Source: Blasia pusilla (lineage: Eukaryota). Taken from it: 64,000 nucleotides of DNA. The translations under genes were made by a program, and so were the position numbers. Below the pieces are notes generated by a model that was not told the origin of the DNA, ran no database searches, and was given only the letters and a program-made list of their open reading frames with translations. How positions within the stretch are numbered: position 1 is the stretch's first letter; each line of letters starts with the position of its first letter. Of the stretch, positions 1-64,000 are shown piece by piece. The stretch lies in NCBI GenBank assembly GCA_050084515.1, contig CM114271.1, positions 10,974,001-11,038,000 on the forward strand, given 5' to 3'.

Positions 1-730
1 GAATCAATTGAAGTACTTCTTCCGCCCAAATGAATCTTGCGCTTTCGGAAGTCTTATCCGCCGCCATTGAGCTCCCGGGAATACCCCACGATTTGGCCCA
101 TCGCCGCAGCACAAACCGCACTCAAGACGAAGTGGACAATCTTACAAGTGCGGTTTTTGACTCAGAGACGGGGAAGTTCGGAGCATGTTCAGCATTAGAG
201 ACCTTCGATTTTAAGTATTCAACCCAAGATTGATGTCAATATGTACCGGAGAAGGTGGATGATCTCAATCCATTATTTATGTTTGAGTCTAGAAATGGGG
301 TGAAGAGAAACAGAATGTGCAGGCCAACCAGTGGAGAGAGCAAAGCTTAATTGCATCACTCGGGAGGCAAAAATGGAGATCATCGCCACGAAAGATGTCT
401 TGAGTGGCAATGGAATAGGAAGGATGTATTGGGTCAGAACAACACAGTAAATTCAAGTGTCACAGGGTGTATGTGGTGCACATTTGTTGCTTTCCCACAT
501 GTTCATGTGATGACTTTGTCCAAAGAGAGACAAGTGGCAAAAGGTATTTCCCTTGTAAGCACATGTACTATGTGTTCTTTGGTAGTTTTAAGAGAGTCGG
601 AGGTAGGAGTAGGAATCCACCAACCAATTCTGTCCCTCAAAGAAGTGCAAAGTATTTTAAACAAACCACTTTGAGGATGCAAAATGAGGTTTTAGATTGT
701 ACTTTTATTTTTCCTCAACCTTCACTTTGA
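1..730 (+). pseudogene. C-terminal part of MULE transposase with SWIM zinc finger (frameshifted)
   Basis: ORF 467-730 contains CSCDDFVQRETSGKRYFPCKH (CxCx(n)CxH, SWIM). ORF 30-233 matches ORF 57809-58702 (TQDEVDNLTSA). Confidence 0.8.
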
Positions 731-1077
731 GCTTGAACTCTATTCAGCCCGGGGCAAATGATAGATTTTTTCCAGACCTTGGATGGAAAAAGTGATTGGT
801 TCCACACTTATGATTCCACTGATTTTTCAGTTTTCTAAATTTTGTGCAATTTGCAACTCGTCGGACTCACAGGGGTTGCCAAAATATGGAAGAGGAAAAA
901 AAAACTGTGGGATTGTTTAATAAATGAACAAAACAGTGCAAAAATATTCACACAAAAAGTTTCCTCTCTTCAACCCAACGGAAACTCTCTTAAAAAAAAA
1001 GTATCTATTTCGGTTGAAGGTAGTTTCCTCTCTCCTCTCTCCTCTCTTCCTCTCTTCCTCTCCTCTTACCGCACCTC
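1..1077 (+). mobile_element. Right-hand end of Mutator-like (MULE) DNA transposon, partial copy 1 (continues upstream of the window)
   Basis: Colinear with about 58200-59278 of the TSD-bounded copy. Ends in the same terminus ...CTCTTACCGCACCTC (1077). Confidence 0.9.
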
Positions 1078-1199
1078 GCGGGGGGCCTTCCGGTCCACAC
1101 CCCTATGGGGTACTAAATGCGGGGAGGGGGAGGGATGTCCGCTCGTTCGTGCATCCGCGCCTCTCTGTCCGTCCGCGCCCCTACTCCGCGCCCTAAACC

Positions 1200-1975
1200 T
1201 AGCCTTTGTGACCTAACCTAGCCGCCTTTACTTGACAACCCCTTGACGGCTGCAAGATCCAAACCTACCCTTGTCTTCTCTCTCCCGACACTCTCGCTCG
1301 CGTACACCCGACGCCCCATCATACACTACTCTCGGCTGCTGTCCCCCGTCAATCCGCACTAGCAAAGTTTGAGAAAAATGGACAGCGCTTCCGCCCACGG
1401 CCTTCCGAACACAAAAATAACCAACACGTGCAATACACTCGTCTCCAGGGGCTCCCGACCAAGGCAACTCGCTTGCCTACCTGCAAACAATGAATTCCCA
1501 CCAGCCCCCTGACATCTTTCTCATGTAAAAATAAAGAGTAGTAAAAACGGCACACCCGGCCTAAAACTCCACTCCTCAATCTACATCGGCATATCAAGCC
1601 TCGTCCATCCCGTGCTATCAAGGAATCCGGACGCTAGCACCCTAGTCCCATCTCACACACATACAAGAGAGGTGCTCCAACGGCCCAACCTGAGAAAGAT
1701 GGCTTAGGAAAGCCATCTTCCTCTCTTATATAGGGTTGGGAAGAGCCAAAAGGCTCTTCCCCTAAAAATATTTATCCCCTTGGTAACCTGCGCGCATAGG
1801 TTACCAGGGGCGGGTGACCTGGTCAACAAGTCACCCGGTTGTGAAAGACCTCAACATGAAAGTTGTTAGAAATGACGTTCTTGACACAATGGACCTATCC
1901 TCAACCTCATCCGACATCGTGGGACAAAGTTACACTCAAGATAGTCAGCTGGCTCCTACGCCCTATCTATGATAG
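1200..1975 (-). mobile_element. Probable LTR remnant
   Basis: Ends in CCCTATCTATGATA, similar to the CTACCATGACA termini at 45042 and 47266. TATA-like CTATATAAG on the minus strand near 1725-1733. GGTGACCT..GTCACC motif also seen at about 40097 and 44920. Boundaries approximate. Confidence 0.35.
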
Positions 1976-2329
1976 ATCTCGGGCTATCGGCTACTCAGAT
2001 GTGACATTCTTCAAATGGATGTGAAGTTTCCCAAAGCTTTGAAAGATGGCATGCAAGATGGGAAGAATGCTATTATCGTTTGCTCTTGCTCCCCCATTTT
2101 CTTCAAAGCATACTTCTAGAATATCTGATTTTCTGAGAGTTTGCAAGCTTAGTACTGTAAGTCCCTTGCAAAAATGAAATCTTAACATTGTCTTTTTTCA
2201 TAATTTATTACCATAATTTTGAATTCATTCTTTGCAACTCCAACCTCTTTTCCTTCATTGTAGTCCTGTCGGAATCAGAAATCTCTCGTGACTGGTTGTT
2301 AGATTTTCACGAAGTGTTGGGGATGAGGG

Positions 2330-2528
2330 TGGGAGTCTTGGATAAAGAACCCACTGTGGTGCACTTCTTACTCTCTTTGAAAAATTTCGTTCATTTGAAG
2401 TAGGAAAGAAACCTCAAAAATTGAAGAAAGTTTTAAAGAGAGTTTAAGGATTTGGCCCTTTTTTCTGGAGAGAGACTCTCCTCTCTTCCTCTCCTCTCTT
2501 ACTCTCTGCTGCCAGAATACCAGCCCCC
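2330..2528 (-). mobile_element. Left terminus of a related MULE subfamily, inverted
   Basis: Reverse complement begins GGGGGCTGGTATTCTGGCAG..GAGAGGAGAGTCTCTC..GGCCAAATC, matching the left ends at 4089 and 49615, then diverges. Confidence 0.7.
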
Positions 2529-2534
2529 AAGGAA

Positions 2535-2857
2535 ATGTACATACATTGGAGGTGCCATAAGAGTTCAGGATACATCCTACTTTCCATGTGTCATTTTTTA
2601 AGAAGTATCTTCAAGATAATGAGCATCTCAAGCAAAGACAAGCATTGAGACTGCTGCCGATAATCGTGAACGCAGAATCGGAGTTTGAGGTATAGACCAT
2701 CTTGCGTTCAAGGTGTAGGGCCAACAAGTACAATTACTTGGTAAAGTGGAAGGGCTACCATGTGAAAGAGGCAACTTGGATTGCAAAGGCAGACCTAGAA
2801 CACGTGCAAGGGGTGTTACAAGACTTCAAACGGTTGCAAGGGAAGCACACGCTTTAG
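2535..2857 (+). pseudogene. Chromovirus (Ty3/gypsy) integrase C-terminus with chromodomain, remnant
   Basis: Manual translation gives RIHPTFHVS, then EFEV*TILRSR..YNYLVKWKGYHVKEATW..DLEH, a classic chromodomain, ending at TAG 2857. Confidence 0.8.
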
Positions 2858-3540
2858 TACACAAAGTAGCTAGGGACATGACTTGTGACTAGCGGAAGCT
2901 TGGGCCAGAGGTCGTTGTAACTAGAGCAGGCTAGTGTTGCAATAAAGGAATGCATGGATTTGCATGTGTTAATTGAAATTTGTCTTTGGTTGTACTAGTA
3001 TGGCAATCAGTAGGTCCTCATATACTTAGGATGTAAGTCAAGAGGATAGACAAGGAGTATTTGAGGTGAGAGCTTGTATTCAGATAAGCACCTAGAACTG
3101 GAACAAGTGTTGAGTAACTAACACTTGGGCTTGCCCTAGCGTCAGCGGGGCAGATCACTCTTTCTTGGGGCTTGGGGTGATCTAACTCGTGAATGCATGA
3201 GTGAACTCAATGACGCCTCTAAGTCGAATACGAGAGCAACCCAAAAGTAGTATGATTTGTGTACCGTGTAAACAGGTGGGATGTTTACGAGTTATGAGCC
3301 AGAAAACTTAGCTATCTTATTTGATAGGTTAGACTAGTTGAGAACTGGTCTAGGCTTATCGAAGAGGAGATGCTAAATGATGCTAAGTGTTGCAAGCGAC
3401 AACCTTAGACTTAAGCCAAAAGGAGGAATTACGAGTTAGCTACCAGAACACAATTCCATGTCAAGAGATCGGCTTCCCAGAATGACTTCACATCAAAAGG
3501 TTTGCGTTGACAAGGGCATCAAACTCTAAACAAGGGTGAG

Positions 3541-4087
3541 TGTCGCAACCCTCATAACCAAACGAAGGCCAAGCGGAACATCCGAACTCTAGGATGGTTT
3601 GTGTTTTGGAGAGGTCTCAAGAGGAGACAAGTTAGGAAACACCAATTCCATATGCAAGTGAGGCAAGCATTTTGAGTGTTTTGTGCGTTTATGGTCGTAA
3701 CTAAGGAAATTGGAACCAAACGCGGAACCCTAACTTAAGAGAAGTCGAGTCTCAGAGGAGACGTGGCCAAGGGGTGAGAATCGGACTTGGGACGTGGCTA
3801 GCGTTTGGAGTTTTTTACTATACTTTTGACCTTAAATTTTAGTTCTCAAATGCGTTCGAAAAAAATAAGGTAGCGTTGGGAAGCTTATGCGTAGCCGGTT
3901 CCAACACACCAAAGATCTTGGAAAATGCTCAAGCAGAGGCTGAGATATGGGCCAAAACCAAATGTACAAGAAGTCGGGTTGAGGACCAAAAAGAGGAGCT
4001 CGAGTGTCCCCTCCCCAAAGGTAGGGAGTGGCCGGGAATCCCCATAACTACTAGTAAGGGGGAAGGTCTCCAAGGGTGCTTGAGACT
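3541..4087. mobile_element. Partial LTR, truncated by the MULE insertion
   Basis: Begins TGTCGCAACCCTCATAACCAAACG after a purine-rich tract. Colinear but diverged relative to 46317-46880. Confidence 0.65.
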
Positions 4088-4088
4088 T

Positions 4089-7000
4089 GGGGTTGGTATT
4101 CTGGCAGGAGAGAGGAAGAGAGGAGAGGAAGAGAGGAGAGTCTCTCTTAAAAAAAAAAGGCCAAATCCGCCTCCTCTCTTCAAAACTTTTTGACATATTT
4201 GAAATTTTTGTTTGCTTTCAAATTCATGAAATCTTTAGAAGAGAGTAGGTAGTGGTCCACATTCGGGCCTAAAGAAACCTCCTTTTCCAAGGGGCGAAAA
4301 ACAAGTAGACATCATAAGACCACTACAAATATTTTTCCATCACTCTCCATGTGAGCCTAAGTTTCTTCACATTGCCTGTCTCAGTCTACAATAAGCTGTG
4401 CCTAGGGGTATTTTTGTTGGAGGACCATTGGCAAATAATTTGATCAGAAGTAGCAATCTCATCTCAATGAAAGGTTCAAATAAAGACTCTAACGATGGTT
4501 TTAACAGACTGCGGTGCTTTTCAAGCTTTAACTTCTCAGAATATTTGGTTGACATTATGGATTGACATCTCTTCTTGCAAAAGAAAGGCACAAGGAAATG
4601 TCTGTAAATGATTGTTGACTCTTCTTGCAGAAGGCATCAATACTCATCATACATTATGGAAAACATTTGGCAGCACAGTACCAAAATGAGAATTGTTGAG
4701 CTTCCCCCATTCCCAAGTGTGTCGAAGTGTTAATGTGTCATGAGACCTTACCCGGATGCGCATCGGGTACAATGCCAACCTCTCTTTTTGCAGGGATTGT
4801 TGCCTGCATCATGGCCTCCCCTGAATTGCCCCATAATGAATGGTGTCTGCTCAAGACCACCTTGTGAAATGTGAACACACGAGATGATAATTGAACCAAA
4901 AGATTGTTAGGTGTCTCGAGTAAAGAGGAACTGATGTCCCTTCATTCAGATCCTAAATCTGAGAAACCAAGAAGCTGCACCCCTCCCAACCCGTCGGAAT
5001 TTTACAGCTTGCAACTCTTGCAACCGGTTGGAATCAGATGGCTTGCACCCCTTGCAAGCAACCTCACCATAACAAAGGAAAGATTTTGAGAAGTGATTCC
5101 ATTCCATTCTGCACCCACGGTTGGGAATCCGAAATGGAAATCCAACAGGTAGTAGGAATCGAGCACGTCTTAGAGAAGAAAAGAAGCCTACGACTGGTTT
5201 GACGATAGTGGGGGAACAAGCCAAAAGTGAAGAAGCCCGCCACAATGCCTTAGAAGTTGGTCTCACAGAGAAAGAGTCCGATCACTCAAGCAGCCAACCT
5301 GTCGGAATCCGACAGCTTGCCTGGAAATGGTTAAAAAGTTGCAGTGGTCAAAAAGTGAAAAGTTGCAACCCATCGGAATCAGACGGGTTGCAAAATAAAC
5401 ATTCTCAGTAGCTAGACGAACACAATCGACAAGTCCAAAAAAAATATTCAGCAAACTTTTACAAACACCATTATCGTTTGAAAAAATCTTGTCCTTTATT
5501 ACATCTAAAGGAAGCTCAGAAATGTACATTTGATCTAGTCTATGATTTCTTCAGCCTCGTTATCTACAAATTTACTCCTAACTCTCCTAGGTTCCTGTAC
5601 AAAAGGAATGTCCTGGGATACACGTGGCTCCTCTGGCCGATTGTAGACAGGGATCGAAAATGTTGGCAAATTCGAGAGCCTTGGCCCCCCCTTAGGTATA
5701 CCATAACGGTCCCATATAACATGATTTGAGTCCCACCGCCTCCTCGGCAGCATATCTTGTACGCTTTGCAAGGTGACACCCATCCAGTATCAATATGTGC
5801 TCCGTCCTTGGAAACACCATCATGGCAATCCGACATGTAGTAGGAATCCAACACATCTTAGAGAAGAGAAGAAGCCTACGACTTTTTTGACGATACTAGG
5901 GGAAGGAGCCAAAGTGAAGAAACCCCCCAAAATGCCTCTAAAGTTGGACTTACAGGGAAAGAGTCCGATCACTCACTTAGCCAACCTGTCGGAATTCGAC
6001 AGGTTGCCTGGAAGTGGTTAAAAAGGTGTAGTGGTCAAAAAGTGAAAAGTTGCAACCTGTGGGAATCCGACGGGTTACAAAATAAACTGTCGGAGTTCAT
6101 AGACGATCACCATCGACAAGACCAAAAAAGATATTCAACAAACTTTTACAAACACCATCATCGTTCAAAAAAATCTTGTCCTTTATTACATTTGAAGGAA
6201 GCTCGGAACTGTACATTTGATCTATTCTATGAATTCTTCTGCCTCGTCATCAAATAAATCCCTACTCCAAAACGCTACAGTCAAGCTGGGTCCTTGAGTT
6301 CTTTGAACTCACTCGTGATCGTCCGAGAGCTCTTCCAGAATTACTGTCAGCCTTGCCCTCCCAATTTTTGGAATCGTGGGAAGTGACCATGGTGTCACTA
6401 CCAATGGTGGGTCTGGAACCGGAGCTCTCAGCTTCGGAGGAGAGTTGTACGCCCCAACTAGCCTGTCGTAATCTGCCTTTGCCTCTTTGCAAAGGTCAAA
6501 CAGTTCCTGCCTTCCCTCAAGGCAAAGAATGTTCTTCCCACTTTGCCAGGTGCCTCTGATACTCGCCTCTGAAAGGCCCACTTGGTCGAACACCAAGTCA
6601 CCCATCCTTGAGTAGAGCTTGATGAGGGTTTGCATCAGGGCTGGAGACTTTTCCCTTCCTTCAAGTAAGGGGGTACCGTCTTGCATGTAAATTCTTGGGG
6701 GGATTTTATAAACTATCTAAGCTACACCCATCGGAGCATGGATCCACTGGATCCAGAATCCTAAACACTTGGAAGTTGTGCTCGGACCGAACAAAGCAGT
6801 AAACATAGGAGTGGTCCATTTGTAAAGAAACAGGTTGGAAACAATGTCAGCAACAAGAAAGAGCTACTTGACTGCTGGTCTACTCTCAGTATGGTGACAC
6901 AATGTGCAACATGTCCCCAAAGAACTTCGCTTAACCCTCGATGGGTTGCATTCACCCAATGGAGCCTTGTGGTAAATTTGCAACCCGTCGCTTTCAGACG

Positions 7001-8239
7001 GATTGCAACACTGCAGTCACCAGCTCAAACGATCCGACAGGTTGCGTGCAGAGATGCAACCCGTTGGAGCAAGATAAATTATATATGGATTTAGAGCCCT
7101 TACTCCGATTTGACTCATCGCCAATCGGAGTGGGAACTCCTTCTTGATGACCCACGATTGCGCCGTCCTCCACTTCAGCGACCTCTTCACGCACTGCAGG
7201 TTGAAGAGCTCATCCTTGCTCCCTCTAGTCAAGACCAAGAAACAACCCGTGTCACTGAGATAAGCGTCTGCAAAGGAAAATAGGAGCGCGATCTAGTCAT
7301 AGGTGAGAGGGGCATTCCAGTCTAGGACACTATCAGACGGATTTTCATCCCACAAGCGCAACCAAGAGGGAAAATCAGCGAGGGAGATCCACCGCCACCT
7401 CCTCGACCTCCCCATGGACCGTCCAGGGAGCATGCCCGTTTCGTTGAAGCTTCCGTTCCAACATTGTCAATTTGTCGATGGTGGGTGTCGACTCTTCGGA
7501 ATTGAAACTTTGCAGCTCATCCAAAAGATTCGTGCAATGAATGATGACGCTTGTCCGGGTCGTTGTTTCTCTATGTCTTCCCAAGGATGATGGAGTGTAT
7601 TCCACATCTTGGTCTGCTCCCTAGGACAAACTTGGCGCCTCTCGCTTCCTCTTTTCCCGAGTCTGCGGTCGGCTTGTTGGGGTCTCTATTACCTCGGACT
7701 CTGTTGGAGTTTTCTTGGCGGAGGACGTGGTCTAGCCCTCTCTCCCCGGTCGCTCGGACGATTCCGCCTCTCGCCTTGAATTCTCAGCCTCTTTTTGGGA
7801 AGACTCGGCCTCGGAATTCTTCGATCCCCTTGCCTTTGCTTTCAGACCCGTTGTAGATTTGTCCTTGGCGGTGCAACCTTGGACACCAACTCCGCTGTCT
7901 TGAGGGCTTGCTCCTCCGCATCTCCTTCAAAAAAGTCTTCAGTCTGCACAAAATTTGGGATGTCGTCCCTACGTGCGGCCACTGCATCATACACCCGTCA
8001 AAGATTTTTGTCGGTGATATCCTCGGGGTCGTTGAAGTCCAGCCACATCGGGAAATTCTCCACCTCCCAGTCGGATATGCTTTGAGCCATCTCCATGTCG
8101 TACATGGAAAATGCCTCTCCATCAGGCGGAGAGGCCCACAATTTGCACGCTGCCGGCATTTTTCGCAAAGTACCTCCATTCTTACAATGAATGAGGTACC
8201 TGAACATCATCCGTTGGGCAGCTCTTTGTCGAGATGCAT
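4089..8239 (+). mobile_element. Left part of MULE element (partial copy 2), retaining the methyltransferase-like region
   Basis: Starts GGGGTTGGTATTCTGGCAGGAGAGAGG. 4089-5835 is colinear with 49615-51035 and 7722-8239 with about 51047-51565. Similarity stops at 8239, where a copia remnant begins. Contains an internal direct repeat of about 420 bp (5148-5565 / 5837-6255). Confidence 0.9.
6309..8239 (-). pseudogene. 3' part of MULE cargo gene: beta-class amino-(N4C/N6A) DNA methyltransferase-like domain
   Basis: Minus-strand reconstruction: VDL/LADFPS (7376-7365, position of the DPPY motif); FADAYLSDTGCFLVL; SWVIKKE; GT donor at 7103; degenerate acceptor at 6820, in phase; YVYCFVRS; then ORF 6309-6686 GREKSPALMQTLIKLYSRMGDLVFDQVGLSEASIRGTWQSGKNILCLE. 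This resembles the KP.L...I...S..GD.V.D.F.GSG.T..A....R..IG.E end of N6_N4 MTases. Confidence 0.6.
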
Positions 8240-8249
8240 GCTATTCAAT

Positions 8250-9350
8250 TGATTAACAATATGTTTGATACTCAAAATATAATCATTGATGCTTTGCAAT
8301 CCTTTCCTCACTTCGTTCAATTGTTGTTTCAATTGAAGCTTTCTGGCCTTTGTAGATGTCTAGAACAACTTTTCCAATGCATCTGAGGCCTCCTTTGGAA
8401 TATCAACATCTTGATTGTGACCTATCATTGGCGAACTGATAGTTATTAAAATGTAGTGGATTACTTACCTTACACTTTTGTTTCAAGCATGAATATTCAA
8501 GTCTGTTGAGTCACCTTTTGGCTTGGCCTCATCACCTATCACAAGCTCTCATAGTTCTTGACCCATGAGAAATTGTTTCATCCAAAACTTCATGACATTG
8601 TAATTCTGCTTATCTAGCTCCTCGTCTGTGATTGCTGTTGAGGAATACTCCATGACGAACGATTCACTCACAAAAATTTAATTTCAATCTCTCCATTGCT
8701 CCAATTGAAGCATAGATCACTCCTAAATAGAAATCGACCAGATTGGATCAACTGTATGAAAGAACTAGTCGAAATTGGCCTATAGAGAGCAAGTTGCACA
8801 ACTTTTCTTCACTAATTGCACTTTCCTACACTTAAATTGCTATTGCATGAGCTCAAAATGTCAGAATCGAGCGATTTTGGATACGTTGGAAAGCTCTCAA
8901 AAACCATCGAAAACCAGCTTTGCATATCCTTCTAACCGTCGCGGACCTAGATGAAATCTGCATCCACTGCGCTCTGAACAAAATTTCCTTCTCCCAAACT
9001 GAAAGTTTTCCTTCTCTTGCCTCTCTTCTCTCCTCAAATATCAAGAATTTCAAGTTATGTTCTCCAATCGCTCTAATACCATGTAAAAAACTGCTAAAGA
9101 AGCATAATTGGTGGAAAACGGCTCTCACACTCACACATCACCATGGAGAACAAAATTTTGCAATGAGAGAATGAATGGATCTTGGTCCCCTTCTCAATTA
9201 TATATGATATGTATAAGAAACCCTAACCCTAGTCTTAACCATAGTCTAGAGTAAGACTAACTGTGATTAACTAACCATAGTTAAGATAATCCGCCCTTAA
9301 TTGGCTAACCAAGATTAAACTTCCCTACTTCATGTGAGTATCAAATGTAG
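8250..9350 (-). mobile_element. Ty1/copia 5' remnant (partial LTR, PBS, gag N-terminus)
   Basis: PBS TGGTATTAGAGC on the minus strand (9081-9070, tRNA-iMet type) next to the LTR end at 9082. ATG 8653 gives MEYSSTAITDEELDKQNYNVMKFWMKQFLMGQEL*, a copia gag N-terminus. Confidence 0.7.
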
Positions 9351-9454
9351 AAGTTTAGGTGTCTCATGAGCTTGACTGTAACTCAATCTTCAATAGTCTT
9401 GAGTGCTACTACCACATCCTTGGACACCACACCGATTGTGTGGCGCATCCCTCA

Positions 9455-10136
9455 AGAGGGTATTCGGATCTCTTTGGAGGGATCGACACTAGGCTGGTTG
9501 TTGTTTTGCACGTAGGAGTGCGCGTGCAGCAATATCTGTACGTTGAGCTTGATGAGGTTGCGAGGTGCGTTTCACTTTGATATGTGGTCCAGTAACGCCT
9601 CTATTTTCCTAACTTGTTGTTTGCGTCCGTCGTACATGGGTACTAGAGTTCCAATCCCTACAAAGGGATATTTCATTGTTGGGAACGCAAGAGTTGGAGC
9701 GAATAGGGACCATCGATTTGGTCATTTTTGGTTGGCCATATCAAGGCCAGTCGAGTGTTGGACGAGGTAGCGGGTTGGCTAATACTTGATTCAGGTTTTG
9801 TTGGGAGATGATGAGGATCTTGTAATATTTGCAGGAGCATCAATCCCATTCTCCAGCTTATATCCTGAAGAATATATCGATGTTGAGCGATTCGAGGTCA
9901 CGGGTGGTAACGAGTACACATCATGTGTGTGCATGGATCGGCCCAATAGTGTTTTTGGATGCAGAAAATGTAGGTTTACGAGCATATCGCCTACGTCTAT
10001 TATCGACCAACTTGGTGCCACATGAAGTCTTGTGGAGGGCTTATGCTTAAGTGGAGCGCCCCTCCATTTTTTGGTGGATTCCATTCTCGATCCAAGTCGT
10101 CGATCCCAGGCGATGAGGCACAATGACCCACCGCCG
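9455..10136 (+). pseudogene. C5-cytosine DNA methyltransferase domain of gypsy copy A, N-terminal part
   Basis: DLFGGI (motif I, about 9467), DLVIFGWPYQG (motif IV, PC mutated to PY), AYILKNI (motif VI, ENV mutated), VFLDAENVGLRAYRLRL (motif VIII). Confidence 0.85.
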
Positions 10137-10520
10137 TGTGAGAAAACCAGAAAGTGACTAAATCACTGAAATCTTTACAAAACTTAGAGATACAAAGTGG
10201 CCTAGTCCGTCCATGCGCTCACAGAAGAGCTTCGATGGAACCTGAACTGGGAGATAACTCGATATACGAGAATGCGCTACCGCTGCGGCTCCCGACTATT
10301 TGACTACTCGGGAAAACTAGGGTTTTTTACCTATTTACCCCGCACCCTGATGCAATATAGGGTAAGATAAACCTAGTAACGCTACTTCGTAAACCACCTA
10401 CGTCATATTACTATGACTCCTTCGACGTCTAAGTCGGAACCATCGATCTAGGCTTCTCCTCATACAAGGGGGCCGATCAAATCAATGGTGCTCAGAGGAG
10501 TGGATGTTGAGAATCCAATA
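10137..10520 (-). repeat. Copia 3' LTR
   Basis: Near-identical to 25448-25864 except for one indel region. Adjacent to the PPT. Confidence 0.95.
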
Positions 10521-10549
10521 CTCCCCCTCAATATCCATTCTCATGTGGA

Positions 10550-11073
10550 CTACTGTCTTGGACCTATCCCAAGACCCTTCAGATGTCGTTGAAGCTGATC
10601 TCCGCTCAAGGCTTTCGTGAAGATGTCTGCACGGTTATCCTCTGTTGGACAATAGACTAACTTCAAAACCTCTCTCTCGATCAATTCACGAACAAAATGG
10701 TATTGGATCTCTATGTGCTTTGTACGAGCATGAAACACAGGATTATGTGCTATGGCAATGCAACTCTGATTGTCACACCATATTACAGTAGCACTTTCTG
10801 GTGCTTCTCCTACGTCCTCCAGTATCCATCTCAACCATACTGCTTCACAAGAAGCATAACAAGCCGCCTTGTACTCTGCCTCGGTAGAAGAAAGAGCCAC
10901 TGTAGGTTGCTTCTTGTTGACCCATGACACCACACCTGATCCTACCAAGAAGCAATAACCCGAAACTGATCTTCGAGAATCTGAATCTCCTGCCCAATCT
11001 GAGTCACAAAAACCTGTCATTTCCGTCCCTGCTCCATAGGTGATGCCGTACTCGATAGTGCCTTTGATGTACT
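10550..11073 (-). pseudogene. Copia RNase H (C-terminus of Pol)
   Basis: GFCDSDWAGD..RRSVSGY, SSTEAEY, CDNQS, HARTKHIEIQYHF, ADIFTK. Confidence 0.95.
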
Positions 11074-12248
11074 TGTGATACCCACAATTTTGTAATCTTG
11101 AAGAATATATCTTTTTATTCAACGAAGACTCTTGTATATTATGATTTTGATTATGATTATCTATTATTATGAAGAAGAATAAGTGAATCACCAAGCTCGG
11201 AAGACAAGGCAGAGAGATAAAGATCAAGAATTTGCCTTAGAGGAGAATCAAAATCTGTAAAGAAGTATAAAGGATCAACGCGAAGCTCAGCAAAGCTTAG
11301 CGAAGCTTAACAAAGTCTAACAAAGCTCAACGAAGCTCTATAGACGAAGTACTTCGCTCTTGAACGAAGCACGAAGCACAAAGAAGAAGGAAGCACTTCG
11401 TCCTCCAAAAAATTAGCGCAGCGAAGCTCAGCATGATTGAGATTCGAAACGACACACACTTTAAACAATTAGAATAGGAAAGGGCGCGACCCTTTGTATC
11501 AAATTGGTAGTTAGGACAGTTTTGTACCGCGGATTCATAGGGATCGTAGGAAAAGCTAAGAGAACCATAGATCTAGGTAGTTACAGATATTGAAAAGACA
11601 CACCCTTTATCAAGAACGCTTCGAATCATAGAAACGATCCTACTCTCGAGAATATTTAAGAAACAGGACAGAAGCTATTAGCATCATTCGCTCATGAAGT
11701 CCTTATGCTGTAGGAATGGTCCGAGCAAGAGAGTTGTACCCTCTCGAGCTTGTAGATACTTTGAAGTCTTCCAATTCTTGATGGAGTAGTAAAGCATTCA
11801 TTCATTCATTCATTCTGATGTGCGATGCTTATGTCCGAATATTCTTTTGGGTGCATTGAGTGAAGAGTGAATCAGGCAAACCTTTCTCATCAATGGAATA
11901 ATCAATATAAAGTTGTATGAAATTTGTTTGTGAGAGTAACCTGCCTGACGGATTGAGTTCGAAAGTAGGAGAAGCCAGCTTTATTCTTGAGGTCTCTGTG
12001 AGGTTCCGAGATGATGAGAGAACAAATTGCTTGAGCGTCCTTTAAACTCCACTTGAGAGAATTGAAGAAGAAAACCTAGGTACTAAGAAGGATCGGAAGC
12101 TGATACTGGAATACTGCATTTGAATTACATAACCAATCACACTTTTATAACATAATCATCACTTTATACTATCTTTTCATCCAACAATGATCTTCTTGGG
12201 GATCGAACTCTACAATTGACTGTAAATAAGAAACACTTAGACATTACA
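11074..12248 (+). repeat. Gypsy 5' LTR
   Basis: TGTGATACCC...CATTACA, highly similar to 20685-21864. Confidence 0.95.
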
Positions 12249-12714
12249 TATAGACGAAGACTTTTTGGCGCCGCTGCCGGGGATCATATCCTTGGCTGAG
12301 AAGGGAGAGAAAGATCCATGGGGAAGCACGGAACGGAGAAAGAAGCTTCGCTCCTAGACAACCCACATTCTAATTCTTACTAAAGACCATCGGCTAGCTC
12401 TAGCGACCCCCGTAAGACAAAGTATGCTTGAAGATAACAATACAGTTGCTGCATTGGTGCTAGAGAAGATAGGCCAACAAATTAGAATGGTCAAAGAACC
12501 GGTCGCCGAACGGTGCTTCGCCCATGGACGATAGTTGTACTTGGTGAAAACCCGGTACTTCTGTCTATGGGAGGAAAACCTGGCAGGAAGCGTAGGAGCA
12601 CCAGGCACCCTCCTGTAGATGTAAAAAGAATGAGTAGTTAACCTCCATCCATGGACCCTTACCCTATCGCCACCATGGGGGTGATCGAGAGTTGCCAAAT
12701 CCCCCACGAGACTT

Positions 12715-15700
12715 ATGGAAGGCTCTCAGCCCTCTTCGCGAGAGCAGCGAGCCGATCGGCGAGAGGGCGCAGAACAAGAACGGCTTGAGACTCCGGGTTC
12801 GTCTCCGAGTCTTCGTCCTTGCCCGAAGGCGAAGACCAAGAAGAAAGAAAGGGACAAATTTCCCACTACGTCCCCTGCCAGTTCGCAGTCGGACGAAGAG
12901 TCGTCCTGGGACCCCTTTGGAGAGTCAGGGAGCGAGGAGCCGATCAAAGCACCTCGGGCGGCACCTTTACCTCCTCCTTCTCGAGCATCAAGCCCGGAGC
13001 CAGGAGAGAGCAAAGTGCCCATGGCCAACACTAGAAAAACTCTGCTAAGGTACCCCACCTTTGCTGGAGGCCGACGAGACGATGTGGATAACTTTATTCT
13101 TGAATTCACCCATGTCGCAAAAGCCAACGGGGAAGGGGCAGAGGAGAATTTGTTACGAGTCTTCTCGGGCCTGCTCAAGAAGCGAGCAAGCGAGTGGTAT
13201 GAAGGTCTCGGAGCAGAGGTCAGGGAGACCTGGAAAAGGGTCGTGGAATCCTTCCTACATGAGTTCCGCGACTTGGAGTTCGAGGACAAGCTTCTTACAA
13301 AGCTTCGCGACCTGAAGCGAAGAAAGAAGGAAACTCTCCGGGAATATACCCAACGGTTCCGGAGCCTCGTGAATAAGCTAGAACACACGACTACCTCCCA
13401 ATTGGTAGATTGGTTCGTGTCTGGCTTGTCCAAAGAAATGGATCGGTATTGCCAGAGAGGTCAACGGGATTCCCTGGAGGCAGTCATAGCCTCTGCTGAG
13501 GCGTACGAAGCTTCAGAAAAGTCCCACCGAACACGAAGACGGCGTCACCAACGAAGAGGGGCGTCGCAGACTAGTGCTTCGTCCGAAGACGAAGCGTCCT
13601 CCACCGACACGGAATCCTCTACAGAGGATTCGTGCGAGTCCTCGGACTCGGAGCAGGAGGTAAAAGCTAAAAGGAAAGGGAAGAGCAGGCGTCATCACTC
13701 CCCCAAGCACCAGACTAAAACCCGACCAAGTACCAAGCATCGCCCTCGCCGGTCGGAAAGTCCGTAAGAGGGACGGCAAGGAAGGCCGGCAAATCGCCAT
13801 GGAGGAACTCGAGTAAACAAATGGCTGAGTTGAAGGTACATCCGCGCCCGAAGGACCCCAGGAAGGCGACCGGGCCGATGAGGCCCAACGTTTGGTGTAG
13901 TAGTTGTGGAACCAGGGGCATATCTTGTACAAGAATGCCCCCGCTCGCTGGATCTGCGGTGGGTCCAGGAAGAGGCCCCTATTGAAGAAGGATGGTATGA
14001 ACCAGAACAGTGGGAAGGGTGCTATGCCGTGCAAGCGGTGCCACCCCCAAACCCTGGAAGAAGCTGGATCACGCGGTATGTACCTCCGGAATACGGGGAA
14101 CAGAGACCCCTGAGACAGATTATGGGTGCGGCGGCCTTCATGCCACCCATCAAGAGAAATTATTGTTATAATTGTGGCGCAGCAGACCACTGGGCCAATA
14201 ATTGCCCAAACCCGAAGCGACTAGTGGGACTCAATCCCTTATGCGGGAACTGCAAGAAGGGCGGGCACACTGCCATGGAATGCCCGGAGCCTAAGGTCCC
14301 ACGTTTGTTGGTCAAGTATGTAAATACTCCAGCGGCTCAACCAGAGCCCAAGAACGATGTAAATGTACAACTAGTCCGGGTGGAAGAAGTAGTGTCCCCG
14401 AGACCAAAGCGAGTCACCATCAGCGAGGAAGACTTGACCCAAGGGGCCAACGAAGAATCATCAGACTTGCCCAAAGAATTTCAAGAAACAGTGTTGGCGG
14501 TCACCACGAGATCAAAGAGTCAAACCGCAGGGACCCCAAAGGTAAAGAAGGGTGCTTCATCTTCGCGCGAAGCTCGGGAGCCCAAGAACAAAGCAGTGAA
14601 CACCTTACGTGCCGGAAAGGCCATCCTCAAAGGCGATGTGGACCCGGCCTTTGACCGAAGTCATCCGAAATACTTCCATCAGGATGTGGAGGACCAAGTC
14701 CATGCTCAAGTGCGGGAGGCCCAGGAACCAGAGGGGAAACAGACCCCAGAAAAGGCAAAGGCCAACCCAAGTACGACAGTCCAAGCCATGGCGACATCAC
14801 CACTGGTCCTAGAATCGTACGATTTACTGAGGGACTTGGCGTCAACCCCGGCCAACATAACCCTGCTGCAGTTGCTAATGGATAACCCAGTATACGGAAA
14901 AATCCTGCATTAGTGGAAAATCAGCCGCAAAAGATCCAGGAAGGTAGCGAAGCAGCTGCCAGTGGTGGACCTGTTCCGTATCGAAGTCGAGGACTTGGGA
15001 GCCCCCGAAGTGGAGGTGGAGATTGAGGGCCATACTATTAAGAAGGTCCCCATTGATTCCGGAAGCGGAATCAATATTATGACGGAGCAAACAGCTTGGG
15101 CCCTAGGGTACACGATTGTGGCGAGCCTGAGACAAGTACCTGCGGTTTGCAGATCAATCCCGGAAGAGACCCCTCGGACAGCTCACGCAAATTCCGACCA
15201 TGCTCGGGGGTGTGTTGTTTATGTTGGACTACTTAGTCTTACAACCCCTGACCGCGATGGGCTATCCTTTGCTCATCGGAAGCCCTGGTTGTATGGCGCG
15301 AGAGTGACTACATATTGGAAAAGGCGAAGGTTCACGTTCCAGGCGCCGAATCAGGACTCGAAGCGGCTCATCAAGCTGTCGTGGAAATCTCGACCACCCA
15401 AAGGAGAGACGCCACCGACTGACGACGGCTATACGTTTGATCAAGACAACACCACCGCTACTGAGTCCTCGTCCAATGTATATTATTTAGAATGTTATGA
15501 AATAGATGAGGAGGCAGTACCCTCCAAGCCAAGGTCGACTCGAGAGGAAGAGAAGCTAGGTCATAGCACCTTCCAGTTTACCGAAAACATGGTTCAGGAG
15601 CAGGACTATGTCCAGGTCAATATTGCACATCAAAATCTCTACGCCTTTCGGCGGATTTGTCTCCTACCACACTTATAAAATATAAAAGACTACTGTTTGA

Positions 15701-18416
15701 GTATTTGGATGTCTTTGCATACTCTATGGATGAAATGAGAGGCATTCCCGCACAATATGGTGAACACCGAATTGATCTTAAAGAAGGCGCGGTCCCGGTG
15801 CGAATGCGACAATATCGACTGAACCCAAAGTACTCATTGTTAGTCAAGGACGAGATCGATCAGCATCTCGAGGCAGGAATAATCTATCTGGTGTTAAGCA
15901 ACGAGTGGATGTCGTCCATCGTAATTGTGCCTAAAAAACAAACGGGAAAAATCCGAGTGTGCCAGGACTATCGGAAATTAAATGCGGCCACCTTAAAAGA
16001 CCACCATCCTCTACCTTTTACCGACAGTATTTTGGATAAAGTGGCCGGGCACGAGCGTTATACCTTTTTGGACGGGTATTCGGGGTACAACCAGGTATCC
16101 ATAAGAGAAAAGGATCGTCCCCTCACAACGTTCACGACGGACTGGGGAACTTTCGCATATCGCGTAATGCCTTTTGGGTTGTGCAATGCCCCAGCTACTT
16201 TCCAACGGATGATGATCTCCATCTTCCAGGAGTATCTTCGGAAGTTCGTCGAAATCTTTTTAGACGATTTTTGTATCTTTAGCACAGAGGCCGAGCATCT
16301 TGAAAAGTTAGAGTTAACACTCGCACGCTATCGCGAAGTGCATTTGTCCCTTCATCCGGAAAAATCCTATATCGCTATGAAACAAGGAATTCTGCTGGGA
16401 CACCAAGTGTCGGCGTAAGGAATTGAGGTCGACAAGGCCAAGGTGGATATTATCGTCGCATTGGAACCACCCACTAATCTCCGGGAATTGAGAGGATTCT
16501 TGGGACATGTCGGGTATTATCAACGGTTCATTAAAGATTACGCGGTAAAAGCAGGCGCTCTTACTGCATTACTTAAGAAGACCACCGAATGGGAGTGGAC
16601 ACCAGCGTGCCAAGTGGCATTCGACACCTTAAAAGACGCATTGCAAAAGGCTCTTGTACTTCGGTCCCCCGATTGGACCAAACCCTTCCACGTGTATGTA
16701 GACACGTCCTCATTTGCCATTGGAGTAGTGCTCAGCCAATTGGATGAGCACAAACATGATTTTCGAATTTACTACGCCGGCCGACAACTATCGGCGGCAG
16801 AGCAGTAAATATACAACCACCTAACGAGAGGCATTAGGCATGGTCTTCTCGTGTAAAAAGTTCGACACTATTTATTAGGTACGAATTTGTCTTTCATGTG
16901 GATCATTTTGCACTCAGACCCTTAATGGTGAAAGCCGACCTGTCAGGACGCATTGCACGGTGGATCTTGTTGCTACAAGAATTCACATTCGATGTGGTGA
17001 CCCGTGCCGGCAAGGTGCATACCAATGCCGATTTTCTTTCCCGGTTGAGGATGACAAACGCGGACCTCACCCAATCTGGTCGATGATACCTTTCCCGATG
17101 AAGATACATTTCCGGATAACAGAGGAACAGTTGAGCCAATCGTTTTATGAGGATATTCGCGGTTTCTAATGACTCTGCGACTTCTCGCCCGATGATGACG
17201 GGGAAGAACGCGCGGTTTTTTACATCGGATAGGCCCTTATGAGATCTGTCAAGGGGTCTTATTCAAATTAGGTGATGATGAAGAGCATCGAAGATGCTTG
17301 GAAGCTGAAGAGGTTCCCCAGGTCATCAGAGCTCTGCATATGGCTGATTCCGGTGGACACTATCCGGTAAAAAATACCGTGAAGAAAATTTTGGCCGCAC
17401 GGTATTGGTGGCCGACTATGTACAAAGACGTATGTAATTTTATTCGGAGTTGTGATGCCTGCCAAAGAGCAGGTCGACCCACGGCGACTACGCGGTGGCC
17501 TTTGGTCCCCATCATGCCCCTAGCTCCTTTTGAAAAATGGGGCATTGACTTCGTAGGCCCTATCTCCCCGGCCACTCGCCAAACCCGGCGGAAGTATATT
17601 CTTATCGCCACAGACTATTGTACTAAGATGGTTGAAGCAAAGAGCCACGCGGAAAGATGCGGCCAAGAACAAATGGCTAAGTTTTTATACGAGATGATTA
17701 TCACGCGTTATGGCTGTCCGTTGGAACTAGTAAGTGACCGGGGCACGCACTTCCTGAACCAGACTATTGAGTCTCTCACTTCCCACTTTCTCATTAAGCA
17801 TCGGAAAACCACTCCCTACAACCCTAAAGCCAACGGGTTGACGGAAAAATCGAACGGCCTCATTTGCCGAATATTGAATCAATTAACGGCAACCTATTCC
17901 TATGATTGGGACACAAAAATTGCCCCAGCATTATGGGCGTACCAAACAGCTGAGAAGGTGACGACAAAATACACCCCGTTCTTCCTGACTTATGGCGTAC
18001 ATCCCTTAACACCTATTCAATGGGCGTTGCACACTTATCGGGTATTGGAGGGCACAAGAACGGAAGTTGCGGACGAAGTTATCGAACATAGGAATGAGAC
18101 CCTAGTGGAGTTAGAAGAAGCACGCATGCTCACGTTACGACGGACAACCCAAGTGCAAAAAGAACATAAGAAACGTTACGATCGACATCTCCGGCCACAA
18201 TCTATCAATGTTGGCGACTTAGTGCTATTGTATGATAACCGGCGACTAAAGTTCCCCGGAAAATTAAAATTAAATTAGATGGGACCCTACCGGGTATTGG
18301 CCATCTATGATAATGGATCCCTCCAATTAGAAACCTTACAGGGAGAATCCCTGCCCACGCGAGTCAATGGAATGCATGTGCGCCGGTATTATGAGCCCAA
18401 ACCTGAGGATGACTGA
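12715..18416 (+). pseudogene. Gypsy gag-pol (frameshifted, with stops)
   Basis: Gag core in 12715-13767. CCHC knuckles CYNCGAADHWANNC and CGNCKKGGHTAMEC. Protease IDSGSG. RT with LDGYSGYNQ, MPFGLCNAPATFQR and FLDD. RNase H VDTSSFAIG. Integrase HHCC plus WGIDF, SDRGTHF and NGLTE. Confidence 0.95.
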
Positions 18417-18800
18417 AACATGAGGAAGGGGGTAGGCGAACGCACCGTGCTTCGCGAAGTCACGAAGCACAGAAGATATACAGTGCTTCGCGAAGTAGCG
18501 AAGCACACAAGTTCAAAATATACAGTGCTCCGCGAAGTAGCGAAGCACCGAGGTTCCAGATGACCCATGCCGCGCGGGGCGAAGCGCGCAGAAGATAGGA
18601 AGGGGAAGCGTGGCGAAGCCGCGAAGCCGCGAAGCGCCCACTTTCTTGTTACAGCCCCGGCGCCACAACCAAGAACGGACAGGGGGGGAGCGGACTATAA
18701 GAGCAGTCTGGCATACCCAAGCGGGTATTTTCATGGACGGGATCACCACGAAGTTGCGTAGCAGGCCAAAGCGCGGTGTCCATCGAGATCGACCTAGCAA

Positions 18801-20645
18801 CATGCCTCGCGAAGATGCCACACCCATTCTGCAAAGCGCAGCGATGCCGACGGTCAAGCTGTCACCAGAGCTGATCGAAGCGCTGGAGGAGCGATCGTTG
18901 GCAACTTTCTTTCAAGCCAACTGGACTCTAACATCCGAGAACTCCTCGGCGAAGCCGCTCGGCGTCTCTGATCGCCAAATTTTGAAAGAAGGGTCTTCGG
19001 TATCGAGCTCAGCCCCAACACTGGACGGCGGACGACTGGAGAGCAACTTATCTGCTCTCGGCTATGCCAGAGTACGAGTTTGACACGGAGTTGCTCGTCA
19101 AACATGAAGATCTTTTAGCACTCGGCTGTGTCACGTCTGAGCGCCTGGGCAGGAACGGCTACAAGGCTTCGTCACTCTCTCCGCCCGTCTTTGGTCAATT
19201 TCAAACATCGATGACCCTGTTTTATCCCGCTCGTTTCTTACTATCGATTTAACAAGATCTTGAAGATGTGCTACATCATCTGGAATCAACACCTTGACCC
19301 CGAAGCCCCAGGAGTCGACTTTGCTGCTTTTGTGGACGGGCACGTATGAGGAATGGTGGACGTGCTTCATCCAAGCACGAAGTCCTTCCTATCTCCTTTC
19401 TTGATTCACCTTTATATTCACAAGCAGGAATTGACCGCAGAGGAGGCGTTAGATTGGTCACAAGTGACCCCTGTCCGACTACCACGGAAAGGCGCAACTA
19501 GTACCAGGGGTAGCCGCGAAGTCACCCCGCCCTCCGAAGCACCTCAGCAACATCCGCACACTTCGGCTTTGAAGTAAGACGAAGCTATCAACGAAATGCC
19601 TTGGCCAAAGCGAGGCCGGGTCAATTTTGAATCACCCCCGGACCCAGAACCTGTCATGCACGAGGATTCCGACGAGACCCCGCGGGCAAGGGATCATCAA
19701 CCTACGCTTCGTCTCATGTCGCAGACGGCAGACGACATGATGTGGTTCTTGCAATTGGCAGTTCCCGTCATGAACCAACTCCAACAGGTTCTTCACCTCG
19801 AGGATACGGCGTCCGTGGACGATTATTTAGAAGGCTTGCACGACCTCAACTGCAGAGCCCAAGCTTCGTCAGACCACGAAGTACAGCGTCGAGTAGCAGA
19901 AACGAATCTGCAAATACGGAATTAGGAACTCGAAGAAACGCAGACCACGCTTCGCAAAACTCAGAGCGACTTGGTCCAGTGTCAGTACGAAGCACGGAAC
20001 GCACGCCAATGGGAAAGTTTGGCGCTTAACCTCGAATGTGGGGCGGATCAGTTAGTTTCGCAGATCAAGGAGGCTTCGCACCTCATTGACAAGTATCGAC
20101 ATCAGATACAGCAGGTTCAGACCGAATTCAAGAAGTTGTCGATCCAAAGATGCGAGTCTTGGCCGCTTCAAGAACATCAAGAAGCGAACAAAGACTTACT
20201 GGCACAGTGGGCGGAGGCTACCGGGAGGATCGCAGTCTTGGAGGCAGAGCAGAAGCTACTCAATGAAGCCTAGATGGACCCGGACGATGTCAAAGAACTG
20301 GTCGATGAAGCAAGCAAGAACTTCGAAGAGCAGATGAACGAGGAAATCGACTACATCAACAAACATTGGAAGCGCCAATTCGACAATCATACTAAATCTC
20401 TTCCAGAAGTAGTACCCACTCTTTCCATTACTCTTGAAGAATTACCAGCATTCACTCCATCTGATGTCTTAGTCCAGAATGAAGTCCTCGGGAGTCACTT
20501 AGTTGTTAACAAGTCGCGAGAAAGAATGCGCAATCATACTCCTAACATTATCAACAAACCTTCTACGATTCATGGCCGTTTGGTGCCTACCCCGGAATTT
20601 GATAGTTTAGACGACACATTTATGGAGATAGCAGATACATCATGA
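18801..20645 (+). pseudogene. Extra 3' ORF of the Athila-like element (coiled-coil rich, unknown function)
   Basis: Chain of sense ORF fragments between integrase and PPT (from ATG near 18802, then 19596-19925, 19971-20273, 20274-20645), the last three separated by single stops. Q/E/L-rich heptads. Confidence 0.6.
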
Positions 20646-20684
20646 AGTGTTCGCCGGGGCGGCTCACATTTGAGGGAGGGGGTA

Positions 20685-21864
20685 TGTGATACCCACAATT
20701 TTGTAATCTTGAAGAATATATCTTTTTATTCAACGAAGACTCTTGTATATTATGATTTTGAATATGATTATCTATTATTATGAAGAAGAATAAGTGAATC
20801 ACCAAGCTCCGAAGACAAGGCAGAGAGATAAAGATCAAGGATTTGCCTTAGAGGAGAATCAAAAGCTGTAAAGAAGTATAAAGGATCAACGCGAAGCTCA
20901 GCGAAGCTTAGCGAAGCTTAACAAAGTCTAACGAAGCTCAACGAAGCTCTATAGACGAAGTACTTCACTCTTGAACGAAATACGAAGCACGAAGAAGAAG
21001 GAAGCACTTCGTCCTCCGGAAAATTAGCGCAGCGAAGCTCAGCATGATTGAGATTCGAAACGACACATACTTTAAACAATTAGAATAGGAAAGGGTGCGA
21101 CCCTTTGTATCAAATTGGTAGTTAGGACAATTTTGTACCGCGGATTCATAGGGATCGTAGGAAAAGCTAAGAGAACCATAGATCTAGGTAGTTACAGATA
21201 TTGAAAAGACACACCCTTCATCAAGAACTCTTCGAATCATAGAAACGATCCTACTCTCGAGAATATTTAAGAAACAGGACAGAAGCTATTAGCATCATTC
21301 GCTCATGAAGTCCTTATGCTGTAGGAATGGTCCAAGCAAGAGAGTTGTACCCTCTCGAGCTTGTAGATACTTTGAAGTCTTCCAATTCTTGATGGAGTAG
21401 TAAAGCATTCATTCATTCATTCATTCTGATGTGCGATGCTTATGTCTGAATATTCTTTTTGGGTCTGCCGAGTGAAGAGTGAATCAGGCAAACCTTTCTC
21501 ATCAATGGAATAATCAATATAAAATTGTATGAAATTTTTTTGACAGAGAGTAACCTGCCCCGACGGATTGAGTTCCGAAAGTAGGAGAAGCCAGCTTTAT
21601 TCTTGAGGTCTCTGTGAGGTTCCGAGATGATGAGAGAACAAATTGCTTGAGCGTCCTTTAAACTCCACTTGAGAGAATTGAAGAAGAAAACCTAGGTACT
21701 AAGAAGGATCGGAAGCTGATACTGGAATACTGCATTTGAATTACATAACCAATTACACTTTTACAACATAATCATCACTTTATACTATCTTTTCATCCAA
21801 CAATGATCTTCTTGGGGATCGAACTCTACAATTGACTGTAAATAAGAAACACTTAGACATTACA
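20685..21864 (+). repeat. Gypsy 3' LTR
   Basis: Follows the PPT and is followed by TSD GTACT. Confidence 0.95.
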
Positions 21865-21869
21865 GTACT

Positions 21870-24800
21870 TCAACACACGCATCCCTGCCTTCCAATGGTT
21901 CTCACGAGGCTTAGTTGAGAACCTACTCAATACTCCCACAGCGAAGCTAATGTCTGGTCTACTGTTACACAAAAATATCAAACTGCCTACAAGCTTTCTG
22001 TACATCTTTTCATCTACCAATGGTGAAACATCCTCCATCGAGAGTTTCAACTCTACCTCCATTGGCGAGACCACTGCCTTACACTCGGTCATCCCGAATG
22101 CCTTCAAGATTTCTCTAGCATACTTCTGGTGAGAGAGAAAAATATAATCTGACATTTGCCAAATTTCCAGTCCTATAAAGTAGTGCAGAAGACCTAAATC
22201 TGACATTTCAAACTCAGATTCCAACACTCCCTTCATTTCCTCTATTTTCTTACTGTGGTCTCCTGTGATGATCAAATCATCCACATACAAGACTATCAAC
22301 ATATACATCCCATCTTCGCAAAACACATACAAATTTGCTTCTGAAGGACTCTTCATGAGACCCTTCTCTCGAAAGAATGTATCTATTCGTTGATACTATA
22401 CCCTTGGGGCTTGCTTCAACCCATACAATGCTCGATGAAGTAAACAAACTTTCTCTTCTGATCCGGGTGTCTCAAAACCTGGTGGTTGAGAAACATATAC
22501 CTCCTCCTTGAGACTCTCGTTCAGAAAAGCAGACTTCACATCGTATTGGTATACAGGCCAACGTCTTGTTCCTGCAACCGCTAGAACAATTCGAATGGTT
22601 GTCATCCTTGCAGTGGGAGCAAAAGTCTCATAGTAGTCAAAGCCTTCGATTTGTGAGCATCCTTGTGCGACCAATCTCGCTTTGAATTTATCCAATGTAC
22701 CGTCCGACTTGTACTTGGTCTTGTACATCCACTTGGTGCGTATTATCTTCCTGTCCTCTGGCTTTTCAACCAAAGTCCAAGTTTCATTTCTCTGAATAGC
22801 GTCCATCTCCGTCTGCATGGCCTCTCTCCATTGAGGATGAGTCAGGGCCTCATCCAAGCATGATGGCTCTTCCACCTTCAAGACCTCTGTCATCAGGGCC
22901 ATGTTGACGAAATGTGCGGAAGCTCTATTCTGCTCCTCTAGTCTCTTGGATCTCCTTGGATGTGTCACAACTTCATCGATTCTTGTGGTGGATCCTTACC
23001 ATCCAAGAGCTGCTTTATCCACTTAGGGTATGACGACCGTAGTGGAAGAGCAAGTTGCTCTTTGTAATCATCACCAAATTCTTCTTCTTGATGATCTGGT
23101 GTAAACATCTGTGGTGTGCTCTGGTGGGTTATCTCTTTGTTTGATGATAATGTGGACGGACCACTGACATCCGCCACTTGACGCAGGGTTCTCGAACACC
23201 ACGTCACGACTCACAAGCATCTTCTTTTCCTCAGGACACCAAAGGCGATAAGCTTTAGACTCATCACTGTATCCCATAAAGATGCACTTCCTACTCTTGG
23301 ACTCCAACTTGGTCCTCGATGCTTCAGGAATATGTACAAAACACTCACTACCAAAAGTCCTGAAATGTTGGACTGATGGTACCTTACCTGAGTATGATTG
23401 ATGAGGAGTCATGCCTTGCACTGACTTGGTTGCACTTCTATTTAGAATGTATACGGCAGTATTAACAGCTTCATCCCAAAAGCCTTTTGTCAAACCTTTT
23501 GCTTTCATCATACATCTTGCCATCTCCACCACTGTACGATTTCGACGCTCAACAACTCCATTTTGTTGTGGTGTATGTGCCGTGGTTAACTGCCGCTTGA
23601 TTCCATGCTCTCCCAAATATTTGTTGAATTCTGTTGATAAGAATTCTCCTCCTCGATCGGTGCGAAGCTTTTGTACCTTCTTTCCTGTCTCATTCTCAAC
23701 CAGCTTGTGCCATACTTTAAATTTTCCAAAAGCACTTGCCTTATCATGAAGGAAATACACCCACATCTTCCTACTATAATCGTTTCGACAACTAAAAGAA
23801 GTAGGAAGAACCACCTAATGCCATTGTTCTCATTTTACCACGAGGTCAAGATGTATCAACTCTAGAGGAGCCTTTGCCCTATTGTTGGACTCTTGTGGAA
23901 ATGGTTGTCGGTGTTGCTTGCCCATCATACAAGCTTCACAAGTATCCGACACTCCATAAATTGTTGGTAAATCAGCAACCATGCAGATTTCTGCATCTGA
24001 CTTAGTAAGGGAAAGCTTAGGTGACCAAATCTTTCATGCCACAACTTATCGCTACTAAGATCTGTACCTACACTTGTCGTGAAAGCATACAACTCGTAGA
24101 TATTTCCACGTCGTATACCTTCACCCACTACTTTCCCATTGGCATCCTCAATGATCGCTTTGATTTTCTTGAAACGAACTTCTAGGTCACGATCACATAA
24201 TACCGCCATCGAAATCAAATTTCGCTTCAACTCGGGTACGCATAAGACATCGAGTTAACTTCTTTTCATCTCCTTTTGTGAGACTAAAGAAATTGTGCCT
24301 TTCCTTCTACAGGGCACTTTGCATTATTCCCAACAAGAACAACGATGGGCCTCAGAGAGGTCATGAAGGAGCTATACCAATCCTTATGATTGGTCATATG
24401 CCTAGATGCTCCACTATCGAGCACCCATGCATCTTCACTCTTTGTCTTAGTGGTATGTTCTCTTTTGTGTGTGCGAGTAACTCTTCTATTGCTACCCAAG
24501 CATCTACTTCATGTTCTCCCAGTTCTCTGAATTTCGGACTCCTTCTTAGGTCTTAAACAACCGTTCTTCTCATCCTGACTTCTCTTCCTACAATCTTTGA
24601 TAAGATGACCTAGCTTACCACAATAAAAGCATTTGAAGGCTTTTCTTGGAAATTTCTTCTTGACATTTGAACTGTAATCTTGATTTCTACCTCTCTCAGA
24701 CGTTGGCTAAGTTAAATCTTTGCGTCACTTCCCTCTCTTGCTTTGAAGCGCATTTCCTCTTCTACCAACATTGCACTAAATTGTTCAAAAGTAAGCGGCG

Positions 24801-25374
24801 TGGGTCTTACTTGAGTATTCAGAGTAGTGACCAAACTGTCATACCTTGGAGGCAAAATCCTTATGCACCGGTGTGCCAAATCTTCGCTAGACTTTGAAAT
24901 TCCCACGGACGCCATCTGATCTTGAAGATTCTTGATCCTTGTCTAAAATTGCTCCGCGCTTTCTCCTTCTGAAAATTTCTCGGACGTAAGGTGATTCTCC
25001 AGATTCTGAATCCGAGTCTCATTCCTCGTTTCATACTGATTCTTCAAAATGTTCCACGCCTCAGCTGCAGTGGTTGTATGTTGAATGAGAGTCATGACAG
25101 AATCGATTATATTCGTGACAATCGCATATAGAGCATCAGCGTTTCGCGTCTCCATGCTAATAATACAACAGATCGATATCCCGGATGAAGATGACCTTGC
25201 AGAACTCAAACTAGCTTGTGGATTTGAATCGACCCCTGTGGCCGTTTCCCAGATCTCAAATGATTCGAGAACAGTTCTCATTTTGAACTTCCACAACGTA
25301 TAGTTAGACCCATCTAACTTCCCTTCACCAATGGAGGGAGGAGGGCGAGCACGAATCGACGAAGAAGTAGCCAT
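21870..25374 (-). pseudogene. Copia gag-protease-integrase-RT (frameshifted)
   Basis: Gag KLDGSNYTLWKFKM; protease WVLDSGAS; LWHERFGH; integrase LRTDRGGEF and PQQNGVVERRNRT; RT KARLVAQG, DVKSAFL, LYGLKQAP and LYVDD. Confidence 0.95.
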
Positions 25375-25447
25375 CTCTCAAGATTTTGTGCAAACACACT
25401 AGATCGCCAGATACAAAATACTGGAAAAACCTATTGCTCTGATACCA

Positions 25448-25864
25448 TGTGAGAAAAGCAGAAAGTGACTAAATCACTGAAATCTTTACAAAACTTAGAG
25501 ATACAAAATGGCCTAGTCCGTCCGTGCGCTCACAGAAGAGCTTCGATGGAACCTGAACTGGGAGATAACTCGACATACGAGAATGCGCTACCGCTGCGGC
25601 TCCCGACTATTTGACTACTCGGGAAAATTTTTTACCTATTTTTCTTTGTTTCTATTAATAGAAAAATATTGCATCAGGGTGCCCCGCACCCTGATGCAAT
25701 ATAGGGTTAGATAAACCTAGTAACGCTACTCCGTAAACCACCTACGTCATATTACTTTGACTCCTTCGACGTCTAAGTCAGAACCATCGATCTAGGCTTC
25801 TCCTCATACAAGGGGGCCGATCAAATCAATGGTGCTCAGAGGAGTGGATGTTGAGAATCCAATA
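25448..25864 (-). repeat. Copia 5' LTR
   Basis: Adjacent to the PBS. Contains a 17-bp-arm hairpin at 25666-25702. Confidence 0.95.
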
Positions 25865-25869
25865 CGCCG

Positions 25870-28800
25870 TTGATTGTGGTCAAAAGGGTTGGCATGCCAC
25901 GGGAATCCTTCCCCAAGTTTGTGAGTTTTTCCGCTTCCTATGCATACAAGGAAGTCGGGCCTAGCTTGGTTTGGGATGACCAGGTGCAACGGTAGGTGGA
26001 GCCAAACACTAATGAGCGAGATTGAGCGATGGGATTCCCAAGGAGTAACAACTGTATCGTCACTATTATAGGCATTACGACATCATGTCTTGGGTCAGAC
26101 AATTGACCTAAACCGAGACCTAAACTACTTGATATGGATCATCAACTTAGGAGTAGCTAAGCAACATCAGATGAGGTTGTGATAAGTCACATCTATTGCA
26201 TTGGTGAGCTCCATGTCTATCGAGACAACTGAGTCAATGGCTGGGGCGAGATCCGAGGAGATCGATATACGAGGGATGATCGGGAGAGACACCCTTGGAC
26301 TTCATGGGATGTTTTGCAGAGATGTCGAGAGATGATAGCCAAAACATCAAGCATGGTTCCGGGGTACTACACGTGGAGGAGATGAGATTTTGGAGTTGGT
26401 TGTAGGGGAGTAGTTGAGTTTTGTTGTCCGAGATGGCATTGCACCATAGCAACCACTGATACTCGCCCTTATAGTCCTACCGTAGTCAAGATGGAGACTT
26501 GGGAGTCAGAGATGGGCCCTAAGTCGACAGGAGGAGAGCAGCGTTGGATATATCAGTTCGTTAGGAAGTATAGGACTTGGTTTATATTTAGTATGCATGA
26601 TTTGGGTACAATGAAGGGTCCAGGGATCTGCATAGAGTTGTGTAGCGACACGCTGATCTTCTGATGACCCTACAAGTACAATTATATGGAGAGGGCTTTG
26701 ATTCAGAGCATGAGCCAAGATTTGGTTGGAGCACGACTAGTGGAGATGTCGCATGGAGAGTATGCATCTGCCATTTTCATGCCCGCCAAGAAGGATTTGC
26801 ATGGAAACTAGACGGATAGGCGGATGTGTAGAGACTACCGACCTATCAATCGGCACATAAAATCCGATAGGTATGCTATGGCCATTCCTTATGAGATCTT
26901 TGATGTAATTGGGCATGCAAAGATCTTTAGTTTATTGGGTCTTTGAGTCAGATACCATCAAATGCCTATCAGATTGGAGGACAAGGAGAAGACGGCATTT
27001 TGGGGCATCGATCCTCACGGGAAGGATTGTTTGTACCAGTGGCAATTCTTACCATTTGGATTAAAGAACAACCTATAAGAGTTTCAGAGGGTGATGGATA
27101 GGATATTGGCAGGTCTGAATTTTGCTAGGAGTTATATTGATGACATCATAGTCTTTAGCACTACGGTTGAGGAGCATGAGCGAAATCAAGAGGAGGTGTT
27201 TTGATGATTGTAGTTACATGGGCTAAAGCTACAACCACACAAGGTGCAAGTGCAAGTTCTTCTACGACCAGATTGAGTACTTGAGTCACACGATGTACCC
27301 AGGTGGCCTTGGTGTCCAGAAGATGAAGGTAGAGGCTATCTCACATATTCCATGCCCTACAACTGTGAGTCGAGTTCATGCATTCATGGGATTGGCGAAC
27401 TTCTATCGACGATATGTCGAGGGTTTCAGTTTGATTGCAAAGCCACTAACCTTACTGATCAAGGTTAAAGAACAACTCAAGGACATCAGTGACACTCAAT
27501 GGATGAGCGAGAGAGAGCATTTCACCTACTCAAGGACAGGTTGACATTTGCGCCCATAGTGAGAAGACCGATCAGGGGGCGTCCTTTTCAACTGCATAAA
27601 GATTGGAGCATGTTGGGGTTTGGAGCGGTGCTTATCTAACATGAAGATAAGGGTAGAGAGTTTGTGGTGGCTTATGCTAGTCGCTCGAACAATGTTGTAG
27701 AGGAAATGTATAGCTCGTATGAGGGTGAGTGCTTGGCTGCAATGTGGATTGTCGTGCATTTTAGGTGTTATTTCACGAGGCAAGGCCACCTGTCGCCTCC
27801 TGAACATTTTGGCCACTTTTTTTCGATAAGGAGGCGACATGTGGCCAAGATATTCAGAAGGATGAAGTAGTCTTCAAGAACCTACCTACTGGCAACGTCG
27901 TAAGCACAGTGGGTGCTCAAGGGCGAGATTCGACCTACAGCGAGCGAGATGTTTCCAGTGGGAGGGGACACATGTGTTGCAAGTTTGGGAGGATGGTAGA
28001 GCACGTGTAGTGCCTCATATTTTGCAGAGACCACGTTTGGTGTAGCATACCCACGAGGAGTTGGTTCACTTTGGAGTAGAGTGGATGCACACCTTGCTCC
28101 AGATACTGTATTGGTGGCGAGGCATGCAGACTAACGTTCATCATTTTTTTTCGAGATTCATGGTGTGTGATCGAGTCCGGGCATCATTCAATGCTCTATC
28201 TCCATAGTCGCATTCACTTCCGATCATGGATTAGGTTATAGATGAAGTTTGGATTTTGCAAGACCTTTATCTTTGACGGAGTGCCAGAGTCATGATGTGT
28301 TGGTTATGGTTGAGCACTTCTCAAAGTGGATAGAGTTGGTTGCATTTCCTGACAAAGCGAATGAGGAAGTAGCATATGCCTTCCTAGATCGAGTGTTGAG
28401 TTATTATGGCGCACGACCTGAGATGTTGATAGACTAGGGTACAGAGTATCCAAGGGAGTTTTAGGCCTTGTATGATCAAGCGCTGATTGACCACCTCATC
28501 ACTTCATGAGATCATCCTGAGGCGGATGGACTAGCGAAGAGGGTTGTGCAGCCCATGATGAAGAGATGTTTACGCACCTAGGAGATTGGGACCTCCAATT
28601 TCCGTGTTTGGCGATAGGGTACAGATTCAGTAGGTAAGTATCCTTTGCGAGTTTCTCACCGTATTTTTGGCTTTATCTCCAAGAGCAAGATTTACCTATG
28701 GCCATTAATCGAGATGCTAATGAGGTGTTGAACCTCGATGATCCTGATGTACGGATGCGAGCATGTTATGAAAGGACTGAGTTGTTTCGTAGAGTGACGC

Positions 28801-29255
28801 CCATGGCGTTTGAAAACTTGGCAATAGCATAGCATCGGGATACGTTGCAACTTCCAACTATTCGAGAAAGTGGTTATCGACCGACTATTCGGAGGTTTTA
28901 TGTGGGAGAATATGTCTACTTCCAATAAACGGCACCCACGACGTTGGATATGACTATAAGGCGCACTATCTTGAGAGTGCATGAGGTTTTGCCATCTGGT
29001 GTTCTCTTATTGGAGGGTTTGGAAGGACCATGTGCATAATTGTGCATCATGTCAACTTCCTAACACTGACAATACAATTGATCCGGGCTTAACGGTAGTT
29101 CGCGCAGGCTTGCGATGTATGTTGTGTGGTTCCGCATGTGGTGGAGCCACTATGGTAGTTTGTGATGGGTGTTCGAGAGAATGGCATGTCTGACGCCACC
29201 TCTCACTAGAGTTCCTCAGAGACGATGGATGTGTCGTAGATGTACATAGAATAGG
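25870..29255 (+). pseudogene. Remainder of gypsy copy A Pol: DNMT C-terminus, RT, RNase H, integrase, PHD finger (heavily decayed)
   Basis: AMGFP and HVLGQ motifs at about 26025-26100. RT DYRPIN, LPFGLKN and YIDD. RNase H VVAYASRSNN. Integrase DFARPL and VEHFSKWIE. PHD CMLCG..MVVCDGCSREWH..PPL..VP..RWMCRRC (about 29115-29245). Confidence 0.85.
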
Positions 29256-29586
29256 TAGTTATAGATTCCGACTTGTGTCTATGACATGGATGACAAGAAG
29301 GCGACTAACAATGGGGTCACATAAGCACCCGGTCTTTTTGCTCTTATCGTCCTTAAAATGTATGTCATCGTAGGTAAGGATAGATGAATCTCTTGAGTTA
29401 GAGGAACATAACCACTAACTATGAGAGAAATTGGAAATATTTTGGTATTTATCGTCTCGATGTTAGAATACCATGAAATGTGATATGTATGCACATTATA
29501 ATTTAATCACATGAATTTAAAAACACTTATTTATTTTTGAAGTTTTGTTGCACCTCTATTTTCAGTGAAAGCTCACGTGGAACTTA

Positions 29587-29680
29587 AACACACTTGGATG
29601 ATGAAGTGGTCCACATTTTATGAAAAAATCATGAACACACTTGGATGATGAAGTGATCCACATTTTATGAAAAAGTCATA
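29587..29680 (+). repeat. Tandem duplication of 47 bp
   Basis: AACACACTTGGATGATGAAGTG(G/A)TCCACATTTTATGAAAAA occurs twice in tandem. Confidence 0.8.
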
Positions 29681-31187
29681 TACTGGGGCAAAATGAAAAA
29701 TGCACATACCTTAGAAGGTTTATTCTTATTGATACAACCTAAAAGGATTCTTCTCATTGATTTGATGAGATTGACTTCTTCAATGATGACTAAGTTAATT
29801 CCAAGAAATGTTTCAATTTCTTGATGAAATAATACTCATTTTCCATCCTTTAATAAAATTATTAATTGATTTAATGAGCATAAATAAATATTACTTCTCA
29901 ATAATGCTACACAATTTTTTTCATGTTCATGAGCCTACTTACTTCAACGTTTCAAGTGAATCAAATGTATCCATCCTATTTCTTGAGCACATGTTTGACT
30001 TATCAACTATCTTCATTGAAAATTAGAAAACCAATCATCCTTGTGGCGGAAGCATGATTATATTAAAGGCACAAACAATGACCACAAAAAGAAAAATACC
30101 ACACAAAATTATGGGGTAATAAAATAAAATTCATGGGATAACTCTTTTTACACCCTTGCAATCTCCTAGTGTATATATGTGCTTACCTTCCTACTAATAT
30201 GTGTCATCCACTAATATGTGCCATCAACCTTAACAAAGTATTAAATCGTCTAATCTCCCTTTCTATATTGTCCCACATGTCGGATTCTTTAAATTTTGAT
30301 TGTTCCATTTCTGCACCAATTGTCTAATTCACTTAGACTACACATGAGGATTCAGTAAGATGGTACTCCTGCAGGCAGAACACCTGACGTTTTGGTTCAT
30401 TTCCCACCTCCAATCAAAACGTACCTTCGTCACTAGTACATATTTCAACCTGTTAAGTGTGAGCCTGGTTTACAACCTCCCGTGCTAGAGGAAATCTAGT
30501 CATCCAGCTGGTCACATGTCATTGCCTAGACTTTCTGACTTTGTCAAAGGTTTTGGACATGAGCTTTAAATTAGATAGACACTTAGGACTTTCAGTGTCA
30601 AGATTACGTCAATGGGTGCCATGAGCTTCCATTCCATAATTCAAGACAAACTACAGATAAGTAGCCAGGAAATGGATAACCACCATGACCTTCTAGTCCA
30701 TGAAACAAAAACTTAAAAGAATTAGTTGGCTTGTCTAAAATTATGTTGCGATTCCTTCACACCTTTACGACTACAGTTAAGCATATGTAGTTTAGTTAAA
30801 GACTATTGGACAAATTTGGTAGATATTGAAATACTCCACTAAAGAAAAGACAAACAAAGACACTTCCTGGACACAAACCACTTCCCATTTTGGTTACAGC
30901 TCCAAGTGTGCGCGATTTTGGACTTGATGGACACATACAAAGGACCGAATGAGTTTTGAACACCATGAAATCCTCAGCCAACTACTGATTCGGATTGCTA
31001 ATCCTGAGGCTTAACCCTCTCTAATTGTATACGACCACTCAGTATGTGGGAAACACACACTGCTTTGGGTTGACCAAACAAGTAATGGTGAAAAATGAAG
31101 GATTCTATCAAATAACCTTGAGGTAAGTTGACCACAATTGAAATTCAGTCACTCCGTGTTCTAAACTCTTCCGTCTCTGATGTCATC

Positions 31188-34100
31188 TCAAGCATTTCCT
31201 ATAATATCATGGATTTGGTCAGTAATCGCAAGGTCTTCAGATCTAACTGCCAGCTTCATTGCCACCTGCTTTTGTGTATCGATACCAAATTGCAGTCTGA
31301 CCAGCACTTGAGTTCCACCAATGAACTGCCCAGCCAATAAACATGTATGTGATCTGGCATTGCTAGGCACTGACTCTGTTCCCTGCAAAGATACATCACC
31401 AACACCACCTGAGAAAACCCACAGTATATTTCTCCAAAGACAGGATGAAGGCACTGTTGACGCCAAACTGACCATAGCTTTTCCAAATCCTCAGAAGGCA
31501 GGTTAAAAGAGACATATTTCTCTATCAATTCCTTGTGTCAAAGGCTCTCATTCACAAAAAAAATCTAAATTTGCTCGTATTGATTATAACATAAAAAGAA
31601 ATTTGGTCTTTGGAAAAGTAAGGTGACAATTCAGACATGTGCCTGCACAGAAATTGACCTCTTTACCCACATGCTTACCTCACAAGGTTGCATTCCAAGA
31701 ATGGTAGTTACTGCATGCACAGCTTCTTGTAAACTCTCCCTAACTCCAATGCTATACTCCTCAACCTTCTCAACTGCAGAGTCTATTGAATCCCATGCAC
31801 TTCTGAAGTTGGACAGTGGGGTCTTCAGTATATAGTCTGCTGCTGTGACCTGATGAGATCATGATCACAGTTAGCTGCTCGTGTTAATAGACAAGTTCCC
31901 ATTGCAGAAGCAGAATTTCCTCACATTGATGTGAAGTGTATATTGTATATTAATAGTTCACTCTTCGAGCACACCAAAAGCAATACAATTGATACTTAAT
32001 AAATTAGCTAGAAAACCAACACTATAGGCTGACCCTCATAAAATGCTGAGAACCAGGACGACTGTAAGGAATCATTATTCCACTAGAAATTTTAAGAAAC
32101 TATAAAAAAAACCTGAACACCTCACACACTGGACTAATGGGACAGGAAAAGACGGAATGCCAAAGCCACAGTAAAAGGATATGATTGATAAGTACCTCAA
32201 GTTCTTCAAGCTGATATTCATCCTCATAACCCTCATCCTCGGTATCACCTGTGTTTGGATCAACCTAGAAACCAACCAATATCATAACAAATTTTCACTG
32301 AGTGCATTAACTGGCCTCAATACTCCAAGATTTGAATAAAGAAGAAACCCCACTAATATATTGATTCTACAGTCGTACTCTCTTTTGTGGTTCCCACACT
32401 ACAGGTTAGAACTTCAAAACACAGCAATGAAAAGAGTCCAGGTACAACTGAAGCAAAGAGTATGTGAAAATCCTTGCATTTGGTTAGACAATGAGGTACA
32501 CTTCAAGTCACACTAGAGGTGTAGGACATTACCTCTTTCACTCGGAATTTGAGAGTGTTTGCAAACTTTCCAACTGACATCACATCCTCCGGCTTCTGGA
32601 AAGCTACAAATGCTTGTCCAGGTGCCCCATAGGGCATAGATGGGAGCATCTTTGAGGAAATCTGAACGAAATCCTCTGCCTCAGAATTATCTACCACTAC
32701 ACTCACCTGTTGCATTCAACCACAGACAACAGTGAGTATGTTCTTAACCCTAGTGACCTAGGATAATGGTCAGCATGGACCAATTGGGCAATAACAACTG
32801 TACCCACTAGAACTAGTGCAAGCAACAGCAGAATCCTTGAAGGAGACTATGTCCTATCTTTGAATACATTCAAATAACTTGCACAGAAAGTCCCACTGTT
32901 TGTTTGAAAGTTAGAACATATTACATCCTCCAAGAGCTGCTCCCTGATAGTGTTGGTGCAGTTGAACTGTAAGACCACATACTCGGGATAGATATGCTTC
33001 ACAGCATTTACAGCATATTCAGTTTCAGCTTCTGTGAGCTCAACAATGGGTGAGGACTGCGGCACAACCCACACAGGGAGTACATGAATCTTTGCTATGT
33101 TATGATCGCTCAAAACATACCTGCAACTCTTCATCCACACAAATTAGAGGGGCCCACTTCATGCTTTACTAAAAACTTGACACAAAAATTCAGTACAACT
33201 ATGTAACAGTGAGGTGATAAGTGTTTCAGAGACCAGATTTAGAAACCAATTCCCATTTAGTGCTCCACCAAAAACTTGATACACAAACTCAATACCACAA
33301 CATCACAGTGACATTATAGGTGTTTCAGGCACATAATCTACAAAAGACTCTAGGTGTTACCTTGAAGAGTTTACCAAAACCAGCAAACTCTGGGAAAGAG
33401 TTCAACAACTTCTCATATGCATCTGATGTACTGGAGGTAAGATGGCCATTTGCAGTAGTTTTCTGTCCTGCCTCCTTTGCAGCCTTCTTGCTTGCTTGAG
33501 TTTTCTTCTCAAGCATCGGTTGATGTTTCAATTCCTTCGAAACAGCTGAAATATCAAATGGCCTCTCACTTGCATCCTGAAATTGAGAGAACCACATCTC
33601 AGCCCTCACAAATGAAGTGTTGATTTAACACAAAAGAATTCTCTTGATCAAATTAAAACTCTCAATGCAACTGTGCAAAACATCAACAACTCAGGTTCTG
33701 ACTTACATAAGAAAGCAGGCTGGCTTCTATATTCACAAGAGGAACTTGTAAGCCCTCAAATAAGAACATCTTTGACAGACTATCATCCCCTCCTCCAGCA
33801 AGATAATTAAGATACAGAGTTGCTCGATCTCGCACCTTTAAGACCAAAGACATGAAGTAAGCATTGGGGTACATGATACAACATAGACTTGATATCAGCA
33901 AAGTCCTAAGCTGCCATGAGTAGCAAAAGCCTTTCTTAAAAGGTTAACACCTACTCAAAGTACTTCCACAACAAGGAACAATGCCCTCTAATCCTACGAT
34001 ATCTAGAAAATAGAGTGAGGTCAGATACAACAGTTTTGAGAGATGAGAGAGTCTAATAATCTCCAACTACTAATTTAGAAGACAGTCTGAGATAACACAC

Positions 34101-37100
34101 CTACAAAAATGCCTATAATAAGAAAAATAAGTACAAGTAAATTCAACCGAAATATCTATATCACCTCATCATCATTATCGTAAAGACATCTTTGAATCAG
34201 CACCAGAATACGAGGCTGCAAGAAAGAAAATTCCAGTCAATAACTCTCAACATCTGCTCACTTCCTGACATAGACATACATCCATGCATCTGAAAACTTA
34301 ACTTAAGAATAGAAATGTGGGTTGCAGTTAAGAAGCCACTGGGCACAAAACTTTTAGCAGGTGTCAATGTGGCCAAACTTCAGTAGACCACTCCATATTT
34401 CTTGTCCATTTAATCATGCCAAATTCCTGGAATATCTACCTGCAGTGATTCTACAGCAGCTCCAAACTTTGCCAGGGCACTGACTGCACTTGCACGGACA
34501 GTGGCATTTTCAAGTACAACACGGTTATAGATGTAGCGAATGTACTTGCTTGGGTCAGCGGTCTTTGGACCCTCATTACCAAGAAGATGTAAGATCTGAA
34601 GAACACATCCATAGAGTCAGTAGGACGGACTCTGTCGTGCAAAGAGGGACTACCAAGAGTCAAAGACTAAGCTTCAAACAAAGTTCAAGGGATAATAACA
34701 TATGCATGGATCCTAACAAGAAAATTATTTTCAAATTCCTTACATAAGATAACCCAAGCTGAGAATCAACCTTTATGAAAGGCAATGGCCACTTTGAGCG
34801 TTGTCCTATATTCTACAATTGCTTTGAACTCTGATGACAATCCATTCATATTTTTGATGCTTACAAGATCAAGTTGGTCGGAGTTCACAAAGAGAGATTG
34901 AACTCACCTGAGTTGAAAGGTATGTGAACTCACAGTCCTCAATAAACTCACAAAGATGGGACAAACCACTTTCTTTAGCCTCTGGAATCTCCCTTATGAG
35001 AATGAGTATAGAATCCACAATAGCTTTCTTGTAGTCAAACCCACCTTCTTCCCTCAAGATGTTACTCAAAAAATTCATCCTGTAATGTGATAAAGTAGAT
35101 TTATCAGTAGTGGTCAAATGTATTGGTCATGTGCCCGACAACCAATTACAATCACATCAAGAATACAGGATAAGAGTTCTTACAGGATTCGGTACTTCTG
35201 GGGGAACTTGAGGCACAAAGACCGGATAGCTTCTACCACAACAATCTTGAACTCATCCGCGATGTCCGACATAAAATTTGTAATTTGCTTCATAAGTCGA
35301 TCTACACTTGATTCATTGCCAGTTTTTAACAGCGTCGTGATAGCTAGGGTGGCAATACTGCGATTTTGATCAGAAATAAGGCTTTCCATATCAATGTTGC
35401 AGTTCATCACAGCATGAGGATGAGTCATGGCCACCTGCAAAGATGAGATTTCAGTTGTGAGAAAATATATCAGCACCATTTAACCTCCCCTGCAAGAAGG
35501 AAATTGAGGAACAAAGCTCAACCATAGCAGTACACATATAGAAGGAACACAAACTTGACAGCACAGTTTGCAACATCAAGGATACTTCAGAATACAGCAA
35601 TTATATGCAAGATATCATCCAAGCATGACGGATTGCAAAATGTGTTCATCGTGCCTTATTTAGGGTGCGAACAGCAGCAAAACGCATCACTGGCTTTGAT
35701 GAGCTTAAAAATAGCTGCAAGACTGTGATAGCAGGCGTAAGCTCACGACTTGTCACCCCACTCAGCTCAGTGATTGCTCTTGCAGCCTCAAATATCACCA
35801 TCTCCGCTTTGTGGCGAAGGCACCCTTCTAAATAGTCATAGAATGGTCTGTCACCGGATTGTGAATTGTTTGAAGACTCCTCAATAACCTGTACCTCGAA
35901 CATTTGGTATCAATAAGCTTGTAGTGGTTACAGCATACAAGATGTAAACCACCAAAGTCATTTACAGAAGCAAATCATCCCTTACCTGACTTGTATAACG
36001 GATAAGAAGACATTGGGCCAAAGGTGATCGTACAGTTCCCCGAGTGAGGCTTGTTACAAGTTTACTCACTGCCAGACGATCATTTTGCCTAATCTGCAAA
36101 TTCCAGGACAACCCTTCCCATATTAACGTTCACTTACTTCCAAAACAAATGGGATACAACCCACACAGTACATTTAGTGGAAAATTGAAGCAAGTAACGA
36201 GGTATGGCACCTGGTGCAGAAGAGCAAGGGCATGGAATTGCACAAGAGAAGCTTTTGACTGAACAGCTTCCTGGACCTCATTACTCCAGCGCTTCACAAT
36301 ATCTGGATTGCTCTGCAACCAAATTCAATCAAACCATCAACCAAATATGCAACTTGATAAGGTCATCAGTTGTTGCCAGCCTGTCTACATATTTAGTTTG
36401 AAGCAGACTCTGGAGGAAGATCTAGCACCTGAAGTAGGTGGAATCCACTAACAAGTGCCGCACTTGAAACAACTGGATTCTTGTCGACCACAGCCTGCTT
36501 AAGATACCGCTCAATCTGCCCTAAAAGGCCCCCATCCGTTATCCTACAGAGGACTCGGATAGCATTCGCTCGGTACAGGTCCGTCTTGCTGTTCATGTCC
36601 TTCATTAAGGAGCTGGTTACGATAATGACCTGCGATGTGAGACCCGACCTTAGTAGCGCTGGAGGAATAAGACAAACTACTAAGCCTCGGAGCTCTTCCC
36701 ATGACAAAGTACAGCCTTAACTATTCCTCTTACTTCATCAGCTGACGGTGAGATTTCTTTGATGATGAGATACACCATTCGCCTCAGACCAATGTCCTTA
36801 GACTGGAAAAGCTTGGTAACAGCAAAAAAGACTTCCGTCGCCTCCGTCTGCACTCGCACATTTCGTAAGAGATGAGGAAGATAGATGGCCCTCCACAGAA
36901 GCATCCATGAAAGTAATTGCGTGCGCGTCCTCGGCGAACATTACAACAGATCCACAGGCATTCATGCGAATCTTGGCTCACCTTCGTGAACGTCTCCCCC
37001 TGGTTGAGAAGGTACAGAAGCTTGGTGATGACCTGGATCGGATCAAGGCGTCCGTAGGAGGATTAGTACTAACTCATTTTAAGATATGCGCAAAACGGCC

Positions 37101-37793
37101 GAGGGAAATGTAGCCGTCTCATACAGGAAGGTTGTTTGATAGATCACAAACCTGAGCGCACCTCCTGGCATCGAGCTGAGGATCATTGAAAACGCGCGCT
37201 TCCTGAAGTACAGCTCCTTTCTCGATACCAAAGAAGGGAGAGTACTCGGCTGCAATGAATGGGGGACAACGACTTTTCAGAAACTGGATCTACCTTTTGC
37301 TAAAGATAATTGAATACTCTCAAACCTCTTCCCGACACCTTGCAGCCGACCCCGTTTATTCGCAATATTTCCACCACGTATTTACAACTTCCGCATTATT
37401 ACTTAGTATTCCATCAAATCAGTCATTCTGCAAATTCAACATTTGATGTCTACATACTCAAGCTTTACTTCTGCCAGCCTCACTCACCAAACGCCAGCCT
37501 AGTTTGTCTATCACATCATCTACTACTCAGTACGAGAAACGTTTCTTCATTCCAAATTTGTGATCAACTATTCGATTCGATCCAAGCGAACGCAGATCAC
37601 AAGAATTTCACCCAAGAAACATCAGATATCAACTCAGATCTGCTCCACGTCGCAATACAAAATCACAAACAGCATCGTCCGCAACGCTAAACTGCACCAA
37701 AGAGACGCCTCATGCAAGCGAACTGAAGGAAAAGCCAATACAATCATCCTCTCGATCGTCATCTTTCTTGCCGACCGGCTGTAGTTGCGCCAT
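31188..37793 (-). CDS. COPG: Coatomer subunit gamma (gamma-COP/SEC21), 19 exons, 891 aa
   Basis: Exons (minus strand): 37793-37742, 37249-37152, 37032-36982, 36847-36734, 36629-36429, 36312-36211, 36093-35986, 35888-35655, 35434-35184, 35079-34908, 34595-34440, 34215-34165, 33835-33707, 33576-33361, 33056-32925, 32706-32533, 32264-32196, 31849-31679, 31382-31188. Total 2676 nt with all phases consistent. Protein [40 protein letters not shown]..., [29 protein letters not shown]. Confidence 0.97.
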
Positions 37794-40701
37794 CGGAGCT
37801 GCACGGGTCGTCCGTCGTAAGAAGTGGACGCAGCAAGCTCGCTTTGTGCTACCGAAGCCGAGCAGCACTTAAGAGAGGCACCTTGCAGTACTCAAGGAAG
37901 AGGGCTTTTTTCTCAATTGACTGCCTGACATGACACAGCCCAGATAATTGAAACCCACTTTACATTTTGGGGAAACGACCGCTTAATCAATCTTTTACTT
38001 ACGCAGAAACAACACCATTAGTTTCCTCGGTTATGAAGACTAGTTAACTTAGCAACACCATTAGTCTCCCTCGGTTAGCTTACCCGTGCCTCCATTCGAA
38101 AAATATTTTTTTTATAATTTTAAAGTATTTTCATTTCAGAATTTTTATTTAAAAAAATGTATTTTAAAAATAAATTCATTTTTTAATTAATTTTGCTTTT
38201 TAATTAAAACTTCAAGAATACTCAATTCCCCTTCATAATTGTATCCCTCCATGAATTAGAATATATCCATTTTATTATAAAATAAATTTCAAAAGAGGAG
38301 TCAAAAAATATATAAAAGAAAATAACAACAAGCCAACTCAAACAACGGCTCAACGAACTACACGATTGATAGCTTGAAACAAATTTCACAAGAATAATTA
38401 AAAGTTTAAACAGCACCTATTCTTCACTTTCCCACCAAAATAACATCCACTAACTTAATCATTAGTCTATTTTAATTATTAAAATCATTTCCTTTTTTCA
38501 TTAAATTATATTTTAATAATTATATTTTCATTTAAAAATTTTAATAGATTTTATGCTTTCTTAAATCTTAAGAGAATAATAAATTTTCACTCTTCTAAGT
38601 AATTGCACCACTCAATTAAAATTTAAATAATACCCCACTCTCCTAAATAGTTGCACCCTTCCATAAAGTTTACACAATACATATTCCTCCCATTAAAATC
38701 GCACTCCTTAATTAATTTTAATAAGTATAATTATTTCCTTCTTCCATTCAAATTTTTTTCCCTTCACATCAAATATGAATCAAGGGAAAAAATTACATAC
38801 GTGTTGCTATTTTGTCTTATTATTCCACTATTTTTTCTTATTGTATATATAGGGTCCCATTATAACATTTATATAATATAATATTTAAAATATAAATATA
38901 TAGATATAAATTGGCTAGAATGCAATTTAGGATAAAAATCAATGAAGTATAATAGTTTTTTAATACACTACAAGCTCTCATTCTCGGTCAAGAAAGTATG
39001 GTACAATGACAAAATGTAGCATCGGTAGGGAATCAACCCATTATGAACCAGATACCCACATTTTGAGAACTTCCTCCATAACATTGGTGGAGTATTTCAC
39101 TCCTTTGCATCATAGCATGCAAATTTCTGGCATCTACACAATTTGTACTCAAGGGAGAAATGTTTGGTAATCTCAAGATGTTGGATCCAGATAGGGCTCA
39201 ATTAAACAATGTTATGCGCATACACATCCCCGAACAATCCATGTCACGTTTGTTAGGATAGATCGACGAGATATAATAGAGCCCCTCCGGAGATACTTGA
39301 GTACAACCTCAGGAGGTTGAGGATGACCTGTTGAGGGCACGTGTAACCTGAAAGAGCAGGTTTCCCTTCGTTTTGGCTCATTTGGAGCCATATTGAAGAA
39401 TTTCGGTAAATTACCATTTTGGCATAATTTACTTTCCACTTTGGGAAGTGACCCTTGACCCGCTACAGCAGGTCAAGAGACAAGGAGGTGATCTGCGAGC
39501 ATAGCTTACCATGAAGAGGGCTTGGGAGAGGGAAGGGGATATACCTCTGTAATGTACAACTCAAGGAAAAGATACTCCTTTAATCACAAAGTATTAAGTT
39601 TGTTCCCAAGAGATGACTTTTTCTTGAGTAAAGAGAGGTTTTATAAGAATTATAAGCAATTTCTTCTTCACTAAGCACTTTTTGTGCAAATACACATCGT
39701 TGCCAACATACATCGGTTGTCATGCACACACATGTCTAAGATCCATCTAACTATGAATCCTAACATCTCTACACATGAATGACTGGACAACCCCAATATA
39801 AAGTTGAATACGCATTGTAAACTCTGAAGAAATCTACAATCAAGTGTGCTTCATCCAAACAGCCATACTCATGATTCAGATACACCCTAGTGTAACAGCA
39901 AGAGAAAGTATGCACAAGAATTCCCAAAATGTGTGATCTCCTTATTGATCATTCCTAGCCCACTCTTCAAGAGAGAATCTAGGCTCAATACATGCAAGCT
40001 GCGCTGTATCACGGATCCCAACAAGGATCTGCAATCCTAAGGAGATGAGCTCCAGATGAGCCTCATCCAAGGTACACCTCCTTGGGCACCTCCGTGGGTG
40101 ACCTGTACACAGAGGTCACCTCCCTCCTAGCAGGTCAGTACCAACCTATAGTACACCCATACTAACTCCCAAACAACCAGGGTCCGGGGAGGTTTTTGCC
40201 GAAAACCCGCTGGTTGCCGGAAAACCTTAAAGTAGGACGGTTCTAGGGAAATGTTAATCGGCAAAAAAAGGCAGCAAATTTTTCAGCCGGCAAATATCTG
40301 ATATATTATTTTTTTCCCAGTGATTATCCTTCTTTTGAAAAACTTTCCCGAAAAATTTCAAAAACTTTTCAGACAACCTCGGAAACTTTCCGGTAGCTAG
40401 AATATGAACCGGCTAAACAAATTTTTGGCCCTCTGTACATTTTCCCCATTCAGATTTCTTGCTCAAGCACTTCTTACACTCACTCCATGATTTCTTCTAA
40501 TTCCTGGTTCCATCTCCTTGGGTCCCTAAACTATTTCCTCCCTAAACCCCACATGTAATATCCTTGGCAGGAATTGAACTTGGCCTGGCCTCCACCCAAC
40601 CGGGAGCCAAGGATCCTACCCCTTCATAATACATTGAAGATTTAGAACAAAACTTCAATGTATTATGAAAGGGACCTCTCACATCTCTCTTTTCCCACCA
40701 A

Positions 40702-42960
40702 CTAAACATTTGAAATTGGGGCACTTGGAGAATCCTCTTCTACATTTGCAACTTCCAATGGAGTATCATGCTTACCTTTCACATATTTCTCTGGATTAGA
40801 ATACACATATCTGAAGTTAGCAGAATTTTTCCAAAGAATTACTGATTCTACCAACAAATCCTCGTAATCAAGTATCTTACCCTCTAAAGCTATCCTGAGA
40901 ACAACATCTAAATGCTTAGTCGTCAATCGATTCCGACTTTTTGTTTTGATCAAATTCTGCACAAAGAAAGCTCTCTCACAAATTGCAGTACTCACACATT
41001 GTACCCTAGCAATGTTAGCTAATACAAGCAAATTAGAGAACTTACATTGCAGAGATGGGCTCCAACTTACCATTGCCCACAAATCTCGAAAGTTTCTATC
41101 TTTCCATTCTGTGGTGGCCATGAGCTTAAAGGATTGGAACTCAGACTTCACACTTGCTGAATTCACAAGAGGTGGTTGCAAGTGACCCCTACAAGGCGTT
41201 TCCCTTCCAAAATGTGCACAAAGATCATCCACTTCTTTGCAACCCCAACTATTCAACCCTACTAACCTTGAGGGCATATGAAGAGGATTCAGAATTTTCA
41301 TTGCACCTATCAAACTATTATCCCTAAATCTATCATGTAAGGCTACACATACATTCTCAGCAAAGTTCTTTTGGAAAGTTAGAGCATCCTGTAAATCCTT
41401 TCCCGTACGATCTCTCGATATTTCAATGCTATGGAACTTTCTTCCCCTAATCTCAGATTGCAGTCGTTTCAGGTATCCACCAGGAGGTCCAAAATCAGGT
41501 AAGAGATAATAACTCTTTTCTTCAGAGAATGTAGAAGCATTCAAGTCATGATTCTCCATTACAAAGGTCATTGTAATAGAGGCTATCTCAGAATTCACAA
41601 TACTACCAATAGTACTAACATCTACAAATTTGTATTGGAAAACCTTACTCAAATTACCAAGGATAAACAATATGTCTGCCAAAAAGTACAACTGATAGAT
41701 CATTTCAAATGATCTAAGCTTGTTGTACATGTTAGTAGCATTACCATCATCTTCAGAGCGGGGAATGTCCCTGAAATAGGTGAGAACAGATTCGAGGGAG
41801 TCACACAAACTAGTCACGGCTTGCCATCGAGACAACCAACGAATTTTATGATATCTCCTCATGACCTTCTGAGAGTCATTCAACTTCTCTTGCAAAGTTG
41901 CAAGAGCACACTTCCTCTTTGAGGACCTTCTAAAGTATCCACTCTGAGAATTCAAGATGGAATCAATCTCTATATATACATCTTTACAACCTGGTCCTTT
42001 GGCTGTTGTCAAAGAAGCAAGATTGGTCCTATGTGCAACACAATGTACAGAGAGCAAAAATGGGTTTGCTTTCAACTTCAACTGAGATGCTACTCCATTC
42101 TGACTACCTACCATAGTTGAGGCTCCGTCTGATCCAAAAGCCACCATATTTGAACTGTCTAGTCCCGAGTCCTTGATCAACTCCAAAAGATTGTTAGTAA
42201 TGGCATTTGAACACTTCTCTGGACATTGCAACAATCCTAAGAACAATTCTCAACCCGCCCTTCTAACAAGTAAGTTGCAAATACAACAAGATGGCCCGTT
42301 CTTGAAATATCGTGGACTCTCGTCAATCATGATCCCAAAGAAAGGAGATTGTTGAACTTTTGAAAGTGTCCTTCTATGCACTACTCCGATGATATAATAA
42401 AGATATCAAAGACAAGTCTTCTCATCTTGGTATAAATCTCGGGTGATTGGTGTATTCACTGAGAGTAACAACTTACACAGATTCGGGAATTTGGCAAAAG
42501 CCAATGATTCCTTGGCGATGAAGTATGCACACTTGAACAATGTTAACAAGGCTTCGTCACAAGTCCGATTAGTAGTGGCAATGGCCATGGCCATCGACCT
42601 GTGTCCTATATTAGCAGCCCAAGAAAGTTTCATATGCTCAATCGATTTGCCATGATCTGTAAAGGCTGAAACCTTACAGTTTATGGCACCATCCCTTGCA
42701 AAGGAATTCTTACCCTTTCCTTGTCTACAAACCTTACAAAATATTCTACCAGATTCCGCATGAAACTCTATCTAGTCAAATAAGCTATACCAGACATCCT
42801 TCCAAGCCAGTTGATTCTTCTCAATTAGACTACTGGAAGGAGTACAAGAATTCCCATTTTCCCTCCCATCCGAGGACCATGACCGACTCGAGTTCTCAGT
42901 AAAGTCTTGGCTTACGTCTTTGGCCAACATTTCGCTCATGGTTCGCTGTCTCTTAGCCAT
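40702..42960 (-). pseudogene. hAT transposase (ZNF862-like), disrupted at the N-terminus
   Basis: ORF 40702-42246 (514 aa) has FGSDGASTMVG, HCVAHRTNL, IRWLS and STAICERAF..NLIKTKSRNRL (dimerisation region). Upstream fragments 42406-42633 and 42772-42960 are separated by stops or frameshifts. Confidence 0.9.
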
Positions 42961-43679
42961 ATCTCAGACAATGAAGGCTCGGAGCAGAAGGCCGAAGTCA
43001 GAAAACCCAAGACTCGAACCTAAATCACTCTCTGTTGCCAAACCCAAGAGCAAAGCAGACCCCGAATCAAGATAAAGAACGATAAATAGGGCCTCTGACT
43101 TGCGAGGGTGCCAAACCCGAGTGCAAAGCAGACCCCGAATCCTAAACCTAAACCCTGTCACGAAAGTCTAAACATCAAAGTGTAAACAGCGTAAACCCTG
43201 TCACGAAAGTGTAAACATGCCACTGTCACAATGAATCTGAGCAGTGAGCGGAATGAGCGGATGCTCGTTGACAGAAATACACTCGAGAGAGCCTCCGGTC
43301 ACAGCGGCTCACGTCGAGTTTAGAACTGTGGGCCGTGGCTGCCCGCTGCCGTGGCGTCTTTCCTTCCGGATGCTAACGATGGAGCACCGATAGTAGCCGA
43401 CTCATCCGAGTAATGTAAACAAAGAAGAAAGTGATAAGGATTCGCAGCACTAGTGCAAGAGCAGCAATACAAGAGCAGCAATGCAAGAGCAGCAATACAA
43501 GAGCAGCAAGACAGACAGTGCAAGATTGCAAATCACGCTCGAGTCACTCGACCCGCTCGAGCTGCGCCGTGACACAGTCTGGAATGAAAGAGCAGCAAGA
43601 CAGACAGGTGCAAGTCACTGCAAGATTGCAAATCCCGCCGAGCCGCTGTGATGACACGATACCGCTTGGTAGCAACCGC

Positions 43680-44240
43680 GAATGGACCCCTTCGGCGAAT
43701 GAAAGAGCAAAGAAGATGAGGCGAGGTGCAACACTGCAAGATTGCAAATCCCGCTCGAGCTGCGTAGTGAGCGAATGGACCCACCCCCTTCGACGACAGA
43801 TAGGTGCAACACCAGTGAGCGAATGGACCCCCTTCGGCGACAAAAAGGTGCAACACTGCAAGATTGCAAATCTCGCTCGAGCTGCGCAGTGAGCGAATGG
43901 ACCCCCTTCGGCGACAGACAGGTGCAACACTGCAAGTGCAAGATTGCAAATCCCGCTCGAGCTGCGCAATGAGCGAATGGACCCCCTTCGGCGACAGACA
44001 GGTGCAACACTGCAAGTGCAAGATTGCAAATCCCGCTCGAGCTGCGCAGTGAGCGAATGGACCTCCTTCGGCGAGAGACAGGTGCGACACTGCAAGTGCA
44101 AGATTGCAAATCCCGCTCGAGCTGCGCAGTGAGCAAATGGACCTCCTTCGGCGACAGACAGGTGCGACACTACAAGTGCAAGATTGCAAATCCCGCTCGA
44201 GTTGCGCAGTGAGCGAATGGACCCCCTTCGACGAATGCAG
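43680..44240. repeat. 80-bp minisatellite inside the hAT element
   Basis: Unit GCAAGATTGCAAATCCCGCTCGAGCTGCGCAGTGAGCGAATGGACCCCCTTCGGCGACAGACAGGTGCAACACTGCAAGT. ORF starts at 43864, 43944, 44024, 44104 and 44184 show the 80-bp period. Confidence 0.95.
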
Positions 44241-45049
44241 CATTGTAGCCAACCCTCGGACTCTCGGACGAGTCGGACGAGTCGGACCGACTCGAACGGT
44301 CTCGGAGTCTCGGAGTCTCGGACGAAGTCGCACGACTCGCACCTCAGATGCTTGGTCACCCGAGTGGGCCGACAGTCACCGACTCACCCCCACAGGGCCC
44401 CGCCGCCCCACTCACTCGCAGTCTCGCTCCCTAACATTCCTTCGGCCCTGACGGCTGCTCTACATCGGACGGCCATGATCACCGCATGAGAATCTAAAGG
44501 TTCTCACCTATTATCTGGTTTTCCGACCACCTGAAAGTGGGCCAGCAAAATACCGATCGCCGTGAAATGCATTCCGGATGGAATCCAGGGGAAGTGACCG
44601 GCAGCTGCAACATTCCGGCGTAGTCCTCCCGGGAAACGGCACATTTTCGGCTTAAGAAATGCCGGCCATCCGTTAACAGGAATATCCTCTGATGCCGTCG
44701 GAATCTTAGCCGGCTAATTTTCCCGGGCGTCGTCAATTCCTGATTTTAACCATCAAGATTTACTCACGTTGCCGGTTCTCCCCGGACGTTGCAAACAACT
44801 ACACATGTGGTCCCCTCATGAGACCAAGTACCAACTGACCCACGACCTATAGGTCCAAGTGGAGGCACATGGCTGGGAAGGTCAACCTCTCCAAGGTTGC
44901 CACTCCTCATAAAGGGAAGGGTGACCTACACTCGTAGGTCACCTCCTAAGAGCAGGTCACATAAGACCTCTGAAAATAGGTAAGTACAAGACCCCTCTAA
45001 GGCCTCGATACTATCTCGCCCTATGCCTCATCTACCATGACACACTTCA

Positions 45050-46116
45050 CTAACTTCACATTGCCTTCACTAGTGCAAAAGATTAAATGGTTTTCTTCCC
45101 TCCAAGCACTACTCTTCTCAAGTGCAGGGGAAGAATCCTGCGAACAAGGACAAAAAAAGGACCTCAAAGATACCTCAAGAAGGTTGCGGCTCATCCTACT
45201 TTTAGAACTTAATCTATCACGGCAAGTTACTCACTGTCTAATAGCTTTCATACGCTCTTCTCGATTATCCTTCTGAAATTCTGAAATCAAAGACTCTATA
45301 CTCCTCCTCACGACAACCCAATAAGATTGAAAATTTCTTCCGCACATCAACAAGAATGAATAAGGACACTTCTACTGCATCAAAAAGTAGAGGAAACTAG
45401 AAAGCCGTACAAGTTTTAGAGCGCACTAGAGTCTTCGGCTTGGATCATCCCCAAAGACTTCTTCACACAATTAACGATAATACTGGAAACTCAAGACCCC
45501 ATGCTTTTGTGCTCTATTCTTTAAATAGTCTCTTACAATCTCTTACAATTCGTGCCTCTTTTTATTCTCATCTAGATTTTCAACTGTTAACCCCGCGGTT
45601 CAGACCCTCCAACCCTTCACTTCTCTTAAGTCGGTTGGTGTCTCTTCCTCTTCCAATGAAACTGTGGCGCCCCTCCATTTCTACCTTCTGAAACTATCAC
45701 GACGGTCCATTATTTACAGTCTTCGTTGGGCGCGAAGCACTCATATCCTATCTTCGTGAAGCACTCCTATCCTAACTTTGCGAAGACTATACTACTGTTG
45801 CTACCACCGCGAAGAAGTTCTCCTCGCAACCTTCCTTTCCTCCGTTTTCTTCAAAAACATTATTCCTCTTCATATTCCTACTCTTCATACATCTTTCTAC
45901 TTTGTGAGACGCTTGCTGATTCCTTCTTCATCTTTCTTCTGCTTCTTTTCTTTCTTAGTCTTCGCTCTTTGGTCTTCGTTATTTGGTCTTCGTCTATTCA
46001 TATTTACAATATTCTACAAAATCTTCAATATTCAATCTTCCTTCAAAAAGTCTTTTACCTATTTGTGTACAAAAAACATTGCAACTACAAAATGTTCAAA
46101 AGAGTGGGTTATCACA
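45050..46116 (-). mobile_element. Probable LTR remnant related to the Athila-like element
   Basis: Minus strand starts TGTGATAACCCAC (compare TGTGATACCCAC at 11074) and has similar CGAAG-rich motifs. The other boundary is uncertain. Confidence 0.45.
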
Positions 46117-46240
46117 ATCGAGAGAACTTGAGAGCTCATTCTCTCTTTGTTGAACCTCTTGGCATGAGGCGGCGGATCTATGGTCCTCCTTGCCTTGTGT
46201 GTATAACCCAAGCCTCTCATTAGGAAAGTGGGTTTGGTTT

Positions 46241-46243
<3 letters not shown>

Positions 46244-46302
<59 letters not shown>
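46244..46302 (+). repeat. (GA)n microsatellite
   Basis: About 29 GA units. Confidence 0.98.
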
Positions 46303-46305
<3 letters not shown>

Positions 46306-46316
46306 GTGAGAGTGCA

Positions 46317-47266
46317 TGTCACGACCCTCATAACCAAACGAACACCAAATAGACGCCAAGCGGAACATCAGAACTCTAGTGGACTCACACTACGATGATC
46401 GCGCTTTGGAGAGGCTTTTGGAAAGGTCTCTTGGAAACGTCCAAAAGACGAAATGTGGAATAGAGTTGTGTATTTCATGCAGTTGTGGTTGCAACCAGGA
46501 AACCTAGACCAAACCCGAACCAAGGCTTGAGATGAGTTGAGTCTAGAAAGGTTGGTTGCCAAAGAGGTGAGAACCAGTTTTGGAACACGACTAGCGTTTG
46601 GGGATTTTGATTGTGTTTTGGATCATAACGTTTAGATCCAAGATGTGTTTGGGACAAGTAAGGGCGCATTGGAAATCTTATCTCAAGACGCTTCCAACAC
46701 ATGAAAGACCTCGGAAAATGCATAAGTACAGGCTAAGATATTGGCAAAAAATGACTATGAGAGCAATCGTGTCGACAGCCAATCAGAGGGGCCCGAATGT
46801 CTTTCCCTAAAGTTAGGGGGAGGGCGGGGATCTCCAAAATTACTAGTAAGGGGAAGTCTCTCCGAGGATTCTTGGAACCCGAACCCCACTTTTAGTACCA
46901 AAGGGCATCTCAAGGGCATGAAATGGAACGGGAGTTTGGCATTGGAATTCGAAACCCAAACCCGATCCGAGGGAGTGGACTTTGTAAGCCGCACTTGGAT
47001 TCCAATCCGCGATTCATTTTCATGACTCATGGCTAGGGACTCATTGGATGTCCATTGGATAGTTAGAACCGCCAGGCATTCAAACACCATGTCGTGCGCA
47101 TACACATCATTGTCACTGAATACACACACAAACACGCACGATCCCATGCTAACTCATGGCATCCAAACAACGAGACAAGAAGTACTAAAATATCTCCAAT
47201 CACCCCCTAGCTGGTGGTTAGGTCCCTCTAACTCCAGATAGCCATCTATCCCTATCTACCATGACA
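46317..47266 (-). repeat. Putative 3' LTR of gypsy copy B
   Basis: Bounded by TGTCA...TGACA. Its 47266 end matches copy A at 29363. It may be composite (see findings). Confidence 0.6.
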
Positions 47267-47389
47267 TATATCTCTCGGACGCTAAGAACAAGAAGGCCGG
47301 GTGCTCATGTGGCCCAATCGTTAGTCGCCTTCCTGTCATCCATGTCACAGAAAAAGTGAGAATCAAAACCTACCTAGTATCTCCTCTAT

Positions 47390-49604
47390 ATACATCTGGG
47401 ACACATCCATCGTCCCCGAGGAACCCTAGTGAGAGGTGGCGTCAGACATGCCATATGCCAACCTCTCAAACATCCATCACAGACTAGCATCGTGGCCGCA
47501 CCACGGGCATAACCACACAATATAGAGGAGATACTAAGTAAGTTTTGATTCTAAGCTCGGATCTACTGTACCATCAATGTTAGGAAGGTGACATGGCGCA
47601 CAATTACGCACATGGTCCTTCCATACCATACCATCGCGTCCCTCCAGCAAGAGAACACCGGATGGCAAAACCTCACGCACTCTCAGGATAGTGAACCCTG
47701 TAGTCACATCCAACGTTGTCGGTGCCGTCTGCTGCAAGTAGACATAATCTCCCTGATGAAACCTCCGGATAGTTGGTCGATAACCACCACCCCAAATAGT
47801 CGCATACCTCAACGTATCCCAATGTTGCGCAATCGCCAAATTCTCGAACGCCATGGGCATCACTCTCCGAAACAACTCAGCCCTTTGAGAACATGCTCGC
47901 ATCCATACATCTGGGTCATCAAGATCCAGCACCTCACCAGCATCTCAACGAATGGCCGCAGGTAAATCTGGCTCTCAGCCATAAAGTAGCAAGTACGGTG
48001 AAAAAGACGCTAAGGATGCCTACCTGTTGAATCTATATCCCATCGCCAACCAGGGCAACTGAAGGTCCCAATCTCCTAGGTGACCTCTCTGCAAGCCATA
48101 CTTACGTAAACCCCTCTTCACCGTCTCCACAACTCTCTCCACTAATCCATCCGCCTCGAGATGATCTCGCGAATTCGTGCGATGGTCGATCTGCGCTTGA
48201 TCACACAAGGCCTAGAACTCACCGCGAAACTCAGTACCCTGGTCTGTCAGCACCTCTGTTGGTGCGCCATAATGACTCAGCACTTTGTCAAGGAAGGCAT
48301 AAGCTACTCCCTCACTCGCTTTGTCAAGCAATGCAACCAACTCGATCCACTTCGAGAAGTGCTCGACCATCACCAACACATAATGACTGTGACGCTCCGT
48401 CAAAGGAAAAGGTCTTGCAAAATCCAAACTCCATCTATACCCTAAGCCCATGATTGGTAATGGATGCAACTGTGGAGTCAGAGCTTTGAACGATGCTCAG
48501 ACCTGATCACACACCATGCACCTGATAGAAAACAAACTGTTGAATGTCAGTCTGCATGCCTCGCCACCAATACTGAATCTAGAGCAAGTTATACGTCCGC
48601 TTCACCCCTAAGTGACCCAACTCCTCGTAGGCATGCTGCACTAGTCGTGCTCTCTATAAAGGATGCGGCACTATGCGTACTCTGTCAACCTCCCAAACCC
48701 TCAAAACATGTGTCCCCTCCCAACGGAACCGTCTGGCCCGCTGTAGTGCTCGCAAGGCTGCCAGTACGAAGGTACTACAAGACTACTCCATCATCATGAA
48801 TATCTCGGCCATCTGTCGTCTCCTCACTGGCCTCGGGATCCATGGACTCTCCACTAGACCTCACCATCGAAGTCTCCACACTCTGGCTCTCCATAGCCAA
48901 CATGCCTAAATAGGCTGACGCGTGCCATCCTGGCACTGACTCCTCATCACTCTCTGCATGCCATCGAGCTCCACTCGCATCTCAGTGACTCAGGCATGGG
49001 TTACGACTCAACCCATATGCATCCTGGTTGAGCGTCCCAGGTCTATATACCACTTGAAAATCATACTCCTGTAACAACAGAGCCCATCTCGCAAGCTTCC
49101 TTGTAAGCTTGTCGGACTCCATCAACCACTTTAGTGGTTGATGATCAGTGATGATGGTAAAAGGGTTGCCGAATAAGTAACACCTGAAATACGACATCCC
49201 ACACTGCAGCCAAGCACTCACCCTCATACAAGCTCTACTTTTCCTCTGCAGCGTTATTCGAGCGGCTAGCGTAAGCCACCACGAAGCCTCTACCCTCATC
49301 ATCATGCTGGGTGAGCACTGCTCCAAGCCCCAACATGCTCCAATCTGTGTGCAATTGGAAAGGACGCCCCCTGATTGGTCTCCTCAAGATGGGCGCGGAC
49401 GTCAACATGTCCTTGAGCAATTGAAATGCTTGCTCTTGCTCATCCTCCCAGTGCCACTCGTGATCCACCCTGGTCAGCAAGGTCAGCGGCTTCGTAATCA
49501 AACTAAATCCCTTGACGTACCAATAGAAGTTCGCCAATCCCATGAATGCGCGAACACCGCTCACATCTGTAGGGCGTGGAATGCATGAGATGGCCTCTAC
49601 CTTT
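47390..49604 (-). pseudogene. Gypsy copy B RNase H, integrase and C-terminal PHD finger
   Basis: LHTDWS, TDHQPLKWL, RWALLLQEYDF; WSLDFA, VEHFSKWIE, TDQGTEF, GLVER; PHD LCG..TMLVCDGCLRGWHMACLTPPLTRVPRGRWMCPRC (47520-47393). Confidence 0.9.
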
Positions 49605-51049
49605 GTTTGCTGAAGGGGGCTGGTATTGTGGCATGAGAGAGAAAGAGAGGAGAGTCTCTCTTCAAAAAAAGGGGCCAAATCTGGCTCCTCTCTTCAAACT
49701 TTTTGACATATTTGAAATTTTGTTTTGCTTTCAAATTCATGAAATCTTTAGAAGAGAGTAGGTAGTGGTCCACATTTGGGCCTAAAGAAACCTCCTTTTT
49801 CCAGGGGGCAAAAAACAAGTAGACATCATAAGACCACTACAAACATTTTTCCATCACGCTCCATGTGAGCCTAAGTTTCTTCACATTGCCTATCTTAGTC
49901 TACAACAAGCTGTGCCCAGGGGTATTTTTGTTGGAGGACCACCCGGATGCGCATCGGTATGATGCCAACCTCTCTTTTTGCAGGGATTGTTGCGTGTATC
50001 ATGGCCTCCCCTGAATTGCCCCATAATGAATGGTGTCTGCTCAAGATCAACTTTGTGAAATGTGAACACACGAGACGATAATTGAACCAAAAGATTGTTA
50101 GATGTCTGGAGTAAAGAGGAACTAATGTCCCTTCATTCAGATCCTAAATCTGAGAAACCGAGAAGTTGCACCCCTCCCAGTACGTCAAAATTTTACAGGT
50201 TGCAACTCTTGCAACCCGTCGGAATCAGATGGCTTGCACCCCTTGCAATCAAGCTCCCCATAACAAAGGAAAGATTTTGAGAAGTGATTCCATTCCACCT
50301 TGCACCCACAAAAATCCAACAGGTTGGGAATCCAAAATGGCAATCCGAGAGGTAGTAGGAATCCAACACGTCTTAGAGAAGAAAAGAAGTCTATGACTGG
50401 TTTGACGATACTAGGGGAACGAGCAAAAAGTGAAGAAGCCCGCCACAATGCCTCAGAAGTTGGTCTCACAGGGAAAGAGTCCGATCACTCAAGCGACCAA
50501 CTGTCGAATCGACTGACTTGCCCGAAATGGTTAAAAAGTTGCAGTGGTCAAAAAGTGAAAAGTTGCAACCCGTCGAAATCAGACGGGTTGCAAAATAAGC
50601 ATTATGAGTAGCTAGACTAACACAATCGACAAGTCCAAAAAAATATTCAGCAAAATTTTACAAACACCATTATCATTTGAAAAATCTTGTCATTTATTAC
50701 ATTCGATGGAAGCTCGGAAATGTACATTTGATCTAGTCTATGATTTCTTCAGCCTCTTCATCTACAAATTTACTCCTAACTCTCCTAGGTTCATGTACAC
50801 AAGGAATGTCCTGGGATACAAGTGGCTCCTCTGGTCGATTGTAGACCGAGATAAAAAATGTTGGCGAATTCGAGAGCCTTGGCCCCCCCCTAGGTACACC
50901 ATAATGGTCCCATGTAACCTGATTTGAGTCCCACCGCCTTCCTCGGAAATATATCTTGTACGATCTGCAAGGTGACACCCATCTAGTATCAATATGTGCT
51001 CCGTCCTTGGAAACACCATCATGGCAATCCGACAGGTAATCCAATAGGA

Positions 51050-54000
51050 CCTGGTCCAACCCTCTCTCCCCGCTCGCCCGGACGATTCCGCCTCTCGCCT
51101 TAAATTCTCAGCCTTTTTTTAGGAAGACACGGCCTCGAAATTCTTCGATCCCCTCACCTTGGCTTTGAGACCCGTTGTAGATTTGTCCTTGGCGGTGACG
51201 ACCTTGGAGACCAACTCAAATGTCCTGAGGGCTTGCTCCTCCGCATCTCCTTCGAAAAAGTCTTCAGGCTGCACGAATTTGAGGATGTCGTCTCTACCTG
51301 CAGCCATTGCATCATAAACCCGTCAAACATTGTTATCGGTGATGTCCTCGGGGTCGTTGAAGTCCAGCCAGATCGGGAAATTCTCCACCTCCCAGTCGGA
51401 CATGCTTTGAGCCATCTCCATGTCGTACATGGAAAATGTCTCTCCATCAGGCGGCGAAGCCCACAATTTGCAGGCTGCTGGTATTTTTTTCCACGTACCT
51501 GCATTCTTACAATGGACGAGGTACCTGAACACCATGCGTTGGAAAGCTCTTTGTCAAGATGCATCGGCCGCCTGCTCCTAAAGATCTCACTTTTTCTTTG
51601 CGAAATTCCTTTTCTTCGCCTCTATTTATTCATCAAGGTCTGCCTGAGGGAGGATGTGATCCTTGAACATCGTCTTGAAGCCTGGGTTTTTTATGGGCTT
51701 ATCTCGGATGTCATCCAGCCAAAGTTTGAAATCTTCAACACTCTCCAGGTTTGCTTCCTCCGGAATTGGCTCTATTTTTTTGAGCTCTGCTTGGAGACCC
51801 ACGAGCACGGACTTCTCGAGAAGCCGCAACGCATCCAAGAATGACCATTCACGGAGCCAGTGGGAGATCACTGGATCAGAGAAACCCGGAGGATGGTGTG
51901 CCGCCCTCTTTTGGGCCTCTGTGCCCTCGAGACTGATTTTCATCAGTCGGATTCTCCTAAATTCTGAAATTCCAGACAAGGAAAATCTATGCACGCGGTC
52001 AAGAGACACTTTCTCCCCAATCCGAGCTTGCGGATCTTCATCCCTCTTCCGTTGGCGCTTGATTATCGCCTTCAGCTCCTTGTAGAAATCGGGGCCAAGT
52101 TCGGGGTTGAGAATGGCGATGTAGCGCTACATCTTGCTTGCACTGTACTTCGTAGATGCAGATATTGCAGCTTGTATGAACTTAGCACGCTCCGACGCAG
52201 ACACGTTCTCCCTCCGCTCCAGCTCCAATAAAGCGCTCTTCTTGGTGGCATGTATCTTCGACCAGCAAAGGATTGTCACGGCTGCATCTTGGTAAATAAA
52301 TATATTTTCCCAAGTCTTTTTTTTATTTGAGCCCCCTTCGCCAACATCTCATTTACAAGAGCGTCGCCCAAGAACCCCTTGTACTCTCTTGGGTGCGTCG
52401 TTAGCACTTTCTTCACCCGGTCGCAATCCTGGATCCAATGGTGGGTAACGTTCCCCTCGGATACAATCCTGCACATCCAAACACACTATAAGAATTTTTG
52501 CAAGCTACATGGGTTCCTGCAACTCGTCGGACTCCGACAGGTCACTACACCTCATGGTTGAAATGATAGCTAAGAGCTAAATATTGCAACCCATCGGAGT
52601 CCGGCGGATTTCATTTAGATTTGTGATTGCCTGGTTACATCTCGTCGGACTCCGACGGGTTGTCAAATGATTTGTATTCAGAGAGTGGTTTCCGCGTAAA
52701 AAGTGAACATATCAACCCGTCAGAGTCCGACAGGTTGCGCAATTTCAAGTAAAGCTACAATTTGACGCCAAAAATCAAGCTCCCCTACTCCGATCACCTA
52801 CCCGTGGCGGCGAATGCAACCCGTCAAAGTCCGACGAGTTGCTTTTGGCCAAAACATCCTTAAAACAGCGGCCAATCAAGCAACTCGTTGGACTCCGACG
52901 AGTTGCTTTTAGGCATCCGATGTTTTGGTACCACTAGTTAAACAACTCATCGGAGTATGACGGTTTGCAGCAATCAAAATAAAGGAAGAGGAAACTTACG
53001 TGTTCATGGCATGCATGGCCATTTCCAACGTCGCCATGTGATGAGGGTATGGATTTAGCACGATTGCCTTCACGCAAAAATGCGCCTCCAATGAATTTGG
53101 GCGCTCCTGTGCAAACAGGGTTCACGCCATCAACCTGTGGTTTCCATCCCAGATGAAGAAATAGAGGTTCCCATCCAGCTGAATTCCGTCCCCTCAACCA
53201 CTATTATGAATTCCTGATCTCTCATCCTCCACAATGTGTCGAGCGCTTCCAAGTCCTCCTCCGTCACCAGCGCTTGGGTTCCATGTTGATCGTAAGGCTG
53301 AACATAGAACGGAGGGAAGCTGTCGACGTAGGATGTTGTCGCTGCCGACTGTTTCAGCTTCGCAATATCCTCGTCAGACTAAATTTCGCGGACATACTCC
53401 ATTGTCTGCAATCGGAAAAGTGGAATTCTCGGGGCGTTCTAGCCCTCCATCACTGCCATCTGCTTTACAACCTGTCACAACGCGGACAAAGTCAATAAAC
53501 TACACTCAATTGCTAATGAATTGCAATATAGGCCTTCACATAACTCAAAGATCAAAGACTGTCTCTTATACGCTCAAAGATTGGGTTGGTATCTTGGCCC
53601 GCCAACTGCTCTAGGACAACATCTGGCAAGTCCACTGGAAACTCGTCGATCCGATAGAGGTTGATTTCTTCCGTCGGGCTCAGAGATGAGGAAGACTGCT
53701 CTCTTGCTTCTTCAAATATGTCCACAATCTCCACGCTGGCGGTCCTCATGACCTCATCGTCCGTCACTTGAACTTCGGCCGTTTCCTCAGCCGATTTTAT
53801 ATTGATTGTGTCCCCAGACTTCATCGGGGATATTTCTTGCATCTCAACACTTTTGGTTGGACGGGTCGGGCTTTCTTCAATGGCAATCATTTTTTCCCTT
53901 CGAGCTTTTTCCAATTCTGCTCTCCTCACTGACGCGTCTAGACACTTCTTTTCACGCTTCTCCTTGGCGATCCTTTTCTTCAAGGCCTGCAACGCCTCAG

Positions 54001-54250
54001 CCTCTGCGTTCTATTTTTCAAGCGCCTCCTTAACACGTTTTGCAAGAAGCTCATCCCTGTGCATTTCCGCTTCCCTTTCGCGCTCCTCGATCTCTTGCTG
54101 CCTTATCTCATTGGCCAAACGAGGCCCTTGAGATGGTGACAAAGGAGTCATGGACTTGGGATTGAAGCTCCCAACCTTCCTTGCTTGAGATATTTTCCTC
54201 GTCATTGTTCCCGAAAATGCCTCCTCCTCTACAACAAAATTACTTTCTGT
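51050..54250 (-). pseudogene. MULE cargo gene: coiled-coil N-terminus, ParB/Srx-like domain, helical region (MTase part deleted in this copy)
   Basis: Exon 53471-53000 translates, with stops and one frameshift, as RIPLFRLQTMEYVREI*SDEDIAKLKQS..PFYVQP..YFFIWDGNHRLMA*..HFCVKAIVL..AMHAMNT. DGNHR is at 53148-53134. The GT-AG intron 52999-52469 joins in phase to IVSEGNVTHHW. It continues through ORFs 51626-52009, 51323-51535 and 51119-51307. Confidence 0.75.
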
Positions 54251-54528
54251 GCACGATGATTCGCCTCGATGAGTCTCCTTGATGAGTCGCTCGGATCATT
54301 TCGCGATGAGTCGCTCGAATCGTCTCGCGATGAGTCATCTTGTAAAGCGCCTCTTTGTATCTGGTCTGCTGCTGCGCTGAAGAGCAATCGAGATCGCGAA
54401 AGAAAAAACCGGAAATGAGCAAACCCCCGCCTATTTTTACTTTTCGAGCTGTTGAGCTGACCGTTGGGTCGCATCATCATTCCGACAGCGACGTGTCGGC
54501 CGTAATGCAAGTTTGCACATGAAAACCA

Positions 54529-54965
54529 CCAACTCAACGGTCTCCGACGGGTTGGAGGCATCTGTCCTCCTCGGGTTAAAAAGCCGAGCTATCCTGGCAA
54601 TCCGTCGGAGTCCGACAGGTTGTGCGCCTTCGCCGTCTTGGGGCAAGAACGCGAGGTACCCGCGCAACCCATCGGAGACCGGGGGGTTGCACGCTTTCCT
54701 TGTCTTGGGATAACAAGGTGGGGTACCCGCACAACTCCTCGGAGGCCAACGGGTTGCACGCTTCCTTCATGTAAGCGTTAGAAGGCGAGGCACTTGCGCA
54801 ACTGGTCAGAGGCCGACGGGTTGCACGCTTCCCTCATCTTGGGGTAATAGGCGAGGTACCTAGGCAACCCATCGATTACTGACAGGTTGCACTCTTTTCT
54901 ATCCCTCGGGTAACAATGTGACAACAGATAGTTCCGAGGCAACCTCTTGCAATCTGACGGGTCAC
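54529..54965. repeat. Array of seven 27-bp palindromes at about 67-bp period between the divergent MULE genes
   Basis: Copies at 54529, 54597, 54664, 54731, 54798, 54864 and 54939. Consensus GCAACCCGTCGGAnTCCGACGGGTTGC. Confidence 0.85.
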
Positions 54966-55312
54966 AAGGTCTACCCTGAGTTAGACAATACCGTAACAGT
55001 CCCCATCGATTAGTTGAGATAATCTAGCCAGTGATTGCAGACCAGAAAGTATGGAATCTCTTACCTCTAGCAAATGGTCAATACAGAGTTTACGGCTTGC
55101 CTCTGAATTCCTAAGTTTCCCAAGTAGACGGTCGAGAATTTCCTAGTCCACCGATCTCTACGTTTGCAACTCCTAGCTCATTAGATCCGGCATCGACTCC
55201 AACTTCACACGTTTGTAATAATGTTGTACTTCCTGAAGATATTCCGGATGTCGTCAACCTCAGTGGATCTGTCGGACACCAACCGGGCCCTCTATGCGCC
55301 TACTCGTTCCTC

Positions 55313-58300
55313 TTGCGAGTATTAGGAAATAGTTTGCTATTGTCTCTAGCGTTGAAAATTTTCAAGCACATTCTTGTTGACGAGCTACCGCCCACGTACA
55401 ATGGTAATTTCATTTTTGAGATGCCTCCACTTGCTGCTCCTGCTCAAAAGAAAGATGGAGGACGCTTGAAGGGTATGGACAGAAAGTCTGATTGTCATCG
55501 ATGGTGCAGACTTCAACGGACTAGTGCTTCAATTCCAGATGGTCCTTGGATTGTCTCTCGCCGCCAATGGGTTGGAGCCTTGGAGTGTAGAAGTCCAGCA
55601 TGCCCGTATCTAGAGCGCAACGAGCGGGTCAATACGTCACAATTTCCTCCCAAGAATGCACAAACTCTATATGAGGTCGGTGCCACCATACCGCGGGGAG
55701 GCCATCCATGTCCTCATTGTGAGACATCCCCTTTCTACGTTGGAGCGTGTCCTGCATACATATTTTTCATTGTCCATGACTTGGGTTCCACGTTAGAGTA
55801 CACAAGGCTGGCAATTCATGTTGGCTCCCACACTCATCTTGTGACCGATGCAATTCTGAGACACATCAAGGAGGATGTGGCGAAGAAAGTGGCCGAGGTC
55901 TAAAGAAAATCTCCGGGTTCAAAGCCTAGAGTGATTAAGTTAACAACAACATCACAAATTTGTGAACAACTCCTTAGAATCGCTGGACAAGGCGAGATCA
56001 CGGCTATTGAGGAGAAACAACTCTGGGAAAATCTCGCTAATCCTGAATGCTTCCGGAATTCGCTGCGTCAAATACGGGTACTGGATGGAAATACGGCCAA
56101 AATGGATGCCATTGCTAGAATCAAGGCCAACTCTAGATTTCCATCCATTCAGAGATGGCAGTTCATGGGCGAGGGAGGCAAAGGATCCAGGGCCTATGTC
56201 TTCAAATTGTCAACGACAGGTCCGTCGAGTGGCCTCGATCTTATAGATCGGATGAGGGAAGGGGAAGATCTTTACGGCAGCTGGGTAAGTTTGATATTTG
56301 CTACAGAGTCCTGAACGAATGGCTGACAATGGGTGCTCATGTTTATGACCGTGTGAAGAAGGGACTCAAAACTATATTTGTTTGTGAAGTAAAAGCAGAA
56401 GACGTTGGCAGTTTGAACATGTGTTGGTTACTCTTATTGGAGGTGGTGAAGGAAAACAAAAGGCCACCTTCGGAAATTTATGGGTTCATGGCGGACAATG
56501 CACAATCTCGGTGGTTTGCTATCAGGGAAGTGTTTTGGGGTGAGGAGGTTCAACCGGAGAGAGAAAGGTGGGATGCTTTCCATTGGCAACAGTATGTGAC
56601 CCGGTACATCAAATCTTGCATCAAGGAGAATAAGAGGACGGAGCATGTCATTCTACTCCAACGTTGCAAGGACAGAAAAAGCTTGAAACAGGCCATGGAA
56701 TGCCAAGAAGAAATTCATGGGTGGTGGAGGAAACATGCGATTGAGGGGAAGTACAAAGAGTTATGCTCTTGGCTGAGTTGGTGGATTGTATGAATGAGAA
56801 AATGGGGAAACTTCATGCGGGAGGTGAGTTCACTAATTTGTCTCGCTGAAAATTGTTTGAAGAGTTGTAGCTAAAGTTGAGAAGCGTGGGCACTATAGGG
56901 ATTTCAAACCGAAGAAACCAAGCAATTTGTCGGATGCGACAGGTTCCTGAGTGTTCAACTCGTCGCTTAGCGACAGGTTGCCTAAGTGTGCAACCAGTCG
57001 AAAACCGACGGGTTGCAAGTCGCATGGCCAAATTTACTTGCAACCCGTCAGAATCGGACGGGTTGACGGGTTGCTTGAGAGTGCAACTAGTGGGAAAATG
57101 ATGGGTTGACGGGTTGCCTGAGTGTGCAACCAGTCGGAAAAGGACGGGTTGCAAGTCGCATGGCCAAATTTACTTGCAACCCGTCGGAATCGGAGGGGTT
57201 GCACTAGGTGGTTCTTGGGTGTTGCAACACGTTAGGAACCGAGAGGTCGTAGAGTTGTTCATGGGATGCCTTGGCCTTGCAACCCATCTGGTTCCGACAT
57301 GTATCTTATTTCTTTGACTTCTAAGCTATTTTCGTTCCCTTCTCACATTGGGGTCGTTGCGGGCATTGAACATTCATGAAAATGCCCTCTGCCCCAACAC
57401 AAGTGGAGCAGAAAGTGTTCATTCCTCCTAGAGGTCGTCACATGCATGCCAAAGAATTTCATTTGTGGAGGTATGCCAACAAGACCAGGCAAGAGCAATG
57501 CTACAGTCTGCACCATCCCATATCTTCCTACAAAAGGCATAACAAAAGGAAGGGGGCCTTCGATCTACGAGCTCTATGTCAGGGCGGTTGTGAGATCTGG
57601 TGATGAGAAACTCTATGTGGAAGCCTTCAACCGGTGCGTAGCAAGAACTCCCCTCGACCAAGACGTACAAATTGGTGGGGATATTCGTGGGCGCGTTTCA
57701 AGACGTCCCATATAGACGGTGGTAGAGCAGTCCGAGCGAGACTCGTAGAGACTAGATAAGTATCTTGACTTCAGGCAGGTGAAGAGGTAGCATCGAGGAA
57801 CGAATCTGATGATTGATTTGGATGAGGAAATTACGCCGCCCCGGTATTCGAGGACCCCGGATTTCTCCCAAATCCGTGATGGAGTAACTTCTTCAAAATC
57901 AATGAATGTTTTATTTCAAAAGCCCTCTTTTGGTGGAAGATCGCAACATCCGGTGGCTGGGGTGGTTCAACAATATGGGATTTCGGTCATGGAGGTAGAT
58001 TGCAACCTGAAACGGTGGCATATATCTCGGATCAACCCTGGACGTGGATCCACTTGCAAGGCAAGATCTGATGGCATTAGGAGAGCATGCGACACTTTCC
58101 TAAATAAGAACTGTACAAGGACTGGACGACCACTGCCTCGGTTTTGGGGACTCAAACCCTTTGATCGTTTCACAAGGACTAGGGATCAATTGAAGCACTT
58201 CTTCTACCCAAATAAATCTTGCGCTTTCTGCAAGACTTATCTGGTTGCCATTGGAGCTCCGGGGAATACCCCCACAATTTGGCCCATTACCGGAGGTATG

Positions 58301-58870
58301 AATTGCACTCAAGACGAAGTGGACAATCTTACAAGTGCCAGTTTCAGACTCGTTGACGGAGAAAGTTCAGAGCATGTTCGTATTACAAAGACCTTCGCAT
58401 TTCGTAATCAACCCAAGATTGATGTCAACATGTACCCGGAGAAGGTGGATGATCTCAATCCACTATTTCTGTTTGAGTCTAGAAATGGGGTGAAGAGAAA
58501 CAGAATGTGTAGGCCAACGGTGGAGAGAGCAAAGCGAATTGCATTAGCTCAAGAGGCAAAAATGGAGATCATTGCCACAAAAGATGTCCACAATGGCAAT
58601 GGAATAGGAAGGATATATTTGGGTCATGAACAACACTGTAAATTCAAGTGTCACAGAGGTGTATGTGGTGTACATCTGTTGCTTTCCCACATGTGCATGT
58701 GATGACTTTGTCCAAAGAGAGACAAGTGGCAAAAGGTATTTCCCTTGCAAGCACATGTACTATGTGTTGCTTGTAGCTTTAAGAGAGTCGAAGGTAGGAG
58801 TATGAATCCACCAACCAATTCTCTCCCTCAAAGAAGTGCAAAGTTTTCTCAACAAACCACTCCGAGGATG
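55313..58870 (+). pseudogene. MULE-family DDE transposase with GCM/WRKY-like Zn domain and SWIM finger (start approximate)
   Basis: N-terminal DCHRW..TS..GALECRSPACP..CPHC..CPA..IHVGSHTH. Core FDICYRV, GFMADNAQSRWFAIREVF and DAFHWQQ. Intron donor at 56824. PNTSGAESVHSS (E at 57411). C-terminal CACDDF..PCKH SWIM (about 58693-58757). Confidence 0.8.
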
Positions 58871-59288
58871 CAAAATGAGGTTTTAGATTGTACTTTCATT
58901 TTCCAAAACCTTCACTTTGAGCTTGAACTCTATTCAGCCCAAGGCAAATGATAGATTTTTTCCAGACCTTGGATGGAAAAAGTGATTGGTTCCACACTTA
59001 TGATTCTACTGATTTTTTAGTTTTCTAAATTTTGTGCAAATTGCAACTCGTCGGACTCACATGGGTTGCTAAAATGTGGAAGAGGAAAACAAATTTGTGG
59101 GAGTGCTTAAGAATTGAGAAGAAAAATGCAAAAAAAATCACACAAAAAGTTTCCTCTCTTCAATCCAACGGAAACTCTCTTCAAATCATAGGAAACTCTC
59201 TTAAAAAAAAGTAGAAGATAGTTGTAGATAGTTTCCTCTCTCCTATCTTCCTCTCTTCCTCTCCTCTTACCGCACCTCGTCTGTTGAA

Positions 59289-60132
59289 CACCAAGGCCCC
59301 CTTGGTATATCGAATGACCCAAATACTCAATCTGGTCATAGAAGCACTTGCACTTGCCTGGATGTAGCTTCAGCCCATGTAATTGCAATTGTCGAAACAC
59401 CTCCTCTAGATGTTGCTCATGCTCCTCAACTGTGGCGCTAAAGACTACGATGTCATCAACATAACACCTAGCAAAATCCAGACCAGCCAAGATCCTATCC
59501 ATGACCCTCTGAAACTCAGCTGGGATGTTCTTTAACCCAAATGGTAAGAACCGCCATTGGTACAAACAATCCTTCCCGTGAGGATCAATGCCCCAAAATG
59601 TCGTCTTCTGCCTGTCCTCCAATCTGACAGGCAACTAATGGTATCTGGCTCGCAAATCCAATGAATTGGAAACCTTTGCAAGACCAATCGCATCAAAGAT
59701 CTCCTGAGGGATGGGCATGGCATACCTATTGGACTTCGTCTGCCTATTGATAGGTCGGTAATCCCCACACATCTGCCTATCCGTCCAGTAACCATGCACA
59801 TCCTTCTTGGCGGGCATGACAATGGCAGATACATACTTCCTATGCGACATCTCCACTAGTCTTGCTCCAACCAAGTCCTGGCTCCTACTCTGAATCAGAG
59901 CCCTCTCCACATCACTGTACCTATAGCGTCGTCGGAAGATCGGCATATCACTTGATAACTCAATGCGGATCCCCAGTCCCTTCAGCGTATCCAAATCCTC
60001 CATGCTAAACGCAAAGCAACTCCTATAACTCCGGAGGAACTGATGTATTCGACGCCGCTCCCCTCCTATCAACTTAGGGCCCATATTTGGCTCCCAAGTC
60101 TCCATCGTGACTACGGTAGGACTCTCCGGCAC
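59289..60132 (-). pseudogene. Gypsy copy B reverse transcriptase
   Basis: MCGDYRPIN, LDLRARYH, LPFGLKNIPAEFQRVMD, YVDDIVVFS, YLGH. Confidence 0.95.
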
Positions 60133-60449
60133 GGATATCAGTGGTTGCTATGGTGCAATCCCGTCTCGAACAACAACACTTGACCGCTCTCCTACAGCCA
60201 ACTGCAAACTCTGATCTCCTCCACATGCAGTGCCTGGAACCACGCTCGATGTGGTGGCTATAATCTCTTGGCGTACCTGCAAAACATCCCAAGAAGTCCA
60301 AGGGTGTTTCTCTCAATCTCCCTTGGTGTGTCGATCTCCTCGGGTCTCGTCAGCGTTGGGCTCCACAAACCTCAGCCACTGCCTCCACCGTCTTGGTAGG
60401 CATGGGGCTCACCAACGCAACCGTTGTGATCTGTCGCGATCTCATCTGA

Positions 60450-61420
60450 CGCTGCTCAGCCACTCCCAAGCTGAAGATCCATGTCAAGCAGTTCAGGTCC
60501 ATGGCCTGACCCAAGACATGGCGTCGTGATGCCTCTGATACTGATGGTACTATCGTCACTCCTGTGGGAAATCCCATCGCCCGCTCTGTCTCGTCAGCGT
60601 TGGGCTCCACAAACCTCTGAACCAGGTCATCCCAAACCAAGCCAGGACCGACCTCCTTATATGCATAGGAAGCGGGAAAACTCATAAACGTGGGAAAGGC
60701 TACCCGCGGCTTGCCTACCCTGTTGATCATAGTCAACGGTGGTCGATCATTATGCCTTACTGCCTGTGAGCGACGACCTGGATCCCGAATGGAATCCACT
60801 AACAATTGGGAGGGGTGCTCCACTCTTGCATACGCCCTCCGTAACACCGCATGGGGCACCAAATTGGTCCACCATAGACACGGGCGATGGGCTCTAGAAC
60901 CTACACTCGCCGCATCCAAGAACACTGTTAGGCCGATTCAGGCACGCACGTGATGAGCACTCATCACCACCCGTGACCTGGAGTCTCCTAAGATGGGCAC
61001 ATTCTCCAGAATATAGGCTGGAGAACGAGACTGGTGCTCTTGCAACTGCCGTAAGACTCTCAACATCTCCCAAAATAAACTAGACCGAGTATCAGCCAAC
61101 CCGCTGCTTCGTCCAACACTCGATTGGCCCTAACATGGCCAACCAGAAATGATCAAATCAATTGTCCCTACCCGCTCTAAGTCCTACGTCCCCAACAACA
61201 AAATATCACTCAGTAGGGAACTCTGGTATCCCTGTAACGCGGACGCAGACAATAAGTCGGGAAAACGTAGGCGTAATTGTGCCACATGTCCTAGTGAGAC
61301 GCCCCTCGCAACATCATCACTCTCCACATACAGGTAATATTGTACTCACACTCCTGCTTGCAAAACAACAGCTAATCCGATGCTTATCCCTCCAAAGAGA
61401 TCTAACACTCGAATACCCTC
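60450..61420 (-). pseudogene. DNMT3-like C5-cytosine DNA methyltransferase domain inside gypsy Pol (copy B)
   Basis: Motifs in canonical order: I IRVLDLFGGIS; II YLYVESD; IV IDLIISGWPC*G; VI AYILENVP; VIII FLDAASVGSRAHRPCLWWTNL; IX ETERAMGFP; X RRHVLGQAMD. Confidence 0.92.
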
Positions 61421-61759
61421 CTCCGAGGTACACCACACAATGGGTGTGGTATCCAAGGGTGTCATTGTAGCACTCCCTGCTACCTCGGGTTACTCAGACC
61501 TGTCATGCTCCGGTGCAAATGCCTCGCTCCACGCGGTTTGCACGTGCTCATCTACCAATCGTCGAAGCTCCTCAATCGAGCCCCACAGCGGCACCTCTCC
61601 TCCATGGAATGATGCGGCTACCATAACACTCCTCTCCATAGAAATGTCAGGAATGGGAGTATCCTCTGCATGGACATGTCCCTCAATCAAATCACTAGGC
61701 CAAGTGATGGCATTGCTAAATGCTGCTAAGGTTGCCATCTCTCCTGGCCGTTGCTCGAT

Positions 61760-64000
61760 CACTGCACATGTGAATCAAAGGGGTAATGAGCTAAGGCGCC
61801 CATCACCTGACTGCCATCCTTGTAAGATACTGACTCTTCCCAGTAGTCCAGGGAAAAACCCATCGGGTATAACACTGCTCCACTAACCAAGACGTCGTAG
61901 GACTCTGCATCAGTCACTATCGCCTTGGCTTGCACCACGGACTCATTTGTAGGATGTCCCGGGCGAATCCTCACCACGACCTCATGTCGGGTGATATACT
62001 GTGTGGTACTCGCTCCACCCAAGGATGTCTGTATCCGGAATGGACAACGCTCCACATCGGCTCTCGTCAAGCCGAATCCTCTGAATCACGCTTTCCCCAA
62101 CATCAGGGGTTGCGCTCCTGAATTCAACAAGACGCGTTGCGGACTAAAATCTCTACCTTTGGGACTCACCGACTAGAAGACCTCTCCTCGGTTATCCAGC
62201 AACACCACACCATGAGAGGCCATGGCACGCTCTATCTCGGGTCTAGCGGGCATCTCCGCCATCCTAGCATCCACAGCCTGCCATGAATCTGACGTGGACG
62301 GCCCAAGCATCCGCTCCAAGGGCAGGTCCATCACCTCCTCTGCAATCACCTCTGAACGTGATGCAAGAACTCCAACTCCACTCTCACATAGCATAGCGGC
62401 CAGCCAAAAAGCCTCGGCGTGCAAACCCCCCAACGTCATAACATCGGAAGCAGAAAATAAAGGAGCGCGGTACACAATGGTGGCCGCCCCCAACAACGTG
62501 CTCGACACATGCCCCTATTGAGCATCAACAATAGGAGTCTTTGCACTGGCTTCTTCCATCGCCCTCCGTGCTTGCACACCAACAACATCACCAACTCTCC
62601 AAGAACTATGATCAGGACCCATCGATGGGGTCCTCATCGCCTCGGACAACGTGAAAGAATGAGGAAGCCTAGTCTGTTTCTTGGCTTGCCCTCGCTGTGG
62701 ATTCAACTCTACGGCTGCTCCACGCGTCACAACTGGAGGTGCCTCCATCTAGGCAACCCCGTACATCCAACCAGGATCCTCCATATCTCTGGCTGCTCCA
62801 TATGATGTCGATGCCACAGATTCGGCATCGGGTAATCTCAATGCCATAGCGGCAATCTGCTCTTGTAGCTGATGTATCTGAGCAGCCATCCTAGCCTCAC
62901 GCCCGGCATCTCACTCAAAGCGTCTAGGTGGTAGGACTCTACCTCCTCCACAGGCAGCTCCACCACCATGTCAGGAAACTTCAGCTCCTCGTCCCCCAAC
63001 GGAACCGCATGGTGCACGATCTCTAGGCCCACCCGGACCGGCTACTCGCTCTAGTGCCCTCTCTGGCCCTCAGTCTGGACGTAACTCAGGATGTAGACGG
63101 AAACACCTGGTGTGTGTATGACCATACCTCTGAAAATAGTCACACTGATAACCTCCTGGTATAGCATCATCTCCTCCTCCATGGTAAGGCACACGTCCAT
63201 GACCCTGACGAGTGCAATCGCGCTGATGATGGGCTCCACCACATGACCAACAAGTAATAGTAGGCGGCTGCTGCTAAGCCGCATATGAAGGTGCAGGTCT
63301 TTGTGGCACGGCCTCCTCGTATCCTCCCTGAGCTCATGGTGCCACAATCGACCTATCTCGGAGTCCACGTTGCTGCACAGGTAGTGCAGACAATCGTGAT
63401 TGCTCTTGCTCAGAACCCATGGTGGCTACGCTCTCCTCTACCATGTTGCGCTCAATGTTCTTGGCGGTCCTGAAAATATCTCTCAACGTAGGGGAGCTGT
63501 TCATAAGAAGCACCCCCTCTCGCATCCGTGTTCGCAGGGTCCGGTCCAGCATCGCATACCATGACTGGATAGCGTGAGCCTCTGTCACCCCCTGAGTGAC
63601 GTTGATCAACCGGCACAAGCGAGTGTAAGCCTCATGCAAACTCTCACTCGGGCGCCTCTGGAAGTCGTGGATGCTCCGCAACTTCTCCGTCCGTACCCCC
63701 TGGTAGCTCGTCTTCATCTCAGCAAAGAACTCAACCACAAGGTTGAACCTAGGATGAACCCGACTAGACGGTGCAACTGCTCCCGTGCGAGTGACCCCTC
63801 CTAAAACATCACTAGTGGAAGAGGAAGTTTCCTCTCTTGACTCCTCCTCCTCCTCATCTGGGAATGGCTCCGTCCACGACACATAATATGGGTCATAGTA
63901 GAGCCTCCACACCTCAATCTCACGTGCATATCTCTGAGAAACTCATGGTAATCGTCCATGGACGCCCCTCTAATTGCTGGAATATACCGTTCCATGCTGT
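61760..64000 (-). pseudogene. Gypsy copy B gag and aspartic protease
   Basis: Gag FQRRPSESLHEAYTRL (ORF 63334-63912). CCHC knuckle CWSCGGAHHQRDC near 63215-63255. Protease RVLLNSGAQP (D mutated to N) near 62120 and YDVLVSG. Confidence 0.8.

Follow-up and report, generated by a model that had tools for sequence, protein, structure and literature searches.

Does a plant DNA transposon carry a bacterial-type ParB-methyltransferase gene with which it acts on its own copies? The question is raised by a 64-kb stretch of the Blasia pusilla genome (hereafter, the window), where the initial annotation proposed a Mutator-like element with a divergent, intron-containing cargo gene that might mark or protect the element.

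Element boundaries and copy number

Positions 49615-59278 form a real element, referred to here as copy 1, whose insertion splits a gypsy-type reverse transcriptase frame. A second, uninterrupted copy of the gypsy retroelement (26599-27770) provides a paralogous empty site on the minus strand (27315-27326), with the flanks at 49603 and 59288 mapping to 27326 and 27315, respectively. The 10-bp target-site duplication, GTTTGCTGAA on the left (49605-49614) and GTCTGTTGAA on the right (59279-59288), is identical at 8 of 10 positions, and both mismatches are C/T. The left terminal inverted repeat (plus strand, 49615-49665) is imperfect and GA-rich (GGGGCTGGTATT...GAGAGGAAGAGAGG); it was aligned to the left end of copy 2 and to the reverse complement of both right ends, a terminus alignment that also places the right repeat (minus strand, 59225-59278). 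The termini recur in two partial copies within the window. Copy 2 (4089-8239) comprises the left end (4089-4427) and the 3′ part of the accessory gene and is cut off at 8239, and copy 3 (3-1078) is a right end alone, with the remainder lying past the window start. The empty site, the duplication, and the termini common to three copies thus bear out the element as originally delimited. In two of these window copies, the accessory gene lies inside a DNA transposon bounded by target-site duplications or terminal inverted repeats.

Copy 1 has complete ends, an internal deletion, and two broken genes. Its overlap with copy 2 (51046-51564 against 7722-8239) is 89% identical, and copy 2 holds 1.9 kb (5839-7722), including methylase-like exons, that copy 1 is missing. 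Copy comparison and DNA reads place this private deletion at 51038-51046, and 498 DNA reads run on before 51046 with sequence unlike copy 1. In about 1/100 of one DNA read run, reads with a likeness of at least 88% summed to a depth of ~110-1,360 over the whole element, which implies that family copies number in the hundreds or more.

The plus-strand gene resembles a Mutator-type transposase

The plus-strand gene (55115-58805) encodes a putative Mutator-like transposase with a zinc-finger-like N-terminus, a D..D..CxxH-like core (56299-56793), a putative palindrome-bearing intron (about 56794-57370), and a C-terminal SWIM-like CxC...CxH finger (58683-58775). With the core as the ESM query, the nearest clusters were MULE/ZSWIM RNaseH-like (0.93), and the ten best family-bearing matches fell within a single clan. 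The finger gave the only Pfam match, which is sub-threshold (PF04434, E 0.036, 14 bits versus a cut-off of 19.6); two protein searches returned no significant match. Three frameshifts are private to copy 1, and 76-86% of family DNA reads restore the frame, with an additional C after 56289 (941/1089), an additional C after 57529 (1007/1165), and one base fewer at 58618 (711/937). Three leads point to a Mutator-type enzyme: the ESM features, the SWIM finger below threshold, and the length of the duplication. The proposed MULE transposase agrees with the ESM features and the 10-bp duplication and has no significant profile match.

The accessory gene belongs to a liverwort family

The divergent minus-strand gene has a putative start at 54205. 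Exon 1 (53000-54205; tblastn to residues 174-321 of Riccia protein P0033, E 3e-14) encodes a low-complexity N-terminus and a region with ParB-like motifs (53438-53000; IPLFRL..VREI..DIAKLK and FFIWDGNHRLMA). Intron 1 (52469-52999), which starts with GT and ends with AG, is packed with palindrome copies, and exon 2 (51119-52468) encodes an all-helical middle domain with the motifs KYHHP, RAKRxVxRF, and SMY. Removal of the intron joins AMHAMNT to IVSEGNVTHHWIQD, matching Riccia AMHNLNASSHATVQYDWIQE and restoring both frame and homology, as expected of the spliced gene first proposed. The methylase-like portion is read from copy 2, where one exon (minus strand, 7101-7398; tblastn P0002 391-485, E 1e-11) encodes the N-terminal half with GCFLVL and the motif IV equivalent VAVDLPR (7398-7378). 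The last exon (minus strand, 6309-6716; tblastn P0033 1095-1180, E 1e-4) carries a decayed motif I region, EKSPALMQTLIKLYSRMGDLVFDQVGLSEAS (6602-6561), a sub-threshold PF01555 match (E 0.048), and a stop at 6309. The overlap and the collinear tblastn matches support the reading that copy 2 continues the same gene. The predicted 7103/6820 splice holds up at its donor, which reads GT, but the acceptor (6821-6820) reads AA in copy 2, and a 1-2 nt shift is required for the homologous frame. Neither 52999/52469 nor 7103/6820 appears among the 15 of 261 RNA joints listed.

The accessory gene of copy 1 is a pseudogene, with about 10 stops or frameshifts in addition to the 1.9-kb deletion of methylase exons. 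Exon 1 has stops and one frameshift, and exon 2 has six stops and one frameshift near 52320. An extra G after 53171 is present in 150 of 339 family DNA reads and removes the exon 1 frameshift. Low-depth RNA data gave first mates on the plus strand over the 3′ part of the minus-strand gene and on the minus strand over the transposase. No RNA reads at least 99% like copy 1 were seen in these data; other family copies are transcribed at a low level and in a strand-consistent manner.

Protein searches retrieved 29 relatives of the accessory protein at E ≤0.001 (best 8e-19, with exon 2), including 21 from Riccia sorocarpa and one from Riccia fluitans; none of the 29 was named as a Marchantia protein. 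The whole gene is homologous to a multi-copy family in the liverwort Riccia, with at least 45 gene models spread over many chromosomes. P0033 (1207 aa) combines a WDGNHR region with a long helical domain and a methylase-like domain in one model, and five more Riccia loci carry the two halves of the protein as neighboring gene models, in keeping with the initial assignment of the ParB-like and methyltransferase segments to one gene. Riccia proteins are collinear by tblastn with copies 1 and 2 over the ParB-like, middle, and methylase-like parts, and Riccia and the window species share this three-part protein with an identity of ~30%. The middle domain of a Riccia homologue was modeled by AF2 at a pLDDT of about 90.

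The N-terminal region carries ParB-like motifs

The peptide FFIWDGNHRLMA lies at 53160-53125 on the minus strand, and the upstream segment (IPLFRLQTMEYVREI, a stop, and SDEDIAKLK) is in a different frame. The conserved motifs follow the layout of a ParB N-domain (IPLxRL..VR..LK.S...WDGNHR). No ParB/Srx match was retrieved for this region from Pfam at E values up to 10 or from NCBIfam, PHROGs, PADLOC, or a PDB profile search, and hhalign against three ParB proteins gave a probability of 0.25%. Foldseek reached Noc only at E 2.7, and the AF2 model is of low confidence in this region. The signature described in the initial annotation therefore stands as motif peptides; the ParB/Srx label denotes a motif resemblance that profile and fold searches do not support statistically, leaving the identity unproven.

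The nearest ESM clusters were instead those of fungal DUF3723 (0.96; 187/256 shared; 10/30 matches), with ParB_N at rank 27. DUF3723 (PF12520) is described as a conserved auxiliary gene of the fungal Starship giant transposons (bioRxiv 10.1101/2021.12.13.472469, accessible portion). Both are auxiliary genes carried by mobile elements, and their ESM features lie close, which makes this a lead. However, the Starship carrier is a tyrosine recombinase element of another kingdom, and our liverwort element gave no PF12520 match in Pfam at E values up to 10.

The C-terminal domain is a relative of beta-class methyltransferases

The C-terminal domain is a relative of the beta-class amino-methyltransferases, with bacterial and phage enzymes as its nearest matches. 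Foldseek, run with a low-confidence model (pLDDT 53.6), returned 31 PDB matches at E ≤0.001, led by M1.HpyAVI (3e-7) and CcrM and including MboIIA, BceJIV, RsrI, PvuII, and rotifer N4CMT (PDB 8s9m, rank 25, E 4.9e-4). Profile matches comprised phrog_3008 (E 2.4e-7) and PADLOC MTase_II (E 1e-4), and PF01555 was matched at E ≤0.01 by 14 of 27 alignment members. Alignment by hhalign to three phage and plasmid methylases gave 96.5% (E 8e-10). These searches substantiate the methyltransferase-like domain first proposed, albeit with a non-canonical motif IV.

In common with bacterial and phage N6A/N4C enzymes (M1.HpyAVI, CcrM, M.RsrI, and M.PvuII; PF01555), the domain has the same fold, motif IV placed before motif I, a (Q/E)K(P/S)P..L...LI..(F/Y)(T/S)..GD.V.D...G segment, and a SAM motif. 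The motif I region is its best-conserved part (FAGGWGA in Riccia). Unlike those enzymes, the gene has introns and resides in a eukaryotic transposon, and motif IV, non-canonical throughout the family, reads D-[LM]-P-[ST]-G rather than (D/S/N)PP(Y/F/W), with the aromatic residue absent from all Riccia members and from the window copy (VDLPR). The absence of the canonical catalytic tetrapeptide makes methylase activity doubtful. Fusions of ParB to a methylase are typical of phages; no ParB part occurs in the stand-alone methylases from phages and plasmids compared here. The liverwort protein differs from ParB-fused phage and plasmid methylases in having a helical domain and linker of ~600 aa between the N-terminal region and the methylase-like domain. 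Bacterial-type beta-class domains in eukaryotes are also represented by rotifer N4CMT and by MpDN4MT1 of the liverwort Marchantia, the latter described as a sperm-expressed host gene with a canonical TSPPY (bioRxiv 10.1101/2021.02.12.428880, accessible portion), a description that sets it apart from the D-[LM]-P-[ST]-G family.

Within the window, palindrome arrays are confined to the element

A 25-bp palindrome, CAACCCGTCGGA-N-TCCGACGGGTTG, matches the window 26 times against 0.01 expected. All 26 matches fall within the three element copies, all in non-coding sequence, and the palindrome is present in every non-coding segment of the element, from the subterminal regions to both gene introns and the promoter region that the genes share. 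A tandem array of ~67-bp units separates the divergent genes (54530-54920), a cluster occupies the putative transposase intron (56956-57201), and subterminal copies lie on the left (50212-50590) and right (59044-59068). Tandemly duplicated units form 67-bp and 136-bp repeats. Joints, inversions, and deletions in DNA reads start or stop at palindrome clusters (50568>56989, 52538>54597, and 52905>54597), and opposite-strand joints occur at 52856/52907 and 56989/57171. Restriction of the palindrome to the element within the window hints at self-recognition, and the arrays lend concrete form to the still inferential idea that the accessory gene may serve to mark or protect the element carrying it.

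Relation to known systems

The initial annotation knew of no description of this architecture. Red-algal Plavaka and Mutator elements with PF01555 methylase and ParB-like genes beside inverted-repeat arrays have, however, been published (bioRxiv 10.1101/2025.02.11.637652). Together with VANC of Arabidopsis VANDAL elements, red-algal PAG2 and PAG3 are the closest precedents, and novelty is lower than first estimated. VANDALs are Mutator-like elements carrying the anti-silencing gene VANC (PMC5735166; PMC10398659). They share with our element an extra gene besides the transposase and short motifs tandemly repeated in their own non-coding regions, whereas VANC, compared by description, is not reported as methylase-like or ParB-like in the accessible part of that work (PMC5735166). 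The likeness is one of layout, and binding or hypomethylation would be candidate functions here.

As described in the accessible portion of the red-algal report, PAG2 combines a PF01555 methylase with SET, and PAG3 a ParB-like N-terminus with a 2OG oxygenase, on Plavaka and also on Chondrus crispus Mutator elements (bioRxiv 10.1101/2025.02.11.637652). Both systems are eukaryotic cut-and-paste transposons with a PF01555-type domain, a ParB-like region, and adjoining inverted-repeat arrays proposed as self-binding sites. By these descriptions, the red-algal genes are separate, have SET or 2OG oxygenase partners, and reside mostly on CACTA-type elements; in contrast, our element is Mutator-like and encodes a single polypeptide with a large intervening helical domain and named relatives in liverworts.

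Proposed model and alternatives

On balance, we lean toward copy 1 being a defunct representative of an autonomous Mutator-like family present in high copy number, inserted in gypsy, with a transposase and a spliced accessory gene arranged head to head and self-targeting through the palindromes. The accessory protein would span ~1,100-1,200 aa and comprise four segments: first a disordered N-terminus, then the conserved region bearing the ParB-like motifs, a helical domain (~400 aa, matching no known fold), and finally the methylase-like domain. We infer that it may recognize the palindrome arrays on its own element and, once bound, could alter or shield the chromatin state of the element, whether through SAM-dependent chemistry of an unusual kind or as a pseudo-enzyme that binds SAM. 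Such logic would be that of a VANC-like or PAG2/PAG3-like self-targeted system.

Assignment to another DDE superfamily, with the accessory gene misleading the classification, is improbable. The lack of a significant match to MULE or Transposase_mut profiles would fit that assignment, but ESM was queried with the transposase core rather than the accessory gene and led to MULE/ZSWIM, the C-terminus has a SWIM-like finger, and the 10-bp duplication is consistent with Mutator. CACTA-type elements duplicate ~3 bp. As a precedent for such a misreading, red-algal Plavaka elements were first misfiled as MULEs because of their accessory gene (bioRxiv 10.1101/2025.02.11.637652). We give even less credence to passive capture of a host gene, in the manner of a Pack-MULE, with no role for the element. 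Mutator-like elements frequently capture host fragments, and copy 1 is decayed. Against capture stand the conservation of a three-part protein at only ~30% identity between two species in which it is multi-copy, the gene's own promoter side, and a read depth that is a large fraction of that of the transposase.

Two further alternatives concern the protein and its presumed target. The protein might be a catalytically dead structural factor that aids transposition or maintenance without base modification, like other Mutator second genes; we rate this a real minority possibility. The non-canonical motif IV speaks for it, and inactive methylase domains are on record in mobile elements such as DIRS1 (PMC4738411, accessible portion). 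The conservation of motif I runs counter to it, and annotated phage adenine methylases vary the second position of motif IV (DIPY), indicating that this motif tolerates some change. Slightly weightier, though still doubtful, is the proposal that the palindromes are unrelated to the accessory protein and arose as subterminal repeats for transposase binding, later extended inward, or as hairpin repeats that grow by slippage and recombination. Their presence at both ends, the tandem duplication of units, and the many read joints, inversions, and deletions bounded by palindrome clusters are compatible with this origin. Most palindromes, however, are distant from either end and sit in introns or in the promoter region common to both genes, as reported for VANC targets (PMC5735166), and resemble the inverted-repeat arrays adjoining red-algal PAG3 (bioRxiv 10.1101/2025.02.11.637652). 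Such an origin and a role as accessory-protein targets are mutually compatible.

A single accessory gene shared with Riccia

The minus-strand accessory gene of the element at 49615-59278 (copy 1) is real and, judged from its homologues, is one single gene. A 410-residue read-through of 51119-52348 retrieved 29 proteins at E ≤0.001 (best 8e-19), among them 21 from Riccia sorocarpa and one from Riccia fluitans, and a query with P0034, a methylase-like Riccia fragment, retrieved 26 further proteins, all from R. sorocarpa. In the 1207-aa homologue P0033, the parts follow one another as IPLCRL...WDGNHRLITW, then a long middle part, then ADCLYLDLPTGL...GDIVIDFAGGWGAT. Two other Riccia homologues, P0006 and P0035, join parts one and two to the first half of part three, and at five loci two adjoining gene models hold one half each (R1sor_001606/001605, 020455/020454, 024500/024501, 021159/021160, and 023878/023879). 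By tblastn, the Riccia proteins are collinear along the accessory gene in the window. P0033 residues 174-321, 324-361, and 369-712 match 53432-53002, 52461-52348, and 52330-51209, respectively; in the partial copy 2, P0033 599-733 matches 8225-7830, residues 391-485 of the homologue P0002 match 7382-7101, and P0033 1095-1180 matches 6689-6408. The initial annotation had placed the N-terminal region and the methylase-like part in one gene, and their union in P0033, together with this collinearity, bears it out. Of the two introns proposed there, the one at 52999..52469 starts with GTAAGT and ends with CAG, and its splicing recovers both frame and homology. The other (7103/6820) has a GT donor at 7103, but its acceptor is AA in copy 2, and the homologous frame MDHSYVYCFVRSEHNF, which resembles Riccia YHSKVEVFCKASHNF, requires a small shift.

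Domain composition of the accessory protein

Profile and structure comparisons show the C-terminal domain to be related to beta-class N6A/N4C DNA methyltransferases, with an activity that is putative. Pfam PF01555 matched 14 of 27 aligned Riccia members at E ≤0.01 (best 1.9e-7; 4 of 26 among precomputed annotations), and the exon of copy 2 itself scored only 14.1 bits (E 0.048). Further matches came from PHROG DNA-methyltransferase families (phrog_3008 at 2.4e-7, another at 9e-7) and PADLOC MTase_II (E 1e-4, residues 1000-1166); profile matches fall mainly on the C-terminal third. Compared with three phage/plasmid methylases by hhalign, a segment of 54 columns surrounding motif I scored 96.5% (E 8e-10). 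AlphaFold2 modelled P0034 with low confidence (pLDDT 53.6); even from that model, Foldseek returned 31 PDB matches at E ≤0.001, the best being beta-class enzymes (M1.HpyAVI, CcrM, MboIIA, BceJIV, RsrI, rotifer N4CMT, and PvuII), with METTL3-METTL14 and MTA1 chains lower. The sequence carries the motifs in permuted order (IV then I), as DLPTG ... FAGGWGAT. Searched by sequence against the PDB, the methylase-like protein gave one non-significant row (a putative modification methylase, E 2.2), and tblastn of P0033 against phages matched the motif I stretch only (E 0.03-1). "Trimethylguanosine synthase," the UniRef name of P0031, P0033, P0034, and others, was rejected: the motif order and every fold and profile match agree with beta-class DNA amino-methyltransferases.

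The canonical catalytic motif of the beta class is (D/S/N)PP(Y/F/W). No motif IV of the form (D/N/S)-P-P-(Y/F/W) occurs in the Riccia family or in copy 2, where the corresponding strand reads D-[LM]-P-[ST]-G across the Riccia family, MDLPTH in P0002, and VDLPR in copy 2. The SAM-binding motif I (FxGxG) is F-A-G-G-W-G-A in Riccia and has decayed to Q-V-G-L-S-E-A in copy 2. In passages of bioRxiv 10.1101/2021.02.12.428880 the canonical motif IV appears as TSPPY. Two phage enzymes fetched for comparison have DIPY at motif IV, so the second position can vary, and what truly sets the family motif apart is its missing aromatic residue. Its non-canonical motif IV is the reason why we name the domain methylase-like rather than count it among the enzymes of the class. 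The N6_N4 methyltransferase originally proposed is upheld by PF01555, PHROG, hhalign, and Foldseek as a relationship, but not at the catalytic motif.

A ParB/Srx domain had also been proposed for the N-terminal region. Its motifs are kept in both the window and Riccia, whose sequences are 39% identical over 76 residues (E ~1e-14), yet profile searches came back empty, and the ParB label is unproven. Ordered box-like motifs (hPLxxL...R ... L..SI ... G/DGxxR..A) are present in both the window and Riccia, and on reading, a plasmid ParB (VPLASL..NVR...SELAESI...GGRRLAAL) and Riccia (IPLCRL..RVR...TEALKKSF...WDGNHRLITW) have the same layout, with a 40-aa insert before WDGNHR. Against three ParB proteins, hhalign placed the motifs in register at a probability of 0.25% and E 0.24, with a thin profile for which the plasmid search had yielded only relatives at least 90% identical and the phage search two; against one ParB protein it gave no support. 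Pfam found no ParB/Srx match in four Riccia homologues at E ≤10, nor any in the window pieces, and NCBIfam, PHROGs, and PADLOC on the N-terminus and a PDB sequence profile search of the region returned nothing. AlphaFold2 modelled the region unreliably (pLDDT 30-79). With the 906-aa model, unreliable at this region, Foldseek against the PDB listed Noc at E 2.7, and neither BFVD nor a wide VIA search, the list of which was filled by another domain, supported ParB. In ESM features, the nearest clusters were those of fungal DUF3723 (0.96), with ParB_N at rank 27 (0.91). DUF3723 is described as an auxiliary gene of Starship transposons in passages of bioRxiv 10.1101/2021.12.13.472469; we treat the nearness of the N-terminal region to it, seen in sequence features, as a lead, not a finding.

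Between these regions, P0035 residues ~185-580 (window 52468-51119) are predicted to be all-helical at a pLDDT of ~90 and contain the conserved motifs KYHHP, RAKRxVxRF, SMYP, and WExxNCPW. No significant match was found in the PDB, in BFVD viral models, or by VIA-align in a list filled by another domain, leaving a conserved, confidently predicted helical domain for which these searches of solved and viral structures returned no counterpart.

The host element

The interval 49615-59278 is a genuine transposon copy: ordinary in appearance, dead, and a member of an unusual family. It interrupts a gypsy-type reverse transcriptase frame present on the minus strand of both flanks, and an unsplit second gypsy copy at 26599-27770 provides a paralogous empty site. 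BLAST aligns 49178-49603 with 27770-27326 and 59288-59997 with 27315-26599; the empty site thereby fixes the length of the target-site duplication at 10 bp (left GTTTGCTGAA, right GTCTGTTGAA, with two C/T differences). Duplications of ~8-11 bp are usual for Mutator-like elements (MULEs). The terminal inverted repeat is imperfect, GA-rich, and ~50 bp long, with ends aligned between copies 1 and 2 on the left and copies 1 and 3 on the right. Besides copy 1, the window holds copy 2 (4123-8239, left end) and copy 3 (3-1078, right end) of the family; the copies diverge by ~6-12%, with 169 transitions versus 128 transversions in 3,027 aligned columns. With an empty site, a 10-bp duplication, and ends common to three copies, the element anatomy first described was largely right. 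The two gypsy-type retroelement copies (49178-49603 plus 59288-60147 versus 26599-27770) are 79-83% identical. Between copies 3 and 2, positions 2355-2493 hold an inverted piece of the left terminal region of the element (76% identical), and within copy 2 a 430-bp subterminal segment (equivalent to 50337-50762 of copy 1) is duplicated at 5822-6251, adjoining its first instance.

The plus-strand gene (55115..58805) had been called a MULE transposase. In Pfam, six open reading frame pieces of the decayed copy 1 gave no MULE or Transposase_mut (PF10551, PF00872) match, only chance-level rows and a sub-threshold SWIM row (PF04434, E 0.036, 14 bits versus a cut-off of 19.6), where a CxC...CxH pattern is visible. 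A C-terminal SWIM zinc finger is common, although not universal, in Mutator-like transposases. The core piece (56137-56793) has, on reading, a D...D...(C/D)xxH layout, and its ESM features are nearest to MULE/ZSWIM RNaseH-like clusters (0.93), the ten best family-bearing matches all belonging to one clan. On the strength of this nearness and the 10-bp duplication, we file the element as Mutator-like, a placement that is unproven but quite probable; the transposase call finds support in the same two observations and none in a Pfam match above cut-off. Neither a word-based protein search nor a PDB sequence search found transposase relatives, metagenome scans for linkage of the accessory gene to the transposase elsewhere found nothing, and none of the chimeric Riccia gene models has a MULE domain.

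Palindrome arrays and possible self-recognition

With up to 3 mismatches allowed, the pattern CAACCCGTC-N7-GACGGGTTG has 26 occurrences in the window, where 0.01 would be expected, and all 26 (50212-59068, 4987-7005, and 854-878) lie inside the three element copies, which make up ~15 of 64 kb. The consensus palindrome is 25 bp (12+1+12), and by our count its centre is GANTC in 13 of the 26 copies; GANTC is the site of CcrM-type beta-class methylases. Every copy is in a non-coding part: the subterminal region at either end; the first intron of the accessory gene; the interval separating the two gene starts, where the copies form tandem units of 67 bp; the putative intron of the transposase gene; and, in copy 2, the second intron. 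DNA reads of other copies contain many deletions and inversions, as well as back-joins, with their ends in palindrome clusters (joints 50568/56989, 52538/54597, 52905/54597, 52856/52907, and 56989/57171), which suggests recombination or deletion derivatives at palindrome repeats.

The element carries an accessory gene and, in its non-coding DNA, repeated motifs of its own, a layout shared with VANC and PAG systems. Genes that act on the chromatin of the transposon carrying them are known from few transposons, with VANC of Arabidopsis VANDALs as the worked example and the red-algal PAG genes as a recent candidate. According to Hosaka et al. (PMC5735166), VANC targets form tandem repeats and VANC21 sits on VANDAL21 non-coding regions. 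For red algae, passages of 10.1101/2025.02.11.637652 describe PAG2 as PF01555 plus SET and PAG3 as ParB-like plus a 2OG oxygenase, with inverted-repeat arrays adjoining PAG3 on Plavaka elements and homologues on Chondrus Mutator elements. VANDAL VANC and red-algal PAG are thus precedents for an accessory gene accompanied by its own repeated motifs. Passages of the Iyer-Zhang-Aravind survey (PMC4738411) list Dam-type enzymes with a ParB-HTH fusion in chlorophytes and chytrids and a haptophyte clade; those passages hold nothing like the architecture of the accessory protein. A literature search, with supplementary tables outside its scope, found no description of the fused architecture or of such a bryophyte element.

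We infer, in keeping with the initial annotation, that the element may mark itself, and the 25-bp palindrome is a concrete candidate target. A more specific version, which we consider improbable, is that this is a plant Mutator-like family whose self-recognition follows prokaryotic logic. Its accessory protein would fuse a ParB-like clamp or loader, via the new helical and supposedly DNA-binding domain, to a SAM-binding, methylase-derived module; the protein would load on parS-like arrays of the 25-bp palindrome in the introns, promoter, and subtermini of the element; and once loaded it would mark the element or shield it from silencing by the host. Fungal Starships would carry the same N-terminal module in their DUF3723 auxiliary genes. 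If so, eukaryotic mobile DNA would harbour an "element identity" module that is widespread and has gone unrecognised. The element extends the known cases to a different lineage, in a family with a defined protein, a defined candidate target of 25 bp, and very many copies, so that the question of self-recognition and self-modification becomes directly testable. It also hints at a function for at least 45 Riccia sorocarpa models named "hypothetical protein," some of them mis-named trimethylguanosine synthase.

Copy number, decay, and transcription

Abundance was estimated from one DNA run with the same species label, of which ~1 in 100 reads was sampled and matched to the element at ≥88% likeness. 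Summed depth was ~110-1,360 across the whole element, and at that sampling fraction this means a family copy number of hundreds or more, an estimate made without a single-copy control. Copy 1 as a recently active copy is excluded because its accessory gene has ~10 stops and frameshifts in all and because it has lost 1.9 kb present in copy 2 (5839-7722); 498 DNA reads diverge just before 51046 into unlike sequence that resembles copy 2. The frameshifts of copy 1 are private relative to family reads, which have an extra G after 53171 (150 of 339), an extra C after 56289 (941 of 1089) and after 57529 (1007 of 1165), and are one base shorter at 58618 (711 of 937).

Three RNA runs with the same species label contained 285, 421, and 314 matching reads. 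None in any run was ≥99% like copy 1; the reads therefore stem from other copies. First mates lie on the plus strand over 50584-51229 and 52522-53167 and on the minus strand over most of 55106-58981, a pattern that fits two divergent genes. A check of the RNA reads for the 52999/52469 and 7103/6820 splices thus gave strand-consistent, low transcription but no splice among the 15 of 261 joints listed, so the predicted splicing of the accessory gene takes its support from homology only. In each run, 37-51 RNA reads cover a 36-nt stretch at 53378-53414 on the opposite strand to the accessory gene, and in all three the stretch is flanked on either side by identical unrelated sequence; the signal is probably a short similarity to a transcript expressed elsewhere.

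What the first reader, a model, noticed from the sequence alone, without database searches (positions are those of the whole stretch)
52469..57300. 27-bp palindrome repeated throughout the non-coding DNA of the ParB-encoding MULE (parS-like or VANC-target-like sites)
Seen: consensus GCAACCCGTCGGAnTCCGACGGGTTGC occurs in the cargo-gene intron (52519, 52586, 52637, 52712, 52816, 52880), between the genes (seven copies), in the transposase intron (about 56920-57300), in the MTase intron (about 6930-7060) and in both arms (about 853, 4987, 5020, 5294, 5365, 5981, 6052, 50211, 50565, 59043). I saw none in the exons or outside MULE copies. Established: ParB dimers load at palindromic parS sites, and VANC proteins bind motifs accumulated in non-coding regions of their own element. 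Inference: these are cis recognition sites for the ParB-MTase or for the transposase GCM-like domain, making a protein-plus-site system.
Basis: partly seen in the sequence, partly recalled or inferred. Interest (0 to 1): 0.82.

Follow-up and report, generated by a model that had tools for sequence, protein, structure and literature searches.

The report
Palindrome sites filling a transposon's non-coding DNA
A 27-base palindrome really is repeated about thirty times in the non-coding parts of one very abundant cut-and-paste transposon and nowhere else nearby, and it most likely marks the element for a protein that the element itself encodes, though which protein is not shown.

Summary
All 32 copies (≤8 mismatches) lie inside three copies of one transposon family (14.8 kb). 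The other 49 kb of the window has none. In the complete copy (49615-59279, 9-bp target duplication), 26 of 27 scored sites sit in arms, two intron-like gaps and the space between two divergent genes.

The motif is a discrete module. Information content collapses at its edges. In the cargo-gene gap the palindromes are 74% alike while the spacers between them are at shuffled level. Deviations are mostly one-sided decay, enriched at CpG, with no compensatory excess. Some sites shared between copies keep only one good half. This fits a dimeric protein site better than a hairpin.

No site lies within 562 bp of the 5' end or 210 bp of the 3' end. That argues against a role in transposase end recognition.

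The cargo protein is methyltransferase-like only at sub-threshold level, supported through moss homologues. A ParB domain was not confirmed by any search.

The same idea is already in print for VANDAL/VANC in Arabidopsis and for red-algal Plavaka elements. I rate this a new variant of a known kind. No binding has been tested.

The parts
49615..59279 (+). Complete but decayed copy of the transposon (element 2, 9,665 bp), inserted into a Ty3/gypsy reverse-transcriptase gene.
   Evidence: The flanks match a paralogous retroelement at 26599-27773 on both sides. The ends are shared with copies A, B and C. The host ORFs carry RVT_1 and RNase H domains.
49606..49614 (.). Left 9-bp target-site duplication (TTTGCTGAA).
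   Evidence: Read. The paralogous empty site reads TCTTCTGGA.
59280..59288 (.). Right 9-bp target-site duplication (TCTGTTGAA). It differs from the left one at 2 positions.
50177..50591 (.). 5'-arm sites: 50211 and 50565 are strong, 50177 is weak, and a site near 50499 is broken by single-base deletions.
   Evidence: Most family reads insert a G behind 50505 (401 of 551) and a C behind 50509 (455 of 551). A loose-end consensus from 344 reads shows a full palindrome here, like the copy-B site at 5294.
52519..52968 (.). Cluster of 7 palindromes in the gap (intron-like) of the cargo gene. Spacers are 24-77 bp.
   Evidence: Palindromes are 74% alike pairwise; spacers are 41% alike, the same as shuffled spacers at 42%.
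54529..54965 (.). Seven palindromes in a 67-bp tandem array between the two divergently oriented genes.
   Evidence: Spacers are 61% alike against 48% for shuffled spacers, and palindromes are 68% alike, so this is a true tandem repeat.
56955..57305 (.). Eight sites (57224 is weak) in the gap of the transposase gene. They include a 43-bp and a 136-bp repeat.
   Evidence: RNA depth in bin 57019-57340 is 0-0.2, against 3-17 in the neighbouring bins.
59043..59069 (.). Single 3'-arm site, ending 210 bp from the element's 3' end.
   Evidence: The same imperfect form occurs in copy A at 853.
50733..54230 (-). Remnant of the cargo gene, with an in-frame stop and a frameshift. It has a coiled-coil-like N-terminal part. 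The C-terminal part is related to moss proteins.
   Evidence: ORFs. Most family reads insert a T behind 53171 (608 of 1075). There is weak collinear similarity to P0003 (E 0.006 for a single comparison). No ParB hit.
55115..58805 (+). Remnant of the transposase gene.
   Evidence: ORFs. Protein-atlas lead to MULE PF10551 clusters: score 0.93, 24 of 30 hits. SWIM zinc finger at E 0.036, and E 0.028 in copy A, both below Pfam's cut-off.
3..1078 (+). 3' part of another copy (copy A), cut by the window start. It has a site at 853-879.
   Evidence: 87% identical to 58185-59279..
4089..8239 (+). 5' part of a third copy (copy B). Sites at 4986, 5020, 5294 and 5365. A 687-bp internal duplication repeats two of them at 5981 and 6052.
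6937..7082 (.). One full site (6980) and three half-sites or short forms (6937, 7033, 7056) in a gap of the methyltransferase-like part of copy B. Element 2 lacks this stretch.
   Evidence: Element 2 has no match to 5839-7722.
6309..6716 (-). ORF with the AdoMet-binding (motif I) region of a beta-class DNA methyltransferase-like domain.
   Evidence: Pfam N6_N4_Mtase at E 0.048, below the cut-off. PHROG DNA methyltransferase families at E 0.013-0.12. The only hit among 1.84 billion representatives is P0001, E 5.2e-4, a Ceratodon purpureus hypothetical protein. Its paralogue P0003 hits PHROG methyltransferases at E 2.5e-5.
2355..2528 (-). Isolated 5' terminus of a further copy (copy C), without any site.

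Best explanation
The palindromes are cis-acting recognition sites for a sequence-specific protein, probably a dimer, that the transposon itself encodes. They have accumulated in every non-coding part of the element: the arms, the gaps within both genes and the shared upstream region. Accumulation was partly by tandem-repeat growth. The element thus carries about 30 'self' tags.

The binder is more likely the accessory (cargo) protein, which has a DNA-methyltransferase-like C-terminal part, than the transposase acting at the ends. Binding would let the element modify or protect its own chromatin. This could work by anti-silencing in the manner of VANC, or by targeted methylation at or beside the sites. 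Each site carries four CpGs, and the consensus has a central GANTC.

Shown: the distribution, the modular conservation, the decay pattern, the very high family abundance and low-level transcription of both genes. Inferred: that a protein binds, which protein, and what follows.
For: 1. Family-restricted. There are 36 PWM sites in 14.8 kb of element DNA and 0 in 49.2 kb of other DNA, which is mostly other transposons.

2. Excluded from ORF-bearing DNA. 26 of 27 sites in element 2 lie in the 36% of the element without supported ORFs.

3. Discrete module. The 26 specified positions inside the 27-mer carry 0.30-2.0 bits each. All 30 flanking positions carry ≤0.51 bits. In the cargo-gene gap the palindromes are 74% alike, while spacers are at shuffled level (41% against 42%).

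4. Half-site logic rather than hairpin logic.
- Of 127 changed mirror pairs, 117 are one-sided.
- Double changes number 10, against 12.7 expected if the halves change independently.
- The site pairs 5020/50211 and 853/59043 are shared between copies, so they were present in the common source element. They keep a good left half and a poor right half.
- Those sites fold no better than shuffled sequence: -2.9 and -2.8 kcal/mol, matched or beaten by 61 and 26 of 200 shuffles.

5. Not at the termini. The first site is 562 bp from the 5' end and the last ends 210 bp from the 3' end. The AtMu1c transposase, by contrast, gives ChIP peaks at the terminal inverted repeats (section 7 of bioRxiv 10.64898/2026.08.24.746577, read).

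6. The layout matches VANC targets. Passages of PMC5735166 describe motifs in non-coding regions, in tandem repeats, in introns of two element genes and upstream of the third.

7. Family reads.
- 81,956 of 12.43 million WGS reads (0.66%) lie on the element at ≥80% likeness.
- Many listed DNA joints and loose ends fall on palindromes and lead into varied sequence. An example is 569 reads before 54597 with a consensus agreement of only 0.51.
- Inserted letters at those joints contain further half-sites.
- The palindrome is therefore the constant piece in variable arrays.

8. Both genes are transcribed at a low level, on the expected strands.

9. Precedent. Section 8 of bioRxiv 10.1101/2025.02.11.637652 reports tandem arrays of inverted repeats beside a transposon accessory gene with a ParB-like domain and proposes self-binding.
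Against: - No binding data of any kind.
- No DNA-binding domain could be assigned to either protein. ParB was not found. The methyltransferase signal is below Pfam's cut-off. Both folds were unusable, with pLDDT 37.5 and 27.9.
- Every gene copy in the window is broken.
- In the intergenic array the palindrome (68%) is hardly better kept than its spacer (61%). That array looks like plain tandem amplification.
- Between paralogous copies the palindromes diverge as fast as their surroundings: 13 of 134 positions against 194 of 2322. There is no constraint after insertion.
- The central GANTC survives in only 15 of 32 sites.
- The module test is partly circular, because sites were chosen by their match to the 27-mer.
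- Confinement was tested in one 64-kb window only.
- No related element from another species could be fetched.
Confidence: 0.4

Rival explanations
1. The palindromes are transposase-binding sites. They would be subterminal and internal sites that help assemble the transposition complex, or that let the transposase activate its own element.
For: - Sites occur in both arms: 3 in the 5' arm and 1 in the 3' arm of element 2.
- MULE transposases are sequence-specific binders. AtMu1c alone binds its element, hypomethylates it and activates it (section 7 of bioRxiv 10.64898/2026.08.24.746577).
- The transposase is the only element protein that must bind element DNA.
Against: - The outer 562 bp at the 5' end and 210 bp at the 3' end carry no site.
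- 22 of the 27 sites in element 2 lie in the two gene gaps and between the genes.
- AtMu1c peaks are at the terminal repeats.
- No DNA-binding domain was recognised in the N-terminal ORF, and its fold failed.
Confidence: 0.2
2. The palindromes have no protein partner. They would be a self-propagating by-product: a short palindrome-bearing unit amplified by replication slippage, unequal exchange or gene conversion, and tolerated only where it does not break coding sequence.
For: - The intergenic array is an ordinary 67-bp tandem repeat, with spacer and palindrome equally diverged.
- There are 43-bp and 136-bp repeats in the transposase gap and a 687-bp duplication in copy B.
- Family reads show many array rearrangements and strand switches at palindromes.
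- There is no constraint after insertion.
Against: - In the cargo gap and the arms the palindromes sit in unrelated flanks at shuffled-level similarity. Unit duplication alone does not explain this.
- The same 27-mer is kept in at least five separate compartments of the element.
- Absence from ORF-bearing DNA is expected under both views, so it does not discriminate between them.
Confidence: 0.15
3. The palindromes are binding sites for a host transcription factor, which the element uses as enhancers or a promoter for its two divergent genes.
For: Seven sites fill the 884-bp space between the two divergently transcribed genes, and others lie in gene gaps where enhancers can act.
Against: - None occurs in 49 kb of other DNA.
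- A conserved 27-bp site with 13-bp halves is longer than I would expect of a host factor site. This is my own knowledge and comes from no call.
- Sites in the far arms are not explained.
Confidence: 0.1
4. The palindromes act as nucleic-acid structures. They would form hairpins in transcripts or cruciforms in DNA that feed small-RNA production, splicing control or recombination.
For: - The best copies fold well as DNA hairpins: -11.4, -10.9 and -8.2 kcal/mol, with 0 of 200 shuffles as good.
- Any copy can pair with any other copy in RNA.
- RNA reads cover the cargo-gap cluster.
Against: - There is no compensatory excess: 117 of 127 changed pairs break pairing.
- Sites inherited by two copies fold no better than shuffled sequence.
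- No Rfam family matches at gathering score.
Confidence: 0.05

Closest known systems
VANDAL transposons with the VANC anti-silencing protein and its short target motifs (Arabidopsis; Hosaka et al. 2017, PMC5735166, passages read)
   Same: - The superfamily appears to be the same (Mutator-like).
- An accessory gene sits beside the transposase.
- An element-specific motif has accumulated in non-coding DNA: introns of element genes, upstream regions and tandem repeats.
- The arrays vary between related copies.
   Different: - The motif here is a 27-bp palindrome, not a 9-bp asymmetric word.
- The cargo is a long methyltransferase-like protein. No VANC-like family was found.
- Binding and hypomethylation are shown for VANC. 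Nothing is shown here.
Red-algal Plavaka (and Chondrus Mutator) elements with accessory genes PAG2 (N6-adenine methylase plus SET) and PAG3 (ParB-like plus 2OG oxygenase) and tandem inverted-repeat arrays (Petroll et al., bioRxiv 10.1101/2025.02.11.637652, section 8 read)
   Same: - Accessory genes of DNA-modifying type.
- Arrays of inverted repeats on the element.
- The same self-binding hypothesis, equally untested.
   Different: - A different transposon superfamily for Plavaka, and a different host lineage. The nearest protein relatives found here are from a moss.
- In the red-algal elements the arrays are described as adjacent to PAG3. Here the sites are spread over all non-coding parts.
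- ParB was not confirmed here.
ParB-like plus N4C/N6A DNA methyltransferase accessory protein of the Ectocarpus Sola1-1 element (Dinatale et al. 2025, PMC12477816, passages read)
   Same: - A long accessory protein encoded on the strand opposite to the transposase.
- A methyltransferase of the N6/N4 type.
- Proposed to bind and modify its own element.
   Different: - A different superfamily (Sola1).
- No cis motif is described in the passages read.
- The domains here are below family thresholds.
Bacterial ParB-parS partition and clamp-loading systems (background in PMC12704722, passages read)
   Same: Clustered palindromic sites on the same DNA molecule that would encode the binder.
   Different: - No ParB N-terminal fold or helix-turn-helix was detected.
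- The motif is 27 bp, whereas parS is 16 bp. The parS length is recalled and comes from no call.
- No ParA partner.
- The host is a eukaryote.
Subterminal transposase or TnpA-binding repeats of En/Spm and Ac/Ds, and the MURA sites in Mutator terminal repeats (recalled; partly)
   Same: Repeated short motifs specific to one element family, some of them in the arms.
   Different: Those sites cluster within a few hundred bases of the ends. Here the termini are free of sites, and most sites are internal.

Membership tests
Mutator-like (MULE) DNA transposon | Target-site duplication of about 9-11 bp | tested here: met
   A 9-bp duplication, TTTGCTGAA and TCTGTTGAA (2 differences), around an insertion whose empty site is seen in a paralogous retroelement.
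Mutator-like (MULE) DNA transposon | MULE transposase domain (PF10551) | tested here: inconclusive
   No Pfam hit at E≤10. No word-index homologue. The protein-atlas lead scores 0.93 to MULE clusters, 24 of 30 hits.
Mutator-like (MULE) DNA transposon | C-terminal SWIM zinc finger, common in the superfamily | tested here: inconclusive
   PF04434 at E 0.036 (element 2) and E 0.028 (copy A), at 14.0 and 14.4 bits against a cut-off of 19.6.
Mutator-like (MULE) DNA transposon | Terminal inverted repeats | tested here: inconclusive
   The ends are GA-rich and only loosely inverted. A local alignment of the two ends found no long repeat. The termini are conserved between copies.
ParB-parS system | ParB N-terminal (CTPase-fold) domain in the encoded protein | tested here: not met
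   No hit in Pfam at E≤10 for any cargo ORF, in PHROGs or NCBIfam at E≤1 or in PDB sequences at E≤10. The protein atlas scored 0.76 to unnamed clusters. The gene is decayed and frameshifted here, so an intact copy might still show the domain.
ParB-parS system | Clustered palindromic sites in cis | tested here: met
   32 palindromic sites on the element copies. This matches in form only.
ParB-parS system | CTP-dependent loading at the site and spreading | not testable with these tools
   Needs biochemistry.
VANC-type self-recognition (anti-silencing) system | Element-specific motif accumulated in non-coding regions, often as tandem repeats | tested here: met
   compared with passages of PMC5735166.
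VANC-type self-recognition (anti-silencing) system | Accessory protein homologous to VANC | tested here: not met
   No Pfam family of any kind on the cargo ORFs apart from the sub-threshold methyltransferase. The VANC family was not searched by name.
VANC-type self-recognition (anti-silencing) system | Protein binds the motif and the element loses DNA methylation | not testable with these tools
   Needs ChIP, EMSA and methylomes.
Transposon accessory protein of ParB-methyltransferase type (algal elements) | N6/N4 DNA methyltransferase domain | tested here: inconclusive
   - PF01555 at E 0.048 for the window ORF and E 0.0024-0.034 for moss homologues, all below the cut-off.
- PHROG DNA methyltransferase families at E 2.5e-5 for P0003 and E 0.013 for the window ORF.
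- Only the motif-I region aligns.
Transposon accessory protein of ParB-methyltransferase type (algal elements) | Encoded on the strand opposite to the transposase within the element | tested here: met
   ORF layout and the strand bias of RNA reads.
Subterminal transposase-binding repeats (En/Spm, Ac type) | Motif clusters concentrated within a few hundred bases of both ends | tested here: not met
   There is no site in the first 562 bp or the last 210 bp. 22 of the 27 sites lie in the two gene gaps and the intergenic space.

The most novel reading that the evidence does not exclude
A plant-lineage transposon carries a complete 'self-marking' system of bacterial or phage ancestry. A ParB-fold and methyltransferase-like cargo protein would load as a dimer on about 30 parS-like 27-bp palindromes and spread over the element's non-coding DNA. 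It would deposit N6-adenine or N4-cytosine methylation, for example at the central GANTC. Alternatively it would simply block access to the four CpGs of each site. Either action would counter the host's cytosine-methylation silencing. That would help to explain how the family reached 0.66% of all genomic reads.
Probability: 0.13. Interest if true: 0.85.

Novelty: new variant of a known kind. Interest (0 to 1): 0.5.

Why it matters
Only one transposon system is experimentally known to recognise and epigenetically alter its own copies: VANDAL/VANC in Arabidopsis. A second class, built on methyltransferase and ParB-like cargo proteins, has so far only been proposed, from algal genomes.

This family offers a sharply defined 27-bp candidate site, about 30 copies per element and a very large natural sample of copies. 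That makes the proposal directly testable. The tests would be binding assays with two proteins, modified-base calls from long reads around a known motif, and co-variation of site and protein across subfamilies.

A positive result would show how a transposon tags itself as 'self'. It would also give a compact protein-plus-site pair for targeting chromatin changes. A negative result would leave a clean example of palindrome-seeded repeat turnover inside a transposon.

Tried and rejected
Genome and comparative searches:
- Whole genome: none is held for this window, so no genome-wide PWM scan could be run.
- Earlier notes of this scan: nothing found by place, by words or by sequence.
- The exact degenerate palindrome in metagenome and viral contigs: 0 matches each.
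- Loci encoding relatives of the moss proteins in metagenomes: 449 pattern matches, none confirmed.
- As a result, no comparative test across species was possible.

Protein searches:
- Word-index searches with the transposase core ORF and with a 166-aa cargo ORF found nothing.
- PDB sequence searches with four queries (three cargo-gene ORFs and the moss protein P0003) gave nothing, or chance legumain hits at E≥0.024.
- The protein atlas on the putative ParB piece scored 0.76 to unnamed clusters.

Structure predictions:
- The transposase N-terminal ORF gave pLDDT 37.5.
- The moss homologue, with a 3-row alignment, gave pLDDT 27.9.
- Both models were unusable, so no fold search was run.

Other searches:
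- Rfam on the element: no family at gathering score.
- Literature search for the two ends of the motif: only unrelated primer listings, in 2 papers.

Sequencing runs:
- No RNA holder was listed in the run index. RNA reads were laid directly instead.
- Deletion-like and inversion-like joints between distant palindromes (for example 50568 to 56989) have short sides of 26-30 bases. They may be cross-mapping between palindromes, so I do not count them as real deletion derivatives.

Ideas considered and dropped:
- Tiny foldback insertions: the arms abut with a 1-bp spacer, there is no internal sequence and there are no duplications around them.
- Excision footprints: the same 27-mer recurs every time.

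Full report
**Observation**

The consensus GCAACCCGTCGGAnTCCGACGGGTTGC has 11 matches at ≤3 mismatches, where 100 dinucleotide shuffles gave none. It has 32 matches at ≤8 mismatches.

All 32 fall in 853-6980 and 50211-59043. Every coordinate in the finding was recovered, with one extra site at 52942 and one off-by-one (4986, not 4987).

All 41 half-site matches at ≤2 mismatches lie in the same stretches. No copy is perfect; the best have two mismatches.

A PWM built from the 32 sites scores ≥6 bits at 36 places within the 14.8 kb of element copies. It scores at none in the other 49.2 kb. Five shuffles gave 0-2 such places.

**What carries the sites**

A self-comparison shows one transposon family present three times:
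- A complete copy at 49615-59279.
- The 3' end of a second copy at 3-1078.
- The 5' part of a third copy at 4089-8239.
- A bare 5' terminus at 2355-2528.

The complete copy interrupts a Ty3/gypsy reverse-transcriptase gene. The uninterrupted paralogue of that gene lies at 26599-27773, which fixes the ends and shows a 9-bp target duplication with two differences.

Several results place the element in the Mutator-like superfamily, although no Pfam model reaches its cut-off:
- The 9-bp duplication.
- A protein-atlas lead to MULE clusters for the core ORF (score 0.93, 24 of 30 hits).
- Sub-threshold SWIM fingers in two copies (E about 0.03).

The element holds two divergent genes, both broken. A long cargo gene lies on the minus strand (about 50733-54230) and the transposase on the plus strand (about 55115-58805).

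**The cargo gene**

One ORF of copy B (6309-6716) carries the AdoMet-binding region of an N6/N4-type DNA methyltransferase:
- Pfam gives E 0.048.
- PHROG methyltransferase families give E 0.013-0.12.

Its only relative among 1.84 billion representative proteins (E 5.2e-4) is one of three paralogous hypothetical proteins of the moss Ceratodon purpureus. Those three give the same domain signal: Pfam E 0.0024-0.034 and PHROG E 2.5e-5.

A ParB domain was not detected by any method. The candidate region is frameshifted in this copy. Most family reads carry an extra base at 53171, so the negative result is weak.

**Family level**

I laid about 1% of a whole-genome read set of the same organism label on the element at ≥80% likeness. 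This placed 81,956 of 12.43 million reads (0.66%). The family therefore makes up a sizeable fraction of that genome.

Summed depth of both read directions is about 1,200-1,570 in most ORF-bearing bins. It is about 500-720 in the palindrome-rich bins.

Many listed DNA joints and loose ends sit on palindromes and lead into heterogeneous sequence. Some of that sequence holds further half-sites. The arrays therefore vary in structure between copies while the palindrome persists.

Where this copy differs from the family majority, A>G and T>C are the commonest classes (459 of 1,193 places). This means the copy has decayed mainly by C-to-T change.

RNA reads are few (432 and 651). They lie on the strands expected for each gene. 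The bin 57019-57340 is nearly RNA-free, as an intron would be. The cargo gap 52511-52832 is covered, so its intron status stays open.

**Anatomy of the motif**

- Positions 2-5 (CAAC), 9, 19 and 24-25 are 91-100% conserved.
- The four CpGs are the most decayed: 24.6% mismatch against 12.8% at other positions.
- 67 of 137 deviations are C>T or G>A.
- Information content falls to ≤0.51 bits at all 30 flanking positions.
- In the cargo gap the seven palindromes are 74% alike, while their spacers are as alike as shuffled spacers (41% against 42%).
- The intergenic sites form a genuine 67-bp tandem repeat, with spacers 61% and palindromes 68% alike.
- The sites therefore arose or spread in more than one way. 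At least some are kept as a module in unrelated contexts.

**Symmetry**

- Of 416 mirror-pair cells, 117 show a change on one side only.
- Eight show complementary double changes and two show non-complementary ones.
- 12.7 double changes were expected by chance. There is no compensatory signal.
- Sites inherited by two copies (5020/50211 and 853/59043) have one good and one poor half. They fold no better than shuffled sequence.
- This favours recognition of half-sites by a protein over a requirement for a hairpin.
- After insertion the palindromes diverge like their surroundings: 9.7% against 8.4%. That is expected of dead copies.

**Which protein**

In the complete copy, sites per kb are:

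| Compartment | Sites per kb |
|---|---|
| Cargo gap | 13.4 |
| Transposase gap | 15.6 |
| Between the genes | 7.9 |
| Arms | 2-3 |
| ORF-bearing DNA | 0-0.8 |

None lies in the first 562 bp or the last 210 bp. A Mutator-like transposase is expected to bind at the termini, as shown for AtMu1c. The layout here resembles the VANC targets of VANDAL elements instead.

I therefore favour the accessory protein as the binder, without any direct evidence.

The consensus centre is GANTC, the target of CcrM-type enzymes of the same methyltransferase class. That target assignment is recalled and comes from no call. GANTC survives in only 15 of 32 sites, so this is no more than a lead.

**Known relatives and novelty**

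- Accessory proteins of ParB-plus-methyltransferase type on algal transposons are in print.
- Tandem inverted-repeat arrays beside a ParB-like accessory gene in red-algal Plavaka elements are in print, together with the idea of self-binding.
- VANC is the experimentally proven case of the principle.
- The 27-mer itself was not found in the paper library. That search cannot see supplements.
- The finding is thus a new variant of a known kind. It has a different motif architecture, a different cargo, an element-wide distribution and a host lineage whose nearest relatives are mosses.

**Limits**

- Only one window was examined.
- All gene copies are broken.
- No genome was available.
- No related locus from another species could be fetched.
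- No usable fold was obtained.
- No binding data exist.

Noticed in passing
window 40702-42249 (-): A 515-aa open frame, the longest in the window, has no Pfam family at E≤0.001. It was not examined further.
   Followed up: no
window 43777-44256: A tandem array of five 80-bp-spaced units (160-nt reference copy), 84-96% alike apart from one edge copy at 61%. Overlapping open frames run on both strands.
   Followed up: no
window 10134-25868: Nested LTR retrotransposons. A Ty3/gypsy element carries gag, zinc knuckle, RT and integrase ORFs at 12685-18278, between 97-99% identical direct repeats (11074-12248 and 20685-21864). It lies inside another pair of repeats (10134-10524 and 25445-25868), next to a minus-strand integrase with a retroviral SH3-like domain at 23071-23814.
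   Followed up: partly
window 5224-6266: Copy B has an internal 687-bp direct duplication (about 85% alike) that doubles two palindromes: 5294 and 5365 reappear at 5981 and 6052. Family reads show a matching 'goes back 684' joint in 189 + 46 reads. The duplication is therefore common in the family and is not private to this copy.
   Followed up: partly
window 51460 region (-) and 8150 region (-); moss proteins P0001-P0003: Where a beta-class methyltransferase would carry its catalytic (D/N/S)PP(Y/F/W) motif, both window copies read SPPD and the moss proteins read DAPE. This is my own reading. No alignment supports the placement. If the placement is right, the domain may be catalytically altered or dead.
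   Followed up: partly
window 5839-7722 against 51038-51046: Element 2 lacks about 1.9 kb that copy B has, including the methyltransferase motif-I ORF. 736 family reads run on into other sequence before 51046. The 'complete' copy is thus itself a deletion form.
   Followed up: partly
window 49615-59279: Compared with the family majority, this copy differs most often by A where the family has G and T where it has C (459 of 1,193 listed places). This is the signature of C-to-T decay, as expected of methylated DNA.
   Followed up: partly
window 54254-54336: Short 13-bp and 24-bp tandem repeats (GATGAGTCGC-type units) lie just upstream of the cargo gene's first ORF. They are distinct from the palindrome.
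   Followed up: no

Follow-up and report, generated by a model that had tools for sequence, protein, structure and literature searches.

Among streptophytes, a DNMT3 carried by a retrotransposon is known from the literature in one species only, Klebsormidium nitens, and its function there was proposed only (PMC5890265). In this element, KnitGypsy-Dnmt3, a non-rearranged, intronless DNMT3-like domain is located inside the Pol open reading frame of a gypsy retrotransposon with DIRS-like terminal repeats (Fig. 4c legend); the domain shows a Ka/Ks below 0.2, and in the authors' account it was acquired within the lineage of K. nitens (de Mendoza et al. 2018, PMC5890265). According to the accessible part of that report, the isolated domain produced no methylation in yeast in its sole printed bench test, a result that the authors call inconclusive because human DNMT3B also failed. 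The same text credits only one class, SymbioDIRS-Dnmt3, with demonstrated de novo CG methylation, likewise in yeast, and it describes the capture of domains by retrotransposons as recurrent, as does the accessible part of a preprint (bioRxiv 10.64898/2026.05.21.726589).

The window analyzed here, a stretch of 64,000 nucleotides, very probably contains on its minus strand a dead copy (copy A) of a Ty3/gypsy family with a DNMT3-type domain in Gag-Pol, split by a nested insertion (Table 1). This degree of confidence refers to the best explanation as a whole, comprising the identity of the locus, the structure of the family, its lineage and the proposed role. Copy A retains the Ty3/gypsy Pol order of protease (PR), reverse transcriptase (RT), RNase H and integrase (INT) that Pfam also finds in the relative P0028. 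In tblastn, residues 50-742 of the Marchantia protein P0003 match 63997-61813, including a long piece with 9 stops. Neither the gag-like fragment of copy A taken alone nor its zinc-knuckle fragment matched a Pfam family; PF00098 is present at the corresponding place in the relatives P0028 and P0036. The active-site triplet of the protease at 62116-62124 reads N-S-G, as against D-S-G in the Marchantia relatives. The RT is 73% identical to that of Marchantia over 147 columns, and residues 1114-1240 of Sphagnum P0017 match the integrase with 77% identity (tblastn). Note that the 5' terminus of copy A falls outside the window, past base 64000, and that LTRs and target-site duplications are undelimited for both copies in the window.

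Table 1. Parts of the two element copies in the window and of the insertions nested in them.
Feature	Position	Strand	Basis
Copy A gag-like region, reaches window end	63334-63997	-	tblastn to Marchantia P0003
Copy A CCHC-like zinc knuckle, CWSCGGAHHQRDC	63214-63252	-	by eye, ORF 63070-63273(-)
Copy A aspartic protease region	61813-62170	-	tblastn, comparison with Marchantia proteins
Copy A conserved protease-DNMT linker	61415-61812	-	aligns to P0003, P0011 and P0017, in one piece with DNMT
Copy A DNMT3-like C5-methyltransferase domain with consecutive motifs I to X	60470-61414	-	Pfam, PDB, tblastn
Motif I, IRVLDLFGGISIGL	61373-61414	-	
Motif II	61316-61336	-	
Motif IV, ISGWPC then stop	61127-61150	-	
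Motif VI, YILENV	60998-61015	-	
Motif VIII	60860-60898	-	
Motif IX	60560-60592	-	
Motif X	60497-60526	-	
Copy A DNMT-RT linker, frame change near 60300	60148-60469	-	tblastn; A/B nucleotide alignment unbroken across linker
Copy A reverse transcriptase	59277-60147	-	Pfam, RVT_1 E 8.1e-22
9.67 kb nested insertion, foreign to the element, separates RT from RNase H	49604-59276	.	A/B blastn
Copy A RNase H	48733-49603	-	tblastn to P0011 residues 899-1169
Copy A integrase	47534-48463	-	tblastn; includes ORF 47534-47944(-)
Copy A 3' non-coding end, to limit of copy B homology	47154-47533	-	blastn, A 48824-47154 vs B 27829-29476
Copy B N-terminal half of DNMT, 5'-truncated, no gag or protease upstream	9401-10137	+	blastn 76% to A 61475-60736; tblastn
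15.7 kb nested LTR-element insertion inside copy B DNMT	10138-25866	.	LTR-like repeats
Copy B C-terminal half of DNMT, RT, RNase H, integrase	25867-29476	+	blastn 76-79% to copy A; tblastn

A second copy of the element, copy B at 9401-29476 (+), is more decayed than copy A, with 25 stops among those of its codons that align with copy A, and the two copies align continuously from DNMT through RT and RNase H to INT at 76-79% nucleotide identity. Each of them helps to delimit the insertion in the other. By blastn, copy A jumps from 59277 to 49603 at a point where copy B is unbroken (B 27326), and RNA reads of relatives pass from 59279 into sequence like 49585-49603. The insertion in copy B is bounded by LTR-like repeats at 10134-10524 and 25445-25868 that are 88% alike, and its flanks overlap by 4 bases in A coordinates (60736-60739), as the target-site duplication of an insertion into copy B would give.

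The region 60350-61480(-) can be read as a single frame of 377 codons if stops are read as X, and the C5-methyltransferase motifs I, II, IV, VI, VIII, IX and X are found in it consecutively on the minus strand. The sequence-only reading had described these motifs as ordered and in the same orientation between protease and RT, correctly both in order and in coordinates. The search with PF00145 that it had proposed gave an E value of 6.2e-11 and 42.7 bits (cut-off 22) for the read-through translation with X at the stops. The top sequence match of this translation in the PDB was the DNMT3A catalytic domain (E 4.8e-12, collinear), and the DNMT3A wording that the earlier reading had quoted is indeed present in the alignment. 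The order of motifs is non-permuted, unlike that of DRM, with query residues 21-239 and 297-336 aligning to DNMT3A 7-201 and 238-277. A profile of 16 DNMT domains of the family likewise retrieved DNMT3A first (4e-26), followed by DNMT3C and DNMT3B, with DRM at 1.5e-16 to 1.6e-12, the bacterial M.HaeIII/HhaI at about 5e-8 and DNMT2 at about 2e-6; DNMT1 was absent among the 54 distinct PDB sequences listed for this profile. For the relative P0198, 64% identical to the window DNMT, an AlphaFold model (pLDDT 92.6, pTM 0.91) was compared with the PDB in Foldseek, where the 32 entries listed of at least 500 matches were all DNMT3A, DNMT3B or DNMT3C, the best at E 6.6e-19, with TM scores of 0.76-0.85 on target length for catalytic-domain chains. 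The ranking in the PDB and the predicted fold of this relative indicate that the window domain is of the DNMT3 class. In all 16 rows of the family the motif IV Cys, the Glu of ENV and the His-Arg of motif VIII are invariant.

Copy A itself is damaged along its whole length. Its DNMT is interrupted by four in-frame stops (61346-61348, 61184-61186, 61130-61132 and 60938-60940), one of which immediately follows the catalytic Cys, and the near-invariant Arg of motif VIII is replaced. The tblastn pieces of the copy hold at least 20 stops, and its frame changes near 63960, 63920, 61816, 60300 and 49200. With the shifts near 61816 and 60300, protease, DNMT and RT of this copy no longer share one reading frame, a correction to the earlier reading, of which the order PR-DNMT-RT stands. 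Because of these stops, frameshifts and altered catalytic motifs copy A is unable to methylate, so that the idea of an enzyme acting on its own cDNA fails at this locus, and the copy is almost certainly without function.

The element order, gag, CCHC, PR, DNMT, RT, RNase H and INT in a single Gag-Pol polyprotein, can be followed in related proteins. Proteins with gag, PR, DNMT, RT, RNase H and INT in this order occur in Marchantia, Riccia, Calypogeia, Sphagnum, Closterium and Klebsormidium nitens, and the total of named species or strains, all streptophytes, is at least 12. Among 307 related proteins the DNMT follows PR or precedes RT in 59 and lies between RNase H and INT in 89, while it stands alone in 152 and is missing in 7; both placements together were found in none of the 307. 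Pfam identifies zf-CCHC, DNMT, RVT_1, RNase H and integrase in the one protein P0028, and in the full polyproteins it finds only retrotransposon domains around the DNMT and no PWWP or ADD reader domain.

A DNMT tree of 51 rows separates the PR-DNMT-RT type from a type with the order RT, RNase H, DNMT, INT and PHD at 100/96, with all 41 rows of the former, K. nitens included, on one side of the branch. The tree is in effect unrooted because canonical sequences of host DNMT3 and DRM are absent from it; a root placed with the only DNMT3-like row outside elements, P0307, which is of obscure origin and has a branch of 4.65, lacked support. The window copy belongs to a 16-row bryophyte clade (100/99) with Calypogeia, Sphagnum and Marchantia, outside whose common group it branches (95/89), and K. 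nitens (100/100) and Closterium form separate clades within the same type. The RT tree has 24 rows, its named rows being from Marchantia and Closterium only, as the partial K. nitens protein ends after DNMT. The split between the two types recurs in the RT tree (SH-aLRT 99), with the window RT and that of Marchantia as a pair (97). The DNMT and RT trees are congruent for the rows that have RT. The suspected kinship with the Klebsormidium elements is borne out by GAQ93235.1 (P0097), where PR is followed by DNMT, and by the common DNMT clade at 100/96. That the genome is that of an embryophyte gained indirect backing only, from the position of the window copy with liverworts and Sphagnum, apart from Closterium and Klebsormidium. 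Judged by these sequences, the window family appears to be the bryophyte branch of the KnitGypsy-Dnmt3 element lineage.

RNA-seq reads were found in 3 of 3 runs of the host species (2253, 1865 and 2642 reads) and cover all 30 bins of a 4.7 kb stretch of the element. Nearly all are 85-95% alike to it and derive from relatives about 90% identical. Reads at least 99% alike to copy A numbered 2, 0 and 1 in the three runs, and with almost no such reads copy A itself is not visibly expressed. First mates on the plus strand outnumber those on the minus strand by a factor of 10-100, and the reads therefore represent, given the usual stranded library, sense RNA of the minus-strand element. Related copies are thus transcribed in sense in the host species, with even coverage across PR, DNMT and RT. 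As a gauge of abundance, 81,495 contig pieces from DNA run X1 match the 4.7 kb stretch. Between copies A and B, dN/dS values, each of which mixes selection in the active lineage with neutral decay after insertion, are 0.27 for DNMT (307 codons), 0.37 for RT (278 codons), 0.21 for RNase H (136 codons) and 0.41 for INT (142 codons). Purifying selection on the DNMT of the family is as strong as that on RT.

In intact members of the family, the DNMT would be made within Pol, enter the virus-like particle together with RT and methylate de novo either the newly made double-stranded cDNA of its own element or a fresh insertion of it, by which the host's reading of the new insertion may be altered. 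For production, particle entry and self-methylation taken jointly, we put the chance slightly short of even, and self-methylation of its cDNA by the family is offered as a hypothesis. Alternatively, the domain may no longer act on DNA and might instead place m5C on the genomic RNA of the element, or serve as a binding or structural module of Pol. The accessible text of PMC5890265, with its negative yeast result for the K. nitens domain and an RNA-methylating role raised for a LINE-borne DNMT, speaks for such a function; the retention of the C5-catalysis residues in 16 of 16 rows, the predicted fold, which matches DNMT3 DNA enzymes and not DNMT2, and a catalytic Cys that a purely structural module would not need make it unlikely.

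The origin of the domain allows for other scenarios. A chimera, in which a host DNMT3 gene or another element had landed within a gypsy copy, or an artefact of assembly, might be suspected in a window that is a mosaic of nested insertions. However, the DNMT-to-RT junction is common to its two independent copies, PR, DNMT and RT occur together within individual proteins of many genomes, the RNA covers the three evenly, and no repeat pair surrounds the DNMT segment. We have rejected this extremely improbable explanation. Bryophyte and Klebsormidium elements could also have captured DNMT3 independently, in parallel lineages, as the recurrence of such captures (in the accessible parts of PMC5890265 and of bioRxiv 10.64898/2026.05.21.726589) and the placement of the K. 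nitens acquisition by PMC5890265 would allow; the same insertion point in Pol, after PR and before RT, in P0097, Closterium, Sphagnum, liverworts and the window, the one DNMT clade and the congruence of the RT tree where RT is present render this very unlikely. Horizontal transfer into the window host and other bryophytes, in place of descent from a streptophyte ancestor, seems rather doubtful. The DNMTs of Sphagnum do join those of Marchantia, with the liverwort Calypogeia left outside (95/87 and 98/92), contrary to the host tree, at a path length of only about 0.3 changes per column, but the same pattern would result if several ancient paralogous sublineages had been sorted in different ways among the hosts, Klebsormidium, Closterium and the bryophytes each have a clade of their own as under descent, and the sampling of named species is thin.

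The preferred reading, a dead copy of an element lineage shared with Klebsormidium, may be extended to a gypsy lineage with DNMT3 that predates the split of Klebsormidium and land plants, is high-copy and transcribed in liverworts and mosses though apparently not in vascular plants, methylates its own new copies and shapes bryophyte methylomes, a proposition that is tentative and, taken in full, unlikely to hold. On this evidence, the element lineage known from K. nitens also occurs in land plants, namely bryophytes, where it is abundant and transcribed. In Marchantia polymorpha, Calypogeia and Sphagnum, dozens of gene models carry the label of a hypothetical protein or simply of a DNA methyltransferase, and DNMT-bearing elements can make the tally of a bryophyte's own DNMT genes come out too high. 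As Marchantia polymorpha has many annotated copies, the role of transposon-borne DNMTs would, if the proposition is true, be testable in a genetic model plant, and the Marchantia family is a tractable system for the question why a transposon would carry an enzyme that normally silences transposons. There are two related builds, one of streptophytes in which the DNMT precedes RT, and one of chlorophytes in which it precedes the integrase and a PHD finger is added, and the DNMT module is therefore old and mobile within gypsy Pol.

The closest relatives of the window element are polyproteins of Marchantia polymorpha, Calypogeia fissa and Sphagnum (for example Mp_4g09160, Mp_8g17980, MARPO_0091s0058, BDL97_09G086500), which share its order of gag, CCHC, PR, DNMT, RT, RNase H and INT and are 45-64% identical over the DNMT read-through, with 67% for Calypogeia over 326 columns of the tree alignment. 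They are annotated as hypothetical proteins or, in UniRef, as DNA (cytosine-5-)-methyltransferase, and our literature searches found no published description of them as transposon-borne DNMTs. KnitGypsy-Dnmt3 resembles the window in its order (PR 604-696 and DNMT 824-1148 in P0097) and in purifying selection on DNMT (Ka/Ks below 0.2 there, 0.27 here), but it belongs to a separate host-group clade with a DNMT identity of about 33% (measured with the relative P0198), and the window copy is dead. Gypsy elements of chlorophytes (Scenedesmus sp. PABB004 'pol', Haematococcus lacustris, Cymbomonas tetramitiformis and many metagenome contigs) also carry a DNMT3-like domain in Pol, 30-36% identical to the window read-through, but it lies between RNase H and integrase in a Pol with a C-terminal PHD finger, on the opposite side of the main split in both trees. 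SymbioDIRS-Dnmt3 of Symbiodinium likewise combines a DNMT3-like domain with a retrotransposon Pol, though in a DIRS element with tyrosine recombinase from dinoflagellates, an independent capture according to the accessible text of PMC5890265. The catalytic domains of animal DNMT3A, DNMT3B and DNMT3C are the best matches of the window family in sequence and fold, with collinear motifs I to X, in spite of an identity of only about 20-22% in fold alignments, whereas the element domain lacks PWWP and ADD and is part of a polyprotein.

Between 59107 and 63997, the stop-to-stop frames on the minus strand resemble a broken-up Gag-Pol polyprotein, belonging to an element that we designate copy A. The segment 60350-61480(-) becomes a single frame of 377 codons once its four internal stops are read as X, and in this read-through the DNMT motifs I to X follow one another in order. 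As the sequence-only reading had claimed, they lie between a protease, recognized by its active-site triplet, and a reverse transcriptase (RT; RVT_1 in Pfam, E 8.1e-22). The profile PF00145, which that reading had proposed to run on the repaired translation, matched the read-through with an E-value of 6.2e-11 (42.7 bits, cut-off 22). When the stop-to-stop fragments were scanned separately, PF00145 was found on one 63-residue piece only and RVT_1 on one RT piece, and the gag, knuckle and protease fragments matched no Pfam family. Rfam returned no match across the window at gathering thresholds. Among PDB sequences the read-through matched DNMT3A first (E 4.8e-12), followed by DNMT3C and DNMT3B, then DRM and then the bacterial M.HhaI; the domain aligns collinearly with DNMT3A, and the DNMT3A wording quoted in the sequence-only reading is present in the printed alignment.

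A family profile of 16 domains likewise matched DNMT3A (4e-26) ahead of DRM (1.5e-16 or weaker), bacterial enzymes (about 5e-8) and DNMT2 (about 2e-6), with no DNMT1 among the matches listed. All 16 rows retain the motif IV cysteine, the glutamate of ENV and the His-Arg of motif VIII unchanged. For structural comparison we used an AlphaFold model (pLDDT 92.6, pTM 0.91) of P0198, a DNMT-only fragment from the bryophyte clade with 64% identity to the window read-through. All 32 PDB matches listed for this model, of at least 500, are DNMT3A, 3B or 3C (best E 6.6e-19), and TM scores with DNMT3 catalytic-domain chains are 0.76-0.85 on target length.

The element had been taken to end at 59289, which was not borne out: tblastn with Marchantia and Sphagnum proteins and blastn of the window against itself showed that copy A resumes beyond a foreign insertion, and its similarity to a second copy, copy B, stops at 47154. 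RNA reads continue at 59279 into sequence like 49585-49603, confirming the 9.7 kb block as an insertion. No terminal inverted repeat was seen at its ends. The block holds plus-strand open reading frames at 55115-55903, 56137-56793 and 57791-58702, with zero Pfam matches, and an open reading frame at 58608-58805 in which a CxC...CxH pattern, similar to a SWIM finger, is discernible by eye. Its ends are repeated at the left of the window with 87-94% identity (58185-59279 with 3-1078, and 49637-51564 with 4123-8239).

Coordinates of the DNMT-bearing copies A and B and of the insertions within them
Feature	Position	Strand	Remark
Protease active-site triplet, copy A	62116-62124	-	upstream of DNMT
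DNMT motif I	61373-61414	-	read-through frame
DNMT motif II	61316-61336	-	read-through frame
DNMT motif IV	61127-61150	-	read-through frame
DNMT motif VI	60998-61015	-	read-through frame
DNMT motif VIII	60860-60898	-	read-through frame
DNMT motif IX	60560-60592	-	read-through frame
DNMT motif X	60497-60526	-	read-through frame
RT, copy A	ends 59277	-	
Foreign insertion in copy A	49604-59276		9,673 bases; after RT, before RNase H
RNase H, copy A	49603-48733	-	
Integrase, copy A	48463-47534	-	
DNMT, N-terminal half, copy B	9401-10137	+	
Nested LTR element in copy B	10138-25866		15.7 kb; LTR-like ends 88% alike
DNMT C-terminal half, then RT, RNase H and integrase, copy B	25867-29476	+	

Copy B, 76-79% identical to copy A in nucleotide sequence, lacks an upstream gag or protease and contains 25 stops among the codons aligned to A. 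The flanks of its 15.7 kb insertion overlap by 4 bases in copy A coordinates, the pattern expected of a target-site duplication. This insertion is itself nested, with an outer LTR-like pair at 10134-10524 and 25445-25868 (88%) and an inner pair at 11074-12248 and 20685-21864 (97%); at 15657-17849 it carries an unrelated gypsy RT-integrase with 29-30% identity to the RT and integrase of the DNMT family. Elsewhere in the window, an unbroken frame of 515 codons at 40702-42249(-) is like transposases of the hAT or ZMYM1/FAM200 type (Atlas score 0.96, clustering with Dimer_Tnp_hAT) and may represent a hAT that is young or has been domesticated. Immediately upstream of it, at 42406-42771(-), is a zf-C17orf113 finger (Pfam E 1.6e-11). 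An 80-base unit is repeated in tandem at 43724-44256, in about 5-6 copies of 61-96% identity.

The junction from DNMT to RT is common to these two independent old copies, and the self-comparison within the window revealed no repeat pair bracketing the DNMT segment. The methyltransferase is accordingly neither delimited by termini of its own nor missing from the other member, two observations that the sequence-only reading had named as evidence against it. Further information on its history came from dN/dS between A and B (Nei-Gojobori, frame fixed by the protein alignment, stops and gaps removed), which is 0.27 for the DNMT (307 codons), 0.37 for RT (278 codons), 0.21 for RNase H (136 codons) and 0.41 for integrase (142 codons). 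Neutral decay of both copies since insertion pushes these values toward 1, and that the DNMT nevertheless remains at 0.27 against 0.37 for RT argues that it was under at least RT-level constraint during the active life of both lineages.

The read-through matched 17 longer proteins, which apart from four unnamed ones come from Calypogeia fissa (64%), Marchantia polymorpha (11 gene models, 53-64%) and Sphagnum fallax (45%). In the sequences listed for these relatives, single proteins hold gag, a CCHC-type knuckle, a D-S-G protease and the DNMT, followed by RT, RNase H and integrase. Searched exhaustively with HMMER, the intact Calypogeia protein yielded 4631 representatives at E<=1e-3, 925 at <=1e-10 and 281 at <=1e-30, the best 150 of the 4631 being in their majority long polyproteins. 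Most relatives are metagenome proteins. Two more profile searches and two name look-ups, in which 8 of 20 proteins carried the name of an organism, added as named hosts Marchantia paleacea, Riccia sorocarpa, three more Sphagnum species, Closterium strains NIES-53, 54, 65 and 68, and Klebsormidium nitens (GAQ93235.1), and chlorophyte relatives were found in Scenedesmus sp. PABB004, Haematococcus lacustris and Cymbomonas tetramitiformis. Three word-index protein searches gave element-borne DNMT forms only, among the matches listed. Vascular plants were not among the named matches listed, which is weak evidence for an absence from that group as only the best matches were listed. UniRef applies the label 'DNA (cytosine-5-)-methyltransferase' to fragments of element polyproteins (Mp_8g17980 and AXG93_3217s1680 from Marchantia, P0207 and P0225 from Sphagnum troendelagicum), and transposon copies may be counted among the host DNMT genes of bryophyte genomes.

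Two architectures became apparent when domains were placed in 307 related proteins by phmmer, with pieces of proteins as queries. The DNMT follows the protease or precedes RT in 59 of them, the first type, and lies between RNase H and integrase in 89, the second type, of which 58 have a C-terminal PHD finger and 44 are complete; another 152 are DNMT-only fragments, 7 have no DNMT match, and none of the 307 combines both orders. Pfam scans of whole proteins gave zf-CCHC, DNMT, RVT_1, RNase H and integrase for P0028, and RVT_1, RNase H, DNMT, integrase and PHD for Scenedesmus P0061 and others. The K. nitens protein, with its protease at residues 604-696 and DNMT at 824-1148, has the order of the window copy. 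The second-type family is the larger one and includes P0061, P0175, P0125, P0188, P0192, P0193, P0033, P0055 and P0078; it is present in Scenedesmus, in Haematococcus and in Cymbomonas, and on many metagenome contigs. The portions of the literature examined contained no description of a gypsy element with the order RNase H-DNMT-integrase-PHD.

This division is reproduced in the phylogenies. In a FastTree analysis of 173 DNMT domains, all 43 first-type rows fell on one side, together with the window copy and 21 unclassified fragments, and all 85 second-type rows on the other, together with 23 fragments (SH-like support 98). A more careful, effectively unrooted tree of 51 element-borne domains alone (IQ-TREE, LG+C20 PMSF) supports the split at 100/96. 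Here the window copy belongs to a 16-row clade with Calypogeia, Sphagnum and Marchantia (100/99), where it lies next to, but not within, the 12-row group that these three form (95/89). The sequence-only reading had envisaged DNMT and RT trees with Klebsormidium elements and host enzymes, expecting the same or a parallel lineage; the Klebsormidium DNMT indeed stands on the window copy's side of the split, in a separate clade (100/100), as does Closterium (100/99), and the RT part of this plan was realized with 24 rows that do not include K. nitens. In the RT tree the main split reappears (SH-aLRT 99), and the window RT forms a pair with that of Marchantia (97; 73% identity), which indicates that DNMT and RT travelled together. 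Using the stand-alone DNMT3-like P0307 as outgroup gave no supported root for the DNMT tree, with an outgroup branch of 4.65 and root support of 11-50. This protein of 303 residues and odd composition, from a Logan assembly, matches the catalytic domain of DNMT3A/3C over its entire length (E 3e-23) and is a stronger match than the element domains. The DNMTs of P0017 and P0225 from the moss Sphagnum cluster with those of Marchantia, whereas the liverwort Calypogeia stays outside (95/87, 98/92), and the path is short, at about 0.3 changes per column. This grouping would be accounted for either by paralogous sublineages of long standing or by horizontal transfer between bryophytes.

Copy A itself is dead, as is evident from its stops, frame changes and altered catalytic motifs. 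Aligned to Marchantia and Sphagnum polyproteins, it shows 9 stops in gag-protease, 6 in linker and DNMT, 3 in RNase H and one each in RT and integrase, with frame shifts near 63960, 63920, 61816, 60300 and 49200. A stop codon immediately follows the catalytic cysteine of motif IV, a near-invariant arginine of motif VIII is substituted, and the protease triplet is N-S-G, as against D-S-G in Marchantia relatives. The locus is a fossil. Its relatives are transcribed. We mapped reads to 59277-63997 at 85% likeness from the best-matching DNA run and three 2026 RNA-seq runs under the same species label, leaving out runs of other organisms and air metagenomes, which had small word shares. The RNA runs contributed 2253, 1865 and 2642 reads over all 30 bins, including those of the DNMT. 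As nearly all of these are 85-95% alike and only 2, 0 and 1 per run reach at least 99%, transcription originates from related copies and not from copy A. First mates on the plus strand were 10 to 100 times commoner than on the minus strand. In the usual stranded library a plus-strand first mate represents RNA of the minus strand, so that the RNA derives from the sense strand of the element. At 60938, where one of the DNMT stops has its third base, all mapped RNA reads and DNA contigs carry another letter (40 of 943 differences are listed), and this stop is therefore private to copy A. The DNA run placed 81,495 contig pieces on the 4.7 kb, which is not a copy number, but implies that the family is highly repeated.

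An integral, conserved domain of DNMT3 fold is thus part of the Gag-Pol polyprotein, immediately upstream of RT. In intact members the methyltransferase would be packaged together with RT and could act de novo on newly made double-stranded cDNA or on a copy that has just been inserted, methylating it. Self-methylation of this sort was proposed for DNMT-bearing retrotransposons by de Mendoza et al. (PMC5890265), and we consider it a serious possibility here, if one that falls somewhat short of probable. That the domain might instead methylate RNA or have a non-catalytic role seems unlikely to us. In favor of this alternative, the sole published assay of a Gypsy-DNMT3 domain, that of K. nitens in yeast (PMC5890265), showed no methylation, a result that its authors considered inconclusive.

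The main texts of the open literature searched contained no account of gypsy-borne DNMTs in liverworts or mosses. In the parts consulted, later papers of the group of de Mendoza et al. refer to 'streptophytes' only (PMC12344493; bioRxiv 10.64898/2026.05.21.726589), and the consulted portions of PMC11982613, PMC6453930 and bioRxiv 10.1101/363937 are silent on such elements in bryophytes, which appear to be an undescribed host group for them. The interest lies in the range and age of the family and in its occurrence in a genetic model plant, not in the fossil locus. The kind of element is already known from KnitGypsy-Dnmt3 of Klebsormidium nitens (PMC5890265), with which the window element shares the position of the domain within Pol, the DNMT clade, the lack of introns and purifying selection.
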